In this document: positions 1-64,000 of the stretch, piece by piece
Numbering within the stretch: the first letter of the stretch is position 1
Layout of the letters: each line of letters opens with the position of its first letter
Origin: an uncultured archaeon
GTDB taxonomy: Archaea; Nanobdellota; Nanobdellia; Pacearchaeales; GW2011-AR1
DNA length: 64,000 nucleotides
Direction: 5' to 3'
Assembly: GCA_902385635.1 (NCBI GenBank)
Contig: CABMGN010000002.1
Coordinates: 18,092-82,091 of the forward strand
Made by a program: the position numbers and the translations under genes
The notes under the pieces: model-generated
Databases searched by the model: none
The model's input: the letters and a program-made list of their open reading frames with translations, nothing else
Told to the model about the DNA's origin: nothing

Positions 1-119
1 CCACTAACTGTTTGTTTTACTAATCCTCTACCGTTGCATCCTCTCGTAGGACAAGTACCTCTTTGTGATCTATACCAAATACATTCTGTTCTTTCATATA
101 ACTGTGCGCCTTCTACCAT
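1..119 (-). CDS. hypothetical Cys-rich protein, N-terminal part only (runs off window start)
   Basis: ATG at 119-117 lies 6 nt after AAGAGGA. It translates MVEGAQLYERTECIWYRSQRGTCPTRGCNGRGLVKQTVS with no stop to position 1. It is below the ORF-track length cut-off and no family is recognised. Confidence 0.3.
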   Translation of the reverse strand, partial: MVEGAQLYERTECIWYRSQRGTCPTRGCNGRGLVKQTVS

Positions 120-165
120 TAAAGTCCTCTTTAGTTTAGGTTAATAAAGATTTTGGTTATATAAA

Positions 166-238
166 AGCCTCCGACGGGGATTGAACCCGTGACCCCCACT
201 TTACGAAAGTGGTGCTCTACCAACTGAGCTACGGAGGC
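166..238 (-). tRNA. tRNA-Thr (anticodon CGU)
   Basis: The reverse complement folds as a cloverleaf: acceptor GCCTCCG/CGGAGGC, D arm GCTC-AGTTGGTA-GAGC, anticodon arm CCACT-TTCGTAA-AGTGG, T arm ACGGG-TTCAATC-CCCGT. Confidence 0.9.
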
Positions 239-320
239 TTCTATACTATATAATAATCTTGTTTTAAAAAGGAGAATCTTCTTTATGAAATAATCCTTGA
301 ATTCTTTTTATTCAAAAAAC

Positions 321-328
321 TTTAAATA
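321..328 (+). promoter_or_regulatory. TATA-box-like element upstream of rubrerythrin (leaderless-type spacing)
   Basis: TTTAAATA lies 22-29 nt upstream of the ATG at 350, with no Shine-Dalgarno sequence between. Confidence 0.45.
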
Positions 329-349
329 GATCTATTCTTTTGAGATACT

Positions 350-922
350 ATGAATCTAAAGGGGAGTGAGACTGAGAAGAATCTTCTGAAGGCTTTTGCT
401 GGTGAGAGTCAGGCAAGAAATCGTTATACTTATTTTGCTTCTGTGGCTAAGAAAGCTGGTTTTGAACAAATAGCTGGGGTCTTTTTAGAAACAGCAGATA
501 ACGAAAAAGAACATGCAAAGATTTTTTTTGGATATTTAGAAGGAAGAGATTTGGAAATTACTGCAACTTATCCTGCTGGGAAAATTGGAACAACTGCTGA
601 AAATCTTTTGGCTGCTGCTGAGGGAGAAAAATTAGAGTGGGGAAAACTTTATCCTGATTTTGAGAAGGTTGCGAGAAAGGAGGGATTCAAAGAAATTGCA
701 GATTCTTTTAAGGAAATCGCGGAGGTTGAGCAGGAACACGAAAAGAGATATAGAAAACTTTTAGAGAATGTTAAGAACGGAAAAGTTTTCAAGAAGGATA
801 AAGTTGTAAAATGGAAGTGTAGAAATTGTGGTTATGTTCAAGAAGGTAAAGAAGCTCCAGATAAATGTCCTGCTTGTAAACATCCTCGTGCATATTACGA
901 AGTTGAAGAAGAGAATTACTAA
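350..922 (+). CDS. rbr: rubrerythrin
   Basis: Ferritin-like diiron motifs are present (ESQARNRY, EKEHAKIF, EGEKLEW, EQEHEKRY). The C-terminus has a rubredoxin-type CRNCG...CPACK pair. Confidence 0.9.
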   Translation: MNLKGSETEKNLLKAFAGESQARNRYTYFASVAKKAGFEQIAGVFLETADNEKEHAKIFFGYLEGRDLEITATYPAGKIGTTAENLLAAAEGEKLEWGKLYPDFEKVARKEGFKEIADSFKEIAEVEQEHEKRYRKLLENVKNGKVFKKDKVVKWKCRNCGYVQEGKEAPDKCPACKHPRAYYEVEEENY

Positions 923-929
923 TTTTAAA

Positions 930-1178
930 ATGAAAAAGAAACTTTGGTTTAAGGCAAAATGTTACGGCTGGGGATGGTATCCTTCAACTTGGCAAGGATG
1001 GTTAGCAATCCTAATCTGGCTTGTTTTAATTCTTCTCTGGATTTTTTTATTTAACACTTATTATTCTATTGAAGCTAATATCTGGGAGTACCTTTTAGGA
1101 ATTTTTATTCTTACAGCAATTTTGATTCTGTTCTGTTGGAGAACCGGTGAAAAACCTAGATGGAGATGGGGCAAGTAA
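930..1178 (+). CDS. small membrane protein (2 TM), Trp-rich
   Basis: The track ORF 828..1178 overlaps the rbr 3' end, so I moved the start to ATG 930, just after the rbr stop. Product begins MKKKLWFKAKCYGWGWYPSTWQGWLAILIWLVLILLW. Confidence 0.5.
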   Translation: MKKKLWFKAKCYGWGWYPSTWQGWLAILIWLVLILLWIFLFNTYYSIEANIWEYLLGIFILTAILILFCWRTGEKPRWRWGK

Positions 1179-1217
1179 GATAATAATCCTTAAAAACAGG
1201 TGTTTAATTCTAAAGTT

Positions 1218-1523
1218 ATGAGTAAAATCCCGTATTTGGTTGGTGGGGGACTTGCTGTTCTTGTAGGGATAGATTGTTATTTTGGAACTCCTGTTGGAAC
1301 TTGGCTTGCTGAACATGCTAGGGTTGCTATAGATAACAAACATTTTCTTGATGGAACTTTCTATTGGAGAATTCCTTTTACTGGAAAGATAATGCCTGAT
1401 CGCACTACTGCACAACTTTTAGAAGGAATCGTTCTACTCACGGACGTATACATACTCGGAACTAGTCTTAAAGACCAGCTTGCTCATAGAAATGTTTTGA
1501 GACGATTATCTAGGGAAGATTAA
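1218..1523 (+). CDS. hypothetical protein with N-terminal TM anchor, atypical composition
   Basis: ATG at 1218 (the track starts at GTG 1200). It has an N-terminal hydrophobic segment IPYLVGGGLAVLVGIDCYF. No family recognised. Confidence 0.45.
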   Translation: MSKIPYLVGGGLAVLVGIDCYFGTPVGTWLAEHARVAIDNKHFLDGTFYWRIPFTGKIMPDRTTAQLLEGIVLLTDVYILGTSLKDQLAHRNVLRRLSRED

Positions 1524-1568
1524 TCTTAGTATAATAATATTTAAGAATGGAGTTTTTATCTTATTTTT

Positions 1569-2135
1569 ATGTTACTTAGACCTTACGGAGAACAGAGACC
1601 TTTGGAAGATTTGAATGACGCGAGATGGATACTTGTGGGCCTTTCTACTAGCTCCAAGATTGTTTCTCCTTTTATTCTAGCTATTCCTTCTGGAGAGTTA
1701 TATCAAGGAAGATTTAAGAATCAGAGTTATGGATTAAAGTTAAATGATGGTCTTTTGGCTCCGGCTTTATGGGAAGGGTACCAGTTTGTTCTTCCAACGC
1801 AAGGCCCTTCTTTGGGTTTAGCTGTTCCTGAAGTTTCTCCGAGGGGCATGAGTATTAGTCCATTTACTTGGCAACATGGCGGACCTAACGGATATGATGT
1901 AGTTAGTGATGTTACGGGGGTTTATGTTGGACATGAAGAGGTTATGAGGGCTTTGAGAATGCACGAGAATACAGCTATGGGTTTCTGGGCGCAGTTAATA
2001 GAGAAAGGTGAACTTCTTGTATCTCGCGGAAGAATAGGTCGTGCATTAGATTCTTTAGCGGGAAATTTTGTTCCAAGGTTTAAAAGAGAACACTACCCTG
2101 TTGAGACATTTCAACCAATTATTGTCGCACCTTGA
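1569..2135 (+). CDS. hypothetical protein, Gly/Pro/Arg/Trp-rich orphan
   Basis: 188-aa ORF with no competing ORF. Local GC is about 42% by hand count (1621-1680) versus about 25% in argS. No family recognised. Confidence 0.5.
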   Translation: MLLRPYGEQRPLEDLNDARWILVGLSTSSKIVSPFILAIPSGELYQGRFKNQSYGLKLNDGLLAPALWEGYQFVLPTQGPSLGLAVPEVSPRGMSISPFTWQHGGPNGYDVVSDVTGVYVGHEEVMRALRMHENTAMGFWAQLIEKGELLVSRGRIGRALDSLAGNFVPRFKREHYPVETFQPIIVAP

Positions 2136-2141
2136 ATAGAA

Positions 2142-3056
2142 TTAGTTTTCTAAATCTTTTAAATAATTATAAGCTGCTTTAGCTGCAATCGCCCCTTGGC
2201 CGGATGCAACTACAACTTGTTTGAGTTTGTGATGTGTTATGTCTCCTGCTGCAAAAATTCCTTTTACAGAAGTACTCATTTCTTCGTCGACAATTATGTA
2301 CCCTTCTTTGTCTAACTTTACATTTAGCTCTTTCAAAAAATTTGTTAGAGGTGTTGCACCGACTTCTACAAAAATTCCATCAAGTTTTATTTCTTGTTTT
2401 TTCCCTTTCTGACTTATTTCTAGTGATTCTACTTTATCTTTTCCGTTTATTTTTGTAGGAATTGCACTGTAAATCACTTCTGCATTTTTTTTGTCTTCAA
2501 TTCTTTCTGTTGTTAACTCTTCACAGCGTAATTTTTCTCCCCTGTAAATGACATAAACCTTTTTTGCTAGGTCTGTTAGTGCTAGAGCGGAGGTTGCTGC
2601 ACAATCACTTCCCCCAATAACCCCGACTGTTTTTCCTTTGAAAAAAAACGCATCACATGTTACGCAATATGAAACTCCTTTTCCAGTAAGTTCTTGTTCG
2701 CCGGGAATGTTTAGTTTTCTTCTTTCTGTTCCTGTTGCTAGAATTAATGCTTTGCAAGAGAACTCATCTTTTTTTGTTTTTATTATAAATAAATCTTTTT
2801 CCTTTTTTACTGATTCAACATCTTTTGTCATTATTTTTATTCCTTCATACTTTTTTAACTGGTCGTAGAACTGTTTCATTAGCGCTGCTCCGTTTCCAGA
2901 GTATCCGGGCCAGTTTTCTAGAGAGAGAATTGAGTTTGCTGTTCATCCAACGTCCTTGCTTATTACTGCTGTTTTTAATCCATTCCTTATTGAGTACAAG
3001 CCTGCTGTTAGCCCCGCTGGTCCTGCACCGAGAATTATTACATCATAGGATTCCAT
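2142..3056 (-). pseudogene. trxB: thioredoxin-disulfide reductase, single reading frame interrupted by in-frame TGA at codon 38
   Basis: ATG 3056 gives MESYDVIILGAGPAGLTAGLYS...KDVG, then TGA (2945-2943). The same frame continues TANSILSLENWPGYSGNGAALMKQFY into track ORF 2142..2879, which carries the CVTC redox motif and a second GxGxxA/G fold (VGVIGGSDCA). Confidence 0.8.
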
Positions 3057-3096
3057 CAGTAGAAAAAGAGTTGGTAGTTTTTAAGGATTGTGAAAT

Positions 3097-3666
3097 TTAG
3101 AGCTGCATATCAACTAGAAAATGAGGGTAACCTTTTGGAGGATTGTTAATATAATGATCAAGGGTCATTCCTTTACCTAACTGATGTTCTCCTTCTAATC
3201 CAAGAATTACACTTCCATCTCTGCAAGTTACGCCGTGTTCTCCTTTTAAGAAAGACTTTAAACTTCTCACAATTTTTCCGTTTCTTGTTACCATAACAGA
3301 TATTTCTGGATTTCCGGGCCAATTTTTTTTATCAAAACCCCTATATCCTAACCAGTCGATCATTTTCTCTCCTTGGCCAGTAGCCCAGGCTATTCCAACC
3401 ATAAAATCAAATGCTTGTCTATTAAACCCTAACATCCACCACGGATTTTTGTCAAAAACTCGTTTGAAGTGAGAAACTGCTTGAGGAAGGTAAGGATTTA
3501 CAGCATTAACGTCTCTAAATTGATTTGCATTCAGGGGATGACACATATACTCATTATCTTCTACTCTTCCGAAATGTTGTAAGTTGTTACCGTGAACGTA
3601 GAGTCTTCCGTGTGGTGCATAATGGCACGGAAAGTTAAATCTTGCTACTATATTTGGTTCTGCCAT
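3097..3666 (-). CDS. hypothetical protein, His/Trp/Gly/Pro-rich orphan
   Basis: 189-aa ORF lying 41 nt upstream of the trxB start on the same strand. No family recognised. Confidence 0.55.
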   Translation of the reverse strand: MAEPNIVARFNFPCHYAPHGRLYVHGNNLQHFGRVEDNEYMCHPLNANQFRDVNAVNPYLPQAVSHFKRVFDKNPWWMLGFNRQAFDFMVGIAWATGQGEKMIDWLGYRGFDKKNWPGNPEISVMVTRNGKIVRSLKSFLKGEHGVTCRDGSVILGLEGEHQLGKGMTLDHYINNPPKGYPHFLVDMQL

Positions 3667-3696
3667 GTTTTCTTTGACTTTTGTGAATATTTAAAT

Positions 3697-4413
3697 TTAT
3701 GCAAACACAACTTTTCTTGCTTCGTCCTGACTTAAAATGAAAAGTTTCCCAAAATCATCTTTAGCTAGTTGTTCATACATTTTAGCGATTCTGGGATGAA
3801 ACATTTTTCCCATTGAGTAGTAAGCATCGTCTAGAACTGTTGAGCTCTTTGCATCCCAAATTTCTACAACTTTTCGCTGGATCCCCCTTTCTTCTTTCCA
3901 TTCTCTCGGAAAATTTAGGTGTAATACTCCTCCTAACTTAGAGTTCATTCCTTGATTAAAATATTCTTCTAGAGCTTCTTTTAATGTTGCTTCATACTGA
4001 TTAATTGTCTGTACTATTGGGTCTGACTTCCATTGTTCTTTTAATCTTTCTACCGCTTCTACTGGAATCCCTTTTGGGGTCCTATAAAGGGGGGCATCTA
4101 CTTCGTTTGGTGCGACAATTCTCTGATCTGGAACAATTATTGGCGAATCTTCTGTTATTGCTCCTTTTGTATGCTCTAGTATGGATAAGTGTGCCCTCAA
4201 CATCGCTCCCGGGATAGAAGCCATAAGTGCGTATTTACTCTTAGGTCTTTCTTCTGGTTCCATTTCATATCCGTCATTTAAGAGGACCTCCTGAAGTATA
4301 GGGTCAGTTAGAAGTCTGTCTCCGAACTCTCCAACTAAATTATGCAAGGCTCCAACCCTTTCTATTGTTGTATCTCTCAACCAAAGAGGGTATTCTTCTA
4401 GTCTTCTTATCAT
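3697..4413 (-). CDS. hypothetical protein, orphan
   Basis: 238-aa ORF, 30 nt upstream of 3097..3666 on the same strand. No family recognised. Confidence 0.55.
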   Translation of the reverse strand: MIRRLEEYPLWLRDTTIERVGALHNLVGEFGDRLLTDPILQEVLLNDGYEMEPEERPKSKYALMASIPGAMLRAHLSILEHTKGAITEDSPIIVPDQRIVAPNEVDAPLYRTPKGIPVEAVERLKEQWKSDPIVQTINQYEATLKEALEEYFNQGMNSKLGGVLHLNFPREWKEERGIQRKVVEIWDAKSSTVLDDAYYSMGKMFHPRIAKMYEQLAKDDFGKLFILSQDEARKVVFA

Positions 4414-4461
4414 TTAAATTCATCTTTCTCGAAGCTTTTAACTTTTTCTATAGTGCAAAAT

Positions 4462-4470
4462 CTTTATTAA
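4462..4470 (+). promoter_or_regulatory. TATA-box-like element upstream of argS
   Basis: CTTTATTAA lies about 22-30 nt upstream of ATG 4492. Confidence 0.4.
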
Positions 4471-4491
4471 TGTGCCTTGGCTATTCTCTTT

Positions 4492-6198
4492 ATGAAGCTA
4501 GAAATTGCTAAGATTATTTTTGGATTTTTAAGTAAAAGGGGAGTTAAATTAGATAAGGATTCTATTGAGAAGTTAATTGAGATTCCTCCAAACTCGGAGA
4601 TGGGTGATTTTGCTTTTCCGTGTTTTGTTCTTGCTAAGGATTTAAGGAAAGCTCCGCAACAGATTGCGGAGGATTTGGCTGTTGAGATTAGTAAGTCTAA
4701 GAATAACTTTGAAAAAGTTCAAGCACAAGGACCGTATGTTAATTTCTTTGTTAAGAGGGGAAACTTTGCTGAAGATACAATAAAAACTATCCTGAAGGAG
4801 AAGGGAAAGTACGGAATGGGAACTCAGAAAGGAAAAGTTATGACTGAATTTTGTCATGCGAATACACATAAAGCTTTTCATATCGGACATACAAGGAATA
4901 TCTCTTTAGGAGAGTCTGTTTCAAGAATTCTGGAGTTTTCGGGGTTGAAGGTAATTAGAACAAATTATCAGGGAGATATTGGAATGCATGTTGCTAAAAC
5001 TCTTTGGGGTTTGTTGAATCTTAAGAAGATCGGTTTGAAGGAGCCTACAAAAGATAAAGGAAAGTGGCTTGGACTTGTTTATGCAAAAGCTAGCGCAATG
5101 GCTAAAGATGAAAAGATCAATGCTGAAGTTAATGAAATTAATCAAAAGTTGTATGCTGGAGATAAAAAGTTAATTGCTCTTTGGAAAAAGACACGACAGT
5201 GGAGTATTGATTACTTTGAGAAGACTGTTTACCCTGATTTCCAAGTTAAGTTTAATAGATTTTATTTTGAATCTGAAGTTGAAAAGAAGGGAATAAGTAT
5301 TGTTAAAGAACTGGAGAAAAAAGGAGTTGCTAAGGTTGATCGGGGTGCGGTAATTATGGACTATCAGGAGCAAGGGATGGGTATCTACATCTTGTTAAAA
5401 TCAGACGGGACTCCTCTTTATTCAACAAAGGATTTGGCTCTTGCTGAATTGCAGAACAAAGAGTACAACCCGGATAAAATTCTACATATTGTTGCATCTG
5501 AACAGAATCTTTATTTTAGGCAGTTGATTAAGACTCTTGAGTTTTATGATAAGAAATTAGCTGACAAAGAGAAACATATGTCTTATGAGCTAGTTATTTT
5601 ACCCTCCGGAAAGATGGCTTCGCGTGAAGGAAATGTTATTCTTTATGATGATACACTCGCTAAGTTAATTAGTCTTATTGAAAAAGAGATTAAGCAAAGA
5701 GATTCTAAGATTTCAAAAAAAGAACTTGATACAAGAGCTAGGAAGATTGCTTTGTGTGCTGTGAAATATGCTATGCTCTCGCAGGATATTAAGAGAACAA
5801 TTGTTTTTAATGAAGAAGAGATTACAAGATTTGATGGAAATACCGGGCCATATATTCAGTATTCGTACGCACGTGCTAGTTCTATTTTGAAGAAGGTTAA
5901 GCAGAAGAATTTCCAGAAGTTTAAGGTTGGAGAACTAGAGAAGCACGAGATTGAATTGTCTAAGAAACTTTCAGAATTTGGGGATGTTGCAAGAGACGCT
6001 GCCGAGAAGTATAATCCTGCTTTGATTGCACATTATTCTTATGAATTGGCTCAGATGTTTAGTGAGTTTTATCACACTTGTCCTGTTTTGCAGGATGAGA
6101 AGAAGAAAGATTTCAGATTGGCGTTAGTTGAGAGTTTCAGGGTTGTCTTGAAAAATTCGTTGAATCTCTTGGGAATTGAAACTTTAGAAGAGATGTAA
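4492..6198 (+). CDS. argS: arginine--tRNA ligase
   Basis: Class I HIGH-type motif (ANTHKAFHIGHTRN), the N-terminal Arg-tRNA synthetase add-on domain and the C-terminal DALR-type anticodon domain are present. ATG 4492 is preferred over the track TTG at 4477. Confidence 0.9.
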   Translation: MKLEIAKIIFGFLSKRGVKLDKDSIEKLIEIPPNSEMGDFAFPCFVLAKDLRKAPQQIAEDLAVEISKSKNNFEKVQAQGPYVNFFVKRGNFAEDTIKTILKEKGKYGMGTQKGKVMTEFCHANTHKAFHIGHTRNISLGESVSRILEFSGLKVIRTNYQGDIGMHVAKTLWGLLNLKKIGLKEPTKDKGKWLGLVYAKASAMAKDEKINAEVNEINQKLYAGDKKLIALWKKTRQWSIDYFEKTVYPDFQVKFNRFYFESEVEKKGISIVKELEKKGVAKVDRGAVIMDYQEQGMGIYILLKSDGTPLYSTKDLALAELQNKEYNPDKILHIVASEQNLYFRQLIKTLEFYDKKLADKEKHMSYELVILPSGKMASREGNVILYDDTLAKLISLIEKEIKQRDSKISKKELDTRARKIALCAVKYAMLSQDIKRTIVFNEEEITRFDGNTGPYIQYSYARASSILKKVKQKNFQKFKVGELEKHEIELSKKLSEFGDVARDAAEKYNPALIAHYSYELAQMFSEFYHTCPVLQDEKKKDFRLALVESFRVVLKNSLNLLGIETLEEM

Positions 6199-6229
6199 TT
6201 CTTTTAAACCCCATATCATTTTCTCTTTT

Positions 6230-7519
6230 ATGTTAGAAATTTATTTTGAAACCTATGGCTGTTCAGCTAATAAAAATTCATCTGAGATTATGAAGGGGAT
6301 TGTGAAATCTGCTGGATTAAATTTAATTGAGAATCCGGAGAGGGCGGATTTTGTTGTAATTAATTCGTGTATTGTTAAGGAACCTACTGAAGCTAAAATA
6401 AAGAAGAGAATTAATGATTTTTTGAAGAAGGATAAAAAAGTTATTCTTGCGGGTTGTATGCCTAGATTAAGCGAGAAGAAGTTTGCTCATGTGAACAATT
6501 TATTTTTGATTGATACAAGTCAAGTAAAAAACATTGTTAATTTAATTAAAGATATTCAAGAAGGAAATTATACTTCTGAAAAGTATCTTAAGAAGAGAAA
6601 TGAGGTTAAGTTGAATTCTCCGAAGATTTCTGAAGAAAGGATAATAGGAATTACTCAGATCTCTGAAGGCTGTCTGGGTGAGTGTAAGTATTGTATAACG
6701 AAAGTTGCTAAAGGCAAACTTTTCTCTTATCCCCTTGAAGAAATTGTAAAAAATGTTCAGAGAGATGTTGATTCTGGATGTAAAGAGATTTGGTTGACTT
6801 CACAGGACTGTGCTTCGTACGGGAATGAGGATGGAAAGTACTTGTTTCCAGAATTATTAAGGAATATCATTGAGATTAAGGGAGACTTTTTTATTAGAAT
6901 TGGAATGATGAACCCAAATAATGTCCTGAAGATTCTCCCAGAACTTATTGAATTATATAAGAATACAAAAATGTTTAAGTTTCTACATATACCTATTCAA
7001 TCTGGAAGTGATAAAGTCCTTAAGGAGATGGGTAGAAACTATAAGATTGCTGATGTTATGAAGATTGTCAAAGAATTTAAGAAAAACTTTCCGGATGGAG
7101 TTATTGCTACTGATATTATTGTGGGTTACCCTGGAGAAACCGAGAGAGATTTTAAGGAAACCTATGATTTGATTCAAGAAATAAAACCAGAGATTCTTAA
7201 CTCAAGCAAGTTTTGGCCTCGCTCTGGAACTCCGGCCGCAAGGCTAAAGCAAGTTGATAGAAGTATTGTAATCAAGAGGGTTTCTAAATTAATGAAATTG
7301 CACTTAGACATTTGTAATGAGAATCAACTTAGGTGGAAATATCTAGAAACAGATGTTTTGATTGATCAGAAAGGGTTTCCGGGAACTTTCTTAGCACGAG
7401 ATAAAAATTATAGGTTGTTTGGAGTCCAGACAACAAATAAGAACCTTTTAGGAAAGGTTGTTAAGGTTAAAGTTAAGAAGGTATTGCCCCATTATTTGGT
7501 TAGTGAGGTAAAAACATGA
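6230..7519 (+). CDS. radical SAM methylthiotransferase, MiaB/MtaB (CDKAL1-like) family with C-terminal TRAM domain
   Basis: N-terminal UPF0004 motif YFETYGCSANKNSSE, radical SAM CLGECKYC, and a C-terminal beta-rich TRAM-like end. Confidence 0.85.
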   Translation: MLEIYFETYGCSANKNSSEIMKGIVKSAGLNLIENPERADFVVINSCIVKEPTEAKIKKRINDFLKKDKKVILAGCMPRLSEKKFAHVNNLFLIDTSQVKNIVNLIKDIQEGNYTSEKYLKKRNEVKLNSPKISEERIIGITQISEGCLGECKYCITKVAKGKLFSYPLEEIVKNVQRDVDSGCKEIWLTSQDCASYGNEDGKYLFPELLRNIIEIKGDFFIRIGMMNPNNVLKILPELIELYKNTKMFKFLHIPIQSGSDKVLKEMGRNYKIADVMKIVKEFKKNFPDGVIATDIIVGYPGETERDFKETYDLIQEIKPEILNSSKFWPRSGTPAARLKQVDRSIVIKRVSKLMKLHLDICNENQLRWKYLETDVLIDQKGFPGTFLARDKNYRLFGVQTTNKNLLGKVVKVKVKKVLPHYLVSEVKT

Positions 7520-8358
7520 GAATAGGATCTCTTAAGCTAAAAAATAGAATCTTCTTGGCTCCAATGGAGGAGATTAACGATCCCGCGTTTAGAATGCTTT
7601 GTAAGAAAGCCGGAGCGGGGTTGACTTATACTGGATTGTCAAGTCCGTTGAACCCGAAAGAGTTAACTTTAGACGATAAACCCGCTTTGCAAATTTTCTG
7701 TACTTCTGAAAAAGGAGTTAAGGATTTTATTAAAAAGTATGATAAGAAAGTTAGTTTGTGGGACTTTAATCTTGGTTGTCCTTCTAAGTTAGCAAAGAAA
7801 CATGGCTTTGGGGTATTTATGCATGAGGATTTAGAATCAATCGAACAAATTTTAAAAGTGATGAAAGAGTCAACTAAGAAACCTGTTACAATTAAGATAA
7901 GAAAATCTCCTAAAACTCTTGAGATAATTAAGATTGCAGAAAAGTATTGCGACGCAATCGGAATTCATCCTAGAACACAGGCTCAGGGTTACTCTGGAAA
8001 GCCTGATTTAGATTTTTCTCTGAAAGTTAAAGAGATGACAAGGTTACCAGTCATTTACTCTGGAGATGTCAATGAAAAGAACTACAGAGAACTTTTGAGA
8101 AAGTTTGATTTTGTTATGGTTGGAAGAGCGGCAATTGGGAGACCAAACATTTTTGTAAAGATGACTGGTAAAAAGATGAGAGATATTACTTTCAAGAATT
8201 ACCTAAAATTAGCCGAGAAGTATAAACTTTACTTCAGGCAGATTAAGTTTCAGGCAATGAATTTCACAAAAGATCAGAAAGATGCAAAGAAACTGAGATT
8301 GAAGATTTTTGAAGCGAAAAGCTTAGAGGAACTGAAAAAGATACTCCTTTTGAGTTAA
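7516..8358 (+). CDS. dus: tRNA-dihydrouridine synthase-like flavoprotein
   Basis: FLAPMEEINDPAFRMLCKKAGAG matches the Dus N-terminal signature, followed by a TIM-barrel-like remainder. It overlaps the preceding gene by ATGA. Confidence 0.7.
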   Translation: MRIGSLKLKNRIFLAPMEEINDPAFRMLCKKAGAGLTYTGLSSPLNPKELTLDDKPALQIFCTSEKGVKDFIKKYDKKVSLWDFNLGCPSKLAKKHGFGVFMHEDLESIEQILKVMKESTKKPVTIKIRKSPKTLEIIKIAEKYCDAIGIHPRTQAQGYSGKPDLDFSLKVKEMTRLPVIYSGDVNEKNYRELLRKFDFVMVGRAAIGRPNIFVKMTGKKMRDITFKNYLKLAEKYKLYFRQIKFQAMNFTKDQKDAKKLRLKIFEAKSLEELKKILLLS

Positions 8359-8400
8359 TATAAAGGAAAAATTTAAAAAGTTCTTTCTTGAGTCCTTTTA

Positions 8401-8706
8401 ATGGGTCAATTCACTTTTAATCGAGTAGTTGGTATTGTTCATACTCTGGCAAGTGACCCTGCTCTTTCGGTAGATAATCTTCTAGAGAAACTTTGTGCGG
8501 GAACCGGTTTCTCTCCAAAAGATCTATTGGGAAGAAGTAAGTCACAAAGTGTCGCTTCTTTAAGACAAGGAGCTTACTATCTTTTACATGAAAAGCTTGG
8601 ATTGAGCCATCCCGAAACTGCTAGATTTATGGGTAGAAAAGACCATACAACTTCTTTGTACGGTGTTAGAAAAATTAGTGGCGGTCTTGAAGCTTATGCT
8701 CATTAA
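8401..8706 (+). CDS. stand-alone bacterial DnaA domain IV (Bac_DnaA_C helix-turn-helix) protein
   Basis: LLGRSKSQSVASLRQGAYYLLHEKLGLSHPETARFMGRKDHTTSLYGVRKI matches the DnaA C-terminal signature (RSRSVARPRQ.AMYL...LPEIG..FGGRDHTTV.HA.RKI). There is no AAA+ domain. Confidence 0.7.
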   Translation: MGQFTFNRVVGIVHTLASDPALSVDNLLEKLCAGTGFSPKDLLGRSKSQSVASLRQGAYYLLHEKLGLSHPETARFMGRKDHTTSLYGVRKISGGLEAYAH

Positions 8707-8743
8707 AGGTAGTTTTTTAAAGGATACTCCTAGTTGAAGGTTT

Positions 8744-9097
8744 ATGTTAGACAATAAGTATATTGGAGTTTATCACGTTACTGTTGATCCCAAAGGAAGA
8801 ATAAACTTACCTAAAAAATTTAGACGGAACGGAGTTAATATTTATTATTCACGCCCATCTCCTTCTGTTAAGGGGTTTCTTCTTTATCCAGAACCTACTT
8901 TTGAGGAAATAGTTGAAGGATTGGAGAATCTCCCAGAAGATGATCCTATCCGAGTAAGCTTTGCTGAATCCCGAGAAATTAAGGTAGATTCGGCAAGTAG
9001 GATGAATATAGCTAGATTGGACTTAGGAGACCGGGTGACTATGCTTGGAAATCTTAACTGTCTAATTTTAAGAAAAGCTGAGAAAAAGAAAGAATGA
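8744..9097 (+). CDS. mraZ: MraZ-family (tandem AbrB/SpoVT-like) DNA-binding protein
   Basis: First repeat is VDPKGRINLPKKFR (the DxKGRxxxP motif). The linker LLYPEPTFEEIVEGL resembles E. coli MraZ LLLYPLPEWEII. The second repeat is VDSASRMNIARLDLGDRVTMLGN. Confidence 0.7.
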   Translation: MLDNKYIGVYHVTVDPKGRINLPKKFRRNGVNIYYSRPSPSVKGFLLYPEPTFEEIVEGLENLPEDDPIRVSFAESREIKVDSASRMNIARLDLGDRVTMLGNLNCLILRKAEKKKE

Positions 9098-9600
9098 TGG
9101 TCAAACCATATTTTCCGAATCGTGGTCTGGAATGTTACAACTCAGCACTAGCTAACCTCCTTTTAGAATTTGGAGATAGAACAACTGCAGAATTAGTCTT
9201 TAATAACTATAGAAATCATCGGTTGGTTTCTAGAGATGGGACTTTACATTCAGGTTTACTTACGAGAGTTCTCTCAGAATTAACTAATGAAAGATATTTT
9301 GGAATCTTACATACTAATTTTGAGGATTTAATTGGAAATACTCAAAAATTATTTGGGAAGAGTAGAGCAGAAGAAATACTAAGAATAATCGCAGAAGAAA
9401 GTGCTGAAGGGAGAATTAAAGGTCATAACGGAAGTCTTAATTATCTTCCTCCCGCAATAATCTTAGCCGAGGGTAATAAGTGGGGTCATGCTTGTGTTGA
9501 TATCGGGGATGGAACTTTGGTCAACAATGGGGAAAAAATTATTTGTTCAGTGGAATCTTTACGGATAATTGGGCTTTTAGAAGTTAAAAGAGATAATTAA
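9094..9600 (+). CDS. hypothetical protein, possible papain-like (C39/BtrH-like) cysteine peptidase fold
   Basis: It overlaps mraZ by ATGA. An N-terminal GLECYNSALANLL and a distal NKWGHACVD give Cys...His spacing like papain-fold peptidases. The function is inference only. Confidence 0.4.
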   Translation: MMVKPYFPNRGLECYNSALANLLLEFGDRTTAELVFNNYRNHRLVSRDGTLHSGLLTRVLSELTNERYFGILHTNFEDLIGNTQKLFGKSRAEEILRIIAEESAEGRIKGHNGSLNYLPPAIILAEGNKWGHACVDIGDGTLVNNGEKIICSVESLRIIGLLEVKRDN

Positions 9601-9602
9601 AA

Positions 9603-10409
9603 TTATTTAACAACTTTCATTTCTTTCCAAGCAAGTTCAAATAACTGTTCTAGTGCTTGAGCAAAGAAATCTGTGTTAATCCATACACCAACATCGTAGT
9701 TAGGATGGAATTTTTCATCATCTAGAAGCATAAACATTAATTGATTCCCATCAATTATTGCAAATCTTGCTTTCATCTTGTCCATACTTCTTACTTCTGC
9801 AATTGCTTTTAACTCTCTAGCAATTTTAATATTAGAATTATCTATTGGAGCAGCAATCCTTATTTTTACTCCTCTTTTTCTACACTTCTCAAAAGTTGGC
9901 ATTAAAGCTTCAATCTTTCTATTTAAACCGTCACGTGTTGTAACAATTGTAACCTGTCTTTCTGCATCTCTGATCATCATGTCTAGGTGATTGTAAATAT
10001 TTTGTCTTCCTTTCATACTTCCAGAAAGGTCAGAAGGTTCTACGAATTTTACTCCTTGTGTGAATAGTGTTGTTAGCTCTCCAAGAACATCATCATCTTT
10101 TAGAGATTCGAGTCTTTTTGTTCTCTCTTGTGTGTGCTTTAGTAAGTTTCTTTTAACTCTTTCAACAACTTCTTCTGGTTTAAGAGCAACGAATTTTATT
10201 GGTTTTCCAAGCTTCATAACAATAAACCCTTTTTTCTCTAGCGACTCTAAAATATCATAAGTTCTTGATCTTGGAACATCAGAAATATTACTTAATTCCC
10301 CTGCAGTAGAGGTTCCTCGTGAAAGAATAGCTGTCCAGACTTTTACCTCATATAGGTTTAAATCAAAAATTTTTCTTAGTCTGCTCAAAAATTCGTCTTT
10401 AACAATCAT
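9603..10409 (-). CDS. TrmB-family transcriptional regulator
   Basis: The N-terminal wHTH YEVKVWTAILSRGTSTAGELSNISDVPRSRTYDILESLEKKGFIV is typical of TrmB. A C-terminal TrmB_C-like domain follows. Confidence 0.8.
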   Translation of the reverse strand: MIVKDEFLSRLRKIFDLNLYEVKVWTAILSRGTSTAGELSNISDVPRSRTYDILESLEKKGFIVMKLGKPIKFVALKPEEVVERVKRNLLKHTQERTKRLESLKDDDVLGELTTLFTQGVKFVEPSDLSGSMKGRQNIYNHLDMMIRDAERQVTIVTTRDGLNRKIEALMPTFEKCRKRGVKIRIAAPIDNSNIKIARELKAIAEVRSMDKMKARFAIIDGNQLMFMLLDDEKFHPNYDVGVWINTDFFAQALEQLFELAWKEMKVVK

Positions 10410-10502
10410 TTTTTCACCCTCTTTTTAGCTTGTTTTAGTTTTTAAATATTGCTATGTTAAAAGAGTGAAATTTAAGGAGTACCGACCGGGAGTTATTTTC
10501 TC

Positions 10503-13292
10503 CTATTCGATAATTATCGCTATCTCACCCTTTTTATCTTTAATCTTAAAATCAATCTTGTTTTTAAATGTTTCTTTGAAAGTAGTCACAAATTCAAGTT
10601 TTTTTGAATTAGTCCTTTCTGATATGAATTTTTTATGTTTTTCAAGAATTTTTATTGTATTTTCATCTGTGTGTATGTATGTACTAATTATTTGGGGCTT
10701 TTCTAACCCTAATGTTTTCCTGAATGATTGTATATGTCTTGACATTTCTCGCGCGTAACCTTCTGCTTCAAGTTCGGGTGTTATTTTTGTGTCATACTTT
10801 ACTTCAATTTCTTTTTCTGACTTTTTTAATTCTACTTTTTTTATGTTAAGTTGCCTTAGAATTATCTCCTGAAGTTCTTTTGAAACAGTTTTTGGGTGAG
10901 AAACTTGCGCTTTTGCTAGGGGCCACTTTAATCCAATCTGAATTTTATCCCTTTCTGAAAAACCTCTTTCAAGAATCTCCATAACATACTTAAATTCTTC
11001 TTCTAGTTTTTCATTGATTAATTTTTTATCACACTTTGGCCAGTCTGAGAGATGAACAGATTCTTTTCCGAATTCTTTATGGATCACTTCTGTAACATTT
11101 GGGGCGTAAGGAGCGAGCAATCTTGATACTACATCAAGTATCTCTCCAATTACTTCTTTTACGTTTTTGTCTTCCCTGTTTCTTACTAGTTTAATATATG
11201 TCTTTGAAAAATCGTTTGTCACAAAGTCCATTAACGGGTAAAGTGCTTTTTCTATCTGGTAGTTTTCTAGATTTTCTGTTGATTCTTTTATTACTTTGTT
11301 TAATCTTGATAAAATCCATTTATCTTCTATTCTTACTTCTGCTTTTTCTACTGGGTTTAGTTGTTTATAGAACTGGAAAGTGTTCCACAAAACATTGAGG
11401 AATGGGAGAACCTCTTCTTTTACTAAATTTATTCCGAATCTTTTTTGTGCTCCGATATCTACTGTACAGAATTGGAGTCTTACAGCATCAATTCCAACAG
11501 AATCCATTATCTCATCTGGATTTAGAATGTTTCCTTTTGATTTTGACATTTTATCTCCTTTTTCATCTACTATGTGGCCCGCACAGATTACATTCTTGAA
11601 CGCAACATCGTCAAAAAGAATTGTTCCTAAGACATGAAGAGTGTAGAACCACCCTCTTGTTTGGTCTATTGCTTCTGCAATAAAGTCGTAAGGGAATCTT
11701 TTTTTGAATTCTTCCTTGTTTTCAAAGGGGTAGTGGAACTGAGCAAATGAAGCAGAACCAGAGTCATACCAACAGTCTATTACTTCTGGGATTCTAGTCA
11801 TCTCTCCTTTACACTTTTCACATTTTAACTTTATATTATCAATCCAAGGTTTGTGTAAATCAATTTCTTTATCTGTAAACTTCTTTACTGCTTTTTCTTT
11901 TAGCTCTTTTACACTTCCGATTATTACTTCATTTCCGCAAGAGCATCTCCAGACTGGGAGAGGTGTTCCCCAGAATTTATTTCGTGAGAGTGCCCAGTCT
12001 TTAACATTTCTTAACCAATCTCCAAATCTTCCCTCTTTGATGTACTTGGGAGTCCAATTTATCTTTTCATTTAGTTCAATTAGTCTATCTTTGTATTTTG
12101 TTACTTCAATAAACCAGGATTTTATTGCGTAATACATAAGAGGAGAACTACATCTCCAGCAGAAAGGATAGTCGTGTTCGTAAGGGATAGTTGAGTATAG
12201 TTGATCATTCATCTTTAATCTTTCAATTATTAACTTGTCAGTTTCTTTTATGAACTGGCCTTTGTAATCTGGGACTTCAGCTGTAAAACGACCTGTTTCA
12301 TCTACTGGCTGTACAAAAGGGACTTTTTCTTTTTTGCAAACATCGTAATCTACTTCTCCAAATGCTGGAGCAATATGCACAAGACCTGTTCCATCTTCGG
12401 TTGTAACAAAGTCTCCTGGAATTATTTTGAATGCTCCTTTTAATCCTGCGAAATAAGGGAATAACGGAGAGTATTCTTTCCCTAAAAGGTCTTTTCCTTT
12501 TACTGTCTTAATTATGTTTGGTTCTTCAAAAAGGCGGGATGCTTGTTCTTTTGCTATAATAAAAACTTCTCTCTCTTCAATAAACACGTAATCTATTTTT
12601 GGATTTACTGCAACAGCAACATTTGCTGGTAGGGTCCAGGGGGTTGTTGTCCATACTAGTAAATTTTCTCCTGAAGAAAGTCTGAATTTAACTACAACAG
12701 AATCTTCTTTAACTTTTTTATAACCCTGTGCAACTTCGTGGCTTGAAAGGGGAGTTTCACAACGAGGGCAGAAGGGAACAACTTTGTGTGCTTCGTAGAG
12801 AAGTTTTTTATTGTATAACTGTTGTAGAGACCACCAGACGCTTTCAATATAGTTATTATCTAGGGTGGCGTAACGACCGTCTAGATCAACCCAGTAGTTT
12901 AATTTTTTAGTTGATTTGTTCCAGGTTTCAATATACGAGAAGACACTCTCTCTACATTCGTTTATGAACTTTGCTTCTCCGTGTTTTTGAATGTCTTTTT
13001 TGGAATTTAATCCAAGCTTTTTTTCTATCTGGACTTCAACAGGAAGACCGTGGCAGTCCCATCCAGCCTTTCTTGGAACATTAAATCCTTGCATGTACCT
13101 GAATTTGTTAATTATATCTTTGTAAGTTCTAACCTCTAGGTGGTGTAATCCCGGGGGGGCATTTGCTGTTGGTGGGCCTTCTAGAAAGGAGAATAACTTT
13201 TTTCTTTTAGGATCGTTAAGAACAGCTTTTTTTATCTGAGACTCTTTTAGGATTTTTGCTGCTTCTGCTTCGGTTTCTTTAAAATCATACAT
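10503..13292 (-). CDS. ileS: isoleucine--tRNA ligase
   Basis: 929 aa. PPTANAPPGLHHL is a HIGH-type motif and KMSKSKGN is present. An editing CP1 region and a zinc-type CPRCETP/CWRCSSP are present. The gene ends at TAG. Confidence 0.95.
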   Translation of the reverse strand: MYDFKETEAEAAKILKESQIKKAVLNDPKRKKLFSFLEGPPTANAPPGLHHLEVRTYKDIINKFRYMQGFNVPRKAGWDCHGLPVEVQIEKKLGLNSKKDIQKHGEAKFINECRESVFSYIETWNKSTKKLNYWVDLDGRYATLDNNYIESVWWSLQQLYNKKLLYEAHKVVPFCPRCETPLSSHEVAQGYKKVKEDSVVVKFRLSSGENLLVWTTTPWTLPANVAVAVNPKIDYVFIEEREVFIIAKEQASRLFEEPNIIKTVKGKDLLGKEYSPLFPYFAGLKGAFKIIPGDFVTTEDGTGLVHIAPAFGEVDYDVCKKEKVPFVQPVDETGRFTAEVPDYKGQFIKETDKLIIERLKMNDQLYSTIPYEHDYPFCWRCSSPLMYYAIKSWFIEVTKYKDRLIELNEKINWTPKYIKEGRFGDWLRNVKDWALSRNKFWGTPLPVWRCSCGNEVIIGSVKELKEKAVKKFTDKEIDLHKPWIDNIKLKCEKCKGEMTRIPEVIDCWYDSGSASFAQFHYPFENKEEFKKRFPYDFIAEAIDQTRGWFYTLHVLGTILFDDVAFKNVICAGHIVDEKGDKMSKSKGNILNPDEIMDSVGIDAVRLQFCTVDIGAQKRFGINLVKEEVLPFLNVLWNTFQFYKQLNPVEKAEVRIEDKWILSRLNKVIKESTENLENYQIEKALYPLMDFVTNDFSKTYIKLVRNREDKNVKEVIGEILDVVSRLLAPYAPNVTEVIHKEFGKESVHLSDWPKCDKKLINEKLEEEFKYVMEILERGFSERDKIQIGLKWPLAKAQVSHPKTVSKELQEIILRQLNIKKVELKKSEKEIEVKYDTKITPELEAEGYAREMSRHIQSFRKTLGLEKPQIISTYIHTDENTIKILEKHKKFISERTNSKKLEFVTTFKETFKNKIDFKIKDKKGEIAIIIE

Positions 13293-13371
13293 GTTTTATT
13301 AAAGAGAAAGGGGATTTTTAAAAGTAATGAATTATACAAAAATTTATTAATAGATCATTTTAATCTTGTGC

Positions 13372-14322
13372 ATGTCCGCAGATCTCTCCTTAAGTATAGG
13401 GTTTCCTCGTGCATTAATGCCTGAAGAAAAAAGAATAGCTTTACTCCCAGAACAAGTAGCTGGGATGAAACATCCGGATAGACTCTTTTTTGAATCAGGA
13501 TATGGGGAGAAGTGTGGTTTTCCCGATTCTGATTATACTAATGCCGGAGCGAATATTTGTGGTAAGAAAAAAGCCCATAATTTAGAAGGGATCTGTATCC
13601 CTAAATTTACTGACGAACATTTGCCTCATATGCATGCTAATGGGCAAACTGCTTTTGGATGGTTTCATTTTTATAGAGGTATGCCCCTGATAAAAGATTT
13701 TGTGAGGAAAGAAAATACTGCTATTGCTTGGGAATGTATGTTTGATCAAAATGGAACTAACATTTTTTTAAGAAATGGTCTCTTGACTGGTAACCTTGCG
13801 GTTTTAGACTCAATTGCGCATGCAGGAATAATCCCCGAAGAACTTAAGGTGGCGATTATTGGTAGAGGAAGAGTTGGAACTGGAGCAAGATCACAACTTG
13901 AGGCTCTGGGGGTTAAACAGATTACAGTCTACCATACTAGAAATACTCATTTACTCAAGAGAAATCTAGGAAAATATGATATGGTTGTTGGGGCTGCATG
14001 TTGTGAACATGAAATTTTAGATAGATCTGACTTAAAACAACTAAAACCCGGCGCATTATTAGTAGATATCGGAAGCAACTGTATTGGTTGTGGGGTTTAT
14101 TTCGCAGGAGAAGAATTAGCTCCATTCACTAAGATCAATCGAGGAAAGAATCTAGCTTATTGTTTTCATCACGTTCCCACTTTAGCTTATAAAACTGCAA
14201 GTAGATATATAAGTGAAGATGTTGCCCCATTTATAGATGATCTTACTGAAAGATTTTCTGGTGCTGTACTCAATAAAGCAACTGTGATCTATCGGGGGAA
14301 AGTTTTCCCTGAAAGATTTTAA
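13372..14322 (+). CDS. alanine dehydrogenase/PNT-family dehydrogenase (carboxyethyl-ornithine synthase / saccharopine DH-like)
   Basis: The N-terminal IGFPRALMPEEKRIALLPEQV resembles the AlaDH N-domain. The Rossmann motif is VAIIGRGRVGTGA. ATG 13372 is preferred over the track TTG at 13366. Confidence 0.55.
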   Translation: MSADLSLSIGFPRALMPEEKRIALLPEQVAGMKHPDRLFFESGYGEKCGFPDSDYTNAGANICGKKKAHNLEGICIPKFTDEHLPHMHANGQTAFGWFHFYRGMPLIKDFVRKENTAIAWECMFDQNGTNIFLRNGLLTGNLAVLDSIAHAGIIPEELKVAIIGRGRVGTGARSQLEALGVKQITVYHTRNTHLLKRNLGKYDMVVGAACCEHEILDRSDLKQLKPGALLVDIGSNCIGCGVYFAGEELAPFTKINRGKNLAYCFHHVPTLAYKTASRYISEDVAPFIDDLTERFSGAVLNKATVIYRGKVFPERF

Positions 14323-14469
14323 TTACTTTTTCTTGCTTATTTGTTTTGCTAACCAAATGATAAGAAGAATCAGTGCAACAGAAGCTAAGGCCATGAAGAT
14401 CCATCCAAAAATCCAGCCGTAACCTCCTGCAGAATAACTCCCCATCATTGGGCACGTGTAGTCTACCAT
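14323..14469 (-). CDS. small Cys/Met/Gly-rich membrane peptide (48 aa) at the 3' end of the copper operon
   Basis: Not in the ORF track. GGAGGT lies 8 nt upstream of ATG 14469. Product is MVDYTCPMMGSYSAGGYGWIFGWIFMALASVALILLIIWLAKQISKKK. It starts 16 nt after the copA stop. Confidence 0.45.
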   Translation of the reverse strand: MVDYTCPMMGSYSAGGYGWIFGWIFMALASVALILLIIWLAKQISKKK

Positions 14470-14485
14470 TTATTTTTACCTCCTT

Positions 14486-16714
14486 TTATATTCTCTTTCT
14501 TTTCATCAAAAGAGTATTTAATACGACACTTACCGAGGACATAGCCATTGCTCCTCCGGCAATGATCGGTGACAGAAGCCATCCTGTAGAAGAGTAAAGA
14601 ACTCCCGCGGCTATTGGAACTCCAAGTGAGTTATAGAAAAGTGCCCAAAACATATTTTGTTTTATTTTGTTTATTGTTATTTTACTTAGTTTTATAGCTT
14701 TGACAACATCGAGAGTTGAATTATTCATTAGGACAATATTTCCTGTTTCCATTGCAACATCTGTTCCCGAACCAATTGCAATACCTATATCTGCTTGGGC
14801 AAGAGCGGGAGCATCATTAATTCCATCTCCAACCATGGCGACTTTTCCTTTCTTTTGCAATTTTTTAACTTCTTTTGCTTTGTCCTGCGGAAGAACTTCG
14901 GAGATTATGTGATTAACTCCTAATTGCTTTGCAATTGCATTAGCTGTTCTTTTATTATCTCCAGTAATCATGTAAACGAAAATTCCTTGTTCTTGTAGAG
15001 CCTTTACAGCTTTAACAGAATCTGCTCTTGGAGTGTCTGCAATTCCAACAAATCCAACAATTTTTTTATCTAAAATTCCGACAATAACTGTTTTTCCATC
15101 TGCTTCGAGACTGGATATCTGGGGGTCATACTCGTGTATTTTTCCAAATTTCTTAAGATACTCAGGCTTTCCTACGATTAATCTCTTTCTTTTGAAGTCT
15201 CCTTCTACTCCGTGTCCAGGGATTGCTTTGAATTTTGTTATTTTCTCTAGAGAAATATGGCTTTCCTTTGCTTTGTTAACTATTGCCTGGGCTAGAGGGT
15301 GTTCTGAATGTTGTTCTATACTAGCAAATATTTTTAGTAATTCTTTCTCACTAAACTTATTTAGAGAAACTATGTCTGTGACTTTTGGTTTACCCTCTGT
15401 AAGTGTCCCTGTTTTATCAAATACAACAGCGTAAAGTTTATGTGCTGTTTCTAGCGCATCTCCTCCTTTGATGAGTATTCCTTTTTCTGCTCCTTTACCT
15501 GTACCAACCATGATTGCTGTAGGTGTTGCGAGACCAAGAGCACACGGACAAGCAATAACTAGTACTGAAACTGCAATAATGAGAGAGAATTCAAATGTTT
15601 GACCTACGGCCCAGTACCATATAGAGAAGGATAAAATAGCTATTAGAATAATCGCTGGAACAAAATAAGCTGAGATTTTATCAGCAAATCTTTGTATTGG
15701 TGCTTTTTTCCCTTGCGCATCTTCAATTAGCTTAACTATTTGGGCGAGAGTAGTATTTGCTCCAACTTTTGTTGCTTTGAATTTTATAGTCCCGTTTTTG
15801 TTTATTGTTGCACCTATAACAAGATCTCCTTTTCCTTTTTCAACAGGCATACTTTCTCCGGTAATCATACTTTCATCTATAGCTGATTCTCCTTCTGTGA
15901 TTATCCCGTCTACCGGAACCTTCTCTCCGGGCTTTACAATAATAATATCTCCAACAATAACCTCATCTACTTTTATTTTCATCTCTTTCCCTTTTCGTAT
16001 AACTGTTGCAATTTTAGGAGAGAGACTCATTAATTTCTGAATTGCTTCACTTGTTTTTCCTTTTGCGGAAGCTTCAAGGTACCTACCTAGCATTACAAAA
16101 GTAATCAATACCGCAGCTGCTTCAAAGTATTGATCTCCCATTGGATTAAAGAAGACAACATACAAACTGTAAAAGTAAGCTGCACTTGTTCCTAGGGCAA
16201 TAAGAGTATCCATGTTCGCTGTTTTATTTTTTAGAGCGCCCCAAGCACTCTTGTAAATTCCGGTGCCGATAATAAATTGGACAGGTGTTGCCAGTGCTAG
16301 AAGAATATAATTTCTGTACGGGATTTCAATCCCAAGCCACATAAAGACCATTCCTATCAAAAATGCTGGAATTGCAAATATTAAGCTATAAAAGAATAAG
16401 TTTTTTTGTTTTTTCAAATATCTTTCTCTCTTCTTTTTTTCAAAATCTGCTTGATCATACTCATCATTATGCCCCTCATGAACCATTTTCATCTTTCTAT
16501 GCTCGGGGTTCTCTGCAGTATAACCTAAACTTTTTATTATACTAATTATCTTTGGTTCATCTATAACTCTTTCATCAAATTCTACTGTTGCTTTTTCTGT
16601 ATTAAGATTAACACTTGCATATTTTATGCCTGGTTGTTTAGTCAAGGATTTATCTAGTAAAGTTACACAGCTTTGACAGTGCATTCCAGTAATTTCGAGA
16701 TTGATTTTTTTCAT
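14486..16714 (-). CDS. copA: copper-translocating P1B-type ATPase
   Basis: N-terminal HMA motif GMHCQSC, CPC motif in [11 protein letters not shown], phosphorylation site DKTGTLT, and GDGINDAP. Confidence 0.95.
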
Positions 16715-16908
16715 TTCACCTTATAACCTGAATTTTCAATTACCCCTTTGATTTGTTTTTCTGAGATTATTTTTTCATCAAACTCTATTTTAGCTATCCC
16801 TTTCTTATAATCAATTAATATTTTATTTACTTTTCCTTCTAGTTCCATTTTAATTATTTTTGCGCAACTTTCACAGTGCATGCCTTCTATTTGGAATATT
16901 TTTTCCAT
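16711..16908 (-). CDS. copZ: copper chaperone, HMA domain
   Basis: [18 protein letters not shown]. The start was moved to ATG 16908, just after the stop of the upstream gene. Its TGA stop overlaps the copA ATG. Confidence 0.85.
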
Positions 16909-16910
16909 TT

Positions 16911-18371
16911 TTACATTCCACACCCGCATCCGCCACCATTTGCACCCATACTACAACTTGAACCTGCTTTTGGTGTTGATGCTTTCACTTGACTCTGAGT
17001 TGCAGTTCCATCCGTAGTAACAATGAAACTTCCCCTTAACATTCCCATTCCACAGCTAAACGGAAGAGTGCCTTCTTTATCTGGAGTAAATTCTATTACA
17101 TTTAATCCTTCTTTTAGAGATTTGTCAATTCCGTACTGCTGTAATATTAGTTCCTGGTTACAACTAGTTAGCTGTTTTACATTTACATTCCAGACTACCG
17201 GTATTCCTTCTTTGAGCACAAATGAATTAGGAGAGTAGCCCGAGGCAGATACATCCATGTTTATTACCTGCTTTCCATCTACTAATACTATACTATCACT
17301 TCCGTTTACTATCTTTACACCAGAATTTGTTATTTGTGATTTTATTGAATCAAAATTGTAATTACTTCCTAAAAGAGTCAAGCCCCTATTTAGCATAACT
17401 AAACCAAGGATTAGAACAATTATTGCGGAAATTTTTAATATTTTCTTTGTTGTTGAGTGACTTATTACTGTAGCTAGACTTCCAAATCCAAGCATTACTG
17501 GAAGAGTTCCTAATCCAAATACAAAAAGGCTTATTGCACCTGTTGCAATATTTCCTGTTCCTGCTGCATAAAGATACATTGCTTGTAAAGGTCCGCAAGC
17601 GATGAATAACCCATTTAACAAACCTGTAACTAGAGGTCTTGAGTACGGTCCTTTGTATTTACTTGAAGTGTTTGTAGAAGCTCGCATTAAGAATTTTGGA
17701 TTAAACTGGAATTTTCTAAAGAACTTTATTCCAAACATACTAAAAGCATAAGTTATCATGAAGACTCCTGCTAAAATTGCAATCCAGCCTCTTAGCCCTG
17801 CTGAAAACGCAAAGAAGCCTCCGATTAAACCGAAAACCCCACCGATAATTGTGTAAGAAATAACCTTACTTCCCCCATAAATTGCGTGTTGTGTGAAACT
17901 CTTATGTCCGTCTAGGGCGTTTTTAGCAGTGTACGAAACTACAAATCCTCCACACATGGAAACGCAGTGAAAGCCTGTTAACAATCCTGCTGCGAACAAA
18001 AGAATTAATGAAGCATTATCTCCAAACTGGGGAATAGAAATTTCTGGAAGAGTAAAACCACTTTTGCTTAGAGTAATATATAGAATAACTAGGAGTAATA
18101 AAACAGCTGCACTTAGAATAAACCAACCAGTCTTAGATTTTTTTGATTCTTCTTTTTTGAGGTTACTTTTCTCATTTAGAGAATACCCCTCTTTTTCTAG
18201 CTCTTTTTTTATTTCTTCTTCTGTTATTTTTGTTTCATCAAAATCTATTTCTGCTGTTTCTTTTGAGTAATTTACAGAAATACTATTAACTTTGTCTTTT
18301 AGTTTTGTTTCTATAAGATGCGCACAAGAGTTACAATGCATTCCTTTTACTAAGTAATTTTTCTTTACCAT
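16911..18371 (-). CDS. HMA domain / DsbD_2-type membrane domain / cupredoxin-like domain fusion with Cys-Gly tail
   Basis: N-terminal GMHCNSC. The TM core has GFHCVSMCGG. The C-terminal domain has SCNQELI...FSCGMGMLRGSFIV (cupredoxin_1-like). The tail is GSSCSMGANGGGCGCGM. Confidence 0.7.
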   Translation of the reverse strand: MVKKNYLVKGMHCNSCAHLIETKLKDKVNSISVNYSKETAEIDFDETKITEEEIKKELEKEGYSLNEKSNLKKEESKKSKTGWFILSAAVLLLLVILYITLSKSGFTLPEISIPQFGDNASLILLFAAGLLTGFHCVSMCGGFVVSYTAKNALDGHKSFTQHAIYGGSKVISYTIIGGVFGLIGGFFAFSAGLRGWIAILAGVFMITYAFSMFGIKFFRKFQFNPKFLMRASTNTSSKYKGPYSRPLVTGLLNGLFIACGPLQAMYLYAAGTGNIATGAISLFVFGLGTLPVMLGFGSLATVISHSTTKKILKISAIIVLILGLVMLNRGLTLLGSNYNFDSIKSQITNSGVKIVNGSDSIVLVDGKQVINMDVSASGYSPNSFVLKEGIPVVWNVNVKQLTSCNQELILQQYGIDKSLKEGLNVIEFTPDKEGTLPFSCGMGMLRGSFIVTTDGTATQSQVKASTPKAGSSCSMGANGGGCGCGM

Positions 18372-18372
18372 G

Positions 18373-18720
18373 TTACATCATCTCCCTGGCCGGGAATTCC
18401 TGGAAAATTTTGGTTGATAATATTCTTTCTTTTGAAGTCTTTTCTGGATTGTAATATACTGTGAATGTGCTTATTGGGGAGTAATCTATCTTTTCTACTC
18501 CATCAATCTTATTGAGTTCATTCATTATCAGCGGACTATGGCCCTGGCAGGGTATTGCTACTTCAAGTACAACCTTCTGAGTACTTTCTACTGTACTGTC
18601 TGAAACAACCTTTTCTGTAGGGGAGTTTGATGCTGAGGGAGCTAGAGAGTAAGCTACTCCGGCTACAACTAGTACAACCATTGTTGCTAGTAACAAATAT
18701 GTAATTTTTTTGTTTTTCAT
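18373..18720 (-). CDS. membrane-anchored ferredoxin-fold (HMA-like) protein lacking CxxC
   Basis: An N-terminal TM segment is followed by VVLEVAIPCQGHSPLIMNELNKIDGVEKIDY in a beta-alpha-beta-beta-alpha-beta-like pattern. It is the first structural gene of the Cu cluster. Confidence 0.5.
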   Translation of the reverse strand: MKNKKITYLLLATMVVLVVAGVAYSLAPSASNSPTEKVVSDSTVESTQKVVLEVAIPCQGHSPLIMNELNKIDGVEKIDYSPISTFTVYYNPEKTSKERILSTKIFQEFPAREMM

Positions 18721-18768
18721 GTTTTTTATAGAAAAAGGTTTATTATAATCGCTTTGGAGAAACTAGTT

Positions 18769-19245
18769 TCACTGGCTTTTTAGTACAACAATGTTATTCA
18801 TCCCACGTCTCTTTCTCTCGATAAACTGTTTTGCTTCAAGTTTATCTAACAAACGTGTTAATCCAACTTTTCCTAGATTAAGTTTCTCCATTAGGTCTGC
18901 CTGGAACATTGCGTTGTTGTTTTCTTGGATAAGCTTAACTGCTTCTTTCTCTTTTCCTTCTAATCCGCTTAGGTCTAGTTTTTTTCTTTTTTCTTTAATT
19001 GTCTTAGTTACAATTTTTGTTTCTTCTTTTGCAAATAAAAGTACTATCCCGATAATAACTATTACCCCTATTAGGGCTATCCCTATGTAGGTCTGGGTCT
19101 TTATTGTCCCGTACATTGAACAACTTGGACCGTGTGAGCAGGAAGTATCTACTATTGTAGTTAGAGCGTTATTGAATAGGAATACTATAACTCCAATTAC
19201 AATTGCTAAACCAATAATTAAAAGGCCAACACTTTTATTTTTCAT
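18769..19245 (-). CDS. membrane-associated winged-HTH regulator (COG2512-like) with Cys-rich loop
   Basis: Two TM segments flank DTSCSHGPSCSMYG. The C-terminal segment QADLMEKLNLGKVGLTRLLDKLEAKQFIERKRRG is MarR-like. Confidence 0.6.
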   Translation of the reverse strand: MKNKSVGLLIIGLAIVIGVIVFLFNNALTTIVDTSCSHGPSCSMYGTIKTQTYIGIALIGVIVIIGIVLLFAKEETKIVTKTIKEKRKKLDLSGLEGKEKEAVKLIQENNNAMFQADLMEKLNLGKVGLTRLLDKLEAKQFIERKRRGMNNIVVLKSQ

Positions 19246-19296
19246 TTTAATAGGGCTTGCTTATGATTTATAAGGCTTATGAAAGGGGGTTTCAGA

Positions 19297-20076
19297 CTAA
19301 GCTTTTAGGTACTTCTCAAGCTTTTCATTAAGAATTCGTAGCTCATCTATCTTCTTACTGCTTGTCTGAATGTTTGAAAAATTATAGACTCTTTTATTAT
19401 ACTCTAGAATTTTTTCTATATTGGTATATAACTCCATATCATCATCTCTATCTTTTTTTGGTATCATTTCTAATGCCTTAATTAGGCTTGCAATACAAAC
19501 CTCTATACCTTTGGTGATTAGTAACAAGTCTTCTTCTCTTAGAATGTCTGTTGAAGGGACTCTTTCTCTGCAAAGGAATCTTGCAGCATCTGCTATGTTT
19601 GCTTCTAGTGTTGTAGAAATAAGATTTAATTCAAATACTTCTTCTTTTTTAATCTCTTTTTTTGATTTGTGTTTGCTTAAAAATCTTGTAAGATTGGTAT
19701 TTGAGATGAATAAGTAGTTTCTTAGCCTACTTATTTGTTCCTGATTCGTCATATTGTGGATTTCTTCTAGAATTGAGTCTTCTTTTACTGCTACAATTCT
19801 ATAAACAATTACTCCGAAAAAGATCCATCCGAATAAACCTTCTACCACAATAAGAACTTTCCCGATTCCTGCGGCAGTAATATCTCCGTACCCGATTGTT
19901 AACATTGTAACAAAACTAAAGTATATAGAATCCCCGATAGAGGTTACTATCTGCCCATTTGAGAATAGAGCTGATCCTGGAAGCAAATAATAAATAATTC
20001 CGAAGATAACTCCAACTAAGAACCAGAGACCTACTAGGGAAATAACTCTATTGAATCCTTCACGAACGTTTGAAAT
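19297..20076 (-). CDS. 2-TM potassium channel with cytoplasmic C-terminal domain; start codon uncertain
   Basis: Selectivity filter is TMLTIGYGD. The track start (TTG 19986) would delete TM1. The frame stays open to 20115 and encodes FNRVISLVGLWFLVGVIFGIIYYLL upstream. No ATG, GTG or TTG occurs there. ATT at 20076-20074 follows GGAGG by 6 nt. Confidence 0.6.
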   Translation of the reverse strand: MSNVREGFNRVISLVGLWFLVGVIFGIIYYLLPGSALFSNGQIVTSIGDSIYFSFVTMLTIGYGDITAAGIGKVLIVVEGLFGWIFFGVIVYRIVAVKEDSILEEIHNMTNQEQISRLRNYLFISNTNLTRFLSKHKSKKEIKKEEVFELNLISTTLEANIADAARFLCRERVPSTDILREEDLLLITKGIEVCIASLIKALEMIPKKDRDDDMELYTNIEKILEYNKRVYNFSNIQTSSKKIDELRILNEKLEKYLKA

Positions 20077-20486
20077 TAGTGTCCTCCTTTTACCTTCTTT
20101 TTCTTTTCGTAATCTTTAATAGCTTCAACTAGGCCTTCTTCTGCTAAATTTGAGCAGTGCATTTTTATTGGTGGAAGCCCGTGTAGTGATTTAGCTACAT
20201 CTTTGTTTGTAATCTTCTTTGCTTTGCTTAGTTCTTTTCCTTTTGCAAGTTGAGTTAACATAGAAGAAGTTGCTATTGCTGCTGCGCAACCAAATGTCTT
20301 GAATTTTACATCTTTTAGAATTTCTTTTCCTTGTTTGTTTTTTCCAACTTTAATATAGACCCACATAACATCTCCGCAGACCGGATTTCCAACTTTCCCA
20401 ATTCCATCAGCATCTTTGATCTCTCCCATGTTTTTTGGGTTCATGAATTCGGACATAACTTTTTTGGAGTAGTTTAGATTTGGCAT
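20076..20486 (-). CDS. iscU: Fe-S cluster assembly scaffold IscU/NifU-like
   Basis: GNPVCGDVM, FKTFGCAAAIATSS and HCSNLAEE supply the three conserved Cys ligands. Confidence 0.85.
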   Translation of the reverse strand: MPNLNYSKKVMSEFMNPKNMGEIKDADGIGKVGNPVCGDVMWVYIKVGKNKQGKEILKDVKFKTFGCAAAIATSSMLTQLAKGKELSKAKKITNKDVAKSLHGLPPIKMHCSNLAEEGLVEAIKDYEKKKKVKGGH

Positions 20487-20487
20487 T

Positions 20488-20646
20488 TTACTTTTTCTTT
20501 GTTTTTTTCTTTAATTCAGGAAACTCTGGAGCTGAAAAGCCGCAGTCGTTACACTTCCAATTTTGAGGTGATCCGTAGGATGCAGAAGTTGTAATCTTTA
20601 TTTCAACATCTTCACTTTTACACTTTGGGCAGAACTTTGGTTTCAT
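20488..20646 (-). CDS. zinc-ribbon small protein (52 aa)
   Basis: Not in the ORF track. Its ATG overlaps the stop of 20643..20879 (ATGA). Product is MKPKFCPKCKSEDVEIKITTSASYGSPQNWKCNDCGFSAPEFPELKKKTKKK, with a CxxC...CxxC pair. Confidence 0.5.
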   Translation of the reverse strand: MKPKFCPKCKSEDVEIKITTSASYGSPQNWKCNDCGFSAPEFPELKKKTKKK

Positions 20647-20879
20647 TTTTTCTTTACTTTCTTTTTTGATTCCCCATTTATTTCTTTAATTAACTTATCA
20701 ACTTCCCCTTTACTCATTCCGTGCGCTAAGCAGCCTTGTTCAAGTGTCTCATACTGAGCCATTCCACATCCTGCGCAGTGAAATCCTAATCCAAACAGAA
20801 CTTCTGCTACTTTCTCATTTGCCATTATTGCTTCAATTATCGGCATGTCTTTTGATATTTTTTTATTTTGGATTTTCAT
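20643..20879 (-). CDS. DUF1858-type (hybrid-cluster-protein-associated redox disulfide) small protein
   Basis: LFGLGFHCAGCGMAQYETLEQGCLAHGM matches the DUF1858 CxxC signature. Confidence 0.6.
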   Translation of the reverse strand: MKIQNKKISKDMPIIEAIMANEKVAEVLFGLGFHCAGCGMAQYETLEQGCLAHGMSKGEVDKLIKEINGESKKKVKKK

Positions 20880-21277
20880 TTTCTCTTTGTTAGGTAGTAA
20901 GTCGCTAGGGTTATTAATACTATGACTATTGTAAAAATTATAGCTGAAGGTAGTGTCTGAAGGTAATATACATTATTTCTTGTGCCACCCATTATGAAAA
21001 GAAATTCATCTATAATTAGACCAATAGAGATTGCGCTTAAAGTTAAGTAAAGAACAGGGTGTTTTTCTGATAGTACTCTATAGATTGTAAGAACAACTAG
21101 TAGAGCGACTCCGTAATAAAAGTGATGTAATTCATACCCGTGAATTACTGGGTTTGGATCATGAATTAAAACTATCAATCTTGTAATAATTATTGTGGCT
21201 GCAACAATAAATACAAAAGACCTAACTCTGTGGTGTAGTTCTATATCTTCAACTTTTTTTATTAAACCTTTTTTCAT
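20876..21277 (-). CDS. membrane protein (4 TM), unknown function
   Basis: Hydrophobic 133-aa ORF. It is translationally coupled on both sides within the isc operon. Confidence 0.5.
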   Translation of the reverse strand: MKKGLIKKVEDIELHHRVRSFVFIVAATIIITRLIVLIHDPNPVIHGYELHHFYYGVALLVVLTIYRVLSEKHPVLYLTLSAISIGLIIDEFLFIMGGTRNNVYYLQTLPSAIIFTIVIVLITLATYYLTKRK

Positions 21278-22446
21278 TATGCAAGAGGAGAAATCTTTCT
21301 TAGTTTCTCTACAATTTTTGTTAAATTCTCTAGTAAGTATTCAACTTCTTTTTCTGTTGTATACTTACTTATGCTGATCCTTAGCGAGGAATTTGACTGA
21401 ACTGGTGAAAGGCCTAGTGCTTTTAGAACGAGACTTGTATCAAGCGAGTCAGACATACAAGCAGAACCTGTTGAAGTGTATATCCCTAATTGTTCTAAGT
21501 AGCCGCCGATTGATTCCCCTTCTATATTGTTGAACGAGATGTTAACATTGTTACAAAGTCTTTTTTCTCCTGTTGGACCGTTTAGTTTTACATTTGAGAT
21601 CTTTTGAATACCTGAGATTATTTTGTCTCTTAATTCATACATTTTTTTTGTATCTTTCTTATTTGCAACATCTACCGCTTTTGCAAATCCAACAATTCCC
21701 GGGATATTTTCTGTTCCGCTTCTTAGTTTTCTTTCATGGCCTCCGCCGTGAGCAAGAGGGGTTATGCTTATTCCATCTTTAATATAAAGTGCTCCAACTC
21801 CTTTTGGTCCATGAATCTTGTGCCCGTTAAGTGTAACTAGATCAAGGTTTTGCTTTTTTACATCCAAATCTGTTTTTGTAAAACTCTGGCAAGCATCTAT
21901 ATGAAATAAAACCCCCTTCTTTTTACAAATCTTTCCAATTGTTTCTAGATCTTGGATAGTTCCAATTTCGTTATTTCCGTGAATTACTGAAACAATAAAT
22001 GTCTTATCTGTAATTGCACTTTCAATGTCTTTTGAGTTTGCAAATCCTTCAGAATCAACATCAAGGTAAGTTACTTTTGCGCCTTGAGTTTCTAACCACT
22101 TACAAGTGTTTAGAACGCAATCATGTTCTATCTTTGTTGTAATTATGTGATTCTTCCCTGTTTTATTGTCCTTATTCCAGAAGAATAAGCCTTTCAGTGC
22201 TAGGTTGTTTGATTCTGTTCCGCCGGAAGTGAATATAATTTCAGAAGTTCTATCTGCATTGATTGCTTTTGCAATTGTTTTTCTTGATTTTTCTAGTGCC
22301 TCTTTTGCTTCTGTTCCTTTGACATGTTGTGAGGAAGCATTTCCAAATTTTTCTGTAAAGTAAGGGAGCATTGCTTTTACAACTTCATCATCAACTCGAG
22401 TTGTTGCTGCATTATCTAAATATACTTCTAATTTTTTGCTGAACAT
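21277..22446 (-). CDS. iscS: cysteine desulfurase (class V aminotransferase, IscS/NifS)
   Basis: YLDNAATT is at the N-terminus. The PLP-Lys region is TLNGHKIHGPKG. The active-site Cys is in STGSACMS. Confidence 0.9.
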   Translation of the reverse strand: MFSKKLEVYLDNAATTRVDDEVVKAMLPYFTEKFGNASSQHVKGTEAKEALEKSRKTIAKAINADRTSEIIFTSGGTESNNLALKGLFFWNKDNKTGKNHIITTKIEHDCVLNTCKWLETQGAKVTYLDVDSEGFANSKDIESAITDKTFIVSVIHGNNEIGTIQDLETIGKICKKKGVLFHIDACQSFTKTDLDVKKQNLDLVTLNGHKIHGPKGVGALYIKDGISITPLAHGGGHERKLRSGTENIPGIVGFAKAVDVANKKDTKKMYELRDKIISGIQKISNVKLNGPTGEKRLCNNVNISFNNIEGESIGGYLEQLGIYTSTGSACMSDSLDTSLVLKALGLSPVQSNSSLRISISKYTTEKEVEYLLENLTKIVEKLRKISPLA

Positions 22447-22760
22447 TGTATTTCCCCACAGGTTTCACAGTTGCAGTATTTATTTGCGTGAGTGTCTATT
22501 AATTTTAGCATTGGTAGAATCATTCTCGAGTTTAGAGAATAAATTCTTTGTTTACCTTCTGGCTTTACTGAAACAATATTACATTGTTTTAATGAACTTA
22601 ATGCGTGGGAGATCTTGCTTTGTTCTACTCTTAAAGAGCTTGTTAACTGATTTACATTCTTAGGTGATTTTTGAAGTTCAAGAATAAGCCTCATTTTAAG
22701 AGGGTTGGATAGATGGCTAAAGAAAACATAGTAGGATGAATTATTCTTCATATGAACCAC
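22428..22760 (-). CDS. ArsR/SmtB-family HTH regulator with C-terminal Cys cluster
   Basis: LSNPLKMRLILELQKSPKNVNQLTSSLRVEQSKISHALSSLKQCNIV is the HTH. The tail is CNCETCGEIQC. Start codon is GTG and the stop is TAG. Confidence 0.7.
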   Translation of the reverse strand: MVHMKNNSSYYVFFSHLSNPLKMRLILELQKSPKNVNQLTSSLRVEQSKISHALSSLKQCNIVSVKPEGKQRIYSLNSRMILPMLKLIDTHANKYCNCETCGEIQCSAKN

Positions 22761-22835
22761 AATTCATACGTATTTATAAATGTTATGAGAATGATTAGAG
22801 TTAAACTTTAAATATTAACTATTCTTTTTCTTTCT

Positions 22836-23381
22836 ATGAAAAAAGAGGAAGGGAAACTTAAAAGGGAAGAGAGAAAATATCTTCCAGAGATTGTACTGGG
22901 GGGAATTGATGGTTCAATTACAACTTTTGCAGTAGTTGCGGGGGTTATTGGTGCTTCTTTAAGTGCAGCTGTTGTTTTAATTCTTGGTTTTGCTAATTTA
23001 TTTGCGGATGGATTTTCTATGGCTGTATCAAACTATTTTTCTACTAGGTCTAAGTATCACCCCTCTAAACAGAAGTCTAAAGAACACATTTGGGCAGCGT
23101 TTAAGGTAGCTTTAGCAACGTTTTGTTCATTTTTTATTATAGGATTTATTCCTCTTTTGTCTTTTGTACTAGCAATGATTACTGGAAACCTTTTCCTTAT
23201 ACGACACGAAGTTCTTATTTCGCTTATCTTAACCGGAATTTCTTTATTTATTGTAGGATTTTTTAGAGGAGATGTTCTTGGAAAGAAGAGGCTTCGTTCA
23301 TCAATTGAAGTCTTAGTTATTGGTGGAATTGCAGCCGGATTGGCTTTTGCAGTAGGTTGGTTAATAGAAACTGTTGTTTAA
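22836..23381 (+). CDS. VIT1/CCC1-family iron/manganese transporter
   Basis: The GGIDGSITTFAVVAGVIGA signature is present, followed by a multi-TM remainder. Confidence 0.75.
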   Translation: MKKEEGKLKREERKYLPEIVLGGIDGSITTFAVVAGVIGASLSAAVVLILGFANLFADGFSMAVSNYFSTRSKYHPSKQKSKEHIWAAFKVALATFCSFFIIGFIPLLSFVLAMITGNLFLIRHEVLISLILTGISLFIVGFFRGDVLGKKRLRSSIEVLVIGGIAAGLAFAVGWLIETVV

Positions 23382-23389
23382 AGAATAAA

Positions 23390-23460
23390 TGGGCGCTAGG
23401 GGAGTCGAACCCCTATATGCTGCTCTGGAGGCAGCCAGTCTACCGTTGGCCTAAGCACCC
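23390..23460 (-). tRNA. tRNA-Trp (anticodon CCA)
   Basis: The reverse complement gives acceptor GGGTGCT/AGCGCCC, anticodon arm GCTGC-CTCCAGA-GCAGC and T arm AGGGG-TTCGACT-CCCCT. The D stem has one mismatch. Confidence 0.8.
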
Positions 23461-23710
23461 GATTCTAAATAAGTGTTTAATTTCTTATTTAAATATTTAT
23501 GAGAAAGAAGATTGCATCTAGTAAAATCGTAGCCAGGAATACCCCCTGGTCTCTTGAAGTTCTAGACTGTTTTTCATATTAAGTTTAGCCAAGTTTTGTT
23601 TATATAATTTTCCATCGAGAGTACCCTCGTCGAAATCTTTAAAAATCCTCAATATTTATTTAGAAAGGTGAAGTGATGAGATTCTAAGAGTTTGGAAATC
23701 TCACAGGGGC

Positions 23711-23836
23711 TTATTCATTATTCTCTGGATTGGAATCAGAATCCTCTATCTCTATGTCTTCTTCCATCCGTGGATCTAGGCATTTGAAACACTTTACGCC
23801 GCCGTATTTGCCCACGACTAGCTCACTTATAGGCAT
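23711..23836 (-). CDS. possible small protein (41 aa) with CxxC and acidic tail
   Basis: Not in the ORF track. Product is MPISELVVGKYGGVKCFKCLDPRMEEDIEIEDSDSNPENNE. A 7-bp hairpin (23677..23703) lies just 3' of the stop. Coding status is unproven. Confidence 0.25.
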   Translation of the reverse strand: MPISELVVGKYGGVKCFKCLDPRMEEDIEIEDSDSNPENNE

Positions 23837-23879
23837 TAGTATTCAAAGCACCCCTTATATTTAAACTTGTGTATTAAAA

Positions 23880-25676
23880 ATGACAACCGAAGTTAGGAGA
23901 AACCACAAAAATAAGATTGATTTCCAGTATAATTTGAAGTCTTACTGGCAGATCATGAAACACTATAAATTCTATATAGTGTCTATACTAGTTTTAACTT
24001 TGATTATTGAGGCAGCAGATCTTGCCGGGACTTATTTATTTAAAATAATTGTAGATAATGGGACAGCTTTTGTTGCAGGGACACTCAGTAAGGAACTATT
24101 TATTGGGGCTCTTTTGATGGTTCTTGGATTGTTTATTGCTTTTCAAATAACTTCTTCGCTATGTAATTGGTTCCAACAGAGGAATATTAACAAATTAGAA
24201 GTTAATACAATTTTTGATTTGAAAAAGAAGTACTTTAATCATATTATGGGGCTCTCTCATAATTTCTACGCTACTCATAGAACTGGTTCTTTAATCTCAA
24301 GACTTTCTCGGGGGGGAAGTGCCGTAGAAAGAATGACTGATGTCTTTGTATATAATTGGATCCCTCTAATCTTGCAGTTTATCCTTGTGATCGGAACAAT
24401 GATCTTTTTTGATTTGACTACTGCTATAATTGTAATATGTACTGCAATCGTTTTTGTTACTTACAGTTTTATTCTTCAGAGACTTCAAGCACCTTCTTCA
24501 GTTTTAGCAAATACCGCAGAAGATTATGAGAAAGGAATGGTTTCGGACATTTTTACAAATATAGACTCAATTAAGTACTTTGGTAAAGAATCTTTTATTA
24601 AAAAGAAGTTTCAGGGTATTTTAGGAAAAACGAGAGATGCTTTCTTTAAAAATTGGAATTATTCTACTCTTATGAGTACGGGTCAGAAAACAATTGTTGG
24701 AATTGGAACTCTTTGCGTTATGTACTTTTCGATCCTGAAAGTTTTAGACGGAACAATGACTCTTGGAGCACTAACATTTATTTATACTGCTTATATCGGG
24801 TTGATTGGTCCGCTACATGGATTTGTTCACGGTATAAGGGGATTCTATAGATCTATGGCTGATTTCCAGGATTTATTTGAATACGGAAAGATAGAGTCTG
24901 AGATTAAGGATAAACCTGACGCAAAAGAAGCAAACATTAAAGAAGGAGTAATAGAATTCCAGAAAGTCAACTTCAATTATGGAAAAAGAAAGATTTTTGA
25001 GAATTTTAATTTGAAGATTCATAAAAATGAGAAAGTTGCTTTTGTTGGGCATTCCGGATCAGGAAAGACTACTCTTGTTAAATTGTTATACAGATTGTAC
25101 GATGTTGATTCCGGAAAGATAACTATTGACGGAAAAGATATCAGAGATTTCAAACACGAATCTCTTAGAGAGGAAATGTCTGTTGTTCCACAGGAATGTG
25201 TATTGTTTGATGATACTGTTTTCAACAATGTTCTTTTCTCTAGACCTAATGCTACTAAGAAAGAAGTTATAGACGCAATTAGATTTGCACAGTTAGATAA
25301 AGTAATTTCAAAATTCCCTAAGAAAGAGCAGACAATTGTTGGGGAGAGGGGAGTTAAATTATCTGGTGGAGAGAAACAGAGAGTTTCAATAGCAAGAGCT
25401 ATTCTAGCAAATAAACAGGTTCTTGTTTTAGATGAGGCAACATCTTCTCTTGATTCACAGACAGAGCACGACATTCAGGAAGATTTGAAAGAGTTAATGA
25501 AGGGTAGAACTTCAATTGTGATCGCACACAGACTTTCAACAATTATGAATGCAGATAAGATTGTTGTAATGAAAGACGGGAAGATTGTTCAGATCGGAAA
25601 GCACAAAGAGTTGATTAGACAGCAAGGAGAGTACAGACATTTGTGGGAATTACAGAAGGGCGGATATATCAAATGA
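23880..25676 (+). CDS. ABCB-type exporter, fused permease-ATPase (Atm1/HMT-like)
   Basis: A six-TM N-domain is followed by Walker A GHSGSGKTT, signature LSGGEKQR and Walker B LVLDEATS. Confidence 0.9.
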   Translation: MTTEVRRNHKNKIDFQYNLKSYWQIMKHYKFYIVSILVLTLIIEAADLAGTYLFKIIVDNGTAFVAGTLSKELFIGALLMVLGLFIAFQITSSLCNWFQQRNINKLEVNTIFDLKKKYFNHIMGLSHNFYATHRTGSLISRLSRGGSAVERMTDVFVYNWIPLILQFILVIGTMIFFDLTTAIIVICTAIVFVTYSFILQRLQAPSSVLANTAEDYEKGMVSDIFTNIDSIKYFGKESFIKKKFQGILGKTRDAFFKNWNYSTLMSTGQKTIVGIGTLCVMYFSILKVLDGTMTLGALTFIYTAYIGLIGPLHGFVHGIRGFYRSMADFQDLFEYGKIESEIKDKPDAKEANIKEGVIEFQKVNFNYGKRKIFENFNLKIHKNEKVAFVGHSGSGKTTLVKLLYRLYDVDSGKITIDGKDIRDFKHESLREEMSVVPQECVLFDDTVFNNVLFSRPNATKKEVIDAIRFAQLDKVISKFPKKEQTIVGERGVKLSGGEKQRVSIARAILANKQVLVLDEATSSLDSQTEHDIQEDLKELMKGRTSIVIAHRLSTIMNADKIVVMKDGKIVQIGKHKELIRQQGEYRHLWELQKGGYIK

Positions 25677-26218
25677 TAAAAGTTGAGATAATTAAAGGAA
25701 ATAAAATTTCTGGGAAGTTACTAAATTTCATAAATATGCAAAGGAAAAAAGATTTCGAGGAAAATAATGATTTTATCAAGAAGGATCATAAAGATACACT
25801 TTTCTTTATAATAAAAGCTGATGGGGAAGTTGTTTCATTTGGGCTATTAAGAAATATAAAAATAAACTATCATAAAAAGAATTATTATGTGAAGGGGATT
25901 GGGGGGATTTTATCTGTTAAAAAGAAAAAAGGGTTTGGGAAGATCTTGATGAAAGCTATGACTAATTATTTGAAAGAGACAAATCAAACAGGAATTGGAT
26001 TTTGTGGGAGTTTTGTGACTCCTTTCTATAAAAAATCTGGAATGAAAATTAAAAATAATTCTATAACTAAATTTTTTTATATAGACCCTAAAACTAAAAA
26101 AGAATTCCTTGGGGATGACCCCGAATGTGATATGATCTATATTGAAGGCAGAGATAAATTTGTTTCAAAAATATTAAGGACAAAAGAAAGAATTCAGATT
26201 CCTATCCCTCATTGGTAA
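25673..26218 (+). CDS. GNAT-family acetyltransferase-like protein
   Basis: Its ATG overlaps the ABC stop (ATGA). KKKKGFGKILMKAM fits the acetyl-CoA-binding R/KxxGxG pattern. Confidence 0.5.
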   Translation: MIKVEIIKGNKISGKLLNFINMQRKKDFEENNDFIKKDHKDTLFFIIKADGEVVSFGLLRNIKINYHKKNYYVKGIGGILSVKKKKGFGKILMKAMTNYLKETNQTGIGFCGSFVTPFYKKSGMKIKNNSITKFFYIDPKTKKEFLGDDPECDMIYIEGRDKFVSKILRTKERIQIPIPHW

Positions 26219-26653
26219 TTACTCAATCTTCAAAACTTTTATTTTGAAAATCAATTTCTTTCCCGCTAAGGGATGGTTGAAATCAAGAACAACTGCTCCT
26301 GTTTTAACTTCTGAAATGCATACAGGGATATCTCCTTGAGGTGTTCTCATCATTAGAGTCATTCCTACTTGTGGTTCTGGTTCTGGGGGCAAAGCAGATT
26401 TTGGAATTTCCTTTGTTAGTCTGTCGTCTCTAGGGCCGTAAGCATTTTCTGGCTCTATTGAGAATTCTTTTTCTTCATCCACAGTCATCCCTACTACCGC
26501 AGTTTCAAACCCTGGAATAACCTGGCCTGAACCTACTTCAAATTCAAGAGGGTGTGAATGATCTCCGTGTTTTGATGAATCAAATACTTCTCCTGATTCT
26601 AATCTTCCTTCATAGTCAAGAGTTACTTTAGATCCTTGTTTTGCTTGTGTCAT
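26219..26653 (-). CDS. FKBP-type peptidyl-prolyl cis-trans isomerase (SlyD-like)
   Basis: VTLDYEGRLESGEVFDSS...LEFEVGSGQVIPGFETAVVGM, with an IF-type insert. Confidence 0.85.
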   Translation of the reverse strand: MTQAKQGSKVTLDYEGRLESGEVFDSSKHGDHSHPLEFEVGSGQVIPGFETAVVGMTVDEEKEFSIEPENAYGPRDDRLTKEIPKSALPPEPEPQVGMTLMMRTPQGDIPVCISEVKTGAVVLDFNHPLAGKKLIFKIKVLKIE

Positions 26654-26691
26654 GTTTGTTTTGAGAAAAATATGGTTTATAAGGTTGGCGG

Positions 26692-27150
26692 TTAGATTAC
26701 TCCTTCTTCCTTTAAAATTTCCTTATGATTGTAGGCTAATTTCATTTTTCTTACTTCTGTGGGCGTAAACCACTTAACTTCTGAAGTTTCATCTTTTGGG
26801 GTTGGTCCACCTTTAATTATCTTCCCGTAAATAGGGATATTTATAGCTCTAAAATTTAGTCTTTTGTATGAGATAAATTCTTCATACACTTTATTTGATT
26901 TTTTGATTACTCTTATATTTACACCTAATTCTTCTTTGACTTCTCTTTTTCCAGCTTCTTCAATCTTTTCTCTTGTTTCTACCAAACCCCCTGGAAGACC
27001 CCATAAGTTGGGGTATAGAACGTCTTTTGGACTTCTTTTTCCGAGAAGTATCTTTCCTTTTTCTATAATAATAACTGGAACTCCTAATGTTTGGGGTTCA
27101 ACTCTGAAGATTTTCATCATAAGGAGCAAGAACTTTTCTTTGAATTTCAT
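26692..27150 (-). CDS. NUDIX hydrolase
   Basis: The Nudix box is GLPGGLVETREKIEEAGKREVKEELG. Confidence 0.8.
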   Translation of the reverse strand: MKFKEKFLLLMMKIFRVEPQTLGVPVIIIEKGKILLGKRSPKDVLYPNLWGLPGGLVETREKIEEAGKREVKEELGVNIRVIKKSNKVYEEFISYKRLNFRAINIPIYGKIIKGGPTPKDETSEVKWFTPTEVRKMKLAYNHKEILKEEGVI

Positions 27151-27842
27151 CCTAGCCTCTTAATTTCTTCAATTTCCTCATCGGATATAGAACACCCCTT
27201 GAACTTTAGTGCGTAAAGTAAAGCATCAAGTGTATCTTTTGATTTTATCGAGATAATTCCTTTTTTATATGCAACATAGATTAATTCTGTTGATCGTATG
27301 AACTTTAAATTTCTGAAGAACCTTAAATTCTCATTTTTAATATTTATTTTTGTATGGAGCCTTTTTTGCATTATATTCTTAAGAGTCTCTGGATTTTCTG
27401 AAAGCATTCTTGTTGTTCTTTCATCTACTGCTAAAACATTTTGAACTCCTTGCTCATTAAGAATCTGGCTTAGAGCAACACAAGATGTTTCCCCCATATC
27501 TATTAGTTTAATTCCGACTCCCTGGCTGATAAACGTGTTATTTGCAATTTTCATTAATTCAAGAGTCTTATCTGTTATCTTTTTGTCTTCAACACCAATA
27601 GAATTGGGTAACTCCAGTATTTTTTGTTGAATCATCTCATCTATTTTTAGTGCTTCTAGTTCAAATCTCTTTATCCTTATGGGGTTATCAACTATCTCTT
27701 GTTTTACCTCTTTTGTTATTATGAATTTCCCTGAAAAGGACTTCCTGAGAGTTTTTAATTCTTCAAATAAACCGTTCATTGCGAAACTTATCAGTGTGCT
27801 TGAATCAAAAATTATTACTCTCTCTGTATTTTTTATTGGCAT
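27147..27842 (-). CDS. PIN-like domain protein
   Basis: IIFDSSTLISF, ITKEVKQEI, IDMGETSCVAL and LAVDERT give acidic residues in PIN-like order. The assignment is tentative. Confidence 0.4.
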   Translation of the reverse strand: MPIKNTERVIIFDSSTLISFAMNGLFEELKTLRKSFSGKFIITKEVKQEIVDNPIRIKRFELEALKIDEMIQQKILELPNSIGVEDKKITDKTLELMKIANNTFISQGVGIKLIDMGETSCVALSQILNEQGVQNVLAVDERTTRMLSENPETLKNIMQKRLHTKINIKNENLRFFRNLKFIRSTELIYVAYKKGIISIKSKDTLDALLYALKFKGCSISDEEIEEIKRLG

Positions 27843-27843
27843 T

Positions 27844-28113
27844 TTAGTAAGTCCAATCTTTGTACTCTTTATTTGGTGTGAAAAGCAAGACTAAAATAGT
27901 CAGGGATGTAAGAACCCACGCTATTGAAAGTGCGAAGAGAATCCAATCTTGTTTATAGACTGAAGCTACGGCAATTCCTGCTGCTCCAAAAAAGTTCAGA
28001 ATATTAAAAATCTTCTTAGCTTTTATCTTTCTAAATGAAAGTAGAACGAATGAAAGAAGAATCAATCCAAAACCAAGCCAGGATATTATGTTGTATACTA
28101 ATTGAGTTTCCAT
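27844..28113 (-). CDS. small membrane protein (3 TM)
   Basis: Hydrophobic 89-aa ORF between the GT2 and PIN-like genes on the same strand. Confidence 0.45.
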   Translation of the reverse strand: METQLVYNIISWLGFGLILLSFVLLSFRKIKAKKIFNILNFFGAAGIAVASVYKQDWILFALSIAWVLTSLTILVLLFTPNKEYKDWTY

Positions 28114-28127
28114 TTTTTACCTCCTTT

Positions 28128-28844
28128 TCACCAGTTTCTTGTATATTTCTTCCATTGCGATTTAAATAGATTAAAATTTTTTGTCCAGAGTTTACTTCTT
28201 TTTTCACCTTCAAATACTTTTGTTGCTTCACCTTGATGATAAACAAAAACCCTTGGGTCTACATAAATATCATAACCTTTTGAATAAAGTTTAAAACAAA
28301 TATCTAAATCTTCTCCACTTGCTTCTTTATAGATCTCAGAATAGCCTCCGACTTTTTTTAATGCTTCTTTTTTAAAGACACAAAATTCTCCCCAGACAAC
28401 ATCTTTAAACTTAACTAACTTAAAAGGTTTTGAGAAAGTTTTGTCAAAATTTGTTAATCCTTTATACTTAAAATAAATTCCTTTTATCATCATAAAAGTC
28501 ATTGGACTTACAAGTCCGGCTTTCTTATTTTTGTCGAGAGTTTCTTTGAGGGGTTCAAACCATTTTGGTGGAACTACTGTGTCATTATTTACAACTGCTA
28601 TATACTTACCTCTGCATAAACTTATCCCTTTATTCCAAGCTTTAGCTAAGTCAGTCCTTTTATTAAATCTAAAATATACTTCTGCAGATTTTTTAACAAA
28701 ATCTATTGCTTTCTTATCTTTAGAGCCGTTGTCAATTAAAATTAGCTCGTAATTAGTTGTATATTGTTTTATGCTTGAAATAAATCTTTCAGTTACTTCT
28801 AAATTATCTATAACTACAGCTACAATTGATAACTCTGGTTTCAT
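28128..28844 (-). CDS. family 2 glycosyltransferase
   Basis: LSIVAVVIDNLEVTERFISS...ELILIDNGSKD...VVNNDTVV has the GT-A DxD-type layout. Confidence 0.8.
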   Translation of the reverse strand: MKPELSIVAVVIDNLEVTERFISSIKQYTTNYELILIDNGSKDKKAIDFVKKSAEVYFRFNKRTDLAKAWNKGISLCRGKYIAVVNNDTVVPPKWFEPLKETLDKNKKAGLVSPMTFMMIKGIYFKYKGLTNFDKTFSKPFKLVKFKDVVWGEFCVFKKEALKKVGGYSEIYKEASGEDLDICFKLYSKGYDIYVDPRVFVYHQGEATKVFEGEKRSKLWTKNFNLFKSQWKKYTRNW

Positions 28845-29398
28845 GAGAAAAATTCCTCTGCTAATTTAATTCGTGACTTTACATCTAATTTTTCTGTTTC
28901 AGGTATTTGTTCTGATTTTGTTCCAGCATAAGAGGCAACTTCCCAGAGTGTTAAACCTAAGAGTTTCGCTGTTGTTTCCATTGAGATACCATGTTCGTAA
29001 ATCTTACTCGCTTTGTTTATAGACGCTTTTCTAAATACTTCTTGAACGTATGCTTTTAGATTCCCTGAAAGATGGTTTATCGAGTCTCGGATATCTTTTA
29101 GATGGTCGCTAACTGGTTGCATATTATCTCGATCTAGGTCAGTTATTATTTCATCAATAGAGTCTTTTATTGTTTGATAGTATTTTTTCCATCCCGGATA
29201 CTTTTGATAGTCTGTTCTCTCTAGAATTTTTCCTATGGAATAAACTATTACTGCAACTGCGATATTATCTGGATCTTGTGTTCTAGAAGCAGTATTGATT
29301 GTTTGATTACTTAGTTCTCTTATTTTGGAAAAATTTCCAATTTCAATTGCTTTCTTTGCTTCTTCGAAAATACGAAGAACATTATCAACCTCTTGCAT
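28841..29398 (-). CDS. hypothetical protein with C-terminal HTH-like segment
   Basis: Helical 185-aa ORF. ISMETTAKLLGLTLWEVASYAG resembles an HTH. It overlaps the GT2 gene by 4 nt. Confidence 0.4.
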   Translation of the reverse strand: MQEVDNVLRIFEEAKKAIEIGNFSKIRELSNQTINTASRTQDPDNIAVAVIVYSIGKILERTDYQKYPGWKKYYQTIKDSIDEIITDLDRDNMQPVSDHLKDIRDSINHLSGNLKAYVQEVFRKASINKASKIYEHGISMETTAKLLGLTLWEVASYAGTKSEQIPETEKLDVKSRIKLAEEFFS

Positions 29399-29479
29399 TT
29401 ATCTATTAAGAGACGGGGTTATTTAAAATTTGGTGTTTGATACAACAAATCTTTTAAACCATTTTTTTGTTTCTAATTA

Positions 29480-30043
29480 ATGTACACTCTTGACCAACTA
29501 TGTAACTCCAGAACATTAGTTGTAGATACTAGCCCCCTTATCGGTTATCTTCCTACTTCTGGTGCTCGAGGAATAATTGACAAACAGGTGGCGTTTACCT
29601 TTTTGGTTAGAAAAGCAGTGATTGAAGGTAAGCCTATTTACATCACCCCTAGGGTTCAGGGGGAGTATCTTAATCCAAACTGGGAAAAGAATTGCCTTAG
29701 AGCAGGTGAACGGAGGCTCGTAGATTGCAGAAAATCTTTAGTTGAAGCATTCACACAAAAGGATCGGGTTTTATCTTTTGTAGGAGAAGAACTACAGTTT
29801 TATGATGCTCTCAAGGGATTGCTCCGGGGAATGGGTTATGAAAGTATGGTTGATGATACAGATATGGATATAATTCTTACAGCATTAACTCTTGCTTCAA
29901 GGAGAAAAAAGAAAGTGGGTATACTAACAAATGATTCAGGAATTTGTGGAAATTCAAAGAAAATCTTTCCTATGACTTGTTTACCTAAGGAAGCATTTCT
30001 TGTTTGTAAGAGGGTAGAGAAGCATCAGTTCCAACCATGGTGA
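29480..30043 (+). CDS. PIN-like domain protein, atypical composition
   Basis: LVVDTSPLIGYL, DDTDMDIILTALTLA and GILTNDSGI give PIN-type acidic positions. Confidence 0.45.
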   Translation: MYTLDQLCNSRTLVVDTSPLIGYLPTSGARGIIDKQVAFTFLVRKAVIEGKPIYITPRVQGEYLNPNWEKNCLRAGERRLVDCRKSLVEAFTQKDRVLSFVGEELQFYDALKGLLRGMGYESMVDDTDMDIILTALTLASRRKKKVGILTNDSGICGNSKKIFPMTCLPKEAFLVCKRVEKHQFQPW

Positions 30044-30077
30044 TTAGATTTTTATACTGACTATTCTATATAAAAAA

Positions 30078-30440
30078 ATGGCAAGAAAGGTTATTGTAGA
30101 TACTAATTTTATTCTTAGTTGTATTCGGAATAGGATAGATTTTTTTGAAGAGTTAAAGTTTATGGGGTTGCAAGTTTTGGTTCCAATCCAGGTTGTTAAA
30201 GAGTTAGAGAAATTGTCTTTTAAGTTAAATGAGGCTAAGTTTGCCTTAAAGCTTTTGAAGGAGAACAAACCCGAAGAAATTGATCTTAAAGTTAGTTATG
30301 CCGACGAGGGAATTGCAAGATACTGTGCTAGAGATAAACATATCATCTTAGCTAGTCTGGATAAAGCATTACAAGAAAAGGTTCTTGGAAATCCCCGAAT
30401 TCTTATACGAAACAAGAAGAGTCTGGAGTTATTTGGGTAA
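30078..30440 (+). CDS. PIN-domain protein (Fcf1/VapC-like)
   Basis: VIVDTNFILSCI, VPIQVVKELEKL, ADEGIARY and ILASLDKAL. Confidence 0.6.
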   Translation: MARKVIVDTNFILSCIRNRIDFFEELKFMGLQVLVPIQVVKELEKLSFKLNEAKFALKLLKENKPEEIDLKVSYADEGIARYCARDKHIILASLDKALQEKVLGNPRILIRNKKSLELFG

Positions 30441-30506
30441 TTATATTCCTGGTCAGTAGAAACTGAAGGTAAGCTTTTTAAATGAACTTTTACTCTAATT
30501 TTTACA

Positions 30507-31115
30507 ATGTTCTATCTAACAGAAGTTGAAGACTATGTACGAGTAGAGCCTAAATTATTTGGGCTTCCTACTGCAGAGGCTGTCGATAAACAGTTAAGAG
30601 AGACATACGCTAATTTTTACAGTAAGGAACTTGGAAAGGTTGTTGCTGTTGTAGATGTTAGTTCTGTTGGAGAGGGTGTTTTAATTCCGGGAGACGGAGC
30701 AGCGTACTACAAATCTGTTTTTACTTTAGTTGCTTGGAAACCAGAATTACAGGAAATTGTATATGGAAAAATCTCTGAAATAACTAATTTTGGAGCGTTC
30801 ATCGAGATGGGGTCGATGAGAGGAATGATTCATATTTCACAAACAATGGAAGATTACGTCTCTTTTAGTAAGGAGAATGTTCTTTCAGGAAAAGCCTCTA
30901 AGAGAACTCTTAAGGAGGGTGACTTGTGTATTGCACGAGTTGTTGCAATCTCTTATAAGGGCGAGGAACCAAAAATAGGGTTAACTATGAGGCAACCGGG
31001 TCTTGGGAAAATAGAGTGGATTAAAGAGGATTATTCAAGAAAGGATAAAGAAGCTGCTAAGGCTGCAAAAGATTCTGAAAAAGTAGAGAAAGGAAAAAAG
31101 GAGAAGAAGAAATAA
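30507..31115 (+). CDS. rpoE: DNA-directed RNA polymerase subunit E' (Rpo7) with S1 domain
   Basis: MFYLTEVEDYVRVEPKLFG...GDGAAYYKSVFTLVAWKPE...GAFIEMGSMRGMIHISQ...LTMRQPGLGKIEWI aligns closely with archaeal RpoE1. Confidence 0.85.
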   Translation: MFYLTEVEDYVRVEPKLFGLPTAEAVDKQLRETYANFYSKELGKVVAVVDVSSVGEGVLIPGDGAAYYKSVFTLVAWKPELQEIVYGKISEITNFGAFIEMGSMRGMIHISQTMEDYVSFSKENVLSGKASKRTLKEGDLCIARVVAISYKGEEPKIGLTMRQPGLGKIEWIKEDYSRKDKEAAKAAKDSEKVEKGKKEKKK

Positions 31116-31116
31116 A

Positions 31117-31308
31117 ATGGCATCAAAAACAAAAGCGTGTAAGGTTTGTAATACAATTTACGACGGAGATAAGTGTCCGGAATGTGATTCAAGAGAAGGA
31201 ACTGAGTCATTCAAGGGAAAGATTGTTGTTTTAAATGCAGAAAAATCAGAGATTGCTCAGAAACTAAAATTAAATAAAGCTGGAACTTACGCTATTAAGA
31301 CAAGATGA
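31117..31308 (+). CDS. spt4: transcription elongation factor Spt4 / RpoE''
   Basis: CKVCNTIY..CPECDS zinc ribbon followed by the NGN-binding tail. It sits directly downstream of rpo7, as in most archaea. Confidence 0.8.
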   Translation: MASKTKACKVCNTIYDGDKCPECDSREGTESFKGKIVVLNAEKSEIAQKLKLNKAGTYAIKTR

Positions 31309-31574
31309 AATCACATATTGTTGAACAAAAAAAGAATCCTCTTCTAGGAAGAGAAGAAGTTATAATGGATATTGAAGCAAATTCTGCACCTAGTTTTGCT
31401 GAGGCTGCTAAGATTGCTGCAGGAGAGCTAAAAGCTTCAGAAGAATCACTTAAAGTAAGAAAGATTGATGGACATTACGGATCAGCAAAGTTTAGAATTT
31501 ATGTTAATGTATATTCTTCAAAAGAGAATATGGAAAAAACAGAACCAAAGAAAAAGGAGAAAAAAGCTAAATAA
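31305..31574 (+). CDS. rps24e: 30S ribosomal protein S24e
   Basis: The KKNPLLGREEVIMDIE signature is present. Position in the rpo7-spt4-S24e-S27ae cluster supports the call. Confidence 0.8.
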   Translation: MKSHIVEQKKNPLLGREEVIMDIEANSAPSFAEAAKIAAGELKASEESLKVRKIDGHYGSAKFRIYVNVYSSKENMEKTEPKKKEKKAK

Positions 31575-31576
31575 AA

Positions 31577-31789
31577 ATGGCAGGAAAGAAAAAATCAGCA
31601 GGGCAGGGAAAGAAGCCCCATAAGAACAAACCTACAAGTAAGAAGTATACAAAATACACAATTAGTGGAGATAAAGTAACAAGAGCAAAGTGTTGCCCTC
31701 GATGCGGTCCTGGAGTTTTCTTAATGGACTCGCAAGGCAGACTTTACTGCGGGAAGTGCCACTATTCTGAGTTTAATACTAAGAAATAA
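31577..31789 (+). CDS. rps27ae: 30S ribosomal protein S27ae
   Basis: CPRCGPGVFLMDSQGRLYCGKCHY zinc ribbon. Confidence 0.85.
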   Translation: MAGKKKSAGQGKKPHKNKPTSKKYTKYTISGDKVTRAKCCPRCGPGVFLMDSQGRLYCGKCHYSEFNTKK

Positions 31790-31838
31790 AACTCTTAGGG
31801 GCGATGGTTTTCAGAGCCTTATTCTGAAGGAAATTAAT

Positions 31839-32444
31839 ATGATGGACATAACTTTTGATGATGTTTTAAGAATGGCTTTACAGAAACCTGGGGAAAAAAC
31901 TTTTCCAGTTAGTGTTCAAGTAGCTTGTTTAGGATTAGACACTTTTCCTATCCGAGGATTACATACTTTAGATGTTGGATGCGGAGATGGAAGACTGTTA
32001 GAGTATCTTCTTAGTGAAGGAGCTATCGCTGAGGGAATTGGGCCTTTAAACGGAGTTAGACATGAGCACATAATTCCAAATCTTATCTATAATGTAGCTC
32101 CGCATTCGGGAAGTATTCCTAGACCAAACGAGACTTATGACTTAAGCTTGGCACATAATGTAGTCCCAGTTCGTAGAGCTTTTTGTTCTTTGTATAATGA
32201 AATTAAATCTAGCGATCCTGAAACTCCCTCTTTGGTGCAGAAGGGAGGTATTATCCTACTAGAAGTACATAGAGTATTAAGAAAGGGGGGAAGATTTGTT
32301 GTTTTTCCTCAGCTTGATGAATTAGATCCAGCAAATGCTAGATTTAGTTATGGGTTTGATCTAAAGCATGAAAAGGTACCAGAAGCTTATTTCCTAGCTG
32401 AGGGCGAACCCCAGAAGTATAGAACAGTTCTTACAAAACTTTAG
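31839..32444 (+). CDS. class I SAM-dependent methyltransferase, atypical composition
   Basis: Motif I is LDVGCGDGRLLEYL, with a later VLRKGGRFVV. The stop is TAG. Confidence 0.6.
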   Translation: MMDITFDDVLRMALQKPGEKTFPVSVQVACLGLDTFPIRGLHTLDVGCGDGRLLEYLLSEGAIAEGIGPLNGVRHEHIIPNLIYNVAPHSGSIPRPNETYDLSLAHNVVPVRRAFCSLYNEIKSSDPETPSLVQKGGIILLEVHRVLRKGGRFVVFPQLDELDPANARFSYGFDLKHEKVPEAYFLAEGEPQKYRTVLTKL

Positions 32445-32456
32445 AAAAATATAATG

Positions 32457-32509
32457 CGCAGAGTCAGATACTAAAAAATAAATGACTTCTTCTGCGACTT
32501 CTTTTTTTT
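32457..32509 (+). terminator. hairpin plus T8 run downstream of 31839..32444
   Basis: CGCAGA (32457-62) pairs with TCTGCG (32491-96). A T8 run follows at 32502-32509. Confidence 0.4.
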
Positions 32510-32742
32510 GAATATAAACCCTTGGACAGATGTTCCAGGAATACAAATAGATACCCGAAACCTCTGTCCTGGGCAAAAAGAGGTGATATTAATCCTACAT
32601 ATCTGTACTTTATAAATCTTTTGTTTCTGTTACTATTGTAGAATGACTAGGCTTTTCCCTAATAGAGTAGTGACCTTTTTAGCCACAGTATCCCCAGAGG
32701 GACAAAAAAAGACTTTATAAAACCCCCAGTATTCTTTAGTTT

Positions 32743-33693
32743 ATGACTGAAAAGGAAGAAAAAGAGGTCCTTAGGGCTGTAAAAAGCGCTCAAAATAGGC
32801 CAGATTTAGAGCAAGAGACCCCAAAAGTGCACCAGGATGAGATTCACAAGATTATTTTCAGTAGAGACCTAGGTTGGCAAGAGATTATTTATGACTTAAT
32901 CAATACAGAACAGCTAGATCCGTGGGATGTTGATATTGTTGTTTTAACTGATAAGTATCTGGTTAAAATCCGGGAGTTAGAAGAAGCTGATTTTTTCATC
33001 TCAAGCAAGGTTCTGTTAGCTGCTTCTCTTCTTTTAAGAATAAAATCTGAGCTGCTTTTGAATAAGTATATTAAAAGTATTGATGAAATTCTTTTTGGTA
33101 GAAAGGAGTTGAAGAAGTCTGTTCTGGAAAGAATAGAACTTGATGAAGATATTCCTTTTCTTGTTCCTAGAAGCCCAATTCCAAGATTCAGAAAGGTTAC
33201 TTTACAAGAATTAATTGAATCTTTGAATAAGGCAATTATAACTGAAAATAGAAGAATAAAAAAGGAAATTGTGAACAGAAATGCTCTGAGGGAGGTTGGA
33301 ATTTCTCTCCCGAAGAAAACTTATAGTATAAAAGATAGAATTGAATCTATCTTTGCTAGACTTTCTGGGCATTTTGAAAAAGATAAAGAAGCAAAGAAAG
33401 TTACTTATAGCGAATTTGTTGGACCGGATAGAGAAGAGAGAATAATTTCCTTCTCTCCACTCCTACATTTAGAGAATCAGAAGAAAGTTTGGCTGGAACA
33501 AGAAAAGCACTTCGATGAAATTGATATCTGGTTACAAGAAACTTACTTCAAGTACAACCCAAACCCTTTTGAAGAACTGAAAAAAGAGCTAGAAAAACAA
33601 TTTGAAGAGATGGAGAAGAAAGGAAGAAAAGGAAAAATTAAAGAAATAAACGAAGATTTTGAAAATCCTCTTGACGAGTTGATGGAAGAATGA
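32743..33693 (+). CDS. scpA: segregation and condensation protein A (kleisin)
   Basis: LDPWDVDIVVLTDKYLVKIRELEEADFFISSKVLLAASLLLRIKSELLL matches the ScpA N-domain pattern. Confidence 0.75.
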   Translation: MTEKEEKEVLRAVKSAQNRPDLEQETPKVHQDEIHKIIFSRDLGWQEIIYDLINTEQLDPWDVDIVVLTDKYLVKIRELEEADFFISSKVLLAASLLLRIKSELLLNKYIKSIDEILFGRKELKKSVLERIELDEDIPFLVPRSPIPRFRKVTLQELIESLNKAIITENRRIKKEIVNRNALREVGISLPKKTYSIKDRIESIFARLSGHFEKDKEAKKVTYSEFVGPDREERIISFSPLLHLENQKKVWLEQEKHFDEIDIWLQETYFKYNPNPFEELKKELEKQFEEMEKKGRKGKIKEINEDFENPLDELMEE

Positions 33694-34358
33694 AACTGGG
33701 GGTTCTTTTTTCGGGTGGAAAAGATTCTGTATATGCTGCTTATTTAGCAAAAAAAGCAGGGCACAACTTATCTTGTTTGATTACTCTTATTTCTAAGAAT
33801 AAAGAAAGTTATATGTTTCATACACCTTCTATTGAGAAAACAAAAGCACAGGCAAAAGTTATGAAAATTCCTCTTATTGAACAAAAAACAAAAGGAGAAA
33901 AAGAAAAAGAGCTTAAAGATTTAGAAAAGGCAATCAAGACTGCTATTGAAAAATATAAGATTGAAGGTGTTGTTACTGGGGCTATAGAGAGTGTTTACCA
34001 GGCTTCAAGGGTTCAAGAGATTTGTAATAAGTTAAACATAGAGTGTTTTAATCCTCTCTGGCAGAAAGATGGAGAAGAGTACTTAGAAGAACTTTTGAAG
34101 AATAAGTTTAAAATAATGATCGTGGGAGTTTTTGCTGAACCTCTTAATGAAAATTGGCTAGGAAGAGCTATTGATGAGAAGTTTATCAAAGAAATTAAAG
34201 AATTACACAAAAAGTATAAGATTCATATAGCTGGTGAGGGAGGAGAGTTTGAAAGTTTTGTTTTAAATTGCCCTCTTTTTGAGAAAGAACTTGAGGTTAA
34301 GAAGTTTGTTGATTCTGGTAAAGGAAATAGTTGGAGAAAGGAGGTTGAAGTTAGATGA
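33690..34358 (+). CDS. PP-loop ATPase, MJ0570 / diphthine-ammonia ligase family
   Basis: LFSGGKDS PP-loop, ESYMFHT and IAGEGGEFESFVLNCPLF. Confidence 0.75.
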   Translation: MKLGVLFSGGKDSVYAAYLAKKAGHNLSCLITLISKNKESYMFHTPSIEKTKAQAKVMKIPLIEQKTKGEKEKELKDLEKAIKTAIEKYKIEGVVTGAIESVYQASRVQEICNKLNIECFNPLWQKDGEEYLEELLKNKFKIMIVGVFAEPLNENWLGRAIDEKFIKEIKELHKKYKIHIAGEGGEFESFVLNCPLFEKELEVKKFVDSGKGNSWRKEVEVR

Positions 34359-35614
34359 TAAAACAATTAGATATCTCTTACCTTGAACCAATCTTTAATA
34401 TTCATCAGCAAGTGATCTTTCCTTTATGGAATAGGCTAGGAAGGGGCTATACTTCTACAGGGGTAAATGATCTTGTTGCTGAAGTTTTTAAGAAAGGAGA
34501 AGTATATGGTTTTTTCTCTGGAAAAGAATTAGTTGGGGTAGTCGGGGTCCAGAAAGAACCCAAGAGTTCTTCTCTAGAAATTGTTTTTTTACTTGTTATC
34601 CCAGACTTTCAGGGTAAGGGGGTAGGACATAAATTAATGGATTTTATAGATCAAAAATACTCTCAGCAGTATGACTCTTTTAGACTTACAGTTCTCACAC
34701 AAAACCAACATGCTATAGACTTCTATAAAAAATTAGGGTACGGGATTATATCTACTGAAAATAAAAATAATAGAATGGAAAAAATTCCCGACTTAGAAAA
34801 AAATCTTCATAAAAACCTATCTAAAAAAAGAGAACGAGAAATGGAAAGGTACGGGAGAACAAAAGCTTACGCAGAGGTAGCTGAATTTTTGCAAGGAGAC
34901 AAAAGAACTACTTTCTCACTTATTAATCATGTTCCAGCAATTGTTGATGATAAAATAGATAAAAAAGGGAGTAAGAAACAGTTAGAAAGAGCTAAGATTA
35001 TACTGGATCACGGATTTCACAGAAAAGGTTTTAATTTAAAAGAAAGTTGGGAACGAGACATATTTGGGCTTGGGCACAGTCTAGCTAGATTGCAAGAGGA
35101 AAAATTTAGTAGAGCAGAAGAAATCTTCCAAGAAGTACTAAACTACTGGAATATTGAGTTACAAAACCTTGCTAGGAAGGGAAAAGTTTTAAGTTCCTCT
35201 GAACTAGATAAATTGAACCTGAACATTGGTAAATCTGTTGGTTTACAATTTCTTTATTTACTCTGTACAGAGTTAGATAGCAAAAAAATAGAATCAATAG
35301 CTTCTTTGTACGGTTTTGCAATTAAGCTAGCAGATAATCTTTCAGATCTTAAAGAAGATCTTGCACAGGGATATATCAACATCTCTAAGGAAGATATTAA
35401 GAAATATAATTTGAATCTTTCTCGTATAAAAGAAGGTAATTTTAAACTCTATCAAAAATTAGAACTTGAAAGGATCAAAGAGTATTATAAAAAGGCTGAC
35501 GCGGTCGTGGAATCTTTGTTAAGTGAAGATTCTTCTCAAAAAAGAGGATTGCTTCTTTTTAAGGAGATCTCTCATTCGTGGTTAAAACAAATTACTGACT
35601 TATATCCAAAATGA
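34355..35614 (+). CDS. fusion: N-terminal GNAT acetyltransferase + C-terminal squalene/phytoene synthase-like domain
   Basis: The GNAT half has IPDFQGKGVGHKLM...AIDFYKKLGY. The C-terminal half has VDDKID (first Asp-rich motif) and LADNLSDLKEDLAQGYINISKEDIKKY (second motif region). Confidence 0.55.
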   Translation: MIKQLDISYLEPIFNIHQQVIFPLWNRLGRGYTSTGVNDLVAEVFKKGEVYGFFSGKELVGVVGVQKEPKSSSLEIVFLLVIPDFQGKGVGHKLMDFIDQKYSQQYDSFRLTVLTQNQHAIDFYKKLGYGIISTENKNNRMEKIPDLEKNLHKNLSKKREREMERYGRTKAYAEVAEFLQGDKRTTFSLINHVPAIVDDKIDKKGSKKQLERAKIILDHGFHRKGFNLKESWERDIFGLGHSLARLQEEKFSRAEEIFQEVLNYWNIELQNLARKGKVLSSSELDKLNLNIGKSVGLQFLYLLCTELDSKKIESIASLYGFAIKLADNLSDLKEDLAQGYINISKEDIKKYNLNLSRIKEGNFKLYQKLELERIKEYYKKADAVVESLLSEDSSQKRGLLLFKEISHSWLKQITDLYPK

Positions 35615-36147
35615 TCTTAATTATTTCAACTTGCTCTGAAACGTTACATGAATTAGAATTTGTAAAGCCTATAGAGGACATTATTGGGAAGGAATTTAAG
35701 ACTGTTAACTATAAAGATTTGACCCAGAAGCATATTGATTCAGCAGAAAAAATAATTATTTGTGGAACTTCTCTAAAAGATAATACTTTTTTAAAAGAAC
35801 TTGGGAAGTTTTCTTGGATTAAGGAGTATAGTAAACCTCTTTTAGGTATCTGCGCAGGGATGCAAATAATTGGGTTAGTTTTCGGAGGAAAGATTAAGAA
35901 GAAAAAGGAAATCGGGCTCATTGTTTCAAACTTTGATAAAACCTTTTTGGGGTTAGACGGAGTGAAACAGGTTTATGCTCTGCATAATAACTTTATTGAT
36001 TTTTCAAAGATTCCAGAGTTTGAAGTTTTTGCAAAGTCCTTATCTTGTGATCAAGCAGTAAAACATAGGGCTAAGAAGATTTATGGTGTTTTATTCCATC
36101 CAGAAGTAAGGAATAAGGAATTTATTAAGAAGTTCTGTCTTCTTTGA
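35611..36147 (+). CDS. class I glutamine amidotransferase (GuaA subunit A-like)
   Basis: PLLGICAGMQIIG nucleophile elbow and the LFHPEV His-Glu region. Confidence 0.7.
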   Translation: MILIISTCSETLHELEFVKPIEDIIGKEFKTVNYKDLTQKHIDSAEKIIICGTSLKDNTFLKELGKFSWIKEYSKPLLGICAGMQIIGLVFGGKIKKKKEIGLIVSNFDKTFLGLDGVKQVYALHNNFIDFSKIPEFEVFAKSLSCDQAVKHRAKKIYGVLFHPEVRNKEFIKKFCLL

Positions 36148-36373
36148 TTAATTGTTCTTTGCTTTTGCCCAATAGTTTGTTGTAGCCCCCCAATTTTCCA
36201 TCTGACCTAATAACTTTGTAGCATGGAACAGATTTATCTCTGTTTGTGGCTAGAATTCTTGCAACTGCCCGCGGATGGGAATCAAACTTCTTTGCAAGAC
36301 TTTTATATGTTGTTAGTTTTCCCTTCGGAAGAGATTTCAAAGAAGAGTTTATTTTTTCTTTTAGAGATATCAT
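36125..36373 (-). CDS. MGMT-family DNA-binding domain protein (C-terminal domain only)
   Basis: TTYKSLAKKFDSHPRAVARILATNRDKSVPCYKVIRSDGKLGGY has PCYKV in place of the canonical PCHRV. The N-terminal Ogt domain is absent. Confidence 0.7.
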   Translation of the reverse strand: MISLKEKINSSLKSLPKGKLTTYKSLAKKFDSHPRAVARILATNRDKSVPCYKVIRSDGKLGGYNKLLGKSKEQLIKEDRTS

Positions 36374-37125
36374 TTTTCACATATAACATACCAGTCCCAA
36401 GGGGATTCTTCTTCTGGGAAATATTCCTGCCCAGCTTTTGCAAATTCTTCCCAGGAGTAGAGAACTTTTTTAATCTCAATCTTTTTGAATCCTGCTTTTT
36501 TTAACCTCCAGACAAGTTCGAATTGATAATAATTTTTCTGTTTTCCTTCAAAGTTAGTTATTCCTAAAAGGAAGTCATGTTCTTTTTCTTTTATTAATTT
36601 CCTAATTCTTTTTCTTACTTTCTTACTATTTTTATCCTCTTTAGACATATTTTCTGCGATTATTAATGATTGATAGAGATAAACTTCCATTGAAGGAAAT
36701 ATCCCCATAAACTTCCCTCCTTCTTTGAGGGTGTTATTAACTTGGGTTAACATTTTATTTATCTCGCTTACTTCTGAAGTAATTATTGAATTAATTGCTA
36801 TGGCAACATCAAATTTGTTTTCTAATCCCTCTAGTTTAGATATGTCTTTTAACTCAAATTTCACATTTTTAAGGTGCTTATTTCTTTCTTTTGTTCGTGC
36901 TAACATCCCTTCTGAAAAGTCCACTGCTAGAACTTCTTTGAACTTATTTGATAGCGTTTCTTCTATCTCCCCAATCCCACATCCGAGGTCTATTGCGCTT
37001 TTTTCAGTTTTATTCTCAAGTTTATCTAAATCGTTAAATAAGGGATTTTTTTCGCTATCTTTTATTGGACTTAGAATTTCATCGTAATAATCTTTTGAAA
37101 CTAAATTCCACTCTTCTTTTTTCAT
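36370..37125 (-). CDS. class I SAM-dependent methyltransferase
   Basis: AIDLGCGIGE motif I, VLAVDFSEGM and LKEGGKFMGIFP. Confidence 0.7.
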   Translation of the reverse strand: MKKEEWNLVSKDYYDEILSPIKDSEKNPLFNDLDKLENKTEKSAIDLGCGIGEIEETLSNKFKEVLAVDFSEGMLARTKERNKHLKNVKFELKDISKLEGLENKFDVAIAINSIITSEVSEINKMLTQVNNTLKEGGKFMGIFPSMEVYLYQSLIIAENMSKEDKNSKKVRKRIRKLIKEKEHDFLLGITNFEGKQKNYYQFELVWRLKKAGFKKIEIKKVLYSWEEFAKAGQEYFPEEESPWDWYVICEK

Positions 37126-37167
37126 TCAAGAGCTTAAGAAATAGATTATAAAAATATTTCTAATATT

Positions 37168-38307
37168 TTAAATCTTAAATAAAGACTCTTTGCCAGTTTT
37201 CATATCCTTAACTTTAAATTGTTTTGATTTAACCTCTTCTGAGCCAACAAAAATAACTTTGTTTATGCTGTAGGAATTAGCATATTCAAGTGCTTTACTT
37301 GGTTTTCCGTAGAGGATCGTAACTACTTTTCCTGAATTTCTTAACTTTTGTGCTAGTTCGATTGCTTTTTTATCTTGTTCTAGAGAAACAATAAGATAAC
37401 TTTCTGTTTCTGAATCAATTTTTGTAATCCCGGAAAGTCTATCTAATCCTAAAGATATTCCGGTACACTGAACTGAATTAAACATGTAGCTTCCACCGGC
37501 AGTAATTGTCTCTTTCAGTTCTTTTGTTTTAACTTCAAAGACTGTTCCATTATAGTATGATAGCCCTCTCGCTAGACTTGGTTGGAATTTAATTTCTACA
37601 TTGTAAAGTTCGCAGAATTCTTTTAGTTGTTTAATTTCTTTGTAATTTTCGTATTTCTCGAAGAATTTCTCTGGTTTTTTAAAGAGTTCAAGAATATTCT
37701 TAGCATTATAGAGCATTAATTCATTGTAAACTTCTTCTTCTGGAAGTTTGTCTAGCTTGTCAATAACCTTCATTACTTTTTCTGTATTGCGGGGTTCAAC
37801 ACCTTCTTTTTCAAGAATTTCATTAAGTAACTTTCTGTTATTTACATAGATCACAAATTTTAATCCTAGCCTTTCTAGAATTTCTGAAGCTGCTGCAAGA
37901 ACTTCTGCTTCGTCTTTTACTGTTGAACCTATTGTATCAATATCACACTGCACGAACTGTCTAAATCTATTTGCTGAAACTGGCTCATCTCTGAATACTT
38001 CACCTATTTGATATCTTTTGTAGGGAAGTTTTTTGTTATTCATTAAACGTTTAATTTGAAAAGTGAATTCGTATCTTAGTGCAAGATCTCTTTTTCCCCG
38101 GTCTTGTAGTTTGAAAATATCTGAAACTGCTTCGTCATTTGAGTTTTCTCCTTTCACAAATTCTGCTTGCTCAATTATTGGAGTTTCTGCAGGTTGGAAC
38201 CCATATTTTTCAAATGTTTCAACTAGAATTTTTCTTATTTGCGCCCTTTTAAGAGCATCTTCTCCTGTGAAATCACGAAATCCTTTAACTGGTTCAAATG
38301 TTGTCAT
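37168..38307 (-). CDS. hisS: histidine--tRNA ligase (compact, 379 aa)
   Basis: PVKGFRDF, FRDEPVSANRFRQFVQCDID (class II motif 2 region), GISLGLDRL (motif 3), and a C-terminal anticodon-binding alpha/beta domain. Confidence 0.8.
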   Translation of the reverse strand: MTTFEPVKGFRDFTGEDALKRAQIRKILVETFEKYGFQPAETPIIEQAEFVKGENSNDEAVSDIFKLQDRGKRDLALRYEFTFQIKRLMNNKKLPYKRYQIGEVFRDEPVSANRFRQFVQCDIDTIGSTVKDEAEVLAAASEILERLGLKFVIYVNNRKLLNEILEKEGVEPRNTEKVMKVIDKLDKLPEEEVYNELMLYNAKNILELFKKPEKFFEKYENYKEIKQLKEFCELYNVEIKFQPSLARGLSYYNGTVFEVKTKELKETITAGGSYMFNSVQCTGISLGLDRLSGITKIDSETESYLIVSLEQDKKAIELAQKLRNSGKVVTILYGKPSKALEYANSYSINKVIFVGSEEVKSKQFKVKDMKTGKESLFKI

Positions 38308-38308
38308 T

Positions 38309-38773
38309 TTAATTTAAATCTCCCTTTAGAAGTTGGTTAACCTCTGAGTTAATCATTATGCAAGAAATTATAGAAACACAAGTAAATAAGATTCCCACGT
38401 AAATTCCTTCACTTAGAGATGGAAAAAGTTTTGTGATCTCTAGAGTTATTAATAAGCTAAAACCCGAGATAATCCAAGTAAATGCACTAATTCCACAGTT
38501 TACATCTCGTTTTTTATAGTTCTTTGGATTAAAACTCTTTAGTTCTGTTCTAATTAAAGGTCTCAGCGCCTTAATTGTCCCAAGGGTAATCATAATCAGT
38601 GAGGGGATAGTTACATACTTTACAGTGTCGGGAACAGTTAGGATGATTATATCACAGATAAATAAAATTATTAGCGGAGTTACATACTCTTTTAGCATCT
38701 TTCTTTTTTGAATCTCTTCTAGTCTAAATAACTTAAGCAGTCTTTTCATTTTAATAATTGTGAATACAATCAC
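38309..38773 (-). CDS. membrane protein (4 TM), unknown function
   Basis: Hydrophobic 154-aa ORF with a GTG start (alternative ATG 24 nt downstream). It lies immediately upstream of hisS. Confidence 0.45.
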   Translation of the reverse strand: MIVFTIIKMKRLLKLFRLEEIQKRKMLKEYVTPLIILFICDIIILTVPDTVKYVTIPSLIMITLGTIKALRPLIRTELKSFNPKNYKKRDVNCGISAFTWIISGFSLLITLEITKLFPSLSEGIYVGILFTCVSIISCIMINSEVNQLLKGDLN

Positions 38774-38792
38774 CTTCTTTAATTTTGCTAAG

Positions 38793-38864
38793 GGCGGAAA
38801 GAGGGAGTCGAACCCTCGTCACACGGACCACAACCGCGCATTCTACCGTTGAACTACATCCGCC
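38793..38864 (-). tRNA. tRNA-His (anticodon GUG) with encoded G-1
   Basis: The reverse complement reads G-1 + GCGGATG, D arm GTTC-AACGGTA-GAAT, anticodon arm CGCGG-TTGTGGT-CCGTG, T arm GAGGG-TTCGACT-CCCTC and C73. There is one T:T mismatch in the acceptor stem. Confidence 0.85.
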
Positions 38865-39038
38865 ATTGTTTAAACTAAATGAGAATGGTTTTAAAATGTT
38901 CTTAGAAACAAATGCGCAGCTATTAAAATCCTTCAGTGGATTAATGAATACATGCTCTCATTGAAGAGGCTGATTCTTTAGCTGTCATGAAATAGTGAGA
39001 TAAACATAATTTTTAAACTTAACTGTATTACGTAGTTT

Positions 39039-40226
39039 ATGAAACAAAAGTATGAATTACTTGCTCCTGCGGGAGATATGTCTTGTTTAGTTGCTGCAGT
39101 AAACGCTGGCGCAGATAGTGTTTATCTTGGATTGAAAGAATTTAGTATGAGGGCTACGGCTAGGAACTTCTCTATAAAAGAACTTGAAGAGGTGAGAAAG
39201 ATTTGTAAGGAACACAAAGTTAAAATCTACCTTACAGTTAATACTATAATCTATCAAGATGAGTTAAAGAAAATAGAGAAAATTCTCCAAGAAATAAAAA
39301 AGAAGAAACTTGTTGATGCTGTTATCTGTTGGGATTTAAGTGTTGTAGAACTATGTAAGAAGCTAAAGATTTCTTTTCATATTTCAACTCAAGCAAGTAT
39401 TTCCAACTCTTCTTCTGCTAATTTTTATAAAAAACTTGGCGCAGAAAGGGTTGTTTTGGCTAGAGAACTAAGTTTAAAGCAGATAAAAGAGCTAATTAAG
39501 AAAACAAAAGTTCAGGTTGAAACATTTTGCCACGGAGCTTTATGTGTTTCTGAATCGGGGAGGTGTTTTACTTCTCAATTTTTATTTAATAAATCTGCAA
39601 ATAGGGGAGAGTGTTTACAACCGTGTAGGAGAACTTATACTATCAGAGATGAAGATAATAACGAATTGAAACTAGAAAACAATCGTGTTATGTCTCCAAA
39701 AGATCTTTGTACTTTGCCTTTTATTGAGAAAATGAAAGCTGCAGGAATAAAAGCTTACAAAATTGAAGGCCGAAATAGAGACGCAAGGTATGTTGATTCT
39801 GTTGTTAGAGTTTATAGAAAAGCGTTAGATAAGAAATTAACTCGGAAAGAAGTAGAAGAAGGATTAAAAGAACTGGATAAAGTTTATCACCGGGGTTTTT
39901 CATCTGGTTTTTTCTTAGGAACTCCAACAAATGATGATTTCTCAAAGCAGGAAAATTCTTCTTCAAAAGAGAAGAAACACTTTGTGGGTAAAGTTGTTCA
40001 TTTTTTCCCAAATGTTTCTGTTGCTGCAATCAAAGTCTCCTCAGAATTTAAAGTCGGCGAAGAGTTAATCTTCTTAGGAGATAAAACCGGCGTTGTAAGA
40101 GAGAAAGTTGTAAGAATTGAAATCAACAGAAAGCCTGTAGACAAAGCAGAAAAAGGTCAGGAAGTTGGAATTAAGGTTTCCTCTGCTGTGAAAGTTGGGG
40201 ATGAAGTTTATAAAATAGTAAGATAG
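39039..40226 (+). CDS. peptidase U32 family protein
   Basis: ELLAPAGDMSCLVAAVNAGADSVYLGLKEFSMRA at the N-terminus, and the E..CHGALCVSESGRC motif. Confidence 0.85.
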   Translation: MKQKYELLAPAGDMSCLVAAVNAGADSVYLGLKEFSMRATARNFSIKELEEVRKICKEHKVKIYLTVNTIIYQDELKKIEKILQEIKKKKLVDAVICWDLSVVELCKKLKISFHISTQASISNSSSANFYKKLGAERVVLARELSLKQIKELIKKTKVQVETFCHGALCVSESGRCFTSQFLFNKSANRGECLQPCRRTYTIRDEDNNELKLENNRVMSPKDLCTLPFIEKMKAAGIKAYKIEGRNRDARYVDSVVRVYRKALDKKLTRKEVEEGLKELDKVYHRGFSSGFFLGTPTNDDFSKQENSSSKEKKHFVGKVVHFFPNVSVAAIKVSSEFKVGEELIFLGDKTGVVREKVVRIEINRKPVDKAEKGQEVGIKVSSAVKVGDEVYKIVR

Positions 40227-40282
40227 TTTTCACTAGTTCTTAAAAAAATAAAGAAAGAGAAAATAAAAAAATAAATCTAATT

Positions 40283-40717
40283 TTAAGCTGCTGGATACTT
40301 AGCTATTGCGGGGCAATAGTGCTTTACATTAGCTGAATCCAAGAAGTACCATCTAATTGCAACACTTGCCGGACTTGCTGGGCAACTTGCACCAGTAGCC
40401 GTTGATGTAGCAACAGTACCTATATTTCCGGGATAATCATACTCTGTTCCAGTAGTTGTACCACTAATAGTAATACTTGTACCATTAATTGCTTCTCCTG
40501 AAGAAGTAGAAGATCTTTCAAGAGTAACTGCACAGGCTGTTAACTTTGTTGGTTTGAGATCAATTCCGAAACACTTTTGGTTGTAATCGATAGTATTTGC
40601 TTGTTTACTAATCACATTCTGAACAACAACCCAAATAACCCCAACTGCAACTAGGACTAAAGCTATCATGATAACAGTCATAACTGCTTCTGACAAACCT
40701 CTCTTATTTTTTAACAT
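40283..40717 (-). CDS. archaeal type IV pilin-like protein (class III signal peptide)
   Basis: MLKNKRG/LSEAVMTVIMIALVLVAVGVIWVV fits the prepilin peptidase site plus hydrophobic N-helix. The mature part is Thr/Ser/Gly-rich. AGGAGG lies 9 nt upstream of the ATG. Confidence 0.7.
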   Translation of the reverse strand: MLKNKRGLSEAVMTVIMIALVLVAVGVIWVVVQNVISKQANTIDYNQKCFGIDLKPTKLTACAVTLERSSTSSGEAINGTSITISGTTTGTEYDYPGNIGTVATSTATGASCPASPASVAIRWYFLDSANVKHYCPAIAKYPAA

Positions 40718-40861
40718 ATTTTTTTAACCTCCTTTCACTGATTTTGAATCTCATCGAAAAACCGATGATTTGTCTTTCTGATATTCATAAGTACTTAGGG
40801 TTATAAAAAGGTTTTGCTAACAAAGTTTATAAATTTGAAATTCTAGGTAAATTAAAGAAAG

Positions 40862-41251
40862 ATGGTGCCAAAAACAGTTAAGGCGTGCAAACTTGTTCCG
40901 GCAGTGACTGTTGGAATAAATGACAATGCCATTGAGGTTGCGAAAAAGCTTCATCATTTTCAGGAAAGAAGAATTTTTGTTATTAACGAAAAAAAGTCTC
41001 CAATTGGAATTATTTCTTTAGTAGATATTAATGATCGGGTTGTTGCGAAAGGAAAAGATTTGAAAAAAACAAAAGCAAAAGATATAATGACTTATCCCTT
41101 ACATTTAATTCTTGACGTAAATGAGCTTCTAAATACTGCTATGAAAAAGATGGTTCTGAAAGATAATTTTTATGTTCCTGTTACAGAAAAAGGTGTTTTG
41201 AAAGGACTTTTAACTTACTCTAGTGTAATTAAATGCATGAAGAAAGAGTAA
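40862..41251 (+). CDS. CBS-pair domain protein
   Basis: Two CBS repeats are present (IFVINEKKSPIGIISLVDI; YVPVTEKGVLKGLLTYSSVI). Confidence 0.8.
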   Translation: MVPKTVKACKLVPAVTVGINDNAIEVAKKLHHFQERRIFVINEKKSPIGIISLVDINDRVVAKGKDLKKTKAKDIMTYPLHLILDVNELLNTAMKKMVLKDNFYVPVTEKGVLKGLLTYSSVIKCMKKE

Positions 41252-41252
41252 G

Positions 41253-42089
41253 ATGGTTTCTAAACTAGAACGATTAAGCGAAGACGAATATCCTTCACGA
41301 CCCCATTTAGAAAGTCTTGATTTGGGAGAGGATAATCTTGCATTAGGTATAGAGGCTGCAGCTAGGAATAATCCTGCTTTAATGGAATTAATGGCTTCTG
41401 AAAGATTAGACCCAAAAACAAAAAAGGCTTTGTATGAAACTTTGAGAAGATATAGCCAGAGTGTTTCAGAACATCCGCAGGTTAGGAGAACTCTTCTTGC
41501 ACAAGATATGCACCAGGGAGCAAGATATCTTCCTGAAGGGGTTGATGCTAGGGCTGCTTTGAGTCGTGGAATTTATGATAAACCCGGAAGGCACATGCAA
41601 TATCCGTATGTAAACTCGGTATTTGGCGAAGAAGAGACAGACAAAAAAAGTGCAAAGAAAAAAACAGAAGGATTCTTAAAATATATGCTTAAAGAAGGTT
41701 GGCCTGTGGGTGTAGGTGGTGCTGGCTGGTTAATGGCAGATAACTGGTATAAAGAAAAAATGAAACAAGGTCTTCTAAAAAGAATTGGTGGAAGAGTTGT
41801 TAAGAATTGGTGGGGAAATTTAGGAAATCCTATGTATGGTGCCGCAAAAACTGTTGGTGGCTCTCTGGCTGAGGAAGGAGCACTAGGTATTTGGGGGGCT
41901 ATTAGCACACCTTTAATGTACTCTTTAGGAGCATACGCTCTTTACAAAACAGCTAAGTATTTCTTAAAGAGGAGAAAGGAGAAGAAGATAGAAGCAGCAA
42001 GGCAAGAAAGGTGGGAAAATCTTAGAAGAGATGCTATGATGCAAAATCAAATGTTTATGCAAAATTTACCTCTGGAGGAAGCTGCATAA
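41253..42089 (+). CDS. hypothetical protein, Gly/Trp-rich amphipathic/TM C-terminal half
   Basis: 278-aa ORF starting 2 nt after the CBS gene. It contains GWPVGVGGAGWLMADNWY...GALGIWGAISTPLMYSLGAYALY. No family recognised. Confidence 0.5.
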   Translation: MVSKLERLSEDEYPSRPHLESLDLGEDNLALGIEAAARNNPALMELMASERLDPKTKKALYETLRRYSQSVSEHPQVRRTLLAQDMHQGARYLPEGVDARAALSRGIYDKPGRHMQYPYVNSVFGEEETDKKSAKKKTEGFLKYMLKEGWPVGVGGAGWLMADNWYKEKMKQGLLKRIGGRVVKNWWGNLGNPMYGAAKTVGGSLAEEGALGIWGAISTPLMYSLGAYALYKTAKYFLKRRKEKKIEAARQERWENLRRDAMMQNQMFMQNLPLEEAA

Positions 42090-42670
42090 TGGGAAAGTAT
42101 ATTGCATTTGAAAAGGGAAAGAGGTTAGAGAAAACAAAAACACTTGGGAAAGCTGCAGGAAAAATCTTACCTCTTTTTGCTAAGGATAGTGTTTCTGATT
42201 TTACTGATGAAATTTTAAGAGAAGATGAGTATTTGAGAAATCTTGTATTACAAAATCCAGACTATCGTGGTTTATTAGAACAACATGTTTCGGACCAATT
42301 CAAAAAATATAAGGGAGTTCTTACTGGAGCAAAATTAGTTGATAGTTGGGATAGAGTTACAAGCGCAATTGGAATGGCTGCTGAAGTTTTTCCGGGTCTA
42401 GGAACTTTAGTTGATGAAGGAGAGGAACTTGTAGAATTAATCCCAAAAGGAATTTATGCTGTACATTATGTTCATAAAACAAAAGATTGGAAAGCACCGA
42501 TTTACTGGACTGCTGCAGAAGCTGCATCATTTATTCCAATTGTAGGAGATGCCATTGATATGACTAATATTTATGTAAACAGGGCTAGAAAAGTTACAAA
42601 GGATGCTGTAAAAAAAGAATTCAGAAAAACTGTTACTCAACCTTCTAGATTAGAAAGATTAGCTGCTTAA
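42089..42670 (+). CDS. hypothetical protein (contains IPIVGD motif)
   Basis: Its start overlaps the previous stop (TAATG). 193 aa. No family recognised. Its 3' end overlaps the convergent gltX stop by 4 nt. Confidence 0.5.
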   Translation: MGKYIAFEKGKRLEKTKTLGKAAGKILPLFAKDSVSDFTDEILREDEYLRNLVLQNPDYRGLLEQHVSDQFKKYKGVLTGAKLVDSWDRVTSAIGMAAEVFPGLGTLVDEGEELVELIPKGIYAVHYVHKTKDWKAPIYWTAAEAASFIPIVGDAIDMTNIYVNRARKVTKDAVKKEFRKTVTQPSRLERLAA

Positions 42671-43878
42671 ATTTCTGAATTAAATTTATCTAGCTGGGTG
42701 AAAAAATCTTTTGCTGACATTACCTTATCAACGTCAGTTAAACCTCTTTGTTCTGCTAACTTTGCGAATGCTTCTGGTTTGTATCCTCTTTTTCTTAGGG
42801 ATGCAACAGTCGGAATCCTTTCGTCTTCTGCACCTTCAAATTCTCCTGCTTTAATTGCTGCAATAAGTTTTCTCTTTGAAAGTATTACGTCCGTGAATTT
42901 TATTCTTCCCATAAAAAATGTCCAGGGAAAACTTTTTTCTTTTCCGAATGATTTGTAAATCATTTTTTGTCTTTCTGCATTATCTCTGTGATCTTTTCCT
43001 CTAATTATATGAGTCATCCCAAGATCCATATCATCTGAAGCAACAACGAGATTCATTAAAGGCCAGACGCGATATTTATTTTTTTGAATTGGGTGTATGT
43101 GAAGACTTACTCTTGCAAGAGGGAAATCTCTCATTGCGGGATTTGGATGTTTCATATCTGATTTAAATCTAAGAACAGATTCACCTTCTTTAAATCCTTT
43201 TTTATCTAACATCTTTTTCCATAATTCTTGGTGTTTTTTTACTGAAAGATTTCTGCAAGGACAATCTTTTTTTTCTTCGGCTAATTTTTTAAATTCTTCT
43301 TGAGAACAAGTACAGACATATGCATCACCTTTCTTTAATAATTTTTCAGCATTTTTATAGTAAAGATCCATTCTATCTGAAGAGTTGAGATATTTGTAGA
43401 CGTTTCCAAAAGCCCAATCACAATCTACCTTAATGTTTTTATAGGCTTCTGAAAGAGCTGTTGAGGGGTCAGTATCATCGATAACTATGTAGAATTTTCC
43501 TCCGTACTTTTTAACATAAAGTGAATTGATTACATTAGAAACCAAGTGACCTATGTGCATCGGTCCAGAAGGAGCAGGTCTAAATCTCATAATAACTCCT
43601 GTTTTCTTTACATCAGGTAATTCTGGAAGCCCTTCTCTTTGTTCTCTTTCTGAAACTTGAGATTCTAGTTTAGAGAACTCCTCTTTTTGTTTATCTAACG
43701 GAAGTTTATTTACGTCTGCGACAATTTGAGAGATTATTTTCGCTACCTTCGGCATTTCTGACTTTTCCAACCCTTCATGGAACAAAGAAGAAATAACTGC
43801 ACCTTGGTTTGCTTTTCCGTTGTAGTGGATTGCGTTTTTCAGTGCGTATGCTTTTGCTTTTTTCTCTAAATCTTTCAT
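42667..43878 (-). CDS. gltX: glutamate--tRNA ligase catalytic core, lacking the C-terminal anticodon-binding domain
   Basis: Archaeal-type N-extension (YALKNAIHYNGKANQGAVISSL), HIGH motif PSGPMHIGH, IDDTDP, THIIRGKDH and the ILSKRKL loop. The protein ends about 75 aa later, at 403 aa. Confidence 0.8.
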   Translation of the reverse strand: MKDLEKKAKAYALKNAIHYNGKANQGAVISSLFHEGLEKSEMPKVAKIISQIVADVNKLPLDKQKEEFSKLESQVSEREQREGLPELPDVKKTGVIMRFRPAPSGPMHIGHLVSNVINSLYVKKYGGKFYIVIDDTDPSTALSEAYKNIKVDCDWAFGNVYKYLNSSDRMDLYYKNAEKLLKKGDAYVCTCSQEEFKKLAEEKKDCPCRNLSVKKHQELWKKMLDKKGFKEGESVLRFKSDMKHPNPAMRDFPLARVSLHIHPIQKNKYRVWPLMNLVVASDDMDLGMTHIIRGKDHRDNAERQKMIYKSFGKEKSFPWTFFMGRIKFTDVILSKRKLIAAIKAGEFEGAEDERIPTVASLRKRGYKPEAFAKLAEQRGLTDVDKVMSAKDFFTQLDKFNSEI

Positions 43879-43921
43879 AAAATAGAGAAAAGAACGGGAT
43901 TTATTAATTTATTCTTAGACT

Positions 43922-44230
43922 TCAGTAGTAGTTTAGAGAACGATTGCTTGCTTTTCTGAAATGCCTATTCTTCTCTCTGTATGCAGCAACAACTGTAAAG
44001 TAAACCAGGAAAACGAAGATAAATAGGGTCTGGGCAAGCATCATCCAGATATCTTCTAGTGCGTAGAAGTAAATTAAGAAGAAAACTCCGGCAATTAGCC
44101 TTACGCCACAACCTATTAAAGAAACATCTTCTGAAGATTCCCTAGAAGAAACTCTAAAAATTTGTAGTAATGAATCTATAGAAAGTGCAAAGAAAGCTGC
44201 AATAAAAAACCCGTATATCACCGAATCCAT
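43922..44230 (-). CDS. small membrane protein (3 TM)
   Basis: Hydrophobic 102-aa ORF. No family recognised. Confidence 0.45.
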   Translation of the reverse strand: MDSVIYGFFIAAFFALSIDSLLQIFRVSSRESSEDVSLIGCGVRLIAGVFFLIYFYALEDIWMMLAQTLFIFVFLVYFTVVAAYREKNRHFRKASNRSLNYY

Positions 44231-44281
44231 AAATTAAAGGGCAATTTTGAAAATATAAAGATTTAGCTTGTAGGAGATATA

Positions 44282-44632
44282 TTATTTATCTTGAAGCTTT
44301 CTCTCTAAATATTCTATTCTTTGCTCAAGTTTGTAAATTTGGTTTGAAAGATCTTCTAGTTGAGTGGTCATTGTAGAAAGTCTTTGGGCTAATTTGCTTC
44401 TTCTTTCTTCAGGAGAGTCTTCTTCGGTTGAGGGGCTTGAGTAGCTAGAGCTACTTGAAGATCCTCCTCCAAAAAAACCACCTAGAAATCCTCCAGCTGT
44501 TGAATCTTGTGTTGTTGAAGAGCTAGAACTAGATGTAGAACTTGAAGAAGTTGCTTTAGGTTTAGAAGGTTTCCTTTTAACACCTCGTAAATCCATTATC
44601 TCGTCTTTGTATGATGAACCAAACCACCCCAT
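44282..44632 (-). CDS. Ser-rich low-complexity protein with C-terminal coiled coil
   Basis: Ser/Thr/Gly runs (TSSSSTSSSSSSTT, GGFLGGFFGGGSSSSSS) are followed by the heptad-like LSTMTTQLEDLSNQIYKLEQRIEYLERKLQ. Confidence 0.45.
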   Translation of the reverse strand: MGWFGSSYKDEIMDLRGVKRKPSKPKATSSSSTSSSSSSTTQDSTAGGFLGGFFGGGSSSSSSYSSPSTEEDSPEERRSKLAQRLSTMTTQLEDLSNQIYKLEQRIEYLERKLQDK

Positions 44633-44677
44633 AATTATTACAGTTTTTTGATATTTTTAAATTGTTCGACAGAGATT

Positions 44678-44688
44678 AAATTTATATA
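44678..44688 (+). promoter_or_regulatory. TATA-box-like element upstream of RuBisCO
   Basis: AAATTTATATA lies 22-32 nt upstream of ATG 44710. Confidence 0.45.
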
Positions 44689-44709
44689 TTGTTTTTTCCT
44701 AGAGCATAT

Positions 44710-46188
44710 ATGAAAAAGAGTGTGAAGAAAACTGTTCCTAAATCTAATTATCATGCTCTTTTGAAAACACTAAATCCACATCAGCAAGCGTATATTAGTC
44801 TTGATTTGGAAGGTGCAAAAAATGGAGAATATATGTTATGTGTTTTTCATATGGTTCCGAGAAAGGGGCTTAATTCTCTACAAGCTGCGTGTGAAGTTGC
44901 TGCAGAGTCTTCTACAGGAACAAATTTCTTAGTTAAGACAGAAACACCCTTCTCTAAAAAGATGAATGCTCTTGTTTACAAACTTGATCTTCAAAAAAGT
45001 CTTGTTTGGATTGCTTACCCTTGGAGATTATTTGACCGCGGAGGGAATATTCAGAATATTTTAACTTACATTGTCGGAAATGTTTTAGGAATGAAAGAGG
45101 TTTCTGAGTTAAAACTTCTTGATGTCTGGTTTCCTCCAACAATGATTGAACAGTATGATGGTCCAAATTACACTTTAGATGATATGAGAAAGTACTTGGG
45201 GGTTTACAAAAGACCAATTCTTGGGACAATAATCAAACCAAAAATGGGCTTGACTTCTTCGGAATATGCTGAAGTTTGTTATGACTTCTGGGTTGGGGGC
45301 GGAGACTTTGTAAAGAACGACGAACCTCAAGCTAATCAAGATTTTTGTCCGTATGATAAAATGGTTAAGTATGTTAAAGAAGCAATGGACCGAGCGGTTA
45401 AAGAAACTGGAAAGAAGAAGGTTCACTCCTTTAATGTTTCTGCCTCAGATTATGAGACAATGATTCAGAGATGTGAGATGATTAAGAACGCAGGTTTTGA
45501 AAAGGGTAGTTATGCTTTTCTTATTGACGGCATTACTGCGGGGTGGATGGCTGTTCAAACTTTGAGAAGGAAGTATCCCGATGTTTTCATACACTTTCAC
45601 AGAGCAAGTCACGGGGCATATACAAGAAAAGAAAACCCTATTGGCTTTTCTGTTTTAGTTCTGTCTAAGTTCGCACGATTAGCTGGGGCTTCTGGAATTC
45701 ACACAGGAACTGCCGGAGTTGGAAAAATGGCTGGAAGTCCGGAAGAAGATATTATTGCAGCTAAAAACATTTTACAATTTGTTGCAAAGGGTCACTTTTT
45801 TGACCAGTCTTGGGGGAGGATACCTGGGAGAGATAAGGATGCAATAAAGATAGTTCACGAAGATCACGCTCATCACGTAATCTTAGAACATGATAGTTGG
45901 AGGGGAGTAAAGAAGTGCTGTCCGATAATTTCTGGGGGGTTAAACCCAACTTTGTTGAAACCATTTATTGATGTCATGGGAGGTGTTGATTTTATTACAA
46001 CCATGGGCGCAGGTTGTCATGCTCACCCGAAAGGAACACAGGCTGGAGCAAGGGCTTTAGTTCAGGCATGTGAAGCTTACCAGAAGAAAATTGACATTCA
46101 CAAGTATGCAAAGACCCATAAAGAGTTAGCCGAAGCTATTGAATTCTTTGAGAAAAAAGGAACAGAGAGAAAAGTTGAGAGTGCTTGA
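44710..46188 (+). CDS. rbcL: ribulose-1,5-bisphosphate carboxylase large subunit, archaeal form III / II-III-like
   Basis: GTIIKPKMGL, GGGDFVKNDEPQ (carbamylated Lys), HFHRASHGAY, GIHTGTAGVGKMAG (loop 6 Lys), PIISGGLNP and GAGCHAHP. ATG 44710 is preferred over the track TTG at 44689. Confidence 0.9.
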   Translation: MKKSVKKTVPKSNYHALLKTLNPHQQAYISLDLEGAKNGEYMLCVFHMVPRKGLNSLQAACEVAAESSTGTNFLVKTETPFSKKMNALVYKLDLQKSLVWIAYPWRLFDRGGNIQNILTYIVGNVLGMKEVSELKLLDVWFPPTMIEQYDGPNYTLDDMRKYLGVYKRPILGTIIKPKMGLTSSEYAEVCYDFWVGGGDFVKNDEPQANQDFCPYDKMVKYVKEAMDRAVKETGKKKVHSFNVSASDYETMIQRCEMIKNAGFEKGSYAFLIDGITAGWMAVQTLRRKYPDVFIHFHRASHGAYTRKENPIGFSVLVLSKFARLAGASGIHTGTAGVGKMAGSPEEDIIAAKNILQFVAKGHFFDQSWGRIPGRDKDAIKIVHEDHAHHVILEHDSWRGVKKCCPIISGGLNPTLLKPFIDVMGGVDFITTMGAGCHAHPKGTQAGARALVQACEAYQKKIDIHKYAKTHKELAEAIEFFEKKGTERKVESA

Positions 46189-46242
46189 AGCCGTATCAAA
46201 CATTTTTTAAACATCATTCTCCTCTATATTTTAATAAAAAAG

Positions 46243-47790
46243 ATGGCAGCAACTGTAGATCAACTTATTGGTAAAATTAATCCAAAACTCTATGCAGAAA
46301 ATGGAGCAGAGCTCTTGAAGAAGTATGGCAGCTGGGATAAGATTCCGGCTGAAGAAGTAGTACCTAAACCTGCTTCGGAACATAAGCTAACTTACGACTC
46401 TTCTGCAGATCAGTTAGAGCCAATTTACTTCTATATTTTAGATATGATGAATGATCGTGCAATGAAACCTGAGAAGCTAGTTGATAATTTTTCTTCATCA
46501 CCCGGATCAGGACATTTTGGAGAGATGGGGCAGAGAATGTCTGTAATGCAACAACAAGGTGTTAAAATTTTAGGGGATATAAATAATGTCTTAAGAAGTG
46601 TTTTAAATATAATTTATGACTTAAAGGATTTCAGAACAAGACTACAAGTTTACAAGGATTCAAAAGATAAAGATCCTGCTAGAGCCGAAGCAGCAAGACT
46701 ATCTCTAAAACAAATTTGGTTAGATAAAGTAGATATTAATAAGGGGGTTCAGGGAAATTCTAGTATTAAAGCCATGGCTCTTTCACAAGCAGGGTTTGTT
46801 ACTCTTCTCGACGCATTTTTGGCTGTAAAGGATGAAAAAGAAGTCGCTAAAATGGATCTAAACGAGAGAGTAAAAAGAATTGTTGAACAGAGAATCCAAG
46901 AATTTAATGTCTGGGTTATACAGTCTGAAATGGAATTAAATAAAAGATATGAGATAGAAAAAACTTATTTGAAAAGTCAGGTAAATAGTCTAAAGATTTA
47001 TGCGCAATGGGCAAAGCCTTACCTAGTTGCAGCACAGCAGTTACAGATGACTGATATGTCAAAGAATCCTTCTTTAGTAAAAGCATTCAATACTATCCTT
47101 CTTCAATTAACATTAATTGGAAGTAATAAAGTAGATGTTGCAGACGAAGTTATTGCAAATAATTTCCCTACTGAATTAAAAGGTATGAAGATAAAAAGAG
47201 ATTATTTTGCTTGTACGCTTATTGACTTCTCATTCCGAGGGATTCCCCAGAGAGCCTCTGCAACACAATCACATTATGTTTTCGGGGGACTTTCAGAAGT
47301 TACATTTAGAGCTTATGCTTTGAATGCTGACGAGAAAAAAGCATTAAGCAAAGAAGTTGAAACTTCGTTGGTTAGTGATGTTCTGAAACTAATTGAAGGA
47401 GCAACAACAGAAAGTTTAGCAAATTTAAAAGATGAGATCGAATATTATCTAGAAGAAAAGCCCAAAGAAGAAAAAAAGGAAGAGAAAAGTAGTTCTTCTG
47501 GAGGCAAAGGATTTGGAGGAGTAATTGCTGACTTATTTTATCCCTTTGCAGCGATGTCTGGAAGGTACGATAAAGAAGGAAGTGCGGATACTTTCTCAGA
47601 TAAAAAAAGTGGAGATAAGAAAAAAGAAGATAAGTCAATTAGATCTGATGATTATATTGAAAAAACCTTTTTGAGAAAATTTGCTGAAGACAAAGCAAAA
47701 ACAACAACCTTTGATCTATTTGAAATCTACAAAAAGACTCACGGAATGGCAAGTTTCCCTCTTAATATGAATAAGAACGATCTTAGCTAA
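46243..47790 (+). CDS. hypothetical 515-aa protein, helical, with Lys/Glu/Ser/Gly low-complexity region near the C-terminus
   Basis: Long ORF 54 nt after rbcL. It has predicted long helices (VLRSVLNIIYDLKDFRTRLQVY; SEMELNKRYEIEKTYLKSQVNSLKIYAQW). No family recognised. Confidence 0.6.
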   Translation: MAATVDQLIGKINPKLYAENGAELLKKYGSWDKIPAEEVVPKPASEHKLTYDSSADQLEPIYFYILDMMNDRAMKPEKLVDNFSSSPGSGHFGEMGQRMSVMQQQGVKILGDINNVLRSVLNIIYDLKDFRTRLQVYKDSKDKDPARAEAARLSLKQIWLDKVDINKGVQGNSSIKAMALSQAGFVTLLDAFLAVKDEKEVAKMDLNERVKRIVEQRIQEFNVWVIQSEMELNKRYEIEKTYLKSQVNSLKIYAQWAKPYLVAAQQLQMTDMSKNPSLVKAFNTILLQLTLIGSNKVDVADEVIANNFPTELKGMKIKRDYFACTLIDFSFRGIPQRASATQSHYVFGGLSEVTFRAYALNADEKKALSKEVETSLVSDVLKLIEGATTESLANLKDEIEYYLEEKPKEEKKEEKSSSSGGKGFGGVIADLFYPFAAMSGRYDKEGSADTFSDKKSGDKKKEDKSIRSDDYIEKTFLRKFAEDKAKTTTFDLFEIYKKTHGMASFPLNMNKNDLS

Positions 47791-47829
47791 AAACAGAAAT
47801 TTAATAAATTTCAGAATTCTAAATAACAC

Positions 47830-48279
47830 ATGGCTAAAGAAGAAAAATCTAAGAGTGAGAAGGTTCCTGAGAAAAAGGAGCAGAAAGAAGAAGCTAAAGA
47901 AAGAATTAAGATAGTTTCACTTAAATCTGTTGAACCTAAAGAAGAACTTGTTACTTTTCAAAGTAAATGGGCTATGCTCGTTGACAGAAAGGACGAACCA
48001 GTTAGAAAACCAAAATTAGAATTAACTCTAGATAGTGAAAAGATTGAAAATTTAGAGCAAGATATTAAGAAAGTTTCTGCACAAAAGAAGAAGGGTCCTA
48101 GGGGAGATTATGATATAACTCCAAAATATGAGCAGAATAAATATAACGAAGTTGTTGGAGAGTATGAAAATCCTGAAAAAGAAGGAGTAAAAGTTAGAAC
48201 AGATTCTAAAACTGATGATAGATTAGATTTAATGAGAAATGATAATCTTCGACTTCAGAAGTACGAGGCTAAACACTAG
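47830..48279 (+). CDS. hypothetical Lys/Glu-rich 149-aa protein
   Basis: ORF 39 nt after the previous gene. Highly charged. The stop is TAG. No family recognised. Confidence 0.5.
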   Translation: MAKEEKSKSEKVPEKKEQKEEAKERIKIVSLKSVEPKEELVTFQSKWAMLVDRKDEPVRKPKLELTLDSEKIENLEQDIKKVSAQKKKGPRGDYDITPKYEQNKYNEVVGEYENPEKEGVKVRTDSKTDDRLDLMRNDNLRLQKYEAKH

Positions 48280-48321
48280 TTTTATATAGGATTATTGTAT
48301 TATTATGTAAAGGTGATTATC

Positions 48322-50148
48322 ATGGCCATTGATGAGTCAAAATATTTAATCAAACCATTCTATCAGGGGGGATATTCTAGTCTTCAGCCAAGTAAGGCAG
48401 GGGATAATTTTACAGGCTATCATGTTAAGACTGGTGGAATTGGCCTTACTGCAAATCCTACTGTTGCAAATCAGATTGGAGAGTTGAGTAAAAACCTAAA
48501 CACGGGTGCTGTTGCTGTGGAGGTTGGAACACTCAGTCCACAAAACTGGGAGACTATTCCTAAACAACATTTTGCAGAAATGAGGAGGTTAGGAAAATTA
48601 ACTGGTGCAAAAGTTACACTCCACGCTCCGATTCAAGGTGTTGAACCTTCAGGATTGGACCCTCAAGGACAAAGACCGTGGGACGAAACACAAAGATTAG
48701 CTGTTGAAAGACAACTGAATGATGTTGTTGTTAAAGCAATAGATATGCAAGGAGAGAAAGGTAGAATTCCAATAACAATTCACGCATCTAACTTGCCTGG
48801 AAACGAATATGTTAGAGATGGTAAGGGAGGATTAAAAGCACATAGACTCGCACTTGTTAATAGAGAGGATGGAAGAACAGCAGTTATCGAAGAAAAAAAG
48901 AAAGTTGAGCCCTGGATGGAAAAAGAATCCTTTGAGGGAGGAGAGAAAGCAGGCAAGCTAATGGATCCTGCAGAGGAGCTTAGAAGAATTAATAGAGATA
49001 GTTGGCAGAGTACACTTTCAAATATTGCTTATAATAAAAGTTTTGTCGATAGAAGCCTTAAAGATAGTTATGTACAACTTCAAGATTTTGAAAAAGAAAT
49101 GAAAGAGAAGAAGATTAGCCCTGAAGAATTAAAAGAGCTAGGATTTTCTCCCCAGGGAGAAGCCTATAGAACAATAAAAAATTCTGAAGCAATTCTTACA
49201 AATACAACTAGAGAAATTTATAATCTTTTCAATATGGCTTACAAAAATGGGACAGATGAAGAGAGAGCGAAACTTTTTGAAGCTTCTGAAAAGTTTAAAC
49301 AAGGATACAAAGACGGGGAATCTATAATAAAAAAGTCCGAAGCACTACAGGTGATTATTAATACTTTACAGGATGTTTCCCCGAGAATTTATGTTCCTGT
49401 TGAAGAATTTGTTATGGATAAATCTGCAGAGACTTTTGGGAATGTTGGTTTTAAGGGCTTTATGGAAGCAAAAAAACAACATAAAGAAGCTCCGATGATT
49501 AGTGTTGAAAATTTATTTCCAGGTATGGCTTTTTCAACAGGCCAGGCTGTAGCTGATTTAGTTAAAAAATCAAGAGAAGAATTTGTGAAAAAAGCTGTAG
49601 ACGCTGGAGAGATGAATAAACAAGAAGCAGAAAGGATGGCTGAAAAAGTTATTGGTATGACTCTCGATGTTGGACATTTAAATATTCATAAAAAAGAAGG
49701 AATCAAGGATGAGGATCTAATGAGAGAGGTTGAGAAAGTTAAGAAATTGGTTAAACATGTACATATTACAGACAATTTTGGTTATGGTGATTCTCACTTG
49801 CCCCCTGGAATGGGAAATGTTCCGATTGGGAAAGTTTTGGAACAGTTAGAAAAAGAAGGTTATAGCGGAACAAAGATTTTAGAAGTTGGTGGATGGATTA
49901 ATGCATTCAATACAAATCCGTACGCACTTTCATTAGAGGGATTGGGGACGCCAATAGGAAGTACTGGTGGAGCTTACTGGAATCAGTCTGCGGGATTGAC
50001 TCAGGGTTATTTTGGAGGATATGGAACATTTTTACCTCAAATAAATTATGAAACATTTGGGGGGGGATTCTCGACCCTTCCAGCTGAACTTGGGGGCCAG
50101 AGATTGGCTGGGCCAGGAAGTAGAATGTCTGGCCGGGGTTTAGAATAA
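48322..50148 (+). CDS. xylose-isomerase-like / endonuclease-IV-like TIM-barrel protein split by a ~230-aa helical insertion, Gly-rich tail
   Basis: Ordered metal-ligand-like motifs are TLHAPI, ITIHASN, ISVENLFPG, TLDVGHLN, HVHITDN, GDSHLPPGMGNVPIG and KILEVGG. GGTGA lies 6 nt upstream of ATG 48322. Confidence 0.6.
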   Translation: MAIDESKYLIKPFYQGGYSSLQPSKAGDNFTGYHVKTGGIGLTANPTVANQIGELSKNLNTGAVAVEVGTLSPQNWETIPKQHFAEMRRLGKLTGAKVTLHAPIQGVEPSGLDPQGQRPWDETQRLAVERQLNDVVVKAIDMQGEKGRIPITIHASNLPGNEYVRDGKGGLKAHRLALVNREDGRTAVIEEKKKVEPWMEKESFEGGEKAGKLMDPAEELRRINRDSWQSTLSNIAYNKSFVDRSLKDSYVQLQDFEKEMKEKKISPEELKELGFSPQGEAYRTIKNSEAILTNTTREIYNLFNMAYKNGTDEERAKLFEASEKFKQGYKDGESIIKKSEALQVIINTLQDVSPRIYVPVEEFVMDKSAETFGNVGFKGFMEAKKQHKEAPMISVENLFPGMAFSTGQAVADLVKKSREEFVKKAVDAGEMNKQEAERMAEKVIGMTLDVGHLNIHKKEGIKDEDLMREVEKVKKLVKHVHITDNFGYGDSHLPPGMGNVPIGKVLEQLEKEGYSGTKILEVGGWINAFNTNPYALSLEGLGTPIGSTGGAYWNQSAGLTQGYFGGYGTFLPQINYETFGGGFSTLPAELGGQRLAGPGSRMSGRGLE

Positions 50149-50189
50149 TAAGGTTTAAAATATATATTAAACTAGATAGATTATAAAAA

Positions 50190-51026
50190 ATGGTGAAAAA
50201 AAATTCTATTAAAACAATAAAAAGAGAAGTAAAAATTCCATCTATGCAATTGAAGACAGAAAAAGAAATTGCGATGGACTTCGCGGTTAAAGTTTATAAA
50301 AAATTTGACAGAGCAATAAAGTCTATTGTTCTTTTCGGAAGTGCAGCCAAACAGGAAGGAGAATCCGGATCAGATATAGATATTGTGATTATACTAGATG
50401 ACGTCTCGATTGGGTGGGACATGGAAACTGTTGCTTGGTATAGAGAAGAATTAGCTAAAATTTTGCAACTTAATCCGTATGTTAAACCAATTCATGTTAA
50501 TACTATTAAATTAAGTACTTGGTGGGAAGATCTTTTGAGAACAGATCCGGTAGTGGTAAATGTTCTTCGTTACGGAATTTCCTTAGTTGACTTTGGTGGA
50601 TTTTTTGAACCAATGAAAGTTTTACTTGCAAATGGGAAACTCAGACCTTCTCCCGAAGCAATTTATAATTGTTTACAAAGAGCTCCGACAAGTCTTGCAA
50701 GAAGTAAATCTTCGGTAAGAGGAGCTATCGAGGGGTGTTTTTGGTGCATGGTTGACTCTGCACATAGCGCTTTGATTGCTGTAGGAAGCCTTCCTCCTTC
50801 TCCAGAACACATACCTTTAGAACTCAAGACAAAGTTTGTTGATACAAAAATGCTTGATAAAAAGTATGTTATATGGTATAGAGACCTGCTGGTTTTACAT
50901 AAAAGAATATCTCATAATGAGATCTTTGGACTCAAGGGCGCTGAAGTAGATGTTTGGCAACAAAGAAGTGAAGAATTTTTGGGTGTTATGGCTACTTTAG
51001 TTAATAGCCTTGTAAGTAATAAATAA
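50190..51026 (+). CDS. nucleotidyltransferase (Pol-beta superfamily) fused to helical HEPN-like C-domain
   Basis: VLFGSAAKQEGESGSDIDIVIILDD is the GS...DxD motif. The C-terminal helical domain has YRDLLVLH (Rx5H). Confidence 0.7.
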   Translation: MVKKNSIKTIKREVKIPSMQLKTEKEIAMDFAVKVYKKFDRAIKSIVLFGSAAKQEGESGSDIDIVIILDDVSIGWDMETVAWYREELAKILQLNPYVKPIHVNTIKLSTWWEDLLRTDPVVVNVLRYGISLVDFGGFFEPMKVLLANGKLRPSPEAIYNCLQRAPTSLARSKSSVRGAIEGCFWCMVDSAHSALIAVGSLPPSPEHIPLELKTKFVDTKMLDKKYVIWYRDLLVLHKRISHNEIFGLKGAEVDVWQQRSEEFLGVMATLVNSLVSNK

Positions 51027-51191
51027 TTATAACTGAATAATCTGGTAAGGATTCTGCTTTTTTCTTATTCCTCTATCTAAATTAAGACTTTTCCATTCTA
51101 GTCTATCTAAAATTTCTACCCTCTCTTTAAGGTATTTCCAAATATTATTTAGACTTTCAGCAAGATCTAAGTAAGTGTGTAAGTGTGACAT
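51027..51191 (-). CDS. possible small helical protein (54 aa)
   Basis: Not in the ORF track. Product is MSHLHTYLDLAESLNNIWKYLKERVEILDRLEWKSLNLDRGIRKKQNPYQIIQL. Its stop abuts the convergent NTase stop. Coding status is unproven. Confidence 0.25.
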   Translation of the reverse strand: MSHLHTYLDLAESLNNIWKYLKERVEILDRLEWKSLNLDRGIRKKQNPYQIIQL

Positions 51192-51225
51192 TTTTTTAGA
51201 ATTGGTTTTTAGTTATAAACTAAGT

Positions 51226-51831
51226 TTAAGCTGCTTTACCAGCTAGTTCTTGTTCAACAGCTTTTATAGCTCCTTCTAAGCCTTTTGAGGTTTTTGAAGC
51301 TACTTCTCCTAGAGCTTTTGAAGCTGCTCCGAATAATGAATTCTGTTGATAAGAGCCTATAATTAATGCTGCAACTTTTTTTGCAAATGGATTTTTTGAG
51401 CTAACAGCGTCTTCTACGTACATTCCAGCAATTGCTTTTGGAACTTGACCTTTGTACCCCACAAGTCCGGCTAAATCTTGGAGTGTTACATAATTTATTG
51501 ATTCTTGTTCTGCTACTGCACAAGACTGAATTGCCTGAAGCTCAGAAACATTACCAGTATATCTCTGACCCCCAACTCTTGCAGACTCTGCTACTGATGC
51601 AAAAGGGTTTACTTTCTCACCAGTCTTTGGGTCAGTATAAGATGCACCTTCAGCTAGAGCGGGTTTGTATACACTCTGCTCAAGAGCAGCATTAACTGCT
51701 TCTCCAAAGTCCTGTTTAGCAGCATGAATATTATAAACTACTCCAAGCCTTGCTACAGTTCCCTTAAGGTTCTTAAGAGCAATGTCTCTTCTCTTCTCCT
51801 TTTGTGCTTTTGTAAGCTCTTGTTTTGCCAT
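51226..51831 (-). CDS. Ala-rich hypothetical protein (201 aa), probably abundant
   Basis: Its own TATA-like TTTATAAA (51852-51859) lies about 21-28 nt upstream of the ATG. It sits just downstream of the ribosomal protein genes. Composition is Ala/Gly/Val/Gln-rich. No family recognised. Confidence 0.55.
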   Translation of the reverse strand: MAKQELTKAQKEKRRDIALKNLKGTVARLGVVYNIHAAKQDFGEAVNAALEQSVYKPALAEGASYTDPKTGEKVNPFASVAESARVGGQRYTGNVSELQAIQSCAVAEQESINYVTLQDLAGLVGYKGQVPKAIAGMYVEDAVSSKNPFAKKVAALIIGSYQQNSLFGAASKALGEVASKTSKGLEGAIKAVEQELAGKAA

Positions 51832-51896
51832 AATTTTAGATAGAATTAAAGTTTATAAATGTTTCGATTATGTTGTTTCACTGGAGTAGTAACAAA

Positions 51897-52454
51897 TCAG
51901 AAAGCTTTAGCCTTTTCGGGGGTTAACTCTTCGTAAACTACCTTCATTCTGCCCGGTAACTTTGGCTTAACTTTATGGAAAAAGACCCTTGTTTCTGCTA
52001 CAGCCTTCTGTGTTGGGAGGTAAAACTCAAATAGTTTACTTCCTGGCTTTAGTATAGCTGCTTTACTAATAGACTTCCCGTAAGATAACTGCATTCCAGT
52101 CTGCATACGATCAGCACCAGCACCTGTCAACATTTTGTTTTCTCTTTGAATGTGGTGTGGGAAAGGAACTACTTTAAACACGTATAATCCGGGGGAAATA
52201 AGGTCAAGTTGCTTGTTTAGGTACTGTCTGCATGCTTCTAGAGCAGTATGCCTTACTTGTATATTCTCTGTAGAGAATACGGTTAGTTTGAAAGGAAGTT
52301 TTCCCTCTCTAACTAGCTTTGGACTTCCCATAGAGAACTTAACAATTTTCTGAGGAGGAACAACTTTGATGAAAGCCTTGTTCTTTTTCTTACTTATTCT
52401 AGTATAAGGACAGGTATGAATTCTTGAGTATGCTGCTGCTTTTCTAAGTGCCAT
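51897..52454 (-). CDS. rpl10e: 50S ribosomal protein L10e (uL16)
   Basis: MALRKAAAYSRIHTCPYTRISKK...GAGADRMQTGMQLSYGK. Confidence 0.9.
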   Translation of the reverse strand: MALRKAAAYSRIHTCPYTRISKKKNKAFIKVVPPQKIVKFSMGSPKLVREGKLPFKLTVFSTENIQVRHTALEACRQYLNKQLDLISPGLYVFKVVPFPHHIQRENKMLTGAGADRMQTGMQLSYGKSISKAAILKPGSKLFEFYLPTQKAVAETRVFFHKVKPKLPGRMKVVYEELTPEKAKAF

Positions 52455-52455
52455 T

Positions 52456-52716
52456 TTACTTTATTTCAACCTCTGTTGTGATCGCTTGTCCTGGAAGGCC
52501 TTGTTCGAAGATTGCTCTAACAACACCCTTGTTCCCGTGAGGAGCAGAAATTTTACCTTTGATTATTTTTCCTGCAGAAGATTTCCAGACAACATCTTTT
52601 CCTACAAACTTTGTAGCTTTCTCTTTAGAAGTTGATTCTGGAATTTCAATTAGAAAGTGTCTTTCATGAATTGTTTTCTTTCCTCTCCTAAATTGAATAA
52701 CTCTACCCTTTGTCAT
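52456..52716 (-). CDS. rpl35ae: 50S ribosomal protein L35Ae (eL33)
   Basis: GRVIQFRRGKKTIHERHFLIEI...GKISAPHGNKGVVRAIFEQGLPGQA. Confidence 0.8.
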   Translation of the reverse strand: MTKGRVIQFRRGKKTIHERHFLIEIPESTSKEKATKFVGKDVVWKSSAGKIIKGKISAPHGNKGVVRAIFEQGLPGQAITTEVEIK

Positions 52717-52747
52717 GAGGAATTATATTGAAAGTGGTTTAAAAAGC

Positions 52748-53881
52748 TTATCTATTAAGAACGAATATCTGTCTTCCTACAATTTGACCTTCTCTGAATT
52801 CATCTATAGGAAACCCGGGAGCAATCTTTATACCTGTTGCATTTGAAATTCTTTCTCCATTACACGAGATTCTTTTACCTGTATGAAGACGAATTAGAGG
52901 AGAAGTAAAAACAATCTTAGAATTGGGTTTTAAATTTTTCTTAAAATTGTTAATCACCTTAATCATTAAGTCTTCAAAATCTTCAAGTGTCTTTTTTGCT
53001 TCATTAGGTGTTGGCGTTTTCTTTAGTATTGTCCCTAGATCGGGTTCTGTTGCGATTCCAGAAAATTTTTCAGCTAAATTGATTTTAGTAGAATCTGAGT
53101 TGAGGATTTTGTATTTATTTTTATCGAAATTAAACCAAATTAGATTTTGTTTACAACCGTCTATTGCTTTTTTGTCTCTATCAATTCCTACAACTGAAAT
53201 GTTCTGGAGTAAAGATTCTTGGAGAATAACCCCTATGCCACAAAAAGGGTCTAGTAATGTTTCATCTTGTTTTACTTGAGAAAGGTTAATTAAAATCTTC
53301 GCTAGGCGCGGAGAGATAGAAAGTTCTGGACGCCTAACTGGTTTTTTTGTATCTCGTAATTCTATTTTTTCGTAATCACATTTCTGAATTATTTTTCCAA
53401 AATAAATTTTATTCTTGTCACCAAAAATAAAGAATTCTTCCTCGACATTTGGAGAACGAAGGTTTCTCACTTCTTCTCCTTCCTGTGTTTTAATAAAGCC
53501 CGAAGCATGCTTTTCTGTTGCTTTTAACTTCTCTGACCTAAATCTCGCTTTGAGATAATCTGAAATTTGATTATAGGAATTATCCTCTGAAAAGTTCCAG
53601 ATTAGATAATTAAGTTTGTTACTCTCTCCCAAATAAATTTGTTTCTTGTCTAGTTTAGTAAAAAGTTCTTTCCATGTTCCTTCTTCGAGTACTTCTCCTA
53701 TTGAAATTGTTCCCCCTAAAAAATCCACAACCTCTTTTTTTATAGGATTCTTTGTTTCCAAAAAAAGAGCATTTTTTTCTTTCTTCTCGAAGAGAATTTT
53801 ATTTTCTTCTTTTTCCATAAAAGCGCGAACTTCTTCTTTAGAAAGTTCAGAGTTTCTTCCTAGAATAAATAAGTATTTCAT
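52748..53881 (-). CDS. putative RNA (guanine-N2) methyltransferase, UPF0020/Trm11-like
   Basis: LLDPFCGIGVILQESL is SAM motif I of this family. IATEPDLG occupies the position of the (D/N)PPY motif. The N-terminal region was not verified as THUMP. Confidence 0.6.
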   Translation of the reverse strand: MKYLFILGRNSELSKEEVRAFMEKEENKILFEKKEKNALFLETKNPIKKEVVDFLGGTISIGEVLEEGTWKELFTKLDKKQIYLGESNKLNYLIWNFSEDNSYNQISDYLKARFRSEKLKATEKHASGFIKTQEGEEVRNLRSPNVEEEFFIFGDKNKIYFGKIIQKCDYEKIELRDTKKPVRRPELSISPRLAKILINLSQVKQDETLLDPFCGIGVILQESLLQNISVVGIDRDKKAIDGCKQNLIWFNFDKNKYKILNSDSTKINLAEKFSGIATEPDLGTILKKTPTPNEAKKTLEDFEDLMIKVINNFKKNLKPNSKIVFTSPLIRLHTGKRISCNGERISNATGIKIAPGFPIDEFREGQIVGRQIFVLNR

Positions 53882-53990
53882 GCAAAAGAGAGTAAAAAGA
53901 GGAATTTAAAGTTAATCTCTTAAAAATTCTCAAAAGATTCGACCCCTTTTAAGGTAAGTATTAACTAATCAAAGGGTTCCACACTTAAAG

Positions 53991-55820
53991 TTATAGGATT
54001 ATCTCGTAGTCTCCGAGTTCTTTTTTTATTAACTCAAATATATGAGAGGAAATTTCCAGAGTTTTCTTAACTTTCTGTTTTTCTACTTCTTCTGTTACTT
54101 CTTCCATTGTAGCATTTTCTACTTTATGCCCCGCATGATCTATTTTTCTAATGTTCTTTTCAACAAATAAGAAAGTCTTTCCATTAGCAGAAAGTATCTC
54201 AGCAGTATGTTCTTTTCCATCTTTCTTGTACTTAAGCCTCATCCTACCCTTCTCTAAATTAACCATGTCACATCTCTGCGTGTATTCTATTAGGTCATTA
54301 ATCAGAATTGAAGCACTCTTTCTTGCATCATCTACTTTTTGGGCGTCTAACTTTCCTTTTTTGAATTCTGCTTTAGCAGCAAGGACTTCTTTTAGAATTC
54401 TTAGATGCTGCTGAGAGAATTTACCTGTTTTTATAAAGTTCTCTTCAAACTCCTCTAACTGTGCTGCAGGAACCTTCTTTCCAGTTACAGCCTCTAAAAG
54501 ATTAACCATGTCCTCATGTATCTGATTTATTGTCTTTTCCTGAGCGTGCTTTTCAATTTGTTCTTTAAGTTCTTTTAGTCTGTTTAAGTATTCTTCTGAA
54601 CCCTCAATTAGTTTATCCAACTCTGCTCCCTTGATCTCTTTAATTTTTTCGTGTTCAAAATCTTTGTATATCTGAATAACCTTTGTAAAAAAATCAGAAT
54701 ATTTTTTCTCTAACATTTTTTCTTTTTCAACAAAAACCTTCCGTAATACTTCTGGAGCTTCTTTTGTAGTGGGCGGAGGAAGTCCATACAACATGATTAT
54801 TGCTTGCGTTGGAGTTAAGACCCCCCAGTAAAGATCTCTAATAACAATGTCAAGTAACCCCATCTTAGCCCTCTGTGCAGTCTTATCCCCCATAGACATA
54901 AACATATCAATTGCTTCTGGGCTTGGTTTTAATTTACCCATCTTAAGAAGCGCTTTCCATGGCATGAATGTACTTCTATCATGTAAAGGAATCCCATCCC
55001 GAATAAATGTGAAAATAACTGGATGTGCATCTTTTACTGCCTCCCAGAATTCTGTAAGAAGATAAACCTGAACATTAAGAAGATTTTTCACACCGGCTAA
55101 AGCTGTTGCTTCCTGTATGTACTGATAGATAATTCCTCTAAGCCTTTCTTTTAATTCTAGTCTCGGCATCCTTTTTACGTCGGTATCGTTAATAACAATA
55201 AATATATCTACATCTGAGGTTGGAACAGTATCTCCTCTTACTAAACTTCCGGCAACAACGTAACTAACTACATACTTCTCAAACTTCTGAAGAACAAGTG
55301 ATTTGTGAATTTCAGCTACCCTTAGAGCTCCTAAAATTCCCTTATCAAAAATAGGATAAGACATTGCAATTGCCTCGGTTAAGGCAAATTTACTATCAAG
55401 ACAGTTTTCCCAGACATCAACAGGTGTTTTTACTTGAATCCAGATTTTATCTTTTGTCTTTTCTAATTCTTTAACTATTTCTTGACGAATTTTGGGTATA
55501 TTCTTAAATTGTTCTTCGGGAACAATCATGTAAAGATGCATAAATTTCTCTGTTTCTTTTGGAATCTCTTCCTCATCTATAAACAGCTTAATTGTTTGTG
55601 GGGGTAGAATTCCAATTGCCTGAGTGAATTCGTATTTCTTAAGAATAAATGTTTTCAATTTTTCAACTTCTTTTTTTGTTTTAAGAAGTTCTTTTTGTGC
55701 TTCAGAAACATTCTCGGAGATTTGAGACTTTTTAGGGCTGTATTTATCTTCTGTAAAAGTGTTTTGAGAATCAAGTTCGTTTTCTAGCTCTTCTTCTCTT
55801 CGTTCATCACCGTCTCCCAT
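53991..55820 (-). CDS. large nucleotidyltransferase-domain protein (609 aa), paralog of 50190..51026 core
   Basis: VVAGSLVRGDTVPTSDVDIFIVINDTD. It shares GKLKPSPEAI with GKLRPSPEAI of 50190..51026. Long charged helical N- and C-extensions are present. Confidence 0.65.
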   Translation of the reverse strand: MGDGDERREEELENELDSQNTFTEDKYSPKKSQISENVSEAQKELLKTKKEVEKLKTFILKKYEFTQAIGILPPQTIKLFIDEEEIPKETEKFMHLYMIVPEEQFKNIPKIRQEIVKELEKTKDKIWIQVKTPVDVWENCLDSKFALTEAIAMSYPIFDKGILGALRVAEIHKSLVLQKFEKYVVSYVVAGSLVRGDTVPTSDVDIFIVINDTDVKRMPRLELKERLRGIIYQYIQEATALAGVKNLLNVQVYLLTEFWEAVKDAHPVIFTFIRDGIPLHDRSTFMPWKALLKMGKLKPSPEAIDMFMSMGDKTAQRAKMGLLDIVIRDLYWGVLTPTQAIIMLYGLPPPTTKEAPEVLRKVFVEKEKMLEKKYSDFFTKVIQIYKDFEHEKIKEIKGAELDKLIEGSEEYLNRLKELKEQIEKHAQEKTINQIHEDMVNLLEAVTGKKVPAAQLEEFEENFIKTGKFSQQHLRILKEVLAAKAEFKKGKLDAQKVDDARKSASILINDLIEYTQRCDMVNLEKGRMRLKYKKDGKEHTAEILSANGKTFLFVEKNIRKIDHAGHKVENATMEEVTEEVEKQKVKKTLEISSHIFELIKKELGDYEIIL

Positions 55821-55904
55821 GAATAAAATATGAAAGAATCACTTATAAATGTTTTCCAGAGAAACAGAAACCTTTTTAATAATTCTATTTGATAAACCTA
55901 TATT

Positions 55905-55976
55905 GGGCCTATCGTTCATCGGCTAGGACAAATCGTTTACACCGATTAGAGAGCGGTTCGACTCCGCTTAGGCCCA
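55905..55976 (+). tRNA. tRNA-Val (anticodon UAC)
   Basis: Acceptor GGGCCTA/TAGGCCC, D arm GTTC-ATCGGCTA-GGAC, anticodon arm AATCG-TTTACAC-CGATT, T arm AGCGG-TTCGACT-CCGCT. Confidence 0.85.
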
Positions 55977-56072
55977 TTTTCTTATCCCCTGTTGAAGATG
56001 TTTTATAAGACGGGTTCTAACTATAAAACGTAAGGTATATAAACTATCTAGTAGTAACAGAAATAAGAAAAA

Positions 56073-56768
56073 ATGGGCTTCAAACAAACCTTAAAAAATA
56101 TTGGTGCAAATCTCGGTCAGAGAGCTAAAGACGGAGGATTAGTTAGAAAACTAGTACTTGGAGAGTCTATTGACGAATTCAATCAGAGAGTAGATCAGGT
56201 TTATGGTGAAAGAGTACTTAACTCAATTTTGAAATATGATCCTACCTTTAATCCTGCTGCTCCGGGTCCAGGAATAGGAGCCCATTATTATGATCTGGTA
56301 ACAAGAGCTGTAATACCTGGAACAGAAGTTATTGAAAAAACTGATGTTGCTAAAGAAGTAAACAGAAAAGATTATATTGAATTTGGATTGAACTTTGCAA
56401 AGATGACGGGATTAGCTCTCTTAGCTTGGGGTACAACCGAAGCGGTTAAGGGAAGTATTCCAAACGAAGTTGTACAAAATAGTATGGGGGTAGTACAACC
56501 AATAGCAATAGCAGCGTTTCCTTTTGCATATGCTTCAAAGTTTAAATCTGCTTTTGTTAGAATTCCAATACAGGCAGCTACTGCATTTTATGCTGTAGGA
56601 AGTGCGGTTTCGCATATAGGCAGTATATTCTTTCCAGGAAAAGATCCTATGAGCCAGACAATACTAAGTCATTATAATGCAAGAGTAGTCTCTGTAAAAA
56701 AAGCACTAGAATGGACTGCTGCTACGTATACTCTATTAAGGGGAGTAAAGAAGGAGGTTTTACCTTGA
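56073..56768 (+). CDS. hypothetical membrane protein, Gly/Ala-rich, atypical composition
   Basis: 231-aa ORF with TATATAAA about 30 nt upstream. TM-like segments are MTGLALLAWGTT, VVQPIAIAAFPFAYA and AATAFYAVGSAVSHIGSIFF. Confidence 0.5.
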   Translation: MGFKQTLKNIGANLGQRAKDGGLVRKLVLGESIDEFNQRVDQVYGERVLNSILKYDPTFNPAAPGPGIGAHYYDLVTRAVIPGTEVIEKTDVAKEVNRKDYIEFGLNFAKMTGLALLAWGTTEAVKGSIPNEVVQNSMGVVQPIAIAAFPFAYASKFKSAFVRIPIQAATAFYAVGSAVSHIGSIFFPGKDPMSQTILSHYNARVVSVKKALEWTAATYTLLRGVKKEVLP

Positions 56769-56769
56769 G

Positions 56770-57723
56770 ATGATTAAGGATAAATATCTTGCTACAACAA
56801 TAAGAACTGTTGAGGCTGTCGCGGGTGTTGGTGGAGTTGCGGCACTTACTTTTCCTCTTGTAGGTGCGCTTTGTGATGCATATCTTGGCCCTGGAGCAAC
56901 AGCAGATTTAGTTACAAATGTTACAACAACTATGGCTTCTATTGTTGCTGCAGAAAGATTACTTCCAGATCATCCTGCAATTAGGGGGGGATTAGAACTG
57001 GTAATTGGTGCAGCGGGGGGTTCTCAGGTTCTTGGAACAGACCTTCCAGAAGTTTTAAAAAATTCTCCAGGACTAGCTAGTACCCCAATACTTGGTCCGT
57101 TAACTACCTTAGCAAATAGCGCGATTGACAAGATTAAACCTCTAAGTGCTGTTATAGGTGCGGCTTTGCCTTCTACTGTCAATTATATAAGATATAAGGC
57201 CCAACAGAGAGCTCAAAGAGGGGAAAGATCGAGACTTGTATCTAGCTTGAAGGTTGCAGGAGCTCTATTAGGAGGTATGTACTTGTTAGGAAATGAAGGA
57301 CTTGATCATTTAACTAAAGCATTTGATTACATACCTTTTGTTGGAGATTATTTAAAACAAATTCCTAGCTTAGTAAAATCTGTTCCAGAAACATATAGAC
57401 ATGTTACTCAATTTTTGATGCCTTACTTCGGAGCAAAAATACTCATGAGAGACCCAAAGAAACATAACCAAGTGGTTAAATATGCTACACAAATGATCAG
57501 TGCAGGAGTTGGAATTTACGAGTTAACTGCAAATATGCCGGGAATTAATTATTTGTCAGCAAAATTAGCTGCAACCCCTGAGAAAATAAGACAAGTAACT
57601 TCATATATTGTTGGACCCGTTACTCCATTCGTTGATAAATATATCTTAGGCGCACCTTTAGCTATTGCTAAAGCTCCATTTAAAGGTCTAAAGAAGTTAT
57701 TCTCTAGAAAGAAATCACCTTAA
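56770..57723 (+). CDS. hypothetical membrane protein, Gly/Ala/Pro-rich (contains IPFVGD motif)
   Basis: 317-aa ORF starting 2 nt after the previous stop. No family recognised. Confidence 0.5.
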   Translation: MIKDKYLATTIRTVEAVAGVGGVAALTFPLVGALCDAYLGPGATADLVTNVTTTMASIVAAERLLPDHPAIRGGLELVIGAAGGSQVLGTDLPEVLKNSPGLASTPILGPLTTLANSAIDKIKPLSAVIGAALPSTVNYIRYKAQQRAQRGERSRLVSSLKVAGALLGGMYLLGNEGLDHLTKAFDYIPFVGDYLKQIPSLVKSVPETYRHVTQFLMPYFGAKILMRDPKKHNQVVKYATQMISAGVGIYELTANMPGINYLSAKLAATPEKIRQVTSYIVGPVTPFVDKYILGAPLAIAKAPFKGLKKLFSRKKSP

Positions 57724-57771
57724 GTTTATTTTACAAAATCTTTTAAACTACTTTTCTTAACCTACTGATAG

Positions 57772-57842
57772 GCGCTGCTAGTTTATCGGTAGAACTTCTC
57801 GTTGCCAACGAGGCGGGCCGGGTTCGACTCCCGGGTGGCGCA
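57772..57842 (+). tRNA. tRNA-Gly (anticodon GCC)
   Basis: Acceptor GCGCTGC/GTGGCGC (two G:T pairs), D arm GTTT-ATCGGTA-GAAC, anticodon arm TCTCG-TTGCCAA-CGAGG, T arm CCGGG-TTCGACT-CCCGG. Confidence 0.85.
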
Positions 57843-57900
57843 TTCCCCCTTTTTGGTACATTCGTGCGATGTCAAGGGAATTAAATTAAAAAGAGTACAT

Positions 57901-58509
57901 ATGGAAAAGTCTGATAAATACTATTTTGACGAACTGTATAAAAAGTCTAAAAAACCTTTTTTTGGAACAGGCCCAAGTAGTTTAATACTTAAGCTTAACA
58001 GAATGCTCCCTAAAAATTCTAAAGTTTTAGATTTGGGTTGTGGCGAGGGAAAGGATGCTATTTTTTTAGCAAGGAAAGGGCATCAAGTTACAGCAGTTGA
58101 TATCTCTCCAATCGCAATAGAAAAATTGGATGAAAGAGCTAAAAAACTAAAATTAAATATTAAATCCATTGTTGCAGATCTGTCAGAATACAAGATAAAA
58201 GATAACTATGACGCGATTATTGCTTTAGCATCTATTCATTTTTTAAAGAAGAAAGAACATGATAAAATGATTAAGATAATGCAGGGAAGGACAAATAAAA
58301 ATGGATTTAATGTTATTGTTTCTCTGAGGAAAGGAGATCCAACAGAAGGTTCATTTAAAGTAATTTATCTAGAAGATGGAAAATTAAAGGAATATTATTC
58401 TGGATGGAAAATTATTAAGTATAAAGAGTATGATAAAAAAGACAAACATGGAAGATTTGGGGTTCATTATCATAAAAATGCAGACCTAATTGCTCAAAGA
58501 ATAGTATGA
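57901..58509 (+). CDS. TehB-like SAM-dependent methyltransferase
   Basis: VLDLGCGEGKDAIFLARKGHQVTAVDISPIAIEKL. The track start at 57802 lies inside tRNA-Gly, so the start was moved to ATG 57901. Confidence 0.75.
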   Translation: MEKSDKYYFDELYKKSKKPFFGTGPSSLILKLNRMLPKNSKVLDLGCGEGKDAIFLARKGHQVTAVDISPIAIEKLDERAKKLKLNIKSIVADLSEYKIKDNYDAIIALASIHFLKKKEHDKMIKIMQGRTNKNGFNVIVSLRKGDPTEGSFKVIYLEDGKLKEYYSGWKIIKYKEYDKKDKHGRFGVHYHKNADLIAQRIV

Positions 58510-58530
58510 GAATTGCTAGTTTTTCTGTTC

Positions 58531-59004
58531 TTATTTCTTGATTAAACCATCTTTAATAAGGTCTTTTGTTGGCTCACCTTGAAGAAAAATTCTATGACAC
58601 TCTTCCGCAAGAACTCCGGTAATAAATTCTACATGAAACTTATTTTGTTTGAAAAGGAGAGGAAGATTTTCTCTAAAGAACATTGCCCCGCTTTGATCTA
58701 AATCAATACCAGATACAACTCTTTTAATCTTGTTTAAGATTATTGCCCCAAAACACATTGGGCATGGTTCATATGTAGTATATAAGGTTGCCTTATTCTT
58801 ATTTTCCAGCAGTATGTCCTGAACTTGTTTTATTGCAAGCATTTCTGCATGGGCCAGTTTATCCTTTTTTGAGTCTACTTGGTTATGTGCTCGAGCAATA
58901 ATTTTTCCTTCTAACTCTATTACGCAACCTATTGGCCAATTGCCCTCTCTCAAAGCAATTTCTGCCTCTTTAATGGCTTCTTTCATAAATTTCTCATCTT
59001 CCAT
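58531..59004 (-). CDS. cytidine/deoxycytidylate-deaminase-fold enzyme (TadA / guanine deaminase-like)
   Basis: HAEMLAI and EPCPMCFGAI zinc-binding motifs. Confidence 0.8.
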   Translation of the reverse strand: MEDEKFMKEAIKEAEIALREGNWPIGCVIELEGKIIARAHNQVDSKKDKLAHAEMLAIKQVQDILLENKNKATLYTTYEPCPMCFGAIILNKIKRVVSGIDLDQSGAMFFRENLPLLFKQNKFHVEFITGVLAEECHRIFLQGEPTKDLIKDGLIKK

Positions 59005-59213
59005 TAAAAAGAAATAAAGATGAACTAAATAAAGTTTTTGTGTTCATATTGTCACCTTTTTGTTGTCGCATGTTTTTAAAAACCTTAACAGCATCGATAA
59101 ATCAGCTAAAATAGCGCATTAAGCGGATTTGACATCGCTTAAAAATACCCTGAAGGTATTGTCGGCGGGTGGCGCATACATAATTATTAAAACACTTCTC
59201 TCTTTAATAAAAT

Positions 59214-60110
59214 ATGAAAAAACAGTGGAAAATTCTTATTCTTATTTTTGCAATTTTAATTGTTTTTCTAATGTTAGTTAGTTTTGTTAGAAATAACAGA
59301 CAAAATAATCCTAATGACGGAGGAAACCTCCAGAGTAATCTTAATATTCAGTATGGAACAAATCCGTTTCAGAAGTTTGATTTCTACGCTCCAGCAGGTA
59401 ATGTAAATTCTGACACCCTTATTGTAATTGTTCATGGGGGGGCTTGGGCAGCTGGAGACAAATCTCAGTTTACACCTCATTCTGTTTTCTTTTCAAATAA
59501 AGGATATAGTGCAGTTAACATGAACTATAGACTTGCGCCATATACAAACCCTTCAAGCAATCCCGACTGGAGTTATAAAAATCCTCTTTATGATATTTCA
59601 AGTGTCCTAAAAAAAGTTGAAAGTGATCCAGCAAGATATAAGTTGAATCCAGGATATAAAATAGTTTTAATCGGACACTCTGCGGGAGGTCATTTATCAA
59701 ATCTTTACGGGGTTGAAGAAAGTGCTTTTGGAGGAGATCAACCAATCGCAGATGTTATCTCTCTAGCCGGACCTACTGACTTTGTAAGTTTAGAAACACA
59801 AGGCTGGGAGAGCAAAGCAGTTGAAGTATACTTGAATGGAGCTTCTTATGACGAGGCTTCTCCTGCAAGACAAGTAAAATCTGGAGATGGAACAAAGTAT
59901 CTACTTGTTCTGGGGATTGTTCAAGGAACTAACCCCCCTAGTGATGGACTTGTTCCGGAGCAACAAGTTACAATTTTTGAACAGATGTTGAAAGAGAAAA
60001 ATGATTATGTTGAAACATTAATTCTTCAAGGTAGAGATCACAATACAATCCAGAGTTTAATTCCATCAAATGATGCTGTAGCTCAAAAGATTTTAACATT
60101 CATTCAGTAA
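59214..60110 (+). CDS. alpha/beta hydrolase (esterase/lipase-like) with N-terminal signal anchor
   Basis: HGGAWAAGD oxyanion-type motif and GHSAGGH nucleophile elbow. An N-terminal hydrophobic segment is present. Confidence 0.75.
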   Translation: MKKQWKILILIFAILIVFLMLVSFVRNNRQNNPNDGGNLQSNLNIQYGTNPFQKFDFYAPAGNVNSDTLIVIVHGGAWAAGDKSQFTPHSVFFSNKGYSAVNMNYRLAPYTNPSSNPDWSYKNPLYDISSVLKKVESDPARYKLNPGYKIVLIGHSAGGHLSNLYGVEESAFGGDQPIADVISLAGPTDFVSLETQGWESKAVEVYLNGASYDEASPARQVKSGDGTKYLLVLGIVQGTNPPSDGLVPEQQVTIFEQMLKEKNDYVETLILQGRDHNTIQSLIPSNDAVAQKILTFIQ

Positions 60111-60154
60111 CTATTTTAAACTACGATTCTCTTGATATTTTATAGAGGTGAAAA

Positions 60155-61006
60155 ATGTACTACCTTCCAGTTGTTGGTGCTGTAGCTAATGCTTTTAGCG
60201 TAATCTTTCAGAGAATTATCTTAGTTAAGAAAAAAGTAGATATTAAATCATTTCAAGTTACTGCCTTTTTAGCAGCCACCTTATTATTTTTACCTTTCGT
60301 TTATTTTTTCTTTCATGTTTCTCCTGAAGCTTTAACAACAACAAACATAATTCTGTTTCTCGTTGTTATTCTGTTTTCAATTGTTGCTAATCTTGCATTG
60401 TTCTACTCTATTAAAGGTGAGAAGATTAGTAGTTTAGAGCCGGCTTTTGCTTTAGAACCATTGTTTACTGTTATTCTTGCAGTAATTGCTAGTTTTTTCT
60501 TTGAGGGTTTGTTTGATAGAAATCTTAACATTGTCATTCCCGCATTTATTGCAGGAATTGCTCTAGTCCTTTCTCATGTAAAAAGACACCACCTTAGGTT
60601 TGATAATTATTTTATTGCAGCGATAGTTGCAAGTTTTTTCTTTGCTTCAGAGCTAGTTGTTTCTAAGTTTATCCTAGATTATTATACTCCACTTACGTTT
60701 TATTTCCTAAGATGTCTCGGAGTTTTTTTAGTCAGCTTACTTATTTTTAGGCCTAAGTTTTCTGGAATTAATAATAAGATAAGACTAGAAATTTTGGGAA
60801 TTGCATTCTTGTGGATTTCTTTTAGAGTTATTGTTTATTACGGATATCTAAATCTTGGTGTTGTTTTCACAACACTAATTGTTATGCTTGCTCCAATCTT
60901 TACATATTTCCTTGCATGGTGGATATTAAAAGAAAAAATTAGGTGGCAGGATATTGTAACTTCGCTAATAATTATAGCCTGTGTTGTTTATGCTGTTTTG
61001 ATTTAA
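60155..61006 (+). CDS. EamA/DMT-superfamily transporter
   Basis: About ten TM segments in two similar halves. Confidence 0.6.
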   Translation: MYYLPVVGAVANAFSVIFQRIILVKKKVDIKSFQVTAFLAATLLFLPFVYFFFHVSPEALTTTNIILFLVVILFSIVANLALFYSIKGEKISSLEPAFALEPLFTVILAVIASFFFEGLFDRNLNIVIPAFIAGIALVLSHVKRHHLRFDNYFIAAIVASFFFASELVVSKFILDYYTPLTFYFLRCLGVFLVSLLIFRPKFSGINNKIRLEILGIAFLWISFRVIVYYGYLNLGVVFTTLIVMLAPIFTYFLAWWILKEKIRWQDIVTSLIIIACVVYAVLI

Positions 61007-61419
61007 TGCTCTCTATCTTGAATAACTTCCATAGCTAAGGGTCCCACCCTCTTGAAAGTCGGAAAAGAGATTAAACCAATGTTGTTCATTATCGCAATCA
61101 ATGAATTTGGGGCAGTTCTTAAGTCAATTCCAGTCTTATCTTGAAACTCTCTTGCTAAACGCAAGTTTAAGGGAGCTTCATCGGAAGTCGCGGTAAGGAT
61201 ACAATTATAAGTTACTCCTTCAAGGGTATTCGAAGACCCGTCCAAAGATTGAGAGAATATCATTAAGTATGGTTTAGGTGTATGAACGTAAAGGCCCATT
61301 GGCTTAGTTTGACCCAAAGGACTTACAATCCTTCGAAAGTCCGGGCTAAATCTAGAAACTAATTCAGCTATATTTCCACGGTAAGTAGCAACTTGAGTAA
61401 AAGTATGGGGATTTGTCAT
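61003..61419 (-). CDS. hypothetical protein, atypical composition
   Basis: 138-aa ORF 39 nt downstream of the radical SAM gene on the same strand. Its 3' end overlaps the convergent 60155..61006 by 4 nt. No family recognised. Confidence 0.5.
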   Translation of the reverse strand: MTNPHTFTQVATYRGNIAELVSRFSPDFRRIVSPLGQTKPMGLYVHTPKPYLMIFSQSLDGSSNTLEGVTYNCILTATSDEAPLNLRLAREFQDKTGIDLRTAPNSLIAIMNNIGLISFPTFKRVGPLAMEVIQDREH

Positions 61420-61458
61420 TATGTAAAGTTTTGGAACATACTAGTTTTTAAATTTATC

Positions 61459-62598
61459 TTAAGGAATAATTTCTGGCCCAAAGTATTTTTGATATTCAAA
61501 ATCTGATTCTTTTATCTTTCCCTCTTTGATTAATTTTTTTATTTCGGGAATTCTTTTCTTTAATTCTTCTATTAGAAAAATGACTGTTTCACAAATTTGG
61601 GCTTGACCTTCTTCTGGCCAGAGCTTTGCTTTGTTTGAATAAAGACATCGACCACCACATAAATTAAGGTAGGAACATTCTGTGCACGGGGATTCGACAG
61701 GTATTTGTTTTAGTTTTGTTGGAGTTGAGTCTTCAACGTGCCCACAATAAAAGTCAGTTATATTATTCATAATTGGACAGGTTGTTATTTTTCCATCAGT
61801 AGTTATTGCATACCCCTCAAATCCCGCCCCGCAACGTAATTTTGTTTTTTTACTGTAATAAATAGATTCAAAGATTCCAACAAAAGGGTATATTCTTCTT
61901 ACTTTTCCTTCTTTCATCTCAGAAATCCAGAAGTCTAAAAGATTTGATAAAGACCTATCGTACTTTTTTGCAAAGTCTGCAAAATCTTTTTTATTATAAT
62001 CCTTCTTATAAAATCCAGCATCAATTTGCCAGTGAACAGAATCAAAAACATTAAGAGAAAGCAAGTGTTTTATTTGTTTGTCAATATCTGAAACATCTAT
62101 TTGTCTTTTTGGGAGAGGAGAGAGGCACATTCGCGCAACAATCTCTCCATGGAAATTATCTTTTCTGATTAATTTAAGGTTATTTAACACCAGATCGTAG
62201 GTTCCTTTTCCCCTATTAAAGTCTGTTCTTTGTCTATCCCCATCTATAGAGACTAAAATTTTAGAAAATTTATTCAGGTACTTTTCAGGAATCTTATCTA
62301 AAAGTTTCCCATTTGTTTGCATACAAAATTTAACTTTTGTATTTTTGAAAGAATCCATAATCTGTTTTATCTTTTCTAGCTGTAATAAAGGTTCTCCCCC
62401 GTAGAAAATTATTACTGGATCTTTATCTTGCAGAATAAACTTCTTTATCTTTTCAATATCAACAGAAAAATCGCGAGGAGCAGAGAAATCAAACTTCCAT
62501 TTCTTTTCCAAGCCGTTATCAAATTCTTGCATTGATTTCTCGTAGCAGTATTTACACTCTGAGTTACAAATCTCTGTCATTAAAATGTGCCAAAACAT
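61459..62598 (-). CDS. radical SAM / SPASM-domain enzyme (putative peptide- or protein-modifying maturase type)
   Basis: CNSECKYC (CxxxCxxC) is at the N-terminus. The C-terminal Cys cluster is CGAG...CPIM...CTECSYLNLCGGRCLY. Confidence 0.8.
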   Translation of the reverse strand: MFWHILMTEICNSECKYCYEKSMQEFDNGLEKKWKFDFSAPRDFSVDIEKIKKFILQDKDPVIIFYGGEPLLQLEKIKQIMDSFKNTKVKFCMQTNGKLLDKIPEKYLNKFSKILVSIDGDRQRTDFNRGKGTYDLVLNNLKLIRKDNFHGEIVARMCLSPLPKRQIDVSDIDKQIKHLLSLNVFDSVHWQIDAGFYKKDYNKKDFADFAKKYDRSLSNLLDFWISEMKEGKVRRIYPFVGIFESIYYSKKTKLRCGAGFEGYAITTDGKITTCPIMNNITDFYCGHVEDSTPTKLKQIPVESPCTECSYLNLCGGRCLYSNKAKLWPEEGQAQICETVIFLIEELKKRIPEIKKLIKEGKIKESDFEYQKYFGPEIIP

Positions 62599-62633
62599 TT
62601 TAAAAATTTAGAAAGAGGTGTTTAAAAAATTAA

Positions 62634-64000
62634 TTAAAACTCAGTATGAAGGGCTGGGCCTGAAAAGTTCATACCTTTGTCTTTTGAATTGGCTGCAATA
62701 ACATCATCAATTCTAAGAATCATTGTAGCAACTTCTGTCGCAGAAGAAATTGCCTGGGCTTTTATCTTGTAGGGTTCAATTATATGCGCCTTGAACATGT
62801 TTTCAATCTCATTCGTAAACAAATTCAAACCCGCGTTTCTATTTCCGGAATCGTGTTTTGCCTTTAGCGAGGTTAGAACGTCAATAGGATCCAAACCGGC
62901 GTTCTCGGCAAGAGTTACTGGGATGAACTCTAGAGCAGAAGCAAACTAATCAACAGCAAGTTGTTCTCTTCCTTTCAGAGACTGGCCAAAGTATCTAAGC
63001 CTTCTTGCAAGCTCTATTTCTATCGCTCCTCCGCCCGCAACAACCATACCTGTCTTTAGTGAAGATAAAACATCTCCAAGACCATCACGAATGGCTCTTT
63101 CAATTTCATCCATTACATGACTAGACCCACCATGAATCAAGATTGTAAGTGCTTTTGGATTCTGACATCCCCGTATGTAAGTCATTGAATCATTTCCATT
63201 TCCAACCTCTTCAACAATCTGAGCTTCTCCAAGTTCTTTTTGTGTTAGTTCATTGAGATTACTAACTATTTTTCCCCCCGTAGCTTTTGATATCTTTTCT
63301 AAGTCTAATTTCGCAACTCTTCTACAGGCGTATATTCTCTCTTTAGAAAGAAGGTACTGTGCGAATTCATCTATTCCTTTCTGACAGAAGACAACATTTG
63401 CTCCAGAATGTTTTATCTTATTGATCATCTCTCTAATCTGGCGTTCTTCTTGGTCTAAGAAGTTTTGTAATTGTTCGGGGGTTGAGATAGAAATCTTAGT
63501 ATCTATTTCAGGATTTTTTATCTCAAGAGGGAAATCAAGAAGAGCAATTTTAGAAGAATTTACAGAAAGAGGCATATCTGAAGAAACTTTTTCTTTATCT
63601 AAAACAATACCTGAAATTAATTCCGTATCTTCAATCCCATCTCCTTTTGCTTTTTCTATTTTAATATCAGTTAGATCGTACTTTCCTTCTTGTTCTATTT
63701 GCTTTACTGCCTTCACAATTATACCTGCAAACTTTTCTTTAGAAGACTCTGCACACTTCCCAGTCATTGCAGTCATTGCTATCTGTTTTAGTATAGACTC
63801 GTTTTCTGAAGTGATTTTGATTGAAAGTTGTTTAAGGAATTCCTGTGCTTTATCTGCTGCGATTCTATACCCCTTTGTAATGGCTGTCGGATGTATCTTC
63901 TGATCAAGAAGTTTTTCTGCATTTTCCAGAAGTTTTCCTGCAAGCATTACTGCAGAAGTTGTTCCGTCCCCGACTTCAGACTCCTGAGTTCTAGCAATTT
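62634..64000 (-). pseudogene. ths: thermosome (group II chaperonin) subunit, 5' end off window, single frame interrupted by in-frame TAG
   Basis: The upstream part reads EVGDGTTSAVMLAG...VAGGGAIEIELA...GREQLAVD. TAG follows at 62948-62946. The same frame continues [24 protein letters not shown]...ILRIDDVIA. The track splits it into 62946..63947 and 62634..62894. Confidence 0.85.

Follow-up and report, generated by a model that had tools for sequence, protein, structure and literature searches.

The low-Mr thioredoxin reductase (TrxR) gene, trxB, of the archaeal assembly studied here (G000: 594 kb in 9 contigs, ~35% G+C, estimated completeness 78.6%; of the Pacearchaeota/Nanoarchaeota-type DPANN group, judging by its closest database proteins) is broken by an in-frame TGA that is real in the deposited sequence and most likely does not represent a biological mechanism. 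The stop is probably a G>T substitution private to G000 that does not represent the working genotype, being either a consensus error or a minority or unfixed allele, and we infer such a technical or non-fixed cause for a gene that otherwise looks like a normal TrxR. This explanation is favored over the alternatives by three features, namely that several single-copy essential genes are affected, that the lesions are purely of the G>T type, and that trxB gives no sign of relaxed selection.

Structure of the trxB frame

The DNA analysed, referred to below as the window, is a stretch of 64,000 nucleotides (G000:C2:18092-82091). The first-pass annotation had described a minus-strand trxB opening at ATG 3056, meeting a TGA after 37 codons and continuing in an unshifted frame into the open reading frame (ORF) with CVTC. 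Translation of the window reproduced this arrangement, with the TGA as the sole internal stop and no frameshift in the frame (Table 1). The first ATG after the TGA is codon 60, which is the start of the called 245-aa ORF (2142..2879) carrying CVTC, and the product called for trxB in G000 is accordingly a truncated form.

When the TGA was read through, residues 4-299 of the product aligned to positions 1-300 of the 300 positions of the TIGR01292 profile (thioredoxin-disulfide reductase), and the score of 337.1 bits lay 6 bits below the curated equivalog cut-off of 343.45 with the full profile aligned. Solved TrxRs in the PDB matched the same product at E ~1e-63 (8e-64), an example being 3F8P. 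TIGR01292 TrxRs (Sulfolobus solfataricus TrxB-3, PDB 3F8P; E. coli TrxB, PDB 1TDE) are collinear with it over the full length and share with it GAGPAG, GG(T/Q), ENWPG, CVTC, the second dinucleotide fold and the C-terminal GD motif. GAGPAG (residues 10-15) and CVTC (residues 131-134) were both invariant in the homolog alignment. The gene looks like an ordinary low-Mr TrxR, which differs from the TIGR01292 enzymes in the slightly low score and in the interruption of its frame at codon 38.

The position of the stop within the protein, placed earlier at the second Gly of GGQ, was confirmed by the alignment of PDB TrxRs, in which this residue stands opposite the TGA, and Gly was invariant in that column among 119 homologs. 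The residue is a Gly in the backbone of the FAD pocket and not a redox site. The residues flanking the stop read DVG-x-TANSILSLENWPGYSGNGAALMK, where x is the TGA codon, and read-through with Gly at the TGA would give DVG-G-TANSILSLENWPGY. No second TrxR was found in the G000 assembly, so that the gene is still the only visible TrxR, as it had been taken to be, and the thioredoxin gene of G000 is present and intact.

The heptapeptide YRGEKLR, conserved in Pacearchaeota orthologs, occupies what is presumably the position of the NADPH-phosphate-binding HRRxxxR motif in E. coli TrxB. With YRGEKLR instead of HRRxxxR, this TrxR may have a different reductant preference.

Table 1. Coordinates of trxB, of the other interrupted genes and of two intron-containing tRNAs. 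Plain numbers are window positions; positions with a contig prefix refer to contigs of G000.
Feature	Position	Strand	Stop or change	Remarks
trxB, low-Mr thioredoxin reductase, complete frame	2142..3056	minus		ATG 3056-3054 to TAA 2144-2142; 304 codons plus TAA
N-terminal trxB fragment	2946..3056	minus		37 codons; FAD-binding GAGPAG; from translation
In-frame stop, codon 38 of trxB	2943..2945 (C2:21034)	minus	TGA	Gly (GGA or GGT) in relatives; from DNA alignment
Downstream part of trxB	2142..2942	minus		ENWPG; redox-active CVTC; second dinucleotide fold GGSDCA; C-terminal FAD GD motif
YRGEKLR of TrxR, residues ~171-177	2540-2560	minus		
Thermosome gene	62634..64000, running past window end; full gene C2:80728-82332	minus		sole copy
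In-frame stop in thermosome	62948-62946 (C2:81037)	minus	TAG	Glu in 120/120 homologs; GAG>TAG
In-frame stop in gyrA	C1:11341	plus	TAA	Glu of catalytic RYTE motif; GAA>TAA; outside window
In-frame stop in DisA-like gene (diadenylate cyclase type)	C8:91134-91136	minus	TAA	variable position (E, E, D, S, K, Q); outside window
In-frame stop in SpoIIM-like membrane protein gene (PF01944)	C8:254304-254306	minus	TGA	Gly in four closest homologs (88-72% identity); outside window
AglH/GT4-like glycosyl-1-phosphate transferase gene, adjoining AglB	C8:250280-251267	minus	two frameshifts	
tRNA-Ile(UAU) with intron	C4:43419-43541	minus		48-nt intron; outside window
tRNA-Tyr(GUA) with intron	C2:85128-85287	plus		long intron; outside window

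The stop position in related genomes

Full-length intact trxB orthologs were found by protein search at 94%, 90% and 83% protein identity, and these relatives carry GGT, GGA and Gly, respectively, at the stop position (GGT in L013, GGA in L014 and TGA in G000 in the alignment of contig DNA). Since the relatives have GGA or GGT and the Gly is invariant, a single G>T substitution that is private to G000 (GGA>TGA) accounts for the lesion, which supports the single GGA-to-TGA change suggested at the outset. A match was present in 36 related genomes, and six-frame reading showed trxB to be open in 35 of them. The exception, G011, belongs to another genus of the same family; its TGA replaces another Gly, that of ENYPGF (L030, G011:C20:117-1031), and is an independent event of the same GGN>TGA kind.

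Programmed read-through would be expected to go with a stop conserved at the same site, but neither the relatives with 94%, 90% or 83% identity nor the 35 genomes with an open frame carry it; the alignment of sister orthologs, proposed in the first-pass annotation as a check, returned Gly codons where a conserved stop had been considered. Contigs of the same strain were sought in metagenome and genome contig collections, in which records of G000 itself may be hidden, by the exact products of the two neighbouring genes and by a 36-nt pattern in which the variable base was set to N, and none was retrieved by either route.

Nonsense lesions across the assembly

G000 was compared in six frames with the ORFs of two genomes of the same family (all of G024 and nearly all of G020), covering ~300 gene-sized loci in 268 kb; the whole genomes used for this comparison have ~60% identity to G000. 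Long, best-frame alignments were kept in the tblastn screen and shadow-frame alignments were removed. Mechanical screening for stops between open frames gave 246 events, which were mostly noise, and credible in-frame stops were found in five genes of the ~300, with all three stop codons represented (Table 1). No further decay was seen in the stop-bearing genes.

The thermosome had been credited earlier with the same kind of lesion as trxB. An in-frame stop is indeed present there, although the codon is TAG and not TGA. In the rest of the family a thermosome match was obtained in 102 genomes, and among these an in-frame stop occurred only in G093 and G052, while in a few others the gene was split over two matches. 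With stops in 2/102 matches, such lesions are sporadic in these MAGs rather than features of a lineage.

Further changes accompany the lesions in gyrA and in the SpoIIM-like gene. At C1:11335-11346 (plus strand), gyrA reads AAMRYR(stop)SKL, compared with AAMRYTE(A/V)KL in relatives, so that the TAA stands beside Thr>Arg and Ala/Val>Ser and three base changes fall within 7 nt. The TGA of the SpoIIM-like gene lies 26 codons short of the gene end, at a position with Glu in the more distant homologs, and this gene has a second change, Ala>Asp (GCC>GAC, C>A), at an otherwise invariant column. The AglH-like gene is the sole frameshifted gene of the ~300 and contains two -1 homopolymer deletions, GGG>GG near 250842 and TTTT>TTT near 250515. 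Four lesions are clustered within ~4.5 kb (C8:250.5-255 kb).

Some interruptions elsewhere in the genome were rejected as lesions. A TAG separates Hef helicase from XPF nuclease at G000:C8:174128-174130 (plus strand, outside the window; TAG-AAA-ATG), and since the stop is followed by an ATG and the ORFs are separate in both related genomes too, Hef/XPF is a natural two-gene arrangement. Tandem ORFs of ~500 aa lie in the same frame at window positions 44689-47790 (plus strand) with a TGA and 54 nt between them; read-through was rejected here as well and the locus was assigned to two genes, since the orthologs end at the TGA.

G>T signature of the lesions

The ancestral residues Gly, Gly, Glu and Glu imply that all four lesions that could be polarised are G>T changes at codon position 1 (GGA>TGA twice, GAG>TAG and GAA>TAA), and the fifth, in the DisA-like gene, is compatible with GAA>TAA. 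With the codon usage of G000, 22.9% of all single-base changes that can create a stop are G>T if rates are uniform, and 7.5% if they are weighted by the trxB substitution spectrum, so that finding G>T in 4/4 lesions has p ~0.003 and ~3e-5, respectively. The oxidised-guanine class (G>T, C>A) thus takes in every polarised lesion together with the C>A missense change of the SpoIIM-like gene.

In sequencing libraries, oxidised guanine is known to leave a G>T signature (Costello et al. 2013, PMC3616734), and all four polarised lesions of G000 are likewise G>T. Library artefacts of the 8-oxoG type normally stay at low frequency in reads and reach a consensus only at low template number or coverage, whereas the G000 lesions are in the consensus. 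Candidates for 8-oxoG repair in G000 comprise one HhH-GPD gene, a weak AGOG-like match and 10 Nudix genes.

Selection on trxB and origin of the stop

trxB was compared codon by codon with three close orthologs. The G000 lineage has 31 private nucleotide changes in trxB, of which 24 are synonymous and 7 are not, and intact orthologs have synonymous/non-synonymous counts of 26/13 and 25/8. Because the 24/7 ratio resembles those of the intact orthologs, there is no sign of relaxed selection in trxB, indicating that its stop either arose extremely recently or is not real. Transitions make up 26 of the 31 private changes (84%), and no private change other than the nonsense one is G>T.

If the TGA does not represent the working genotype, GGA>TGA would have struck the second, invariant Gly of the FAD-site motif GG(Q/T) in an otherwise normal TrxR gene, and no special decoding would be involved. 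A damaged template G could have been read as T and ended up in the consensus, or a minority or unfixed nonsense allele could have been captured by the assembler, and trxB would be one of five genes hit by nonsense substitutions of this kind at scattered places in the assembly. A cell with all knock-outs at once is implausible, since thermosome and trxB are single-copy and the gyrA stop lies inside the catalytic RYTE. The lesions share G>T, a class almost absent from the fixed substitutions of the lineage, which fits sequence that does not stem from a working genotype. Nevertheless, several observations speak against an error. With lengths of up to 263 kb, the contigs suggest decent coverage, at which random read errors seldom make it into the consensus. 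The SpoIIM-like and AglH-like genes each carry two lesions, as real pseudogenes also do. The shearing artefact favors a CCG context, and the G>T contexts in the G000 lesions are not CCG.

It is conceivable, although in our judgement rather unlikely, that the stop reflects genuine and very recent pseudogenisation, in which the dominant genotype would have undergone GGA>TGA and lost TrxR in a burst of in-vivo G:C>T:A mutations, for example because 8-oxoG repair had failed in a symbiont population that passed through a bottleneck. The TGA stands in the deposited consensus, and unrepaired 8-oxoG likewise leaves a G:C>T:A signature in vivo; yet the fixed substitutions of this lineage are dominated by transitions, with no other G>T in trxB, and with an HhH-GPD glycosylase and 10 Nudix genes the defence against oxidised guanine is not obviously missing. 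Other genes are broken too, one of them through two homopolymer frameshifts, but the joint loss of the only thermosome, the gyrA catalytic motif and the only TrxR should be lethal, and thioredoxin has been kept. Lesions also recur in these MAGs, as seen in the thermosome (~2/102 family genomes) and in the TGA of the G011 trxB homolog, whereas trxB itself shows no relaxed constraint.

Decoding of TGA

TGA is not reassigned in G000, as supported by its use as a terminator, the release factor, the tRNAs and the relatives. Among 172 gene ends that match the C-terminus of a G020 or G024 ortholog within 5 codons, TAA terminates 121, TGA 28 and TAG 23, and TGA also ends 20 of the 68 long ORFs of the window, bearing out the earlier statement that it serves as a genuine terminator. 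The single aRF1 of G000 is intact and has the canonical NIKS, YxCxxxF and GGQ motifs. Scanning for a tRNA with a UCA anticodon had been recommended in the first-pass annotation; neither UCA nor CUA or UUA anticodons occurred among the 34 tRNAs identified by ARAGORN and Infernal in the 78.6% complete assembly. The tRNAs include intron-containing tRNA-Ile(UAU) and tRNA-Tyr(GUA), which were missed by the ARAGORN run without introns.

Recoding or read-through, with UGA read as Gly (as in code 25) or suppressed by a near-cognate tRNA and full-length TrxR being made, is therefore very improbable. Both in-frame TGAs of G000 and that of G011 fall at positions with Gly in the closest relatives, but a G>T change can produce TGA from no codon other than GGA, so that Gly would be expected at in-frame TGAs anyway. 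trxB is otherwise intact and under purifying selection, as a recoded gene would be; however, its stop is missing from relatives at 83-94% identity, in-frame TGAs number just 2 in ~300 genes, and the in-frame TAG and TAA codons in other core genes would need a separate explanation, meaning that no single codon reassignment fits. The coincidence of in-frame TGAs with the Gly of relatives is also the only likeness to code 25 of Gracilibacteria and Absconditabacteria, in which UGA encodes Gly. Unlike those systems, G000 uses TGA as a frequent terminator, has no tRNA-Gly(UCA), retains a canonical release factor and has only those two sites, and its closest relatives are without the TGA. Every tested defining feature of a reassigned code failed. 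Context-dependent read-through, raised earlier as one possible cause of the stop, is likewise not supported, given the absence of the stop from close relatives, the termination of conserved genes at TGA, the canonical aRF1, and the lack of suppressor or selenocysteine tRNAs and of RNA structure in the searches made here.

The five G>T stops could also be real and fixed while full-length TrxR, thermosome and GyrA are still made, either by leaky near-cognate decoding through first-base misreading (UGA as Gly, UAA and UAG as Glu) or in a polyploid cell with intact copies, and we give this combination hardly any credence. The chance of selenocysteine insertion at the trxB UGA is negligible: UGA is the selenocysteine codon and some disulfide reductases are selenoproteins, but the best tRNA-Sec match in the assembly (RF01852) scored 35.9 bits against a cut-off of 47 and corresponds to an ordinary tRNA, the 120 nt that surround and follow the stop folded no better than shuffled sequences (z = +1.1), the Rfam elements in the window were tRNAs only with none at the stop, and the homologs carry Gly, not Cys, at this non-redox position.

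Implications

Caution is called for in the use of G000, whose conserved genes contain no fewer than five nonsense substitutions along with two homopolymer frameshifts. Gene calls, inferences of missing functions and screens for code reassignment based on G000 should allow for such lesions. The uniform G>T nonsense class can serve as a fingerprint by which damage or consensus errors in MAGs are distinguished from evolutionary pseudogenes. Should the lesions instead prove real and fixed, such tolerance of stop codons in the essential genes of a DPANN archaeon would be surprising.

Follow-up and report, generated by a model that had tools for sequence, protein, structure and literature searches.

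Two DNA-binding modules of the bacterial cell cycle, a DnaA domain IV and an MraZ-like protein, are encoded side by side in an archaeon and are followed by the gene for a predicted papain-like protein, raising the question of whether the three genes form a dedicated system or are neighbors with separate histories. We analyzed a 64-kb (64,000-nucleotide) stretch of DNA, hereafter the window, in which the three genes are arranged as follows:

8401..8706, + strand: P1, a DnaA domain IV alone (helix-turn-helix and basic loop), 101 aa (NCBI VVB79147.1)
8744..9097, + strand: P2, a compact MraZ-like protein with two SpoVT/AbrB-type repeats, 117 aa (NCBI VVB79149.1)
9094..9600, + strand: P3, a predicted papain-like Cys-His-Asn protein, 168 aa (NCBI VVB79151.1; 167 aa in the NCBI annotation, which starts the gene at the second ATG, 9097)

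A sequence-only reading had described the trio as a bacterial-type cassette among archaeal genes, and its gene coordinates, the 37-nt gap between P1 and P2 and the 4-nt ATGA overlap of P2 with P3 proved exact. The archaeal setting was also borne out: the window encodes an RpoE'/Rpb7 subunit (30507-31115) and a TrmB regulator, and NCBI labels the source "uncultured archaeon". The trio is hemmed in by housekeeping genes (ArgRS, MtaB-like, Dus, TrmB, and IleRS), with spacers of 42 nt and 2 nt and with Dus as the gene upstream of P1. Coding is dense across the window, and no paralogs of P1, P2, or P3 were found elsewhere in its 64 kb.

P1 matched the Pfam family Bac_DnaA_C (PF08299) with 53.1 bits (cut-off 31.5), the match spanning positions 2-69 of the 69 in the profile, and aligned without gaps to Escherichia coli DnaA domain IV (PDB 1J1V), with DHTT, R55, Q56, P71, and R90-K91 kept, in agreement with the initial claim that it is a domain IV only, lacking an AAA+ module. 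In this alignment, R407, Q408, P423, D433-H434-T435-T436, and R442-K443 of 1J1V are identical to R55, Q56, P71, D81-T84, and R90-K91 of P1, and R399 and H439 are replaced by K47 and Y87. We take the residues lined up with P1 to be DnaA-box contacts in the E. coli 1J1V complex; the DnaA-box-contacting residues of E. coli domain IV were reportedly described by Fujikawa et al. in 2003.

P1 was also considered as a DnaA replication initiator and rejected in this role: the AAA+ part is absent from its 101 aa, and against the DnaA equivalog model TIGR00362 it scored 46.8 bits (cut-off 343.9), with only model positions 343-418 matched. In the window, the DnaA box TTATCCACA was found, allowing at most one mismatch, at 11 sites against 16.8 expected, showing no enrichment. 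Since domains I-III are absent, the last helix is cut, the host is an archaeon and DnaA boxes do not cluster nearby, P1 is not a replication initiator, and the automatic annotation of VVB79147.1 as "Chromosomal replication initiator protein DnaA" is wrong in function.

P2 scored 31.6 bits against Pfam MraZ (PF02381; cut-off 23), the scored part comprising residues 8-28 only, and matched E. coli MraZ in pairwise BLASTP with an E-value of 4e-10 (residues 8-105 against 4-115, both DxxxR motifs inside). These motifs, D15-R19 and D82-R86, line up with the motif pair in MraZ of E. coli and of Mycoplasma, and the top four sequence matches of P2 in the PDB were all MraZ (E 0.08-0.2). Against TIGR00242, P2 reached 36 bits (E 5.8e-9), under the equivalog cut-off of 98.35. 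P2 is short but, as the sequence-only reading had it, carries two repeats. BLASTP of one half of P2 against the other gave no match, as is usual for such diverged repeats, and its single-sequence AlphaFold model had a pLDDT of 35. The dcw arrangement, mraZ first and then rsmH, is not seen here, as the 64-kb window encodes no RsmH homolog. For both P1 and P2, generic bacterial DnaA or MraZ proteins were the nearest relatives that the searches run returned; word-based homolog searches with P1, P2, and P3 gave self matches only, and we found nothing specific in the literature on archaeal MraZ or stand-alone DnaA domain IV.

P3, by comparison, belongs to a family in which at least 111 representative clusters were counted at E<=1e-3. 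Cys14 is kept in 72 of 75 homologs, His132 likewise in 72, and G146 in 74, and position 144, which is Asn in P3, is D in 45 and N in 22 of them. In the AlphaFold model of P3 (pLDDT 95.6), Cys14 starts a helix (14-25), His132 starts a strand (132-138) and residue 144 ends another (141-144), with Asn9 as the candidate oxyanion-hole residue. The best Foldseek matches of this model in the PDB and BFVD were all papain-like (the PCAT1 C39 domain, MepS, PLpro, USP, and torovirus PLP), the top one being the PCAT1 C39 peptidase domain (probability 0.92, TM 0.52), with weak E-values of 0.1 in the PDB and 1.6e-3 in BFVD (torovirus PLP) and none below 1e-3. The model therefore predicts a papain-like fold with a Cys-His-Asp/Asn triad at the canonical structural positions. 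In sequence searches, P3 matched no Pfam family, Peptidase_C39, C39_2, and BtrH_N included, and no NCBIfam model; one of the 75 homologs touched C39_2 (E 0.051), and a profile search against the PDB returned no peptidase. Together, the profile, pairwise and structure comparisons upheld the three domain assignments of the sequence-only reading; P3, whose Cys and His it had described as spaced as in papain-fold C39/BtrH-like peptidases, has the predicted papain-like fold and the conserved Cys14 and His132 and no sequence match to those Pfam families.

The origin of P3 also differs from that of the other two proteins. The six true matches in named genomes all come from archaea (MAGs of Woesearchaeota and others); the family is archaeal and not a bacterial import, so that the label "bacterial-type" fits P1 and P2, which are of bacterial families, and does not fit P3. 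In this analysis the family appeared solely in archaeal MAGs, most of them DPANN; it is widespread in that group and normally stands alone. We regard this unannotated papain-like Cys-His-Asp/Asn family, with its confident structure model, as the most tangible novelty of the locus.

If the trio were a dedicated system, its members would be expected to travel together. In about 13 other genomic contexts of P3 homologs, none of the neighbors was a relative of DnaA domain IV or MraZ. These contexts are a sample, because the degenerate DNA pattern of the P3 N-terminal motif with which they were collected fits, when judged on protein, 28 of the 115 sequences of the family. A DNA pattern bridging DnaA domain IV (HTT...KI) and MraZ (D.KGR...P) had no match in IMG/VR or the JGI metagenomes, a narrow negative since the pattern fixed the His codon as CAT and limited the gap to a 30-nt range. 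Most P3 homologs were solitary, tandemly duplicated or part of a fusion with a large protein, and had no small partner gene upstream (nine contexts). At loci L011 and L021, where a large protein is fused to or overlaps the P3 domain, the two large proteins are unrelated, and upstream of the closest homolog (48% identity) lies a divergent methyltransferase gene. In the sampled contexts, then, the trio is not a conserved module, and the co-occurrence in other genomes that the sequence-only reading had proposed as a check did not appear. Since the three genes do not travel together in the other contexts sampled, the trio appears to be a one-off neighborhood rather than a new system. An AbrB-type gene lies directly upstream of a P3 family member only in this window and at locus L034, of about 14 contexts; the gene at L034, which encodes an AbrB/MazE domain on the same strand, hints at a looser AbrB-P3 link. 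At locus L023, an AbrB gene of 57 aa lies about 700 nt from the P3 homolog.

The trio is also unlikely to be expressed as one cassette. Two elements precede its genes:

8372..8377, + strand: TATA-like hexamer TTTAAA at -29..-24 from the P1 start, a putative promoter for a leaderless mRNA, judged by position only
8713..8721, + strand: T6 run directly past the P1 stop and, sharing bases with it, a TTTAAA (8716-8721) that lies at -28..-23 relative to the P2 start; a possible terminator and/or P2-P3 promoter

TTTAAA, TTTATA, or TATAAA occurs about 22-31 nt upstream (hexamer end to start) of about 24 of the 67 genes in the window, as counted by eye. Since TATA hexamers stand at this genome-typical leaderless position before both 8401 and 8744, the arrangement suggests two transcription units, P1 alone and P2-P3 together. 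The 12-mer AARGATACTCCT has exactly two copies, one upstream of P1 and one upstream of P2, a shared word of the size expected by chance in the region. A scan for sigma-70 promoters and intrinsic terminators, which is not applicable to archaea, stayed at chance level.

In composition, the three genes resemble their surroundings. Their GC3 was 0.216-0.263 against a local 0.263 +/- 0.041, and their amino-acid chi-square was 21.7-35.1 against 36 +/- 17 locally; only P1 was low in K+I+E+N, by 2.4 SD. GC, GC3, and amino-acid usage of the trio are thus native, which contradicts the non-local amino-acid usage initially ascribed to all three genes.

The reading that we favor, with about an even chance of being correct, is that of a lineage-specific neighborhood in a DPANN-type archaeon, in which P1 and P2, acquired long ago, serve as small transcription factors, P2 is co-transcribed with the DPANN-type cysteine hydrolase P3, and no dedicated three-part system exists. 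P1 and P2 would have come from bacterial families through horizontal transfer, which would be old since their composition is now fully ameliorated. P1, a domain IV freed from the initiator, would most likely be a small sequence-specific DNA-binder (a transcription factor or nucleoid-site binder) acting via its helix-turn-helix and basic loop. P2, a compact MraZ-type regulator, would form oligomers and bind direct repeats as bacterial MraZ does. Its own promoter is probably under its control and, because P2 and P3 seem to be co-transcribed and translationally coupled, P3 would be too. P3 would be a cytoplasmic papain-like cysteine hydrolase of the peptidase, amidase, or acyl-transferase type, using Cys14, His132, and Asn144. 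Standing against this reading are the adjacency of two bacterial cell-cycle DNA-binders in an archaeon, which it leaves as an unexplained coincidence, the lack of close relatives of P1 and P2, the absence of DnaA-box enrichment, the lack of a demonstrable direct-repeat operator for P2, and the AbrB/MazE-domain gene upstream of the P3 homolog at L034.

An antitoxin-toxin or mobile-element module, as the trio had been taken to resemble, was poorly supported on either count. That P2 and P3 form a type II toxin-antitoxin-like pair, in which AbrB-fold P2 would neutralize and autoregulate a papain-like toxin P3 with P1 as an extra regulator, appears rather unlikely. The order of a small DNA-binder and then an enzyme, joined by the ATGA overlap, is consistent with such a pair, but ATGA overlaps occur at 7 of the 47 same-strand junctions in this window, MtaB/Dus among them, indicating that the P2-P3 overlap reflects a genome-wide habit. 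The Pfam entry terms MraZ "putative antitoxin-like"; no MraZ protein is known to be an established antitoxin. The AbrB-type genes at L034 and L023 also speak for a pair; however, two or three such neighbors in about 14 contexts are weak evidence because AbrB genes are very common in archaea, and most P3 homologs, including the closest beside its methyltransferase, are without a small upstream partner. PADLOC profiles, like those of PHROG, matched none of P1, P2, and P3.

We consider it unlikely that P1, and possibly P2, are functionless relics, that is, transferred bacterial gene fragments whose ORFs survived by chance or only recently. This explanation would account for the reduction of P1 to the last of four DnaA domains, for the lack of detectable close homologs of either protein, and for the score of P2 under the NCBIfam equivalog cut-offs and its missing C-terminal tail. 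Yet the ORFs are intact, P1 retains DHTT, the basic loop and the R/Q pair, P2 retains both DxxxR motifs, and genome-typical TATA boxes precede both genes. DPANN genomes are compact, and the window is densely coded; moreover, the ameliorated composition implies a long residence, which unselected ORFs rarely survive.

It seems very unlikely that the trio is what remains of an integrated plasmid or virus, or cargo brought by one, with the DnaA-like protein as an origin or regulatory binder and the AbrB-type regulator as control genes. At the trio, we found no integrase or recombinase, no adjoining tRNA as a target and no significant direct or inverted repeats in the flanks, and neither the native composition nor the tight housekeeping flanks fit an insertion. 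P2 had no phage or plasmid match, and the P3-family pattern found no true homolog on IMG/VR contigs. These results outweigh the points in favor of a mobile origin: P1 and P2 are singletons, short or stand-alone DnaA-domain proteins resembling P1 (32-34% identity) occur in Rhizobium and Synechococcus phages, and Bac_DnaA_C also forms the C-terminal HTH of TnpA_REP/TIRYT transposases (PMC6006769).

Least likely of all are two bolder proposals, either that a DnaA domain IV and an MraZ-like protein were captured together and are used by an episymbiotic DPANN archaeon to read or interfere with bacterial cell-cycle sites (DnaA boxes, dcw promoters), or that P2-P3 is the founding AbrB/MraZ-controlled papain-like toxin or defense module in archaea.

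Under the preferred reading of a lineage-specific neighborhood, the locus would be a modest case of domain exaptation following inter-domain transfer, in which bacterial cell-cycle DNA-binding modules, DnaA domain IV and MraZ, can lose their original partners yet persist in an archaeal genome.

Compared with known systems, P1 spans DnaA domain IV (PF08299; E. coli residues 374-467, PDB 1J1V) from the first helix to the RKI of the recognition region and keeps DHTT, the basic-loop Lys/Arg and the equivalents of Arg55/Gln56 and Pro71. Unlike E. coli DnaA, it lacks domains I-III (the AAA+ ATPase), its last C-terminal helix is shortened, with 9 residues after "KI", and its host is an archaeon, presumably using Orc1/Cdc6. 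P2 resembles MraZ, the bacterial dcw-cluster repressor, in being built of two tandem SpoVT/AbrB-type halves that both carry a DxxxR motif, and in opening a small same-strand gene pair; it differs in its length (117 aa against about 150), in lacking the C-terminal tail of about 35 aa present in E. coli MraZ, and in being followed by papain-like P3 and not by rsmH or fts genes. As in AbrB/MazE type II toxin-antitoxin systems, a small AbrB-fold DNA-binder lies upstream of a larger enzyme gene with a 4-nt overlap, whereas P3 belongs to no known toxin family and its homologs are mostly partnerless. In contrast to the PCAT1 C39 domain, P3 is predicted to be stand-alone and cytoplasmic, with no ABC transporter adjoining in any context; its model has a long inserted helix (residues 76-104), and none of the Pfam or PDB entries matches its sequence significantly. 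The oxyanion-hole residue of papain-like C39 peptidases is Gln, whereas the conserved upstream residue of P3 is Asn9. Nevertheless, the P3 model shares its fold order and triad placement with the PCAT1 C39 domain (PDB 8VP5/7T55/6V9Z) and with clan CA (NlpC/P60 MepS, coronavirus/torovirus PLpro, USP, and UfSP), with Cys at the N terminus of helix 1, a beta-strand that begins with His, and Asp/Asn following 12 residues after the His in the neighboring strand.

The three ORFs lie on the forward strand exactly where the sequence-only reading placed them, with 37 nt between the first two and an ATGA stop/start overlap between the last two. Their proteins derive at NCBI from a 147-kb contig labelled 'uncultured archaeon', in which the P3 start is the second ATG (9097).

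8401-8706, + strand: P1, predicted stand-alone DnaA domain IV, 101 aa (VVB79147.1, 'DnaA')
8744-9097, + strand: P2, predicted MraZ-like protein, 117 aa (VVB79149.1, 'MraZ')
9094-9600, + strand: P3, predicted papain-like protein, 168 aa (VVB79151.1, 'Uncharacterised protein')
30507-31115: RNA polymerase subunit E'/Rpb7, SHS2_Rpb7-N and S1 domains

The host is an archaeon, as had been claimed: besides the NCBI label, the window encodes Rpb7 and a TrmB regulator, together with a form II/III-type RuBisCO, ArgRS, IleRS and HisRS. ArgRS, an MtaB-like radical-SAM enzyme and Dus lie 5' of the trio on the same strand; TrmB and IleRS, on its 3' side, converge toward it. The RuBisCO gene, which shares the interval 44689-47790 with the 515-aa protein after it, has PRK13475 as its best NCBIfam match (637 bits) and also matches the type III model TIGR03326, below that model's cut-off; together with that protein, itself without an NCBIfam match, it may belong to the kind of nucleotide-salvage pathway that typifies DPANN and CPR genomes. 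At 14486-18371, a CopA-like copper P-type ATPase adjoins a 486-aa protein with a CopZ-like metal-binding domain and a DsbD-like membrane part.

P1 matched Pfam Bac_DnaA_C over the entire profile (53.1 bits; cut-off 31.5), and the DnaA equivalog models aligned through only their last ~75 positions, far under cut-off, in agreement with the earlier view of a domain IV alone. It also aligned without gaps to 1J1V, the E. coli domain IV crystal construct. The DnaA-box contacts of 1J1V, R399, R407/Q408, P423, D433-T436 and H439, correspond to K47, R55/Q56, P71, D81-H82-T83-T84 and Y87 of P1, R90-K91 being a further equivalent. Profile coverage, ungapped alignment and mapped contacts together indicate that P1 is a complete domain IV devoid of the AAA+ module, which probably binds DNA; judged by its sequence, it cannot be a replication initiator, and its 'DnaA' annotation, corrected here, is misleading. 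DnaA boxes with at most one mismatch were not enriched in the window (11 found, 16.8 expected); a single DnaA-box-like 9-mer, TTATCCAGA (8884-8892, one mismatch), lies within the P2 coding sequence. In phage and plasmid collections, P1 matched solely full DnaA or phage 'DnaA-like domain' proteins (32-37% identity).

P2 passed the Pfam MraZ threshold (31.6 bits; threshold 23), but on residues 8-28 only, and aligned with TIGR00242 over residues 6-91 (E 5.8e-9), under the equivalog cut-off. Its best four matches among PDB sequences were all MraZ (E 0.08-0.2). BLASTP against the authentic E. coli MraZ from NC_000913 aligned residues 8-105 with 4-115 (E 4e-10), including both DxxxR motifs (D15-R19 and D82-R86). 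Because of these matches, P2 is best described, at the level of sequence, as a compact two-repeat MraZ-like protein. The two repeats of the 'complete' MraZ read earlier are thus present, but the C-terminal tail is missing. Structure prediction from the single sequence gave a pLDDT of 35. rsmH is not the next gene after P2, and no RsmH homologue was found anywhere in the 64-kb window.

P3 had no match in Pfam, NCBIfam, PHROG, PADLOC or PDB sequences. Run exhaustively over 1.84 billion representatives, phmmer returned 111 homologous clusters at E<=1e-3 (43 at E<=1e-10), mostly of 160-200 aa, the closest being 48% identical. Across 75 aligned sequences, none with a convincing Pfam match, C14 (72), N21 (72), D28 (68), A32 (74), Y68 (74), H132 (72) and G146 (74) were conserved; position 144 was D in 45 and N in 22, and is N in the window protein. 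The AlphaFold model built with this alignment (pLDDT 95.6, pTM 0.91) has Cys14 at the start of the first helix, His132 at the start of a beta-strand and residue 144 at the end of the next strand, a predicted placement that is the papain arrangement. The top Foldseek match in the PDB was the C39 peptidase domain of PCAT1 (probability 0.92, TM 0.52, E 0.1), and the next ones that could be recognised were MepS/NlpC-P60, PLpro, USP and UfSP; BFVD yielded papain-like proteases of torovirus, enterovirus-G and coronavirus as well as CHAP and NlpC/P60 (lowest E 1.6e-3). These E-values are weak and the matches mutually consistent. The proposed C39-like papain fold is supported for fold and triad, but not for membership of any existing sequence family.

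We listed the 60 nt upstream of 67 window genes and counted hexamers by eye. TTTAAA, TTTATA or TATAAA, ending ~22-31 nt before the start codon and without a Shine-Dalgarno, preceded ~24 of them. A TATA-like hexamer at such a distance is the expected pattern for leaderless archaeal mRNAs, and this placement points to mostly leaderless transcription in the organism.

8372-8377: TTTAAA before P1 (-29 to -24 from the start)
8716-8721: TTTAAA before P2 (-28 to -23), overlapping the T6 run after the P1 stop

Since no such hexamer lies upstream of P3, which overlaps P2, the likeliest layout would be P1 transcribed alone and P2-P3 together. The window contains just two copies of the 12-mer AA[A/G]GATACTCCT, ~53 nt 5' of the P1 start (8337-8348) and immediately after the P2 hexamer (8720-8731); it could be an operator, but chance alone can give a repeat this long in the region, where 15 similar families were reported.

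Contexts of P3 homologues were gathered by exact-protein look-ups and by a degenerate DNA pattern over GTDB genomes and JGI metagenomes, pattern matches being verified with the family HMM. All six true matches in named genomes were archaeal (two Woesearchaeota MAGs, archaeon UBA583, one uncultured archaeon and two MAGs labelled Methanosarcinales). Ten bacterial loci proved to be chance matches without a homologue. Neighbours varied among the ~13 distinct contexts.

L001, L023: divergent methyltransferase; convergent zinc-ribbon and HNH-like gene just 3' (3655-4134; 1510-2028)
L008 1376-2437, L032 3786-4847 (archaeon UBA583/AYRE01000013): two diverged tandem P3-family copies beside a divergent KsgA/RsmA methyltransferase gene
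L019: MetRS and TrpRS
L016 3784-4262: overlapping 94-aa (Pfam DUF2283) and 80-aa ORFs, 5', same strand
L011 4084-6640: 643-aa ORF whose end overlaps the P3 domain
L021 1971-4418: 816-aa protein with a C-terminal P3 domain

The HNH-like gene is the only recurrent neighbour seen, and the P3 proteins of its two loci are well diverged from the window protein (48% and 42% identity). The large parts of the 816-aa and 643-aa proteins are mutually unrelated and match neither Pfam nor NCBIfam. The 94-aa and 80-aa ORFs could encode a small toxin-antitoxin-like pair with no relation to the trio. L023 also has a 57-aa AbrB gene near its P3 homologue, and in L034 a truncated homologue is directly preceded, in the same orientation, by the gene of a 160-aa protein (578-1057) whose N-terminal part is a MazE/AbrB domain (Pfam 25.5 bits); outside the window, this is the one instance in which an AbrB-fold gene comes before a gene of the P3 family.

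Co-occurrence of the trio elsewhere was not borne out: no relative turned up in the P3 loci, whether by phmmer with P1 and P2 or by small DnaA-IV and MraZ HMMs, and a narrow pattern bridging DnaA-IV to the MraZ N-terminus had no match in metagenome or viral contigs. The AbrB-type genes of L034 and L023 are the sole echo of the arrangement. A toxin-antitoxin pair, to which the P2-P3 overlap had seemed to point, is unlikely; that overlap is not special, because 7 of 47 same-strand junctions in the window share it, MtaB/Dus among them. Decaying relics are slightly less probable again. A mobile-element remnant, suggested earlier along with non-local amino-acid usage, is the least probable: GC is flat along the window, GC3 (0.216-0.263; local 0.263 +/- 0.041) and amino-acid chi-square (21.7-35.1; local 36 +/- 17) fall within local distributions, only P1 is poor in K+I+E+N, and the trio shows no integrase, adjacent tRNA, meaningful flanking repeat, PHROG or PADLOC match. 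Any transfer of P1 and P2 from bacteria would have to be old.

The original observation is real and, composition apart, well described. The best-supported explanation, to which we give about an even chance, is a lineage-specific neighbourhood of two re-used DNA-binders, the MraZ-like one co-expressed with a papain-like hydrolase. P1 and P2 would be old bacterial-type DNA-binding proteins re-used as small regulators; P2 would be co-expressed with P3 and perhaps control it; and P3 would be a cytoplasmic hydrolase of an archaeal, largely DPANN family whose members normally stand alone. The finding, of modest interest, reveals a papain-like family that had no annotation and whose predicted fold is of high confidence, and offers a putative example of inter-domain domain exaptation. 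Compared with E. coli MraZ, P2 is compact, ending without a C-terminal tail of ~35 residues. Detached uses of the P1 domain have precedent, since some TnpA_REP/TIRYT transposases also carry Bac_DnaA_C as a C-terminal HTH (PMC6006769).

Follow-up and report, generated by a model that had tools for sequence, protein, structure and literature searches.

RuBisCO has a sparse, laterally transferred distribution in DPANN archaea (PMC6389311), and MJ1311 is tabulated as the predicted Endo IV homologue of M. jannaschii (PMC2770678, Table 1). We analysed a 64-kb stretch of DNA from an uncultured archaeon of the Pacearchaeales, hereafter the window, in which three plus-strand ORFs (A, B and C) lie 3' of rbcL, with spacers of 54, 39 and 42 nt (Table 1). 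The initial annotation had placed the ORFs at these positions and read them as an operon that might be a RuBisCO accessory or assembly module or, equally, a lineage-specific system merely sitting beside rbcL. The ORF list and the spacer sequence bear out the layout, and A, B and C are all genuine genes. The genes are co-directional and close-packed, but operon status is only weakly supported: A has a promoter-like element of its own, and a conserved, if weak, signal also precedes C. Our working model as a whole, to which we give a probability of about 0.6, is a conserved non-RuBisCO block encoding a metallo-phosphoesterase complex scaffolded by A.

Table 1. Features of the locus (positions within the window)
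Feature	Coordinates	Strand	Basis
Coil gene, 116 aa	44282..44632	-	ORF; transcribed divergently from A
Promoter element of coil gene, TATA-like	44651..44673	-	reverse complement ...CAATTTAAAAATAT
rbcL, form II/III-like RuBisCO large subunit	44710..46188	+	Pfam RuBisCO_large 1e-93, NF010002 2e-191
ACATTTTTTAAAC, conserved BRE/TATA-like promoter element of A	46200..46212	+	unique 13-mer and family conservation
A, orphan family, 515 aa	46243..47790	+	ORF and homologues
B, K/E-rich, 149 aa	47830..48279	+	ORF and composition
C, xylose-isomerase-like/Endo IV-like TIM barrel, 608 aa	48322..50148	+	PF01261 and AF2 model
Pol-beta-superfamily nucleotidyltransferase, 278 aa	50190..51026	+	PF01909 1.8e-8, PF18765 4.9e-8
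Ala-rich orphan, 201 aa	51226..51831	-	between nucleotidyltransferase and L10e

A conserved chromosomal block in Nanoarchaeia

Homologues of A are numerous (>2,143 at 55-63% identity), and the family forms ~724 clusters at 50% identity and E<=1e-3, with a second clade at ~25% identity in Woesearchaeota. Full-length homologues of C number >540. The conserved gene order runs GluRS and the coiled-coil gene on the minus strand, then A, a B-like ORF, C and the nucleotidyltransferase on the plus strand, then L10e and L35Ae on the minus strand, and independent look-ups recovered the identical order. The coil gene lies divergently upstream of A in 52 of the 53 loci with enough flank, and C follows A on the same strand in 50 of 53. 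The surrounding genes serve translation (GluRS, L10e, L35Ae, tRNA enzymes), and the position between GluRS and L10e/L35Ae is fixed in tens of species. A, B and C, the coil gene and the nucleotidyltransferase make up an ancient chromosomal block that is restricted to Nanoarchaeia, where Pacearchaeota and some Woesearchaeota have it, and is common to hundreds of these tiny DPANN archaea.

Identity of A within Pacearchaeota is 50-65%, similar to that of GluRS and L10e from the same loci, a level that is partly a selection effect, since resemblance to A was what decided which loci were taken. In comparisons between orders A falls to ~25%, compared with 45-48% for L10e and L35Ae. The nucleotidyltransferase, the conserved fourth co-directional gene, is 58-66% identical among Pacearchaeal loci, where it is always 3' of C. 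A K/E/D-rich (~30-40%) ORF of 130-240 aa stands directly 5' of C in most loci and is missing in 3 of 67 (L001, L075 and L081); this positional family is barely conserved and shares weak motifs, and B is a short, divergent member with a homologue in L004, the closest relative. B, annotated as made largely of Lys and Glu, has 36 K+R and 34 D+E (47% of residues charged); it is K/E-rich and probably disordered. The Ala-rich orphan, which has no family match, is weakly conserved at the same position in 12 loci (tblastn, 25-38% identity).

Much of this linkage could reflect inherited gene order rather than function, since the whole Pacearchaeota neighbourhood is collinear, ribosomal-protein genes included. 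This collinearity would suit an explanation that we regard as unlikely, in which C acts as an ordinary isomerase or epimerase of sugars or sugar phosphates, per public annotation, and A, B and the coil gene are unrelated neighbours that share only an inherited order with it. Four Woesearchaeal loci bear on the question. The entire block is present in L089, with a nucleotidyltransferase 37% identical to ours. In L090 and L091 C is not adjacent to A, as expected of unrelated neighbours; the coil gene is paired with A in both, as it is in L089. Against inherited order alone, A, a 190-aa disordered ORF and C are kept together in L092, where the nucleotidyltransferase and the ribosomal-protein neighbours are lost from the locus. 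These patterns speak for linkage within the block beyond general collinearity.

The fixed position also bears on whether the genes are a mobile, viral or defence-related island lying by chance beside rbcL. In other genomes the block has repeatedly taken in variable genes, toxin-antitoxin pairs among them, the nucleotidyltransferase weakly matches MntA and PADLOC candidate systems, and A has weak fold matches in BFVD to maturation proteins of ssRNA phages (E 2e-3, TM 0.12-0.15). We nevertheless find such an island scarcely credible: it is contradicted by the chromosomal position from GluRS to L10e/L35Ae, by a base composition equal to that of the flanks, by flanking repeats not being found around the block, by the lack of any PADLOC defence-system match for A, B, C or the coil protein, and by the absence of relatives from 2.9 million viral contigs. 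The strong sequence conservation is also unlike that of fast-evolving defence genes.

rbcL and the intergenic region between the coil gene and A

The initial annotation spoke of form III RuBisCO; the protein scores as form II/III-like, with 636 bits on NF010002, over the cut-off of that model, while it stays under that of the type III model. The gene probably begins at ATG 44710, as suggested by the L004 homologue and a conserved TATA-like AAATTTATATA upstream. The order rbcL-A-B-C occurs in L004, whose A is 82% identical, and this is the only relative with rbcL beside A; rbcL lies within 8 kb of A in none of the 80 species-representative GTDB genomes encoding A, so most carriers of A, B and C show no rbcL by the block. 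We conclude that rbcL is a lineage-specific insertion between the coil gene and A, outside the conserved block, and that it entered their divergent promoter region in the common ancestor of the source organism and L004 only.

Other lineages carry other genes at this site. The gap between the coil gene and A is <=250 nt in 44 of 74 loci and >600 nt in 13, and the long gaps hold an ABC transporter, a kinase-like gene, a HIT protein, a radical SAM enzyme or a toxin-antitoxin pair. The gap is an insertion hot spot, with rbcL as one cargo among several.

The 13-mer ACATTTTTTAAAC, which occurs once in the window, is separated from the rbcL stop codon by 11 nt and from the start codon of A by 30 nt. 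In 65 of 76 distinct loci the 80 nt before A contain a TTTTT[TA]AA core, usually RAAACATTTTTTAAA and starting mostly at -29 or -26. Because this conserved element stands in the 54-nt spacer, A appears, on sequence evidence, to keep its own promoter downstream of rbcL, though transcription may also read through from rbcL, and the T6 run within the element is plausibly also an archaeal terminator signal for rbcL. On the coil side, upstream positions -41 to -19 are strongly conserved over 60 loci (consensus A..A.AA.TAA.TTTAAAAATAA), and the TATA-like element is conserved with L004 as well.

These observations weigh on the proposal that A, B and C are co-transcribed with rbcL and fold, assemble, regulate or feed RuBisCO, with C, for example, as a sugar-phosphate isomerase supplying ribulose-1,5-bisphosphate. 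Such a module would account for the close spacing and common direction of the genes and for the shared order in L004, and the superfamily of C does include sugar-phosphate isomerases and epimerases. Also in its favour, the canonical AMP-pathway partners, AMP phosphorylase and ribose-1,5-bisphosphate isomerase, are missing from the 20 larger window ORFs scanned, in agreement with the initial annotation. The synteny data largely refute the proposal, which we consider highly improbable: linkage of A to C is near-universal while rbcL is near A in 0/80 representatives, unrelated cargo takes the same intergenic site elsewhere, and the promoter element and T6 run separate rbcL from A. Further, A, B and C lack similarity to known RuBisCO chaperones or activases in Pfam and NCBIfam, and RuBisCO in DPANN was acquired laterally (PMC6389311). 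A, B and C very probably have nothing detectable in common with RuBisCO function and belong instead to a conserved lineage-specific block; of the two readings first offered, it is the lineage-specific system beside rbcL that is supported, the A-B-C block being kept across Pacearchaeota and some Woesearchaeota without rbcL.

The TIM-barrel protein C

C was annotated as a TIM barrel with a large insertion and a Gly-rich tail, and the PF01261 match (52 bits against a gathering threshold of 31.1; E 1.1e-13) agrees with the barrel, while the predicted model (AF2, pLDDT 77.5) shows the barrel with its insertion. The ORF list opens at an upstream TTG (48295), and homologue N-termini favour ATG 48322. 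The barrel spans ~36-160 and 386-541 and is split by a beta-hairpin and helical-bundle domain of ~225 aa (161-385). A conserved N-terminal segment carries YQGGYSSL..FTGY. The Gly/aromatic tail (542-608) is present, but the description of it as low-complexity or disordered does not suit a segment that is among the most conserved parts of C.

MJ1311 (PDB 3wqo) matches C at 1e-7 with a single sequence and at 5e-11 with a profile, and apart from it structure and NCBIfam searches rank sugar epimerases and isomerases highest. Ten positions are invariant or nearly so (H101, H154, E396, D449, H452, H479, H481, D490, H492 and E521), and the His, Asp and Glu positions match the motifs of all nine zinc ligands of Nfo (IEN, DxxH, H...DxH..G.GN), the first two His ligands by motif order and not by scored alignment. 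Direct similarity between C and E. coli Nfo was not significant (hhalign probability 0.5%, hmmsearch E=0.024). The conserved ligands make it likely that C is a catalytically competent metalloenzyme.

Three observations on C favour the ordinary-isomerase explanation. Ketose 3-epimerases top the Foldseek results (E ~1e-4, with Endo IV at 6e-3; target TM ~0.65), NCBIfam gives partial matches to FrlC and Hyi, and C has the four canonical ligands E, D, H and E. The NCBIfam scores, however, are far under their cut-offs (28 bits against 305), and the extra invariant H101, H154, H452, D490 and H492 are not needed in a mononuclear epimerase site but fit the Endo IV/MJ1311 motifs. The ~225-aa insertion and the invariant tails are also atypical of metabolic isomerases. 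We lean slightly towards C being a phosphoesterase and not an isomerase.

Protein A and a candidate complex

Neither A nor B has a significant match in Pfam, NCBIfam, PHROGs, PADLOC or PDB sequences, in line with the earlier impression that neither has a recognisable family. The AF2 model gives A a core of mixed alpha/beta type in which helices 92-140 and 208-269 form long hairpins, and a three-stranded sheet region covers 285-361. Foldseek found no significant fold match in PDB or BFVD; confidence in the model is no more than moderate (pLDDT 68.5), and a known fold may have been missed. Residues 406-464 form a disordered K/E-rich linker with a conserved motif, NPF.A..G.Y, and the C-terminal helix bears YKKxHGM. 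The low-complexity stretch KEEKKEEKSSSSGGKGFGG noted at first is present and is a lineage-specific expansion of this variable, motif-bearing linker. In some Woesearchaeal members the linker holds a UBA_HYPK protein-interaction domain. The coil protein, without a significant Pfam match, carries an N-terminal MGWFG (family consensus MGLFGFGKK); its linker is of the Ser-rich/GGF kind, and its C-terminal helix, LAKRL.DMT.KLEDLSNQIYHLQQRIEVLERK, is near-invariant.

These features could also be read as a membrane-associated structural or cytoskeletal system, in which the coil protein anchors by its MGLFGFGKK N-terminus, A polymerises or scaffolds through its hairpins and the aromatic amphipathic linker motif, and B and the aromatic/Gly tails of C provide multivalent assembly. 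Such a system could serve these episymbionts in division, shape, host contact or the handling of lipids. The hydrophobic/basic N-terminal motif and near-invariant coiled-coil helix are conserved, the coil gene and A are the most persistent pair, present even without C, A is strongly constrained in Pacearchaeota, and all four proteins have disordered linkers and short motifs that are conserved. Among the weak neighbours of A in Foldseek are EmrA, BAR-PH, ClyA, Cyt1A and SRPBCC, which are elongated helical-hairpin or lipid-binding folds, but these similarities are insignificant (best E 9e-3, TM <=0.16). Neither A nor the other proteins have transmembrane segments, signal peptides were not found, and nothing is homologous to the FtsZ, SepF, ESCRT, PspA or actin families. 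A system of this kind, which also leaves the membership of a catalytically intact TIM-barrel enzyme unexplained, seems to us quite improbable.

We return to the working model of an A-scaffolded metallo-phosphoesterase complex. All four proteins would be cytoplasmic. A would be a strongly constrained, non-enzymatic scaffold in which long helical hairpins accompany a globular alpha/beta head. It would bind its partners by way of short linear motifs, the candidates being the coiled-coil protein, disordered B and the two invariant terminal tails of C. That A, B, C and the coiled-coil protein share one physical complex is a tentative suggestion. C would belong to the Endo IV/MJ1311 branch of xylose-isomerase-like TIM barrels as an active enzyme that depends on metal, its most likely activity being that of a multinuclear-metal phosphoesterase and not of a sugar isomerase. 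The substrate of C may be nucleic-acid ends, AP sites or another phosphodiester; as a point against the model, none of the proteins is basic or has a recognisable nucleic-acid-binding domain. The Pol-beta-type nucleotidyltransferase may then follow C on the same substrate.

A conserved chromosomal block around A, B and C

The initial annotation placed three co-directional genes (here A, B and C) directly downstream of rbcL, and an ORF scan found this layout to be accurate, with spacers of 54, 39, 42 and 41 nt running from rbcL through A, B and C to a fourth co-directional gene, a nucleotidyltransferase of the Pol-beta superfamily (see table). The window is an ordinary AT-rich archaeal chromosomal segment (GC 33–38%) filled with housekeeping genes: IleRS, ArgRS, HisRS, GluRS, Dus, a MiaB-like enzyme, ScpA, the thermosome, L10e and L35Ae. 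We mapped the window proteins onto the loci of 80 species-representative genomes encoding A, drawn from 369 positive genomes. All 80 come from Pacearchaeota, Woesearchaeota or Nanoarchaeota MAGs, except two evidently mislabelled bins. Two loci labelled Omnitrophota bacterium (L039, DATJPO010000019.1) and Patescibacteria group bacterium (L071, JAHYJW010000002.1) carry the archaeal block of GluRS, coil, A, C, L10e and L35Ae, and these contigs are probably mis-binned or their genomes mislabelled.

Gene C lies downstream of A on the same strand in 50 of the 53 loci with enough flank (median A–C gap 877 nt, range 142–4,465), and the gene for a 116-aa coiled-coil protein (coil) stands divergently upstream of A in 52 of 53 such loci. 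The order kept is GluRS and coil on the minus strand; A, a B-like ORF, C and the nucleotidyltransferase on the plus strand; and (the Ala-rich orphan), L10e, L35Ae and a methyltransferase on the minus strand. Independent look-ups of individual homologues returned the same gene order. In Pacearchaeota the entire neighbourhood is collinear, which weakens any inference drawn from synteny there. Among Woesearchaeal loci, one (L089) keeps the full block, in another (L092) only A, an acidic ORF of 190 aa and C remain of the neighbourhood, and two (L090, L091) keep coil and A with C not adjacent. Coil–A is the most persistent pair, and the A–x–C arrangement survives divergence between orders, though not universally. 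The block is conserved and chromosomal; a functional association of A, B and C is likely but unproven.

That the block is a mobile or defence island is scarcely credible: its chromosomal position is fixed and free of flanking repeats, PADLOC returned no defence-family match for A, B, C or coil, and no relatives of A were found on IMG/VR viral contigs, in a scan that the broad alignment A3, being too divergent, could not seed. Toxin-antitoxin pairs (ParE/MazE, HicA/UPF0150, DUF4258/DUF2283) recur inside and around the block in other genomes with the gene order undisturbed.

Coordinates of the genes and sites discussed; positions are those of the window unless a locus (L, fetched genome locus encoding an A-family protein) or protein (P, A-family protein) is named
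Feature	Location	Strand	Description
rbcL	44689..46188 (as listed)	+	ORF scan
Gene A	46243..47790	+	515 aa; ORF scan
Gene B	47830..48279	+	149 aa; ORF scan
Gene C	48322..50148	+	608 aa from ATG; listed ORF opens at upstream TTG 48295
Nucleotidyltransferase	50190..51026	+	fourth co-directional gene; ORF scan
Coil–A insertion site	44633-46242		divergent promoter region; cargo varies by lineage
Coil–A gaps with cargo	L009, L020, L023, L024, L027, L030, L031, L040, L043, L058, L060, L081		
13-mer in rbcL–A spacer	46200-46212		BRE/TATA-like, with T6 run
C termini	48322-48426 and 49945-50148	+	residues 1-35 and 542-608 (low-confidence 1-32 and 542-608)
UBA_HYPK domain	P0422 residues 428-463; P0479 residues 387-424		inserted in otherwise disordered C-terminal linker
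Toxin-antitoxin sites	L005 3513-4024; L003 16091-16523; L005 5983-6434; L060 coil–A gap		
102-aa hydrophobic protein	43922-44230	-	between GluRS and coil
278-aa and 193-aa orphans	41253-42089 and 42089-42670	+	
Likely paralogue of 193-aa orphan	L004 11963-12484		between C and nucleotidyltransferase
609-aa protein	53991-55820	-	central NTP_transf_2
Heavy-metal cluster	14486-18371	-	P-type ATPase with HMA domain

RuBisCO, the insertion site and the putative promoter of A

The gene annotated as form III RuBisCO does encode RuBisCO; its best NCBIfam match is NF010002 (636 bits against a cut-off of 489), and with the type III model TIGR03326 it scores 352 bits, under the cut-off of 497, so it is form II/III-like rather than form III. 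Its true start is probably ATG 44710 and not the listed TTG 44689, and a TATA-like AAATTTATATA, conserved with the closest relative (L004), lies about 25–30 nt upstream of this ATG. Within 8 kb of A, rbcL was present in none of the 80 GTDB species-representative loci; it occupies the same place only in L004 (A 82% and rbcL 80% identical).

The proposal that A, B and C serve RuBisCO as an accessory or assembly module is therefore very improbable. Their sole likeness to the partners of RuBisCO (DeoA and E2b2 of AMP salvage, and assembly or activase factors) is adjacency to rbcL in this genome and L004, whereas Pfam and NCBIfam searches of A, B and C found no homology to any known RuBisCO partner, chaperone or activase, linkage of that type is missing in all 80 other species, and a putative separate A promoter follows rbcL. 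The rbcL–A–B–C order is not conserved, the block is kept across loci that lack rbcL, and it is independent of RuBisCO, as the second reading in the initial annotation, a lineage-specific system that merely sits beside rbcL, had it. The cluster reported there is real, and its headline interpretation is wrong.

The coil–A gap offers a different account of rbcL. It spans no more than 250 nt in 44 of 74 distinct loci and holds 1.3–3.4 kb of unrelated cargo in 13 of them. A 575-aa ABC transporter recurs in this cargo (at least seven loci), which also encodes a kinase-like and a HIT protein, a radical-SAM enzyme, secreted proteins and a toxin-antitoxin pair. The region behaves as an insertion hot spot in which rbcL is one more cargo, in the lineage of the window only. 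A repeat search around rbcL found neither a target-site duplication nor flanking repeats. RuBisCO is sparse and laterally transferred in DPANN archaea (PMC6389311), and rbcL as cargo at this site fits that pattern.

Other genes near the block are similarly restricted in range. A 102-aa hydrophobic protein is shared only with L004 (87% identical) and, since GluRS and coil are adjacent in most other loci, represents another lineage-specific insertion. Two orphan genes of 278 and 193 aa are also common only to L004, where a likely paralogue of the smaller one, similar by eye, lies between C and the nucleotidyltransferase; a weak Pre-toxin TG match (E 0.05) was seen as well.

The full 54-nt rbcL–A spacer, AGCCGTATCAAACATTTTTTAAACATCATTCTCCTCTATATTTTAATAAAAAAG, contains a 13-mer, ACATTTTTTAAAC, whose exact sequence occurs once only in the 64-kb window. 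In 65 of 76 distinct loci the 80 nt preceding A include a TTTTT[TA]AA core; the element is mostly RAAACATTTTTTAAA, and its T-run begins most often 29 or 26 nt before the ATG. Such position and form are those of an archaeal BRE/TATA driving a leaderless or short-leader mRNA, and oligo-T runs are archaeal termination signals too. Together with conservation across loci, this indicates that the spacer carries the putative ancestral promoter of A, with rbcL inserted upstream of it, where co-transcription from rbcL had been supposed. TATA-like elements of coil and GluRS are strongly conserved as well, the region upstream of C holds a weak conserved signal, and the same comparison found no conserved signal upstream of the nucleotidyltransferase. 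As A has an element of its own and C a signal, the reported three-gene operon is not established, and A, B and C may form two or more transcription units. A scan for sigma-70 promoters and hairpin terminators, which uses bacterial models and so says little about an archaeon, found 22 where 21.4 were expected.

The proteins of the block

More than 2,143 proteins related to A were retrieved, the best 120 of them full-length and 54–89% identical; where named, they are hypothetical proteins of Pacearchaeota or Nanoarchaeota. Searched with a profile, 1.84 billion cluster representatives yielded 724 clusters at E ≤ 1e-3, of which 268 reach E ≤ 1e-30; the distant members form a clade in Woesearchaeota that is about 25% identical to the A of the window. 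Within Pacearchaeota, A is 50–65% identical, and at the same loci, chosen by similarity of A and so biased, the medians for GluRS and L10e are 58% and 61%; between orders, A retains about 25% identity against 45–48% for ribosomal proteins. The AF2 model of A (pLDDT 68.5, pTM 0.56) combines a small N-terminal alpha/beta part with very long helices (92-140, 145-169, 208-269), a three-stranded sheet (285-361) flanked by helices, and a K/E-rich disordered linker (406-464) followed by a C-terminal helix. Conservation peaks at DNFSSSPGSGHF..LGQR...MQQQG, LKQIW.DKVD, W.KPYL, FRGIPQ, the linker motif NPF.A..G.Y and a C-terminal YKK.HGM. The low-complexity stretch reported for A is present and is a lineage-specific expansion of the variable linker.

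Neither A nor B has a recognisable family, as first reported: Pfam, NCBIfam, PHROGs, PADLOC and PDB sequences gave no significant match for either, and family and profile scans of 47 homologues of A and 10 distant ones likewise yielded nothing usable. Searches of PDB sequences with A, as a single sequence and as two profiles, gave nothing below E 0.03 (best for the profiles 0.036–0.058), and Foldseek searches with its model found nothing significant in the PDB (best E 8.7e-3, TM ≤0.16) or BFVD (best E 1.9e-3, TM ≤0.15). Weak recurrent matches to Gon7, Saf4/Yju2 and DUF5752 all fall in the K/E-rich region and were set aside as compositional; elongated-helix matches to EmrA, BAR-PH, ClyA, Cyt1A and ssRNA-phage maturation proteins have TM <0.2 and were not taken for homology; and portal, HK97 capsid or encapsulin shell assignments are without fold support. 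A UBA_HYPK domain, as in NAC/HYPK-type UBA proteins, scores above threshold in the linker of two Woesearchaeal members (3.6e-8 and 8.8e-8) and is missing from the A of the window and the Pacearchaeal clade; it marks out the linker as a region of protein interaction but gives no firm clue to function. Clear homology of B extends only to a 136-aa protein of the closest relative, and an ORF of 130–240 aa with 30–40% K/E/D stands directly upstream of C in nearly every locus (it is absent in three); these B-like ORFs share weak motifs (MPKxK.., PvLEriA, epKY, C-terminal KY). Neither A nor B can be placed in a known kind.

The coil protein combines a highly conserved N-terminus (MGLFGFGKK) with a Ser-rich linker and an almost invariant C-terminal helix; its likeness to PspA, ESCRT-III or SepF is a mere N-terminal MGLF resemblance. 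A membrane-associated structural system is a quite unlikely reading of the block: A lacks TM segments, and the block products are cytoplasmic. The pI of A is neutral. The nucleotidyltransferase, 58–66% conserved and fixed in position, has a Pol-beta-type domain (NTP_transf_2, above threshold) and a C-terminal half without family assignment, and no sequence relative of it was found in the PDB. It shares NTP_transf_2 with the MntA/KNTase-like minimal nucleotidyltransferases (PF01909), but unlike these it is housekeeping-like rather than a toxin-antitoxin component, and a cognate HEPN partner is not evident. A 609-aa protein farther along, with NTP_transf_2 as its sole recognisable domain and counterparts of 517–610 aa at the same syntenic position in other Pacearchaeal loci, is predicted to be a second conserved large nucleotidyltransferase. 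The P-type ATPase of a heavy-metal cluster elsewhere in the window adjoins a protein in which HMA, DsbD-like transmembrane and cupredoxin domains are fused.

Gene C has over 540 full-length homologues of 580–640 aa, annotated as 'sugar phosphate isomerase/epimerase' or 'TIM barrel protein', and PF01261 was present in all of the 120 homologues among the matches listed. The reading of C as a TIM barrel with a large insertion stood, and the search placed it in a known superfamily: it matches PF01261 (AP_endonuc_2) with 52 bits against a cut-off of 31.1 (E 1.1e-13). Its AF2 model (pLDDT 77.5, >90 over most of the barrel; pTM 0.77) shows a TIM barrel at about 36-160 and 386-541 split by beta-hairpins and a helical bundle (161-385), and Foldseek assigns the barrel to the xylose-isomerase-like superfamily (probability 1.0), with ketose 3-epimerases at E ~1e-4 and E. 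coli Endo IV at 6e-3, all at target TM ~0.65. The E-D-H-E metal ligands are invariant (E396, D449, H479/H481, E521).

The closest solved sequence is MJ1311 (PDB 3wqo; 5e-11 over the last three metal-binding motifs), the predicted Endo IV homologue in M. jannaschii according to PMC2770678. Nine invariant or near-invariant residues of C (H101, H154, E396, D449, H452, H481, D490, H492, E521) map by motif, the first two tentatively, onto the E. coli Nfo zinc ligands H69, H109, E145, D179, H182, H216, D229, H231 and E261, positions verified on the K-12 Nfo sequence. The counterparts of the second- and third-site ligands (E145 to E261) are all present and invariant or at least 90% conserved: IEN (E396) and DxxH (D449/H452) are identical in form to Nfo, hmmsearch paired H481 with H216, D490 with D229 and H492 with H231, and E521 lies within an ILE/IVE motif. 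The invariant H101 (HAP) and H154 (ITIHS) are candidate counterparts of H69 and H109, matched by inspection, being in the right order and on predicted strands where MJ1311 aligns weakly. C shares with Endo IV and MJ1311 the fold, PF01261 and the motif order HAP and xxH (both tentative), IEN, DxxH, HxH..D, DxH..G.GN, E, but unlike Nfo (~285 aa, against ~600) it has a ~225-aa beta-hairpin and helical-bundle insertion between the H154 and E396 strands, a conserved ~35-aa N-terminal segment and a ~65-aa Gly/aromatic C-terminal tail. Direct comparisons with E. coli Nfo were weak: hhalign of the C profile gave a probability of 0.5% and no significant alignment, hmmsearch against the single sequence gave E=0.024, an insertion-deleted core profile aligned by score only over H216–H231, and C has no NCBIfam nfo match, so that the sole strong Endo IV link is indirect, via MJ1311. 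The fetched loci, 1.2 Mb in all and A neighbourhoods only, gave no canonical Endo IV in a tblastn search with Nfo.

That C is a plain sugar isomerase with unrelated neighbours is unlikely, though it shares superfamily, fold and E-D-H-E set with the ketose 3-epimerases and sugar-phosphate isomerases (D-psicose 3-epimerase, YcjR, FrlC, Hyi), which give its best Foldseek scores and partial NCBIfam matches. These matches are far under the equivalog cut-offs (FrlC 28.1 bits against 305, Hyi 25.6 against 353) and cover residues ~446-522 only; additional invariant His/Asp residues that could be ligands set C apart from these enzymes, as do its insertion and tails and its universal presence in genomes with minimal sugar metabolism. 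We conclude that C is probably a catalytically competent metalloenzyme, and the extra His/Asp residues appear to favour a multinuclear phosphoesterase site over the mononuclear site of an epimerase. Within a known enzyme superfamily, C has a new architecture.

The tail of C, described initially as Gly-rich and low-complexity, is Gly-rich, but it is among the best-conserved segments of the protein (consensus PYWNQ..GLQQGY.GGYG.MLPQ.NYETFGAGFSQLP.ELGGQR.GG.GSRMSG.PME). Both termini are nearly invariant across ~50 homologues, yet modelled as disordered (pLDDT <50), which suggests that they fold on a binding partner. PIP-box and HbYX patterns do not fit the tails.

A working model and its significance

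Our working model, to which we give roughly one chance in three, is that A would act as a scaffold whose short motifs recruit the invariant tails of a putative metallo-phosphoesterase C along with the coil protein and the disordered B, with the nucleotidyltransferase perhaps acting on the substrate of C. Given the Endo IV-like site, the nucleotidyltransferase and the neighbourhood of translation and tRNA genes, nucleic-acid end processing would be the most economical guess. It is possible, if somewhat doubtful, that the coil protein, A, B and C constitute a protein machine not recognised before and specific to Nanoarchaeia. In such a machine, an orphan-fold scaffold, a membrane-proximal coil partner and a disordered adaptor may position an Endo IV-like metallo-phosphoesterase through its Gly/aromatic tails for an essential process that only these ultra-small episymbionts have, perhaps nucleic-acid end processing in concert with the neighbouring nucleotidyltransferase or, alternatively, the handling of host-derived phosphodiester-containing molecules.

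Our literature searches found no paper describing these families, which are widespread, uncharacterised and already present without names in public MAG annotations. The analysis removes a tempting but false RuBisCO link for A, B and C, and provides a clean example of a laterally acquired rbcL landing in a recurrent insertion site. The Pacearchaeota and Woesearchaeota are abundant archaea with reduced genomes; they are uncultured, and much of their core proteome lacks annotation. Conserved hypothetical proteins are common in DPANN; here an orphan scaffold candidate, an unusual tailed Endo IV-like enzyme and their persistent linkage make for a concrete follow-up. The delimited block, comprising a ~724-cluster orphan family, a disordered partner, an Endo IV-like TIM barrel and a nucleotidyltransferase, offers structural and biochemical studies a well-defined target. 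A single complex of its products, if there is one, would be an essential machine restricted to this lineage, in organisms with hardly a gene to spare; failing that, C alone would still extend the architecture of a well-studied superfamily.

Follow-up and report, generated by a model that had tools for sequence, protein, structure and literature searches.

Does the TAG that interrupts the thermosome gene of a Pacearchaeota-like DPANN archaeon encode an amino acid, or does it end the protein? The gene reaches the edge of the window, i.e. the whole 64,000-nucleotide stretch analysed, which corresponds to positions 18092–82091 of contig C2. The sequence-only reading of the window had placed this TAG beside a TGA in trxB. 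It had proposed a comparison of orthologs, a search for a second thermosome gene and a genome-wide census of interrupted conserved genes; all three are reported here.

The assembly (G000) is characterized by a size of 594,267 bp in nine contigs, an N50 of ~260 kb, a GC content of 35% and a CheckM completeness of 79%. Genomes of relatives are 0.4–1.4 Mb in size. One single-contig relative of 0.6 Mb scores only 77% "complete", by which measure the 79% score may correspond to a nearly full genome. The closest thermosome proteins are those of MAGs named "Nanoarchaeota archaeon" and "Candidatus Pacearchaeota archaeon". Contig C3 (2,506 bp; 49% GC versus 34–38% in every other contig) may be a mis-binned fragment.

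The thermosome gene and its internal TAG

The gene is located on the minus strand. Its 5′ part, through codon 431, occupies 62949..64000 and matches PF00118; the start lies outside the window, at window-equivalent position 64241. By sequence and translation, codon 432 is TAG (62946..62948; CTA on the plus strand at 62946–62948); it replaces the Glu codon GAG. The 3′ part (62634..62945) continues in the same frame on the minus strand, with 103 sense codons and the natural TAA (62634–62636). Across the site the minus strand reads ...CTT GCT GTT GAT TAG TTT GCT TCT GCT CTA GAG TTC ATC CCA... The thermosome frame consists of 431 codons, TAG and 103 codons; the TAG is the sole interruption, and no frameshift accompanies it. 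The 3′ part encodes the conserved end of the equatorial domain (...ILRIDDVIA), and all orthologs align colinearly with it as far as the natural C-terminus.

The read-through product matches PF00118 (Cpn60_TCP1) at profile positions 1–489 of 490, with an E-value of 2e-180 and 597.7 bits, above the curated cut-off. Sequence, translation and this profile match confirm the earlier description of a chaperonin frame continuous except for one TAG, with no frameshift. By family, this gene is an ordinary group II chaperonin / thermosome (Cpn60/TCP-1). Its product is 75–86% identical to the thermosomes of relatives, and synteny with a radical-SAM gene is kept. The protein collection records the product in a truncated form of 431 aa. 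A second match to PF00118 is not present in the assembly, where the thermosome gene is single-copy.

The comparison set comprised 60 relatives drawn from the same genus, family and order. The thermosome gene is present in 55 of them; an internal stop is found in 0 of the 60, so that the ortholog comparison shows the stop to be absent from relatives' thermosomes. The column is occupied in relatives by Glu (mostly GAA, found throughout most of the family; also GAG), Gln (CAA or CAG), Ala (GCN) and Lys (AAA). The stop had been read from the sequence as standing for one ordinary residue; this holds, the column being variable (E/Q/A/K) and the ancestral codon GAG. That codon is indicated by the Nanoarchaeota MAG contig JBFYLU010000014.1, in which an identical 29-nt context (12 + 14 flanking bases) carries GAG at the site; the simplest path to the TAG is therefore a single G-to-T transversion of GAG at the first codon position. 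The closest known sequence, a Logan contig of run ERR7850080 (86% aa identity, same radical-SAM neighbour), has GAA. Another assembly of the organism was found neither in the protein collection (best non-self match 86% identity) nor among metagenome contigs, collections that may lack this genome's own records or those of a very near one; an identity look-up of the truncated product likewise gave no record. An exact-pattern scan of genome contigs gave a single match, which belongs to a different MAG and carries GAG.

The gene is not decaying and is otherwise normally conserved. In columns with at least 90% conservation across 19 relatives, 5 private changes are counted here and 1–17 in the relatives. 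Relative to the closest relative, the part upstream of the TAG contains 212 identical, 161 synonymous and 58 nonsynonymous codons, and the downstream part 49, 40 and 14, respectively; the ratio of synonymous to nonsynonymous codons is alike on either side of the stop (161:58 versus 40:14). Equal constraint on both sides implies that the stop is very young relative to the divergence, or absent from the cells, or read through.

Two other MAGs of the family have the thermosome in two abutting pieces, at G036:C1:36603-37956 (profile positions 1–284 and 318–489) and at G017:C13:2-1272 (positions 1–267 and 269–427). In both, the arrangement suggests a frameshift in the assembly.

Interrupted genes across the assembly

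In the census, the ORFs of each genome (at least 60 aa) were aligned to the six frames of the others, and the best-scoring frame was kept for each place. This filter was applied because the raw alignments were full of off-frame and antisense matches. Two nearly whole genomes of the same family, G023 (495 kb) and G002 (527 kb), served as controls. In G000, six clean single internal stops were found in conserved genes (3 TAA, 2 TGA and 1 TAG) over 117–137 thousand aligned residues. By the same procedure G002 and G023 have 0 such stops each; the places listed there are RNA genes, antisense frames and gene boundaries.

The six stops are as follows. In gyrA (C1:11341), TAA stands at the Glu of the catalytic RYTE motif, a residue that is invariant in relatives and adjoins the catalytic Tyr. 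In trxB (minus strand, gene 2142–3056), TGA at window positions 2943–2945 (C2:21036) replaces a near-invariant Gly of the N-terminal GG motif, which is Gly in 22 of 24 aligned relatives and encoded by GGA in the two closest. The thermosome TAG (C2:81039) stands for Glu of relatives. In a T2SS-F/FlaJ-like gene (C2:94026), TAA falls in a column that is variable in relatives. In the gene for a DisA-type diadenylate cyclase (C8:91136), TAA stands for Glu of G002, and in that for a SpoIIM-like membrane protein (C8:254306), TGA stands for Gly of G023 and Glu of G002.

The trxB interruption noticed from the sequence is thus real, and the suspicion that it and the thermosome TAG form a pattern of interrupted core genes, beyond what chance would give, is borne out by the six genes of the census, which involve all three stop codons. 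The paralog search gave no second thermosome. According to the sequence-only reading, a census free of further interrupted genes, if an intact paralog existed as well, would have made this the ordinary decay of a redundant copy; what was found is six interrupted genes and a single thermosome.

Several other candidates were set aside. A TAG at the Hef/XPF locus (C8:174128, plus strand), considered as a seventh nonsense codon, is a normal gene boundary: a single TAG lies between the ORFs, ATG follows directly after the stop, and the arrangement is common to relatives, with separate ORFs in G002 (in different frames) and G023. Stops inside gyrA of relatives were considered and not found within the gene in the three relatives checked by alignment; two stops in the G003 match sit in its N-terminal extension, upstream of the real start. 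Selenocysteine was considered for the trxB TGA and rejected, SelB not being found. Frameshift-like breaks are rare in G000, G002 and G023. The only clearly frameshifted gene found in G000 is a glycosyltransferase-4/MraY-like gene (C8:250277-251264, minus strand), which occupies three successive frames (two frameshifts) versus single ORFs in G002 and G023.

The ancestral codon is inferable from relatives for five of the six stops. Polarised in this way, gyrA and DisA changed from GAA to TAA, trxB and the SpoIIM-like gene from GGA to TGA, and the thermosome gene from GAG to TAG; in every one of the five, G was replaced by T at the first codon position. With the codon usage of the genome, G-to-T accounts for 22.5% of the single-base routes to a stop, giving a probability for five of five of 6e-4 under a uniform spectrum, in a test that was post hoc and made on five events. 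With the lineage's own rates at four-fold sites, which are rough as the sites are near saturation, the probability of G-to-T is 0.26–0.28 and that of five of five 1–2e-3.

The gyrA stop is flanked by two further G:C transversions (ACA GAA GCT to AGA TAA TCT), giving three within 7 nt. The rest of gyrA is normally conserved, and gyrB is intact. The three changes (T164R, E165* and A166S; C1:11335-11346, plus strand; ~1987–1998 of locus L041) affect the first three C-extein codons of an intein insertion site. In a relative, G006, a gyrA intein of 436 aa (C...HN) separates AAMRY from TEAKL, and the breaks in six other relatives fall at this residue too. The triple change may be coincidence, or it may mark a site once cut by a homing endonuclease and repaired mutagenically.

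An excess of G-to-T/C-to-A missense changes is not seen in G000. Counted over all single-step changes, there are 150 in G000 versus 160 and 150 in the control lineages, and radical changes number 18 versus 16 and 22; this codon-by-codon comparison of three genomes is of low power, ~5–10 up to a few tens of extra events being expected on ~150–450. A mutator state brought about by loss of an 8-oxoG repair gene was rejected: a single intact HhH-GPD glycosylase is present in G000, as it is in most relatives. AGOG is not found above the cut-off in any of the 41 genomes searched.

Decoding of the stop codons and rival explanations

The terminators of 524 ORFs of at least 150 aa are TAA (342), TGA (101) and TAG (81). 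The observation that TAG also ends other genes of the window therefore extends to 81 of 524 long ORFs genome-wide. A tRNA with a CUA, UCA or UUA anticodon was not found among the 33 tRNAs predicted by ARAGORN, with and without intron search, in this 79% complete assembly. Several tRNA species, e.g. that for Ala, were likewise not found by ARAGORN in the assembly. A tRNA-Tyr(GTA) (C2:85128-85287, plus strand) is predicted only with introns allowed and has an 85-nt intron after position 37. For PylS, the best match to TIGR02367 reaches 22.7 bits against a cut-off of 178.15, and the SelB profile gives only sub-threshold matches; the sub-threshold matches to both are other synthetases and GTPases. 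The release factor aRF1 is single and intact, with the standard NIKS and YxCxxxF motifs (TAKNIKS and YRCDKEF). Genome-wide, the census against G002 and G023 places no TAG other than that of the thermosome within a conserved alignment. Downstream of it, TAG TTT GCT is no known leaky context. The 99 nt from the stop fold with −17.8 kcal/mol versus a shuffle mean of −19.2 (z +0.46). A start codon is not present for 17 codons after the TAG; the first is TTG, which would drop a conserved segment.

By this evidence TAG means stop in this organism, and there is no new decoding mechanism. The earlier judgement that wholesale reassignment of TAG is unlikely stands: TAG is a normal terminator, and recoding machinery is not found. 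The use of all three stop codons, together with their common G-to-T origin, indicates a mutational or damage process and not decoding. None of the tested defining features of pyrrolysine decoding, codon reassignment or programmed readthrough was found. Dedicated decoding of TAG, as pyrrolysine or as a reassigned amber codon (e.g. TAG = Glu or Gln), has in its favour that the TAG aligns with Glu or Gln of relatives, and the locus resembles the UAG decoding of Methanosarcinales and related archaea in having an in-frame UAG in an otherwise intact archaeal gene. It differs in that pylT and pylS are not found, UAG is a common terminator and is not conserved at the site, and other interrupted genes use TAA and TGA. 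With 81 of 524 long ORFs ending in TAG, a single in-frame TAG in conserved alignments genome-wide, no tRNA-CUA, a PylS match of 22.7 bits against a cut-off of 178 and an unaltered aRF1, the probability of such decoding is close to nil. Functional readthrough would require that leaky termination, or a near-cognate tRNA such as tRNA-Gln(CUG), reads UAG and yields enough full-length thermosome for the alleles to be tolerated or maintained. A tRNA-Gln(CUG) gene exists; the column is variable and tolerant of substitution (E/Q/A/K), so that any inserted residue would probably be accepted; constraint is undiminished over the 103 downstream codons; and the affected genes are single-copy and look essential. 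But the stop is found in 0 of 60 relatives, and the closest known relative (86% aa identity) has GAA. All three stop codons are involved, and near-cognate insertion would hurt at the invariant Glu of GyrA and the near-invariant Gly of TrxR. The context (TAG TTT GCT) is no known leaky one, the 99-nt fold has z = +0.46, the aRF1 motifs are standard, and equal constraint on both sides is explained equally by a very young change. Programmed readthrough at the UAG of tobamoviruses and MuLV, or at the UGA of the coat/A1 gene of phage Qbeta, is alike in that one stop splits one frame; here, in contrast, the stop is unconserved and has neither a known stimulatory context nor a stable downstream structure, and the downstream part is integral to a domain and is not an optional extension. 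Functional readthrough is accordingly judged improbable.

Two further explanations concern the gene itself. Ordinary decay of a copy made redundant by an intact paralog elsewhere would suit the two Cpn60/TCP-1 genes of relatives G002, G015 and G033 and a completeness of 79% by CheckM. Only one PF00118 match exists in the assembly, however, and the interrupted gene is orthologous to the main copy, which is highly conserved (75–86% identity, radical-SAM synteny); it shows no other decay, and five other single-copy genes are interrupted likewise. Such decay is very unlikely. A natural split gene, with two separate polypeptides assembling into the thermosome, is conceivable by analogy with Nanoarchaeum; split genes are known in Nanoarchaeota, and in the present organism a single TAG lies between the separate ORFs of the Hef helicase and the XPF nuclease. 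Yet the thermosome has no start for 17 codons after its TAG, the first TTG would lose a conserved segment, and no relative shows the split, unlike the Hef/XPF boundary, which is common to relatives and has ATG after the stop; a split thermosome is more doubtful still. A different possibility is that all six stops are real on one living chromosome and have been survived through termination leaky enough at all three stop codons to yield sufficient full-length thermosome, gyrase and other products, or through products supplied via the connection to a host. It too is improbable, slightly more so than readthrough of the thermosome TAG considered by itself.

Origin of the stops and meaning for the organism

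The preferred explanation, with a probability of about 0.85, is that the thermosome TAG is an unprogrammed one-base G-to-T substitution (GAG to TAG) in an otherwise intact single-copy gene, resulting from a recent guanine-transversion process. The analysis shows the path of the substitution, its restriction to this assembly, its youth, its place in a set of six and the common G-to-T origin. Five of the five polarisable stops belong to the G>T / C>A class, a pattern that fits oxidised-guanine type changes of very recent date. If the base is present in the cells, translation would stop after residue 431, and the truncated product, lacking the last 103 residues of the equatorial domain, should be inactive.

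An unprogrammed substitution could have come about in two ways, which are about equally likely. In vivo, the stops would be null alleles of recent origin that have become fixed or dominant in a symbiont population that is small and clonal. Cells with defective 8-oxoG repair show such a G-to-T spectrum in vivo. The thermosome gene has the two features of a nascent pseudogene, a single-base path and otherwise normal constraint. Young nonsense pseudogenes and null alleles of reduced, host-dependent prokaryotes are alike in the single-base path, the intact gene, the equal constraint, the private stop and the involvement of several genes. They are unlike in that the putative null alleles here fall in seemingly indispensable genes (the sole thermosome gene, and gyrA at its catalytic motif) and that the stops share a G-to-T type that does not dominate the long-term spectrum of the lineage. 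It is difficult to see how a cell could be viable with six fixed null alleles, the sole thermosome gene and the gyrA catalytic motif included, if all six are real and lie on one chromosome.

In vitro, the stops would reflect a damaged template or an error of the consensus. Oxidised-guanine C>A/G>T changes are well known to arise as artefacts when DNA is handled and libraries are prepared (Costello et al. 2013, Nucleic Acids Res 41:e67, PMC3616734). The present case resembles 8-oxoG artefacts (PMC3616734) in its G-to-T class, in the lack of other gene decay and in the gyrA cluster of three G:C transversions. It is unlike them in that such oxidative library artefacts are normally low-fraction, biased in read orientation and not normally in the consensus (PMC3616734). 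Their presence in a consensus here would need very few template molecules (single-cell or low-input amplification) or very low coverage. The assembly is contiguous and hence was probably deeply covered, so that few consensus substitution errors are expected; this speaks against an artefact. Neither young alleles nor artefact is a comfortable account of the substitution.

In either case, the interruption behaves like a nonsense-disrupted gene of the kind that annotation pipelines flag in many MAGs. Its significance is mainly one of quality control and annotation. The genes for the thermosome, gyrA, trxB, DisA and the two membrane proteins should be flagged as interrupted; they should not be annotated as genes of truncated proteins, nor should they be read as a sign that the genetic code is altered. 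The common G-to-T origin of the stops is a useful diagnostic, which tells a mutational or damage process from recoding without reads.

If the stops are real, they would record a burst of guanine transversions in a DPANN population, in which loss-of-function alleles of normally indispensable genes are at high frequency; this would bear on the strength of selection in tiny symbionts. If all six are in addition tolerated on one living chromosome, nonsense alleles in essential genes could persist far longer in episymbionts than in free-living cells.
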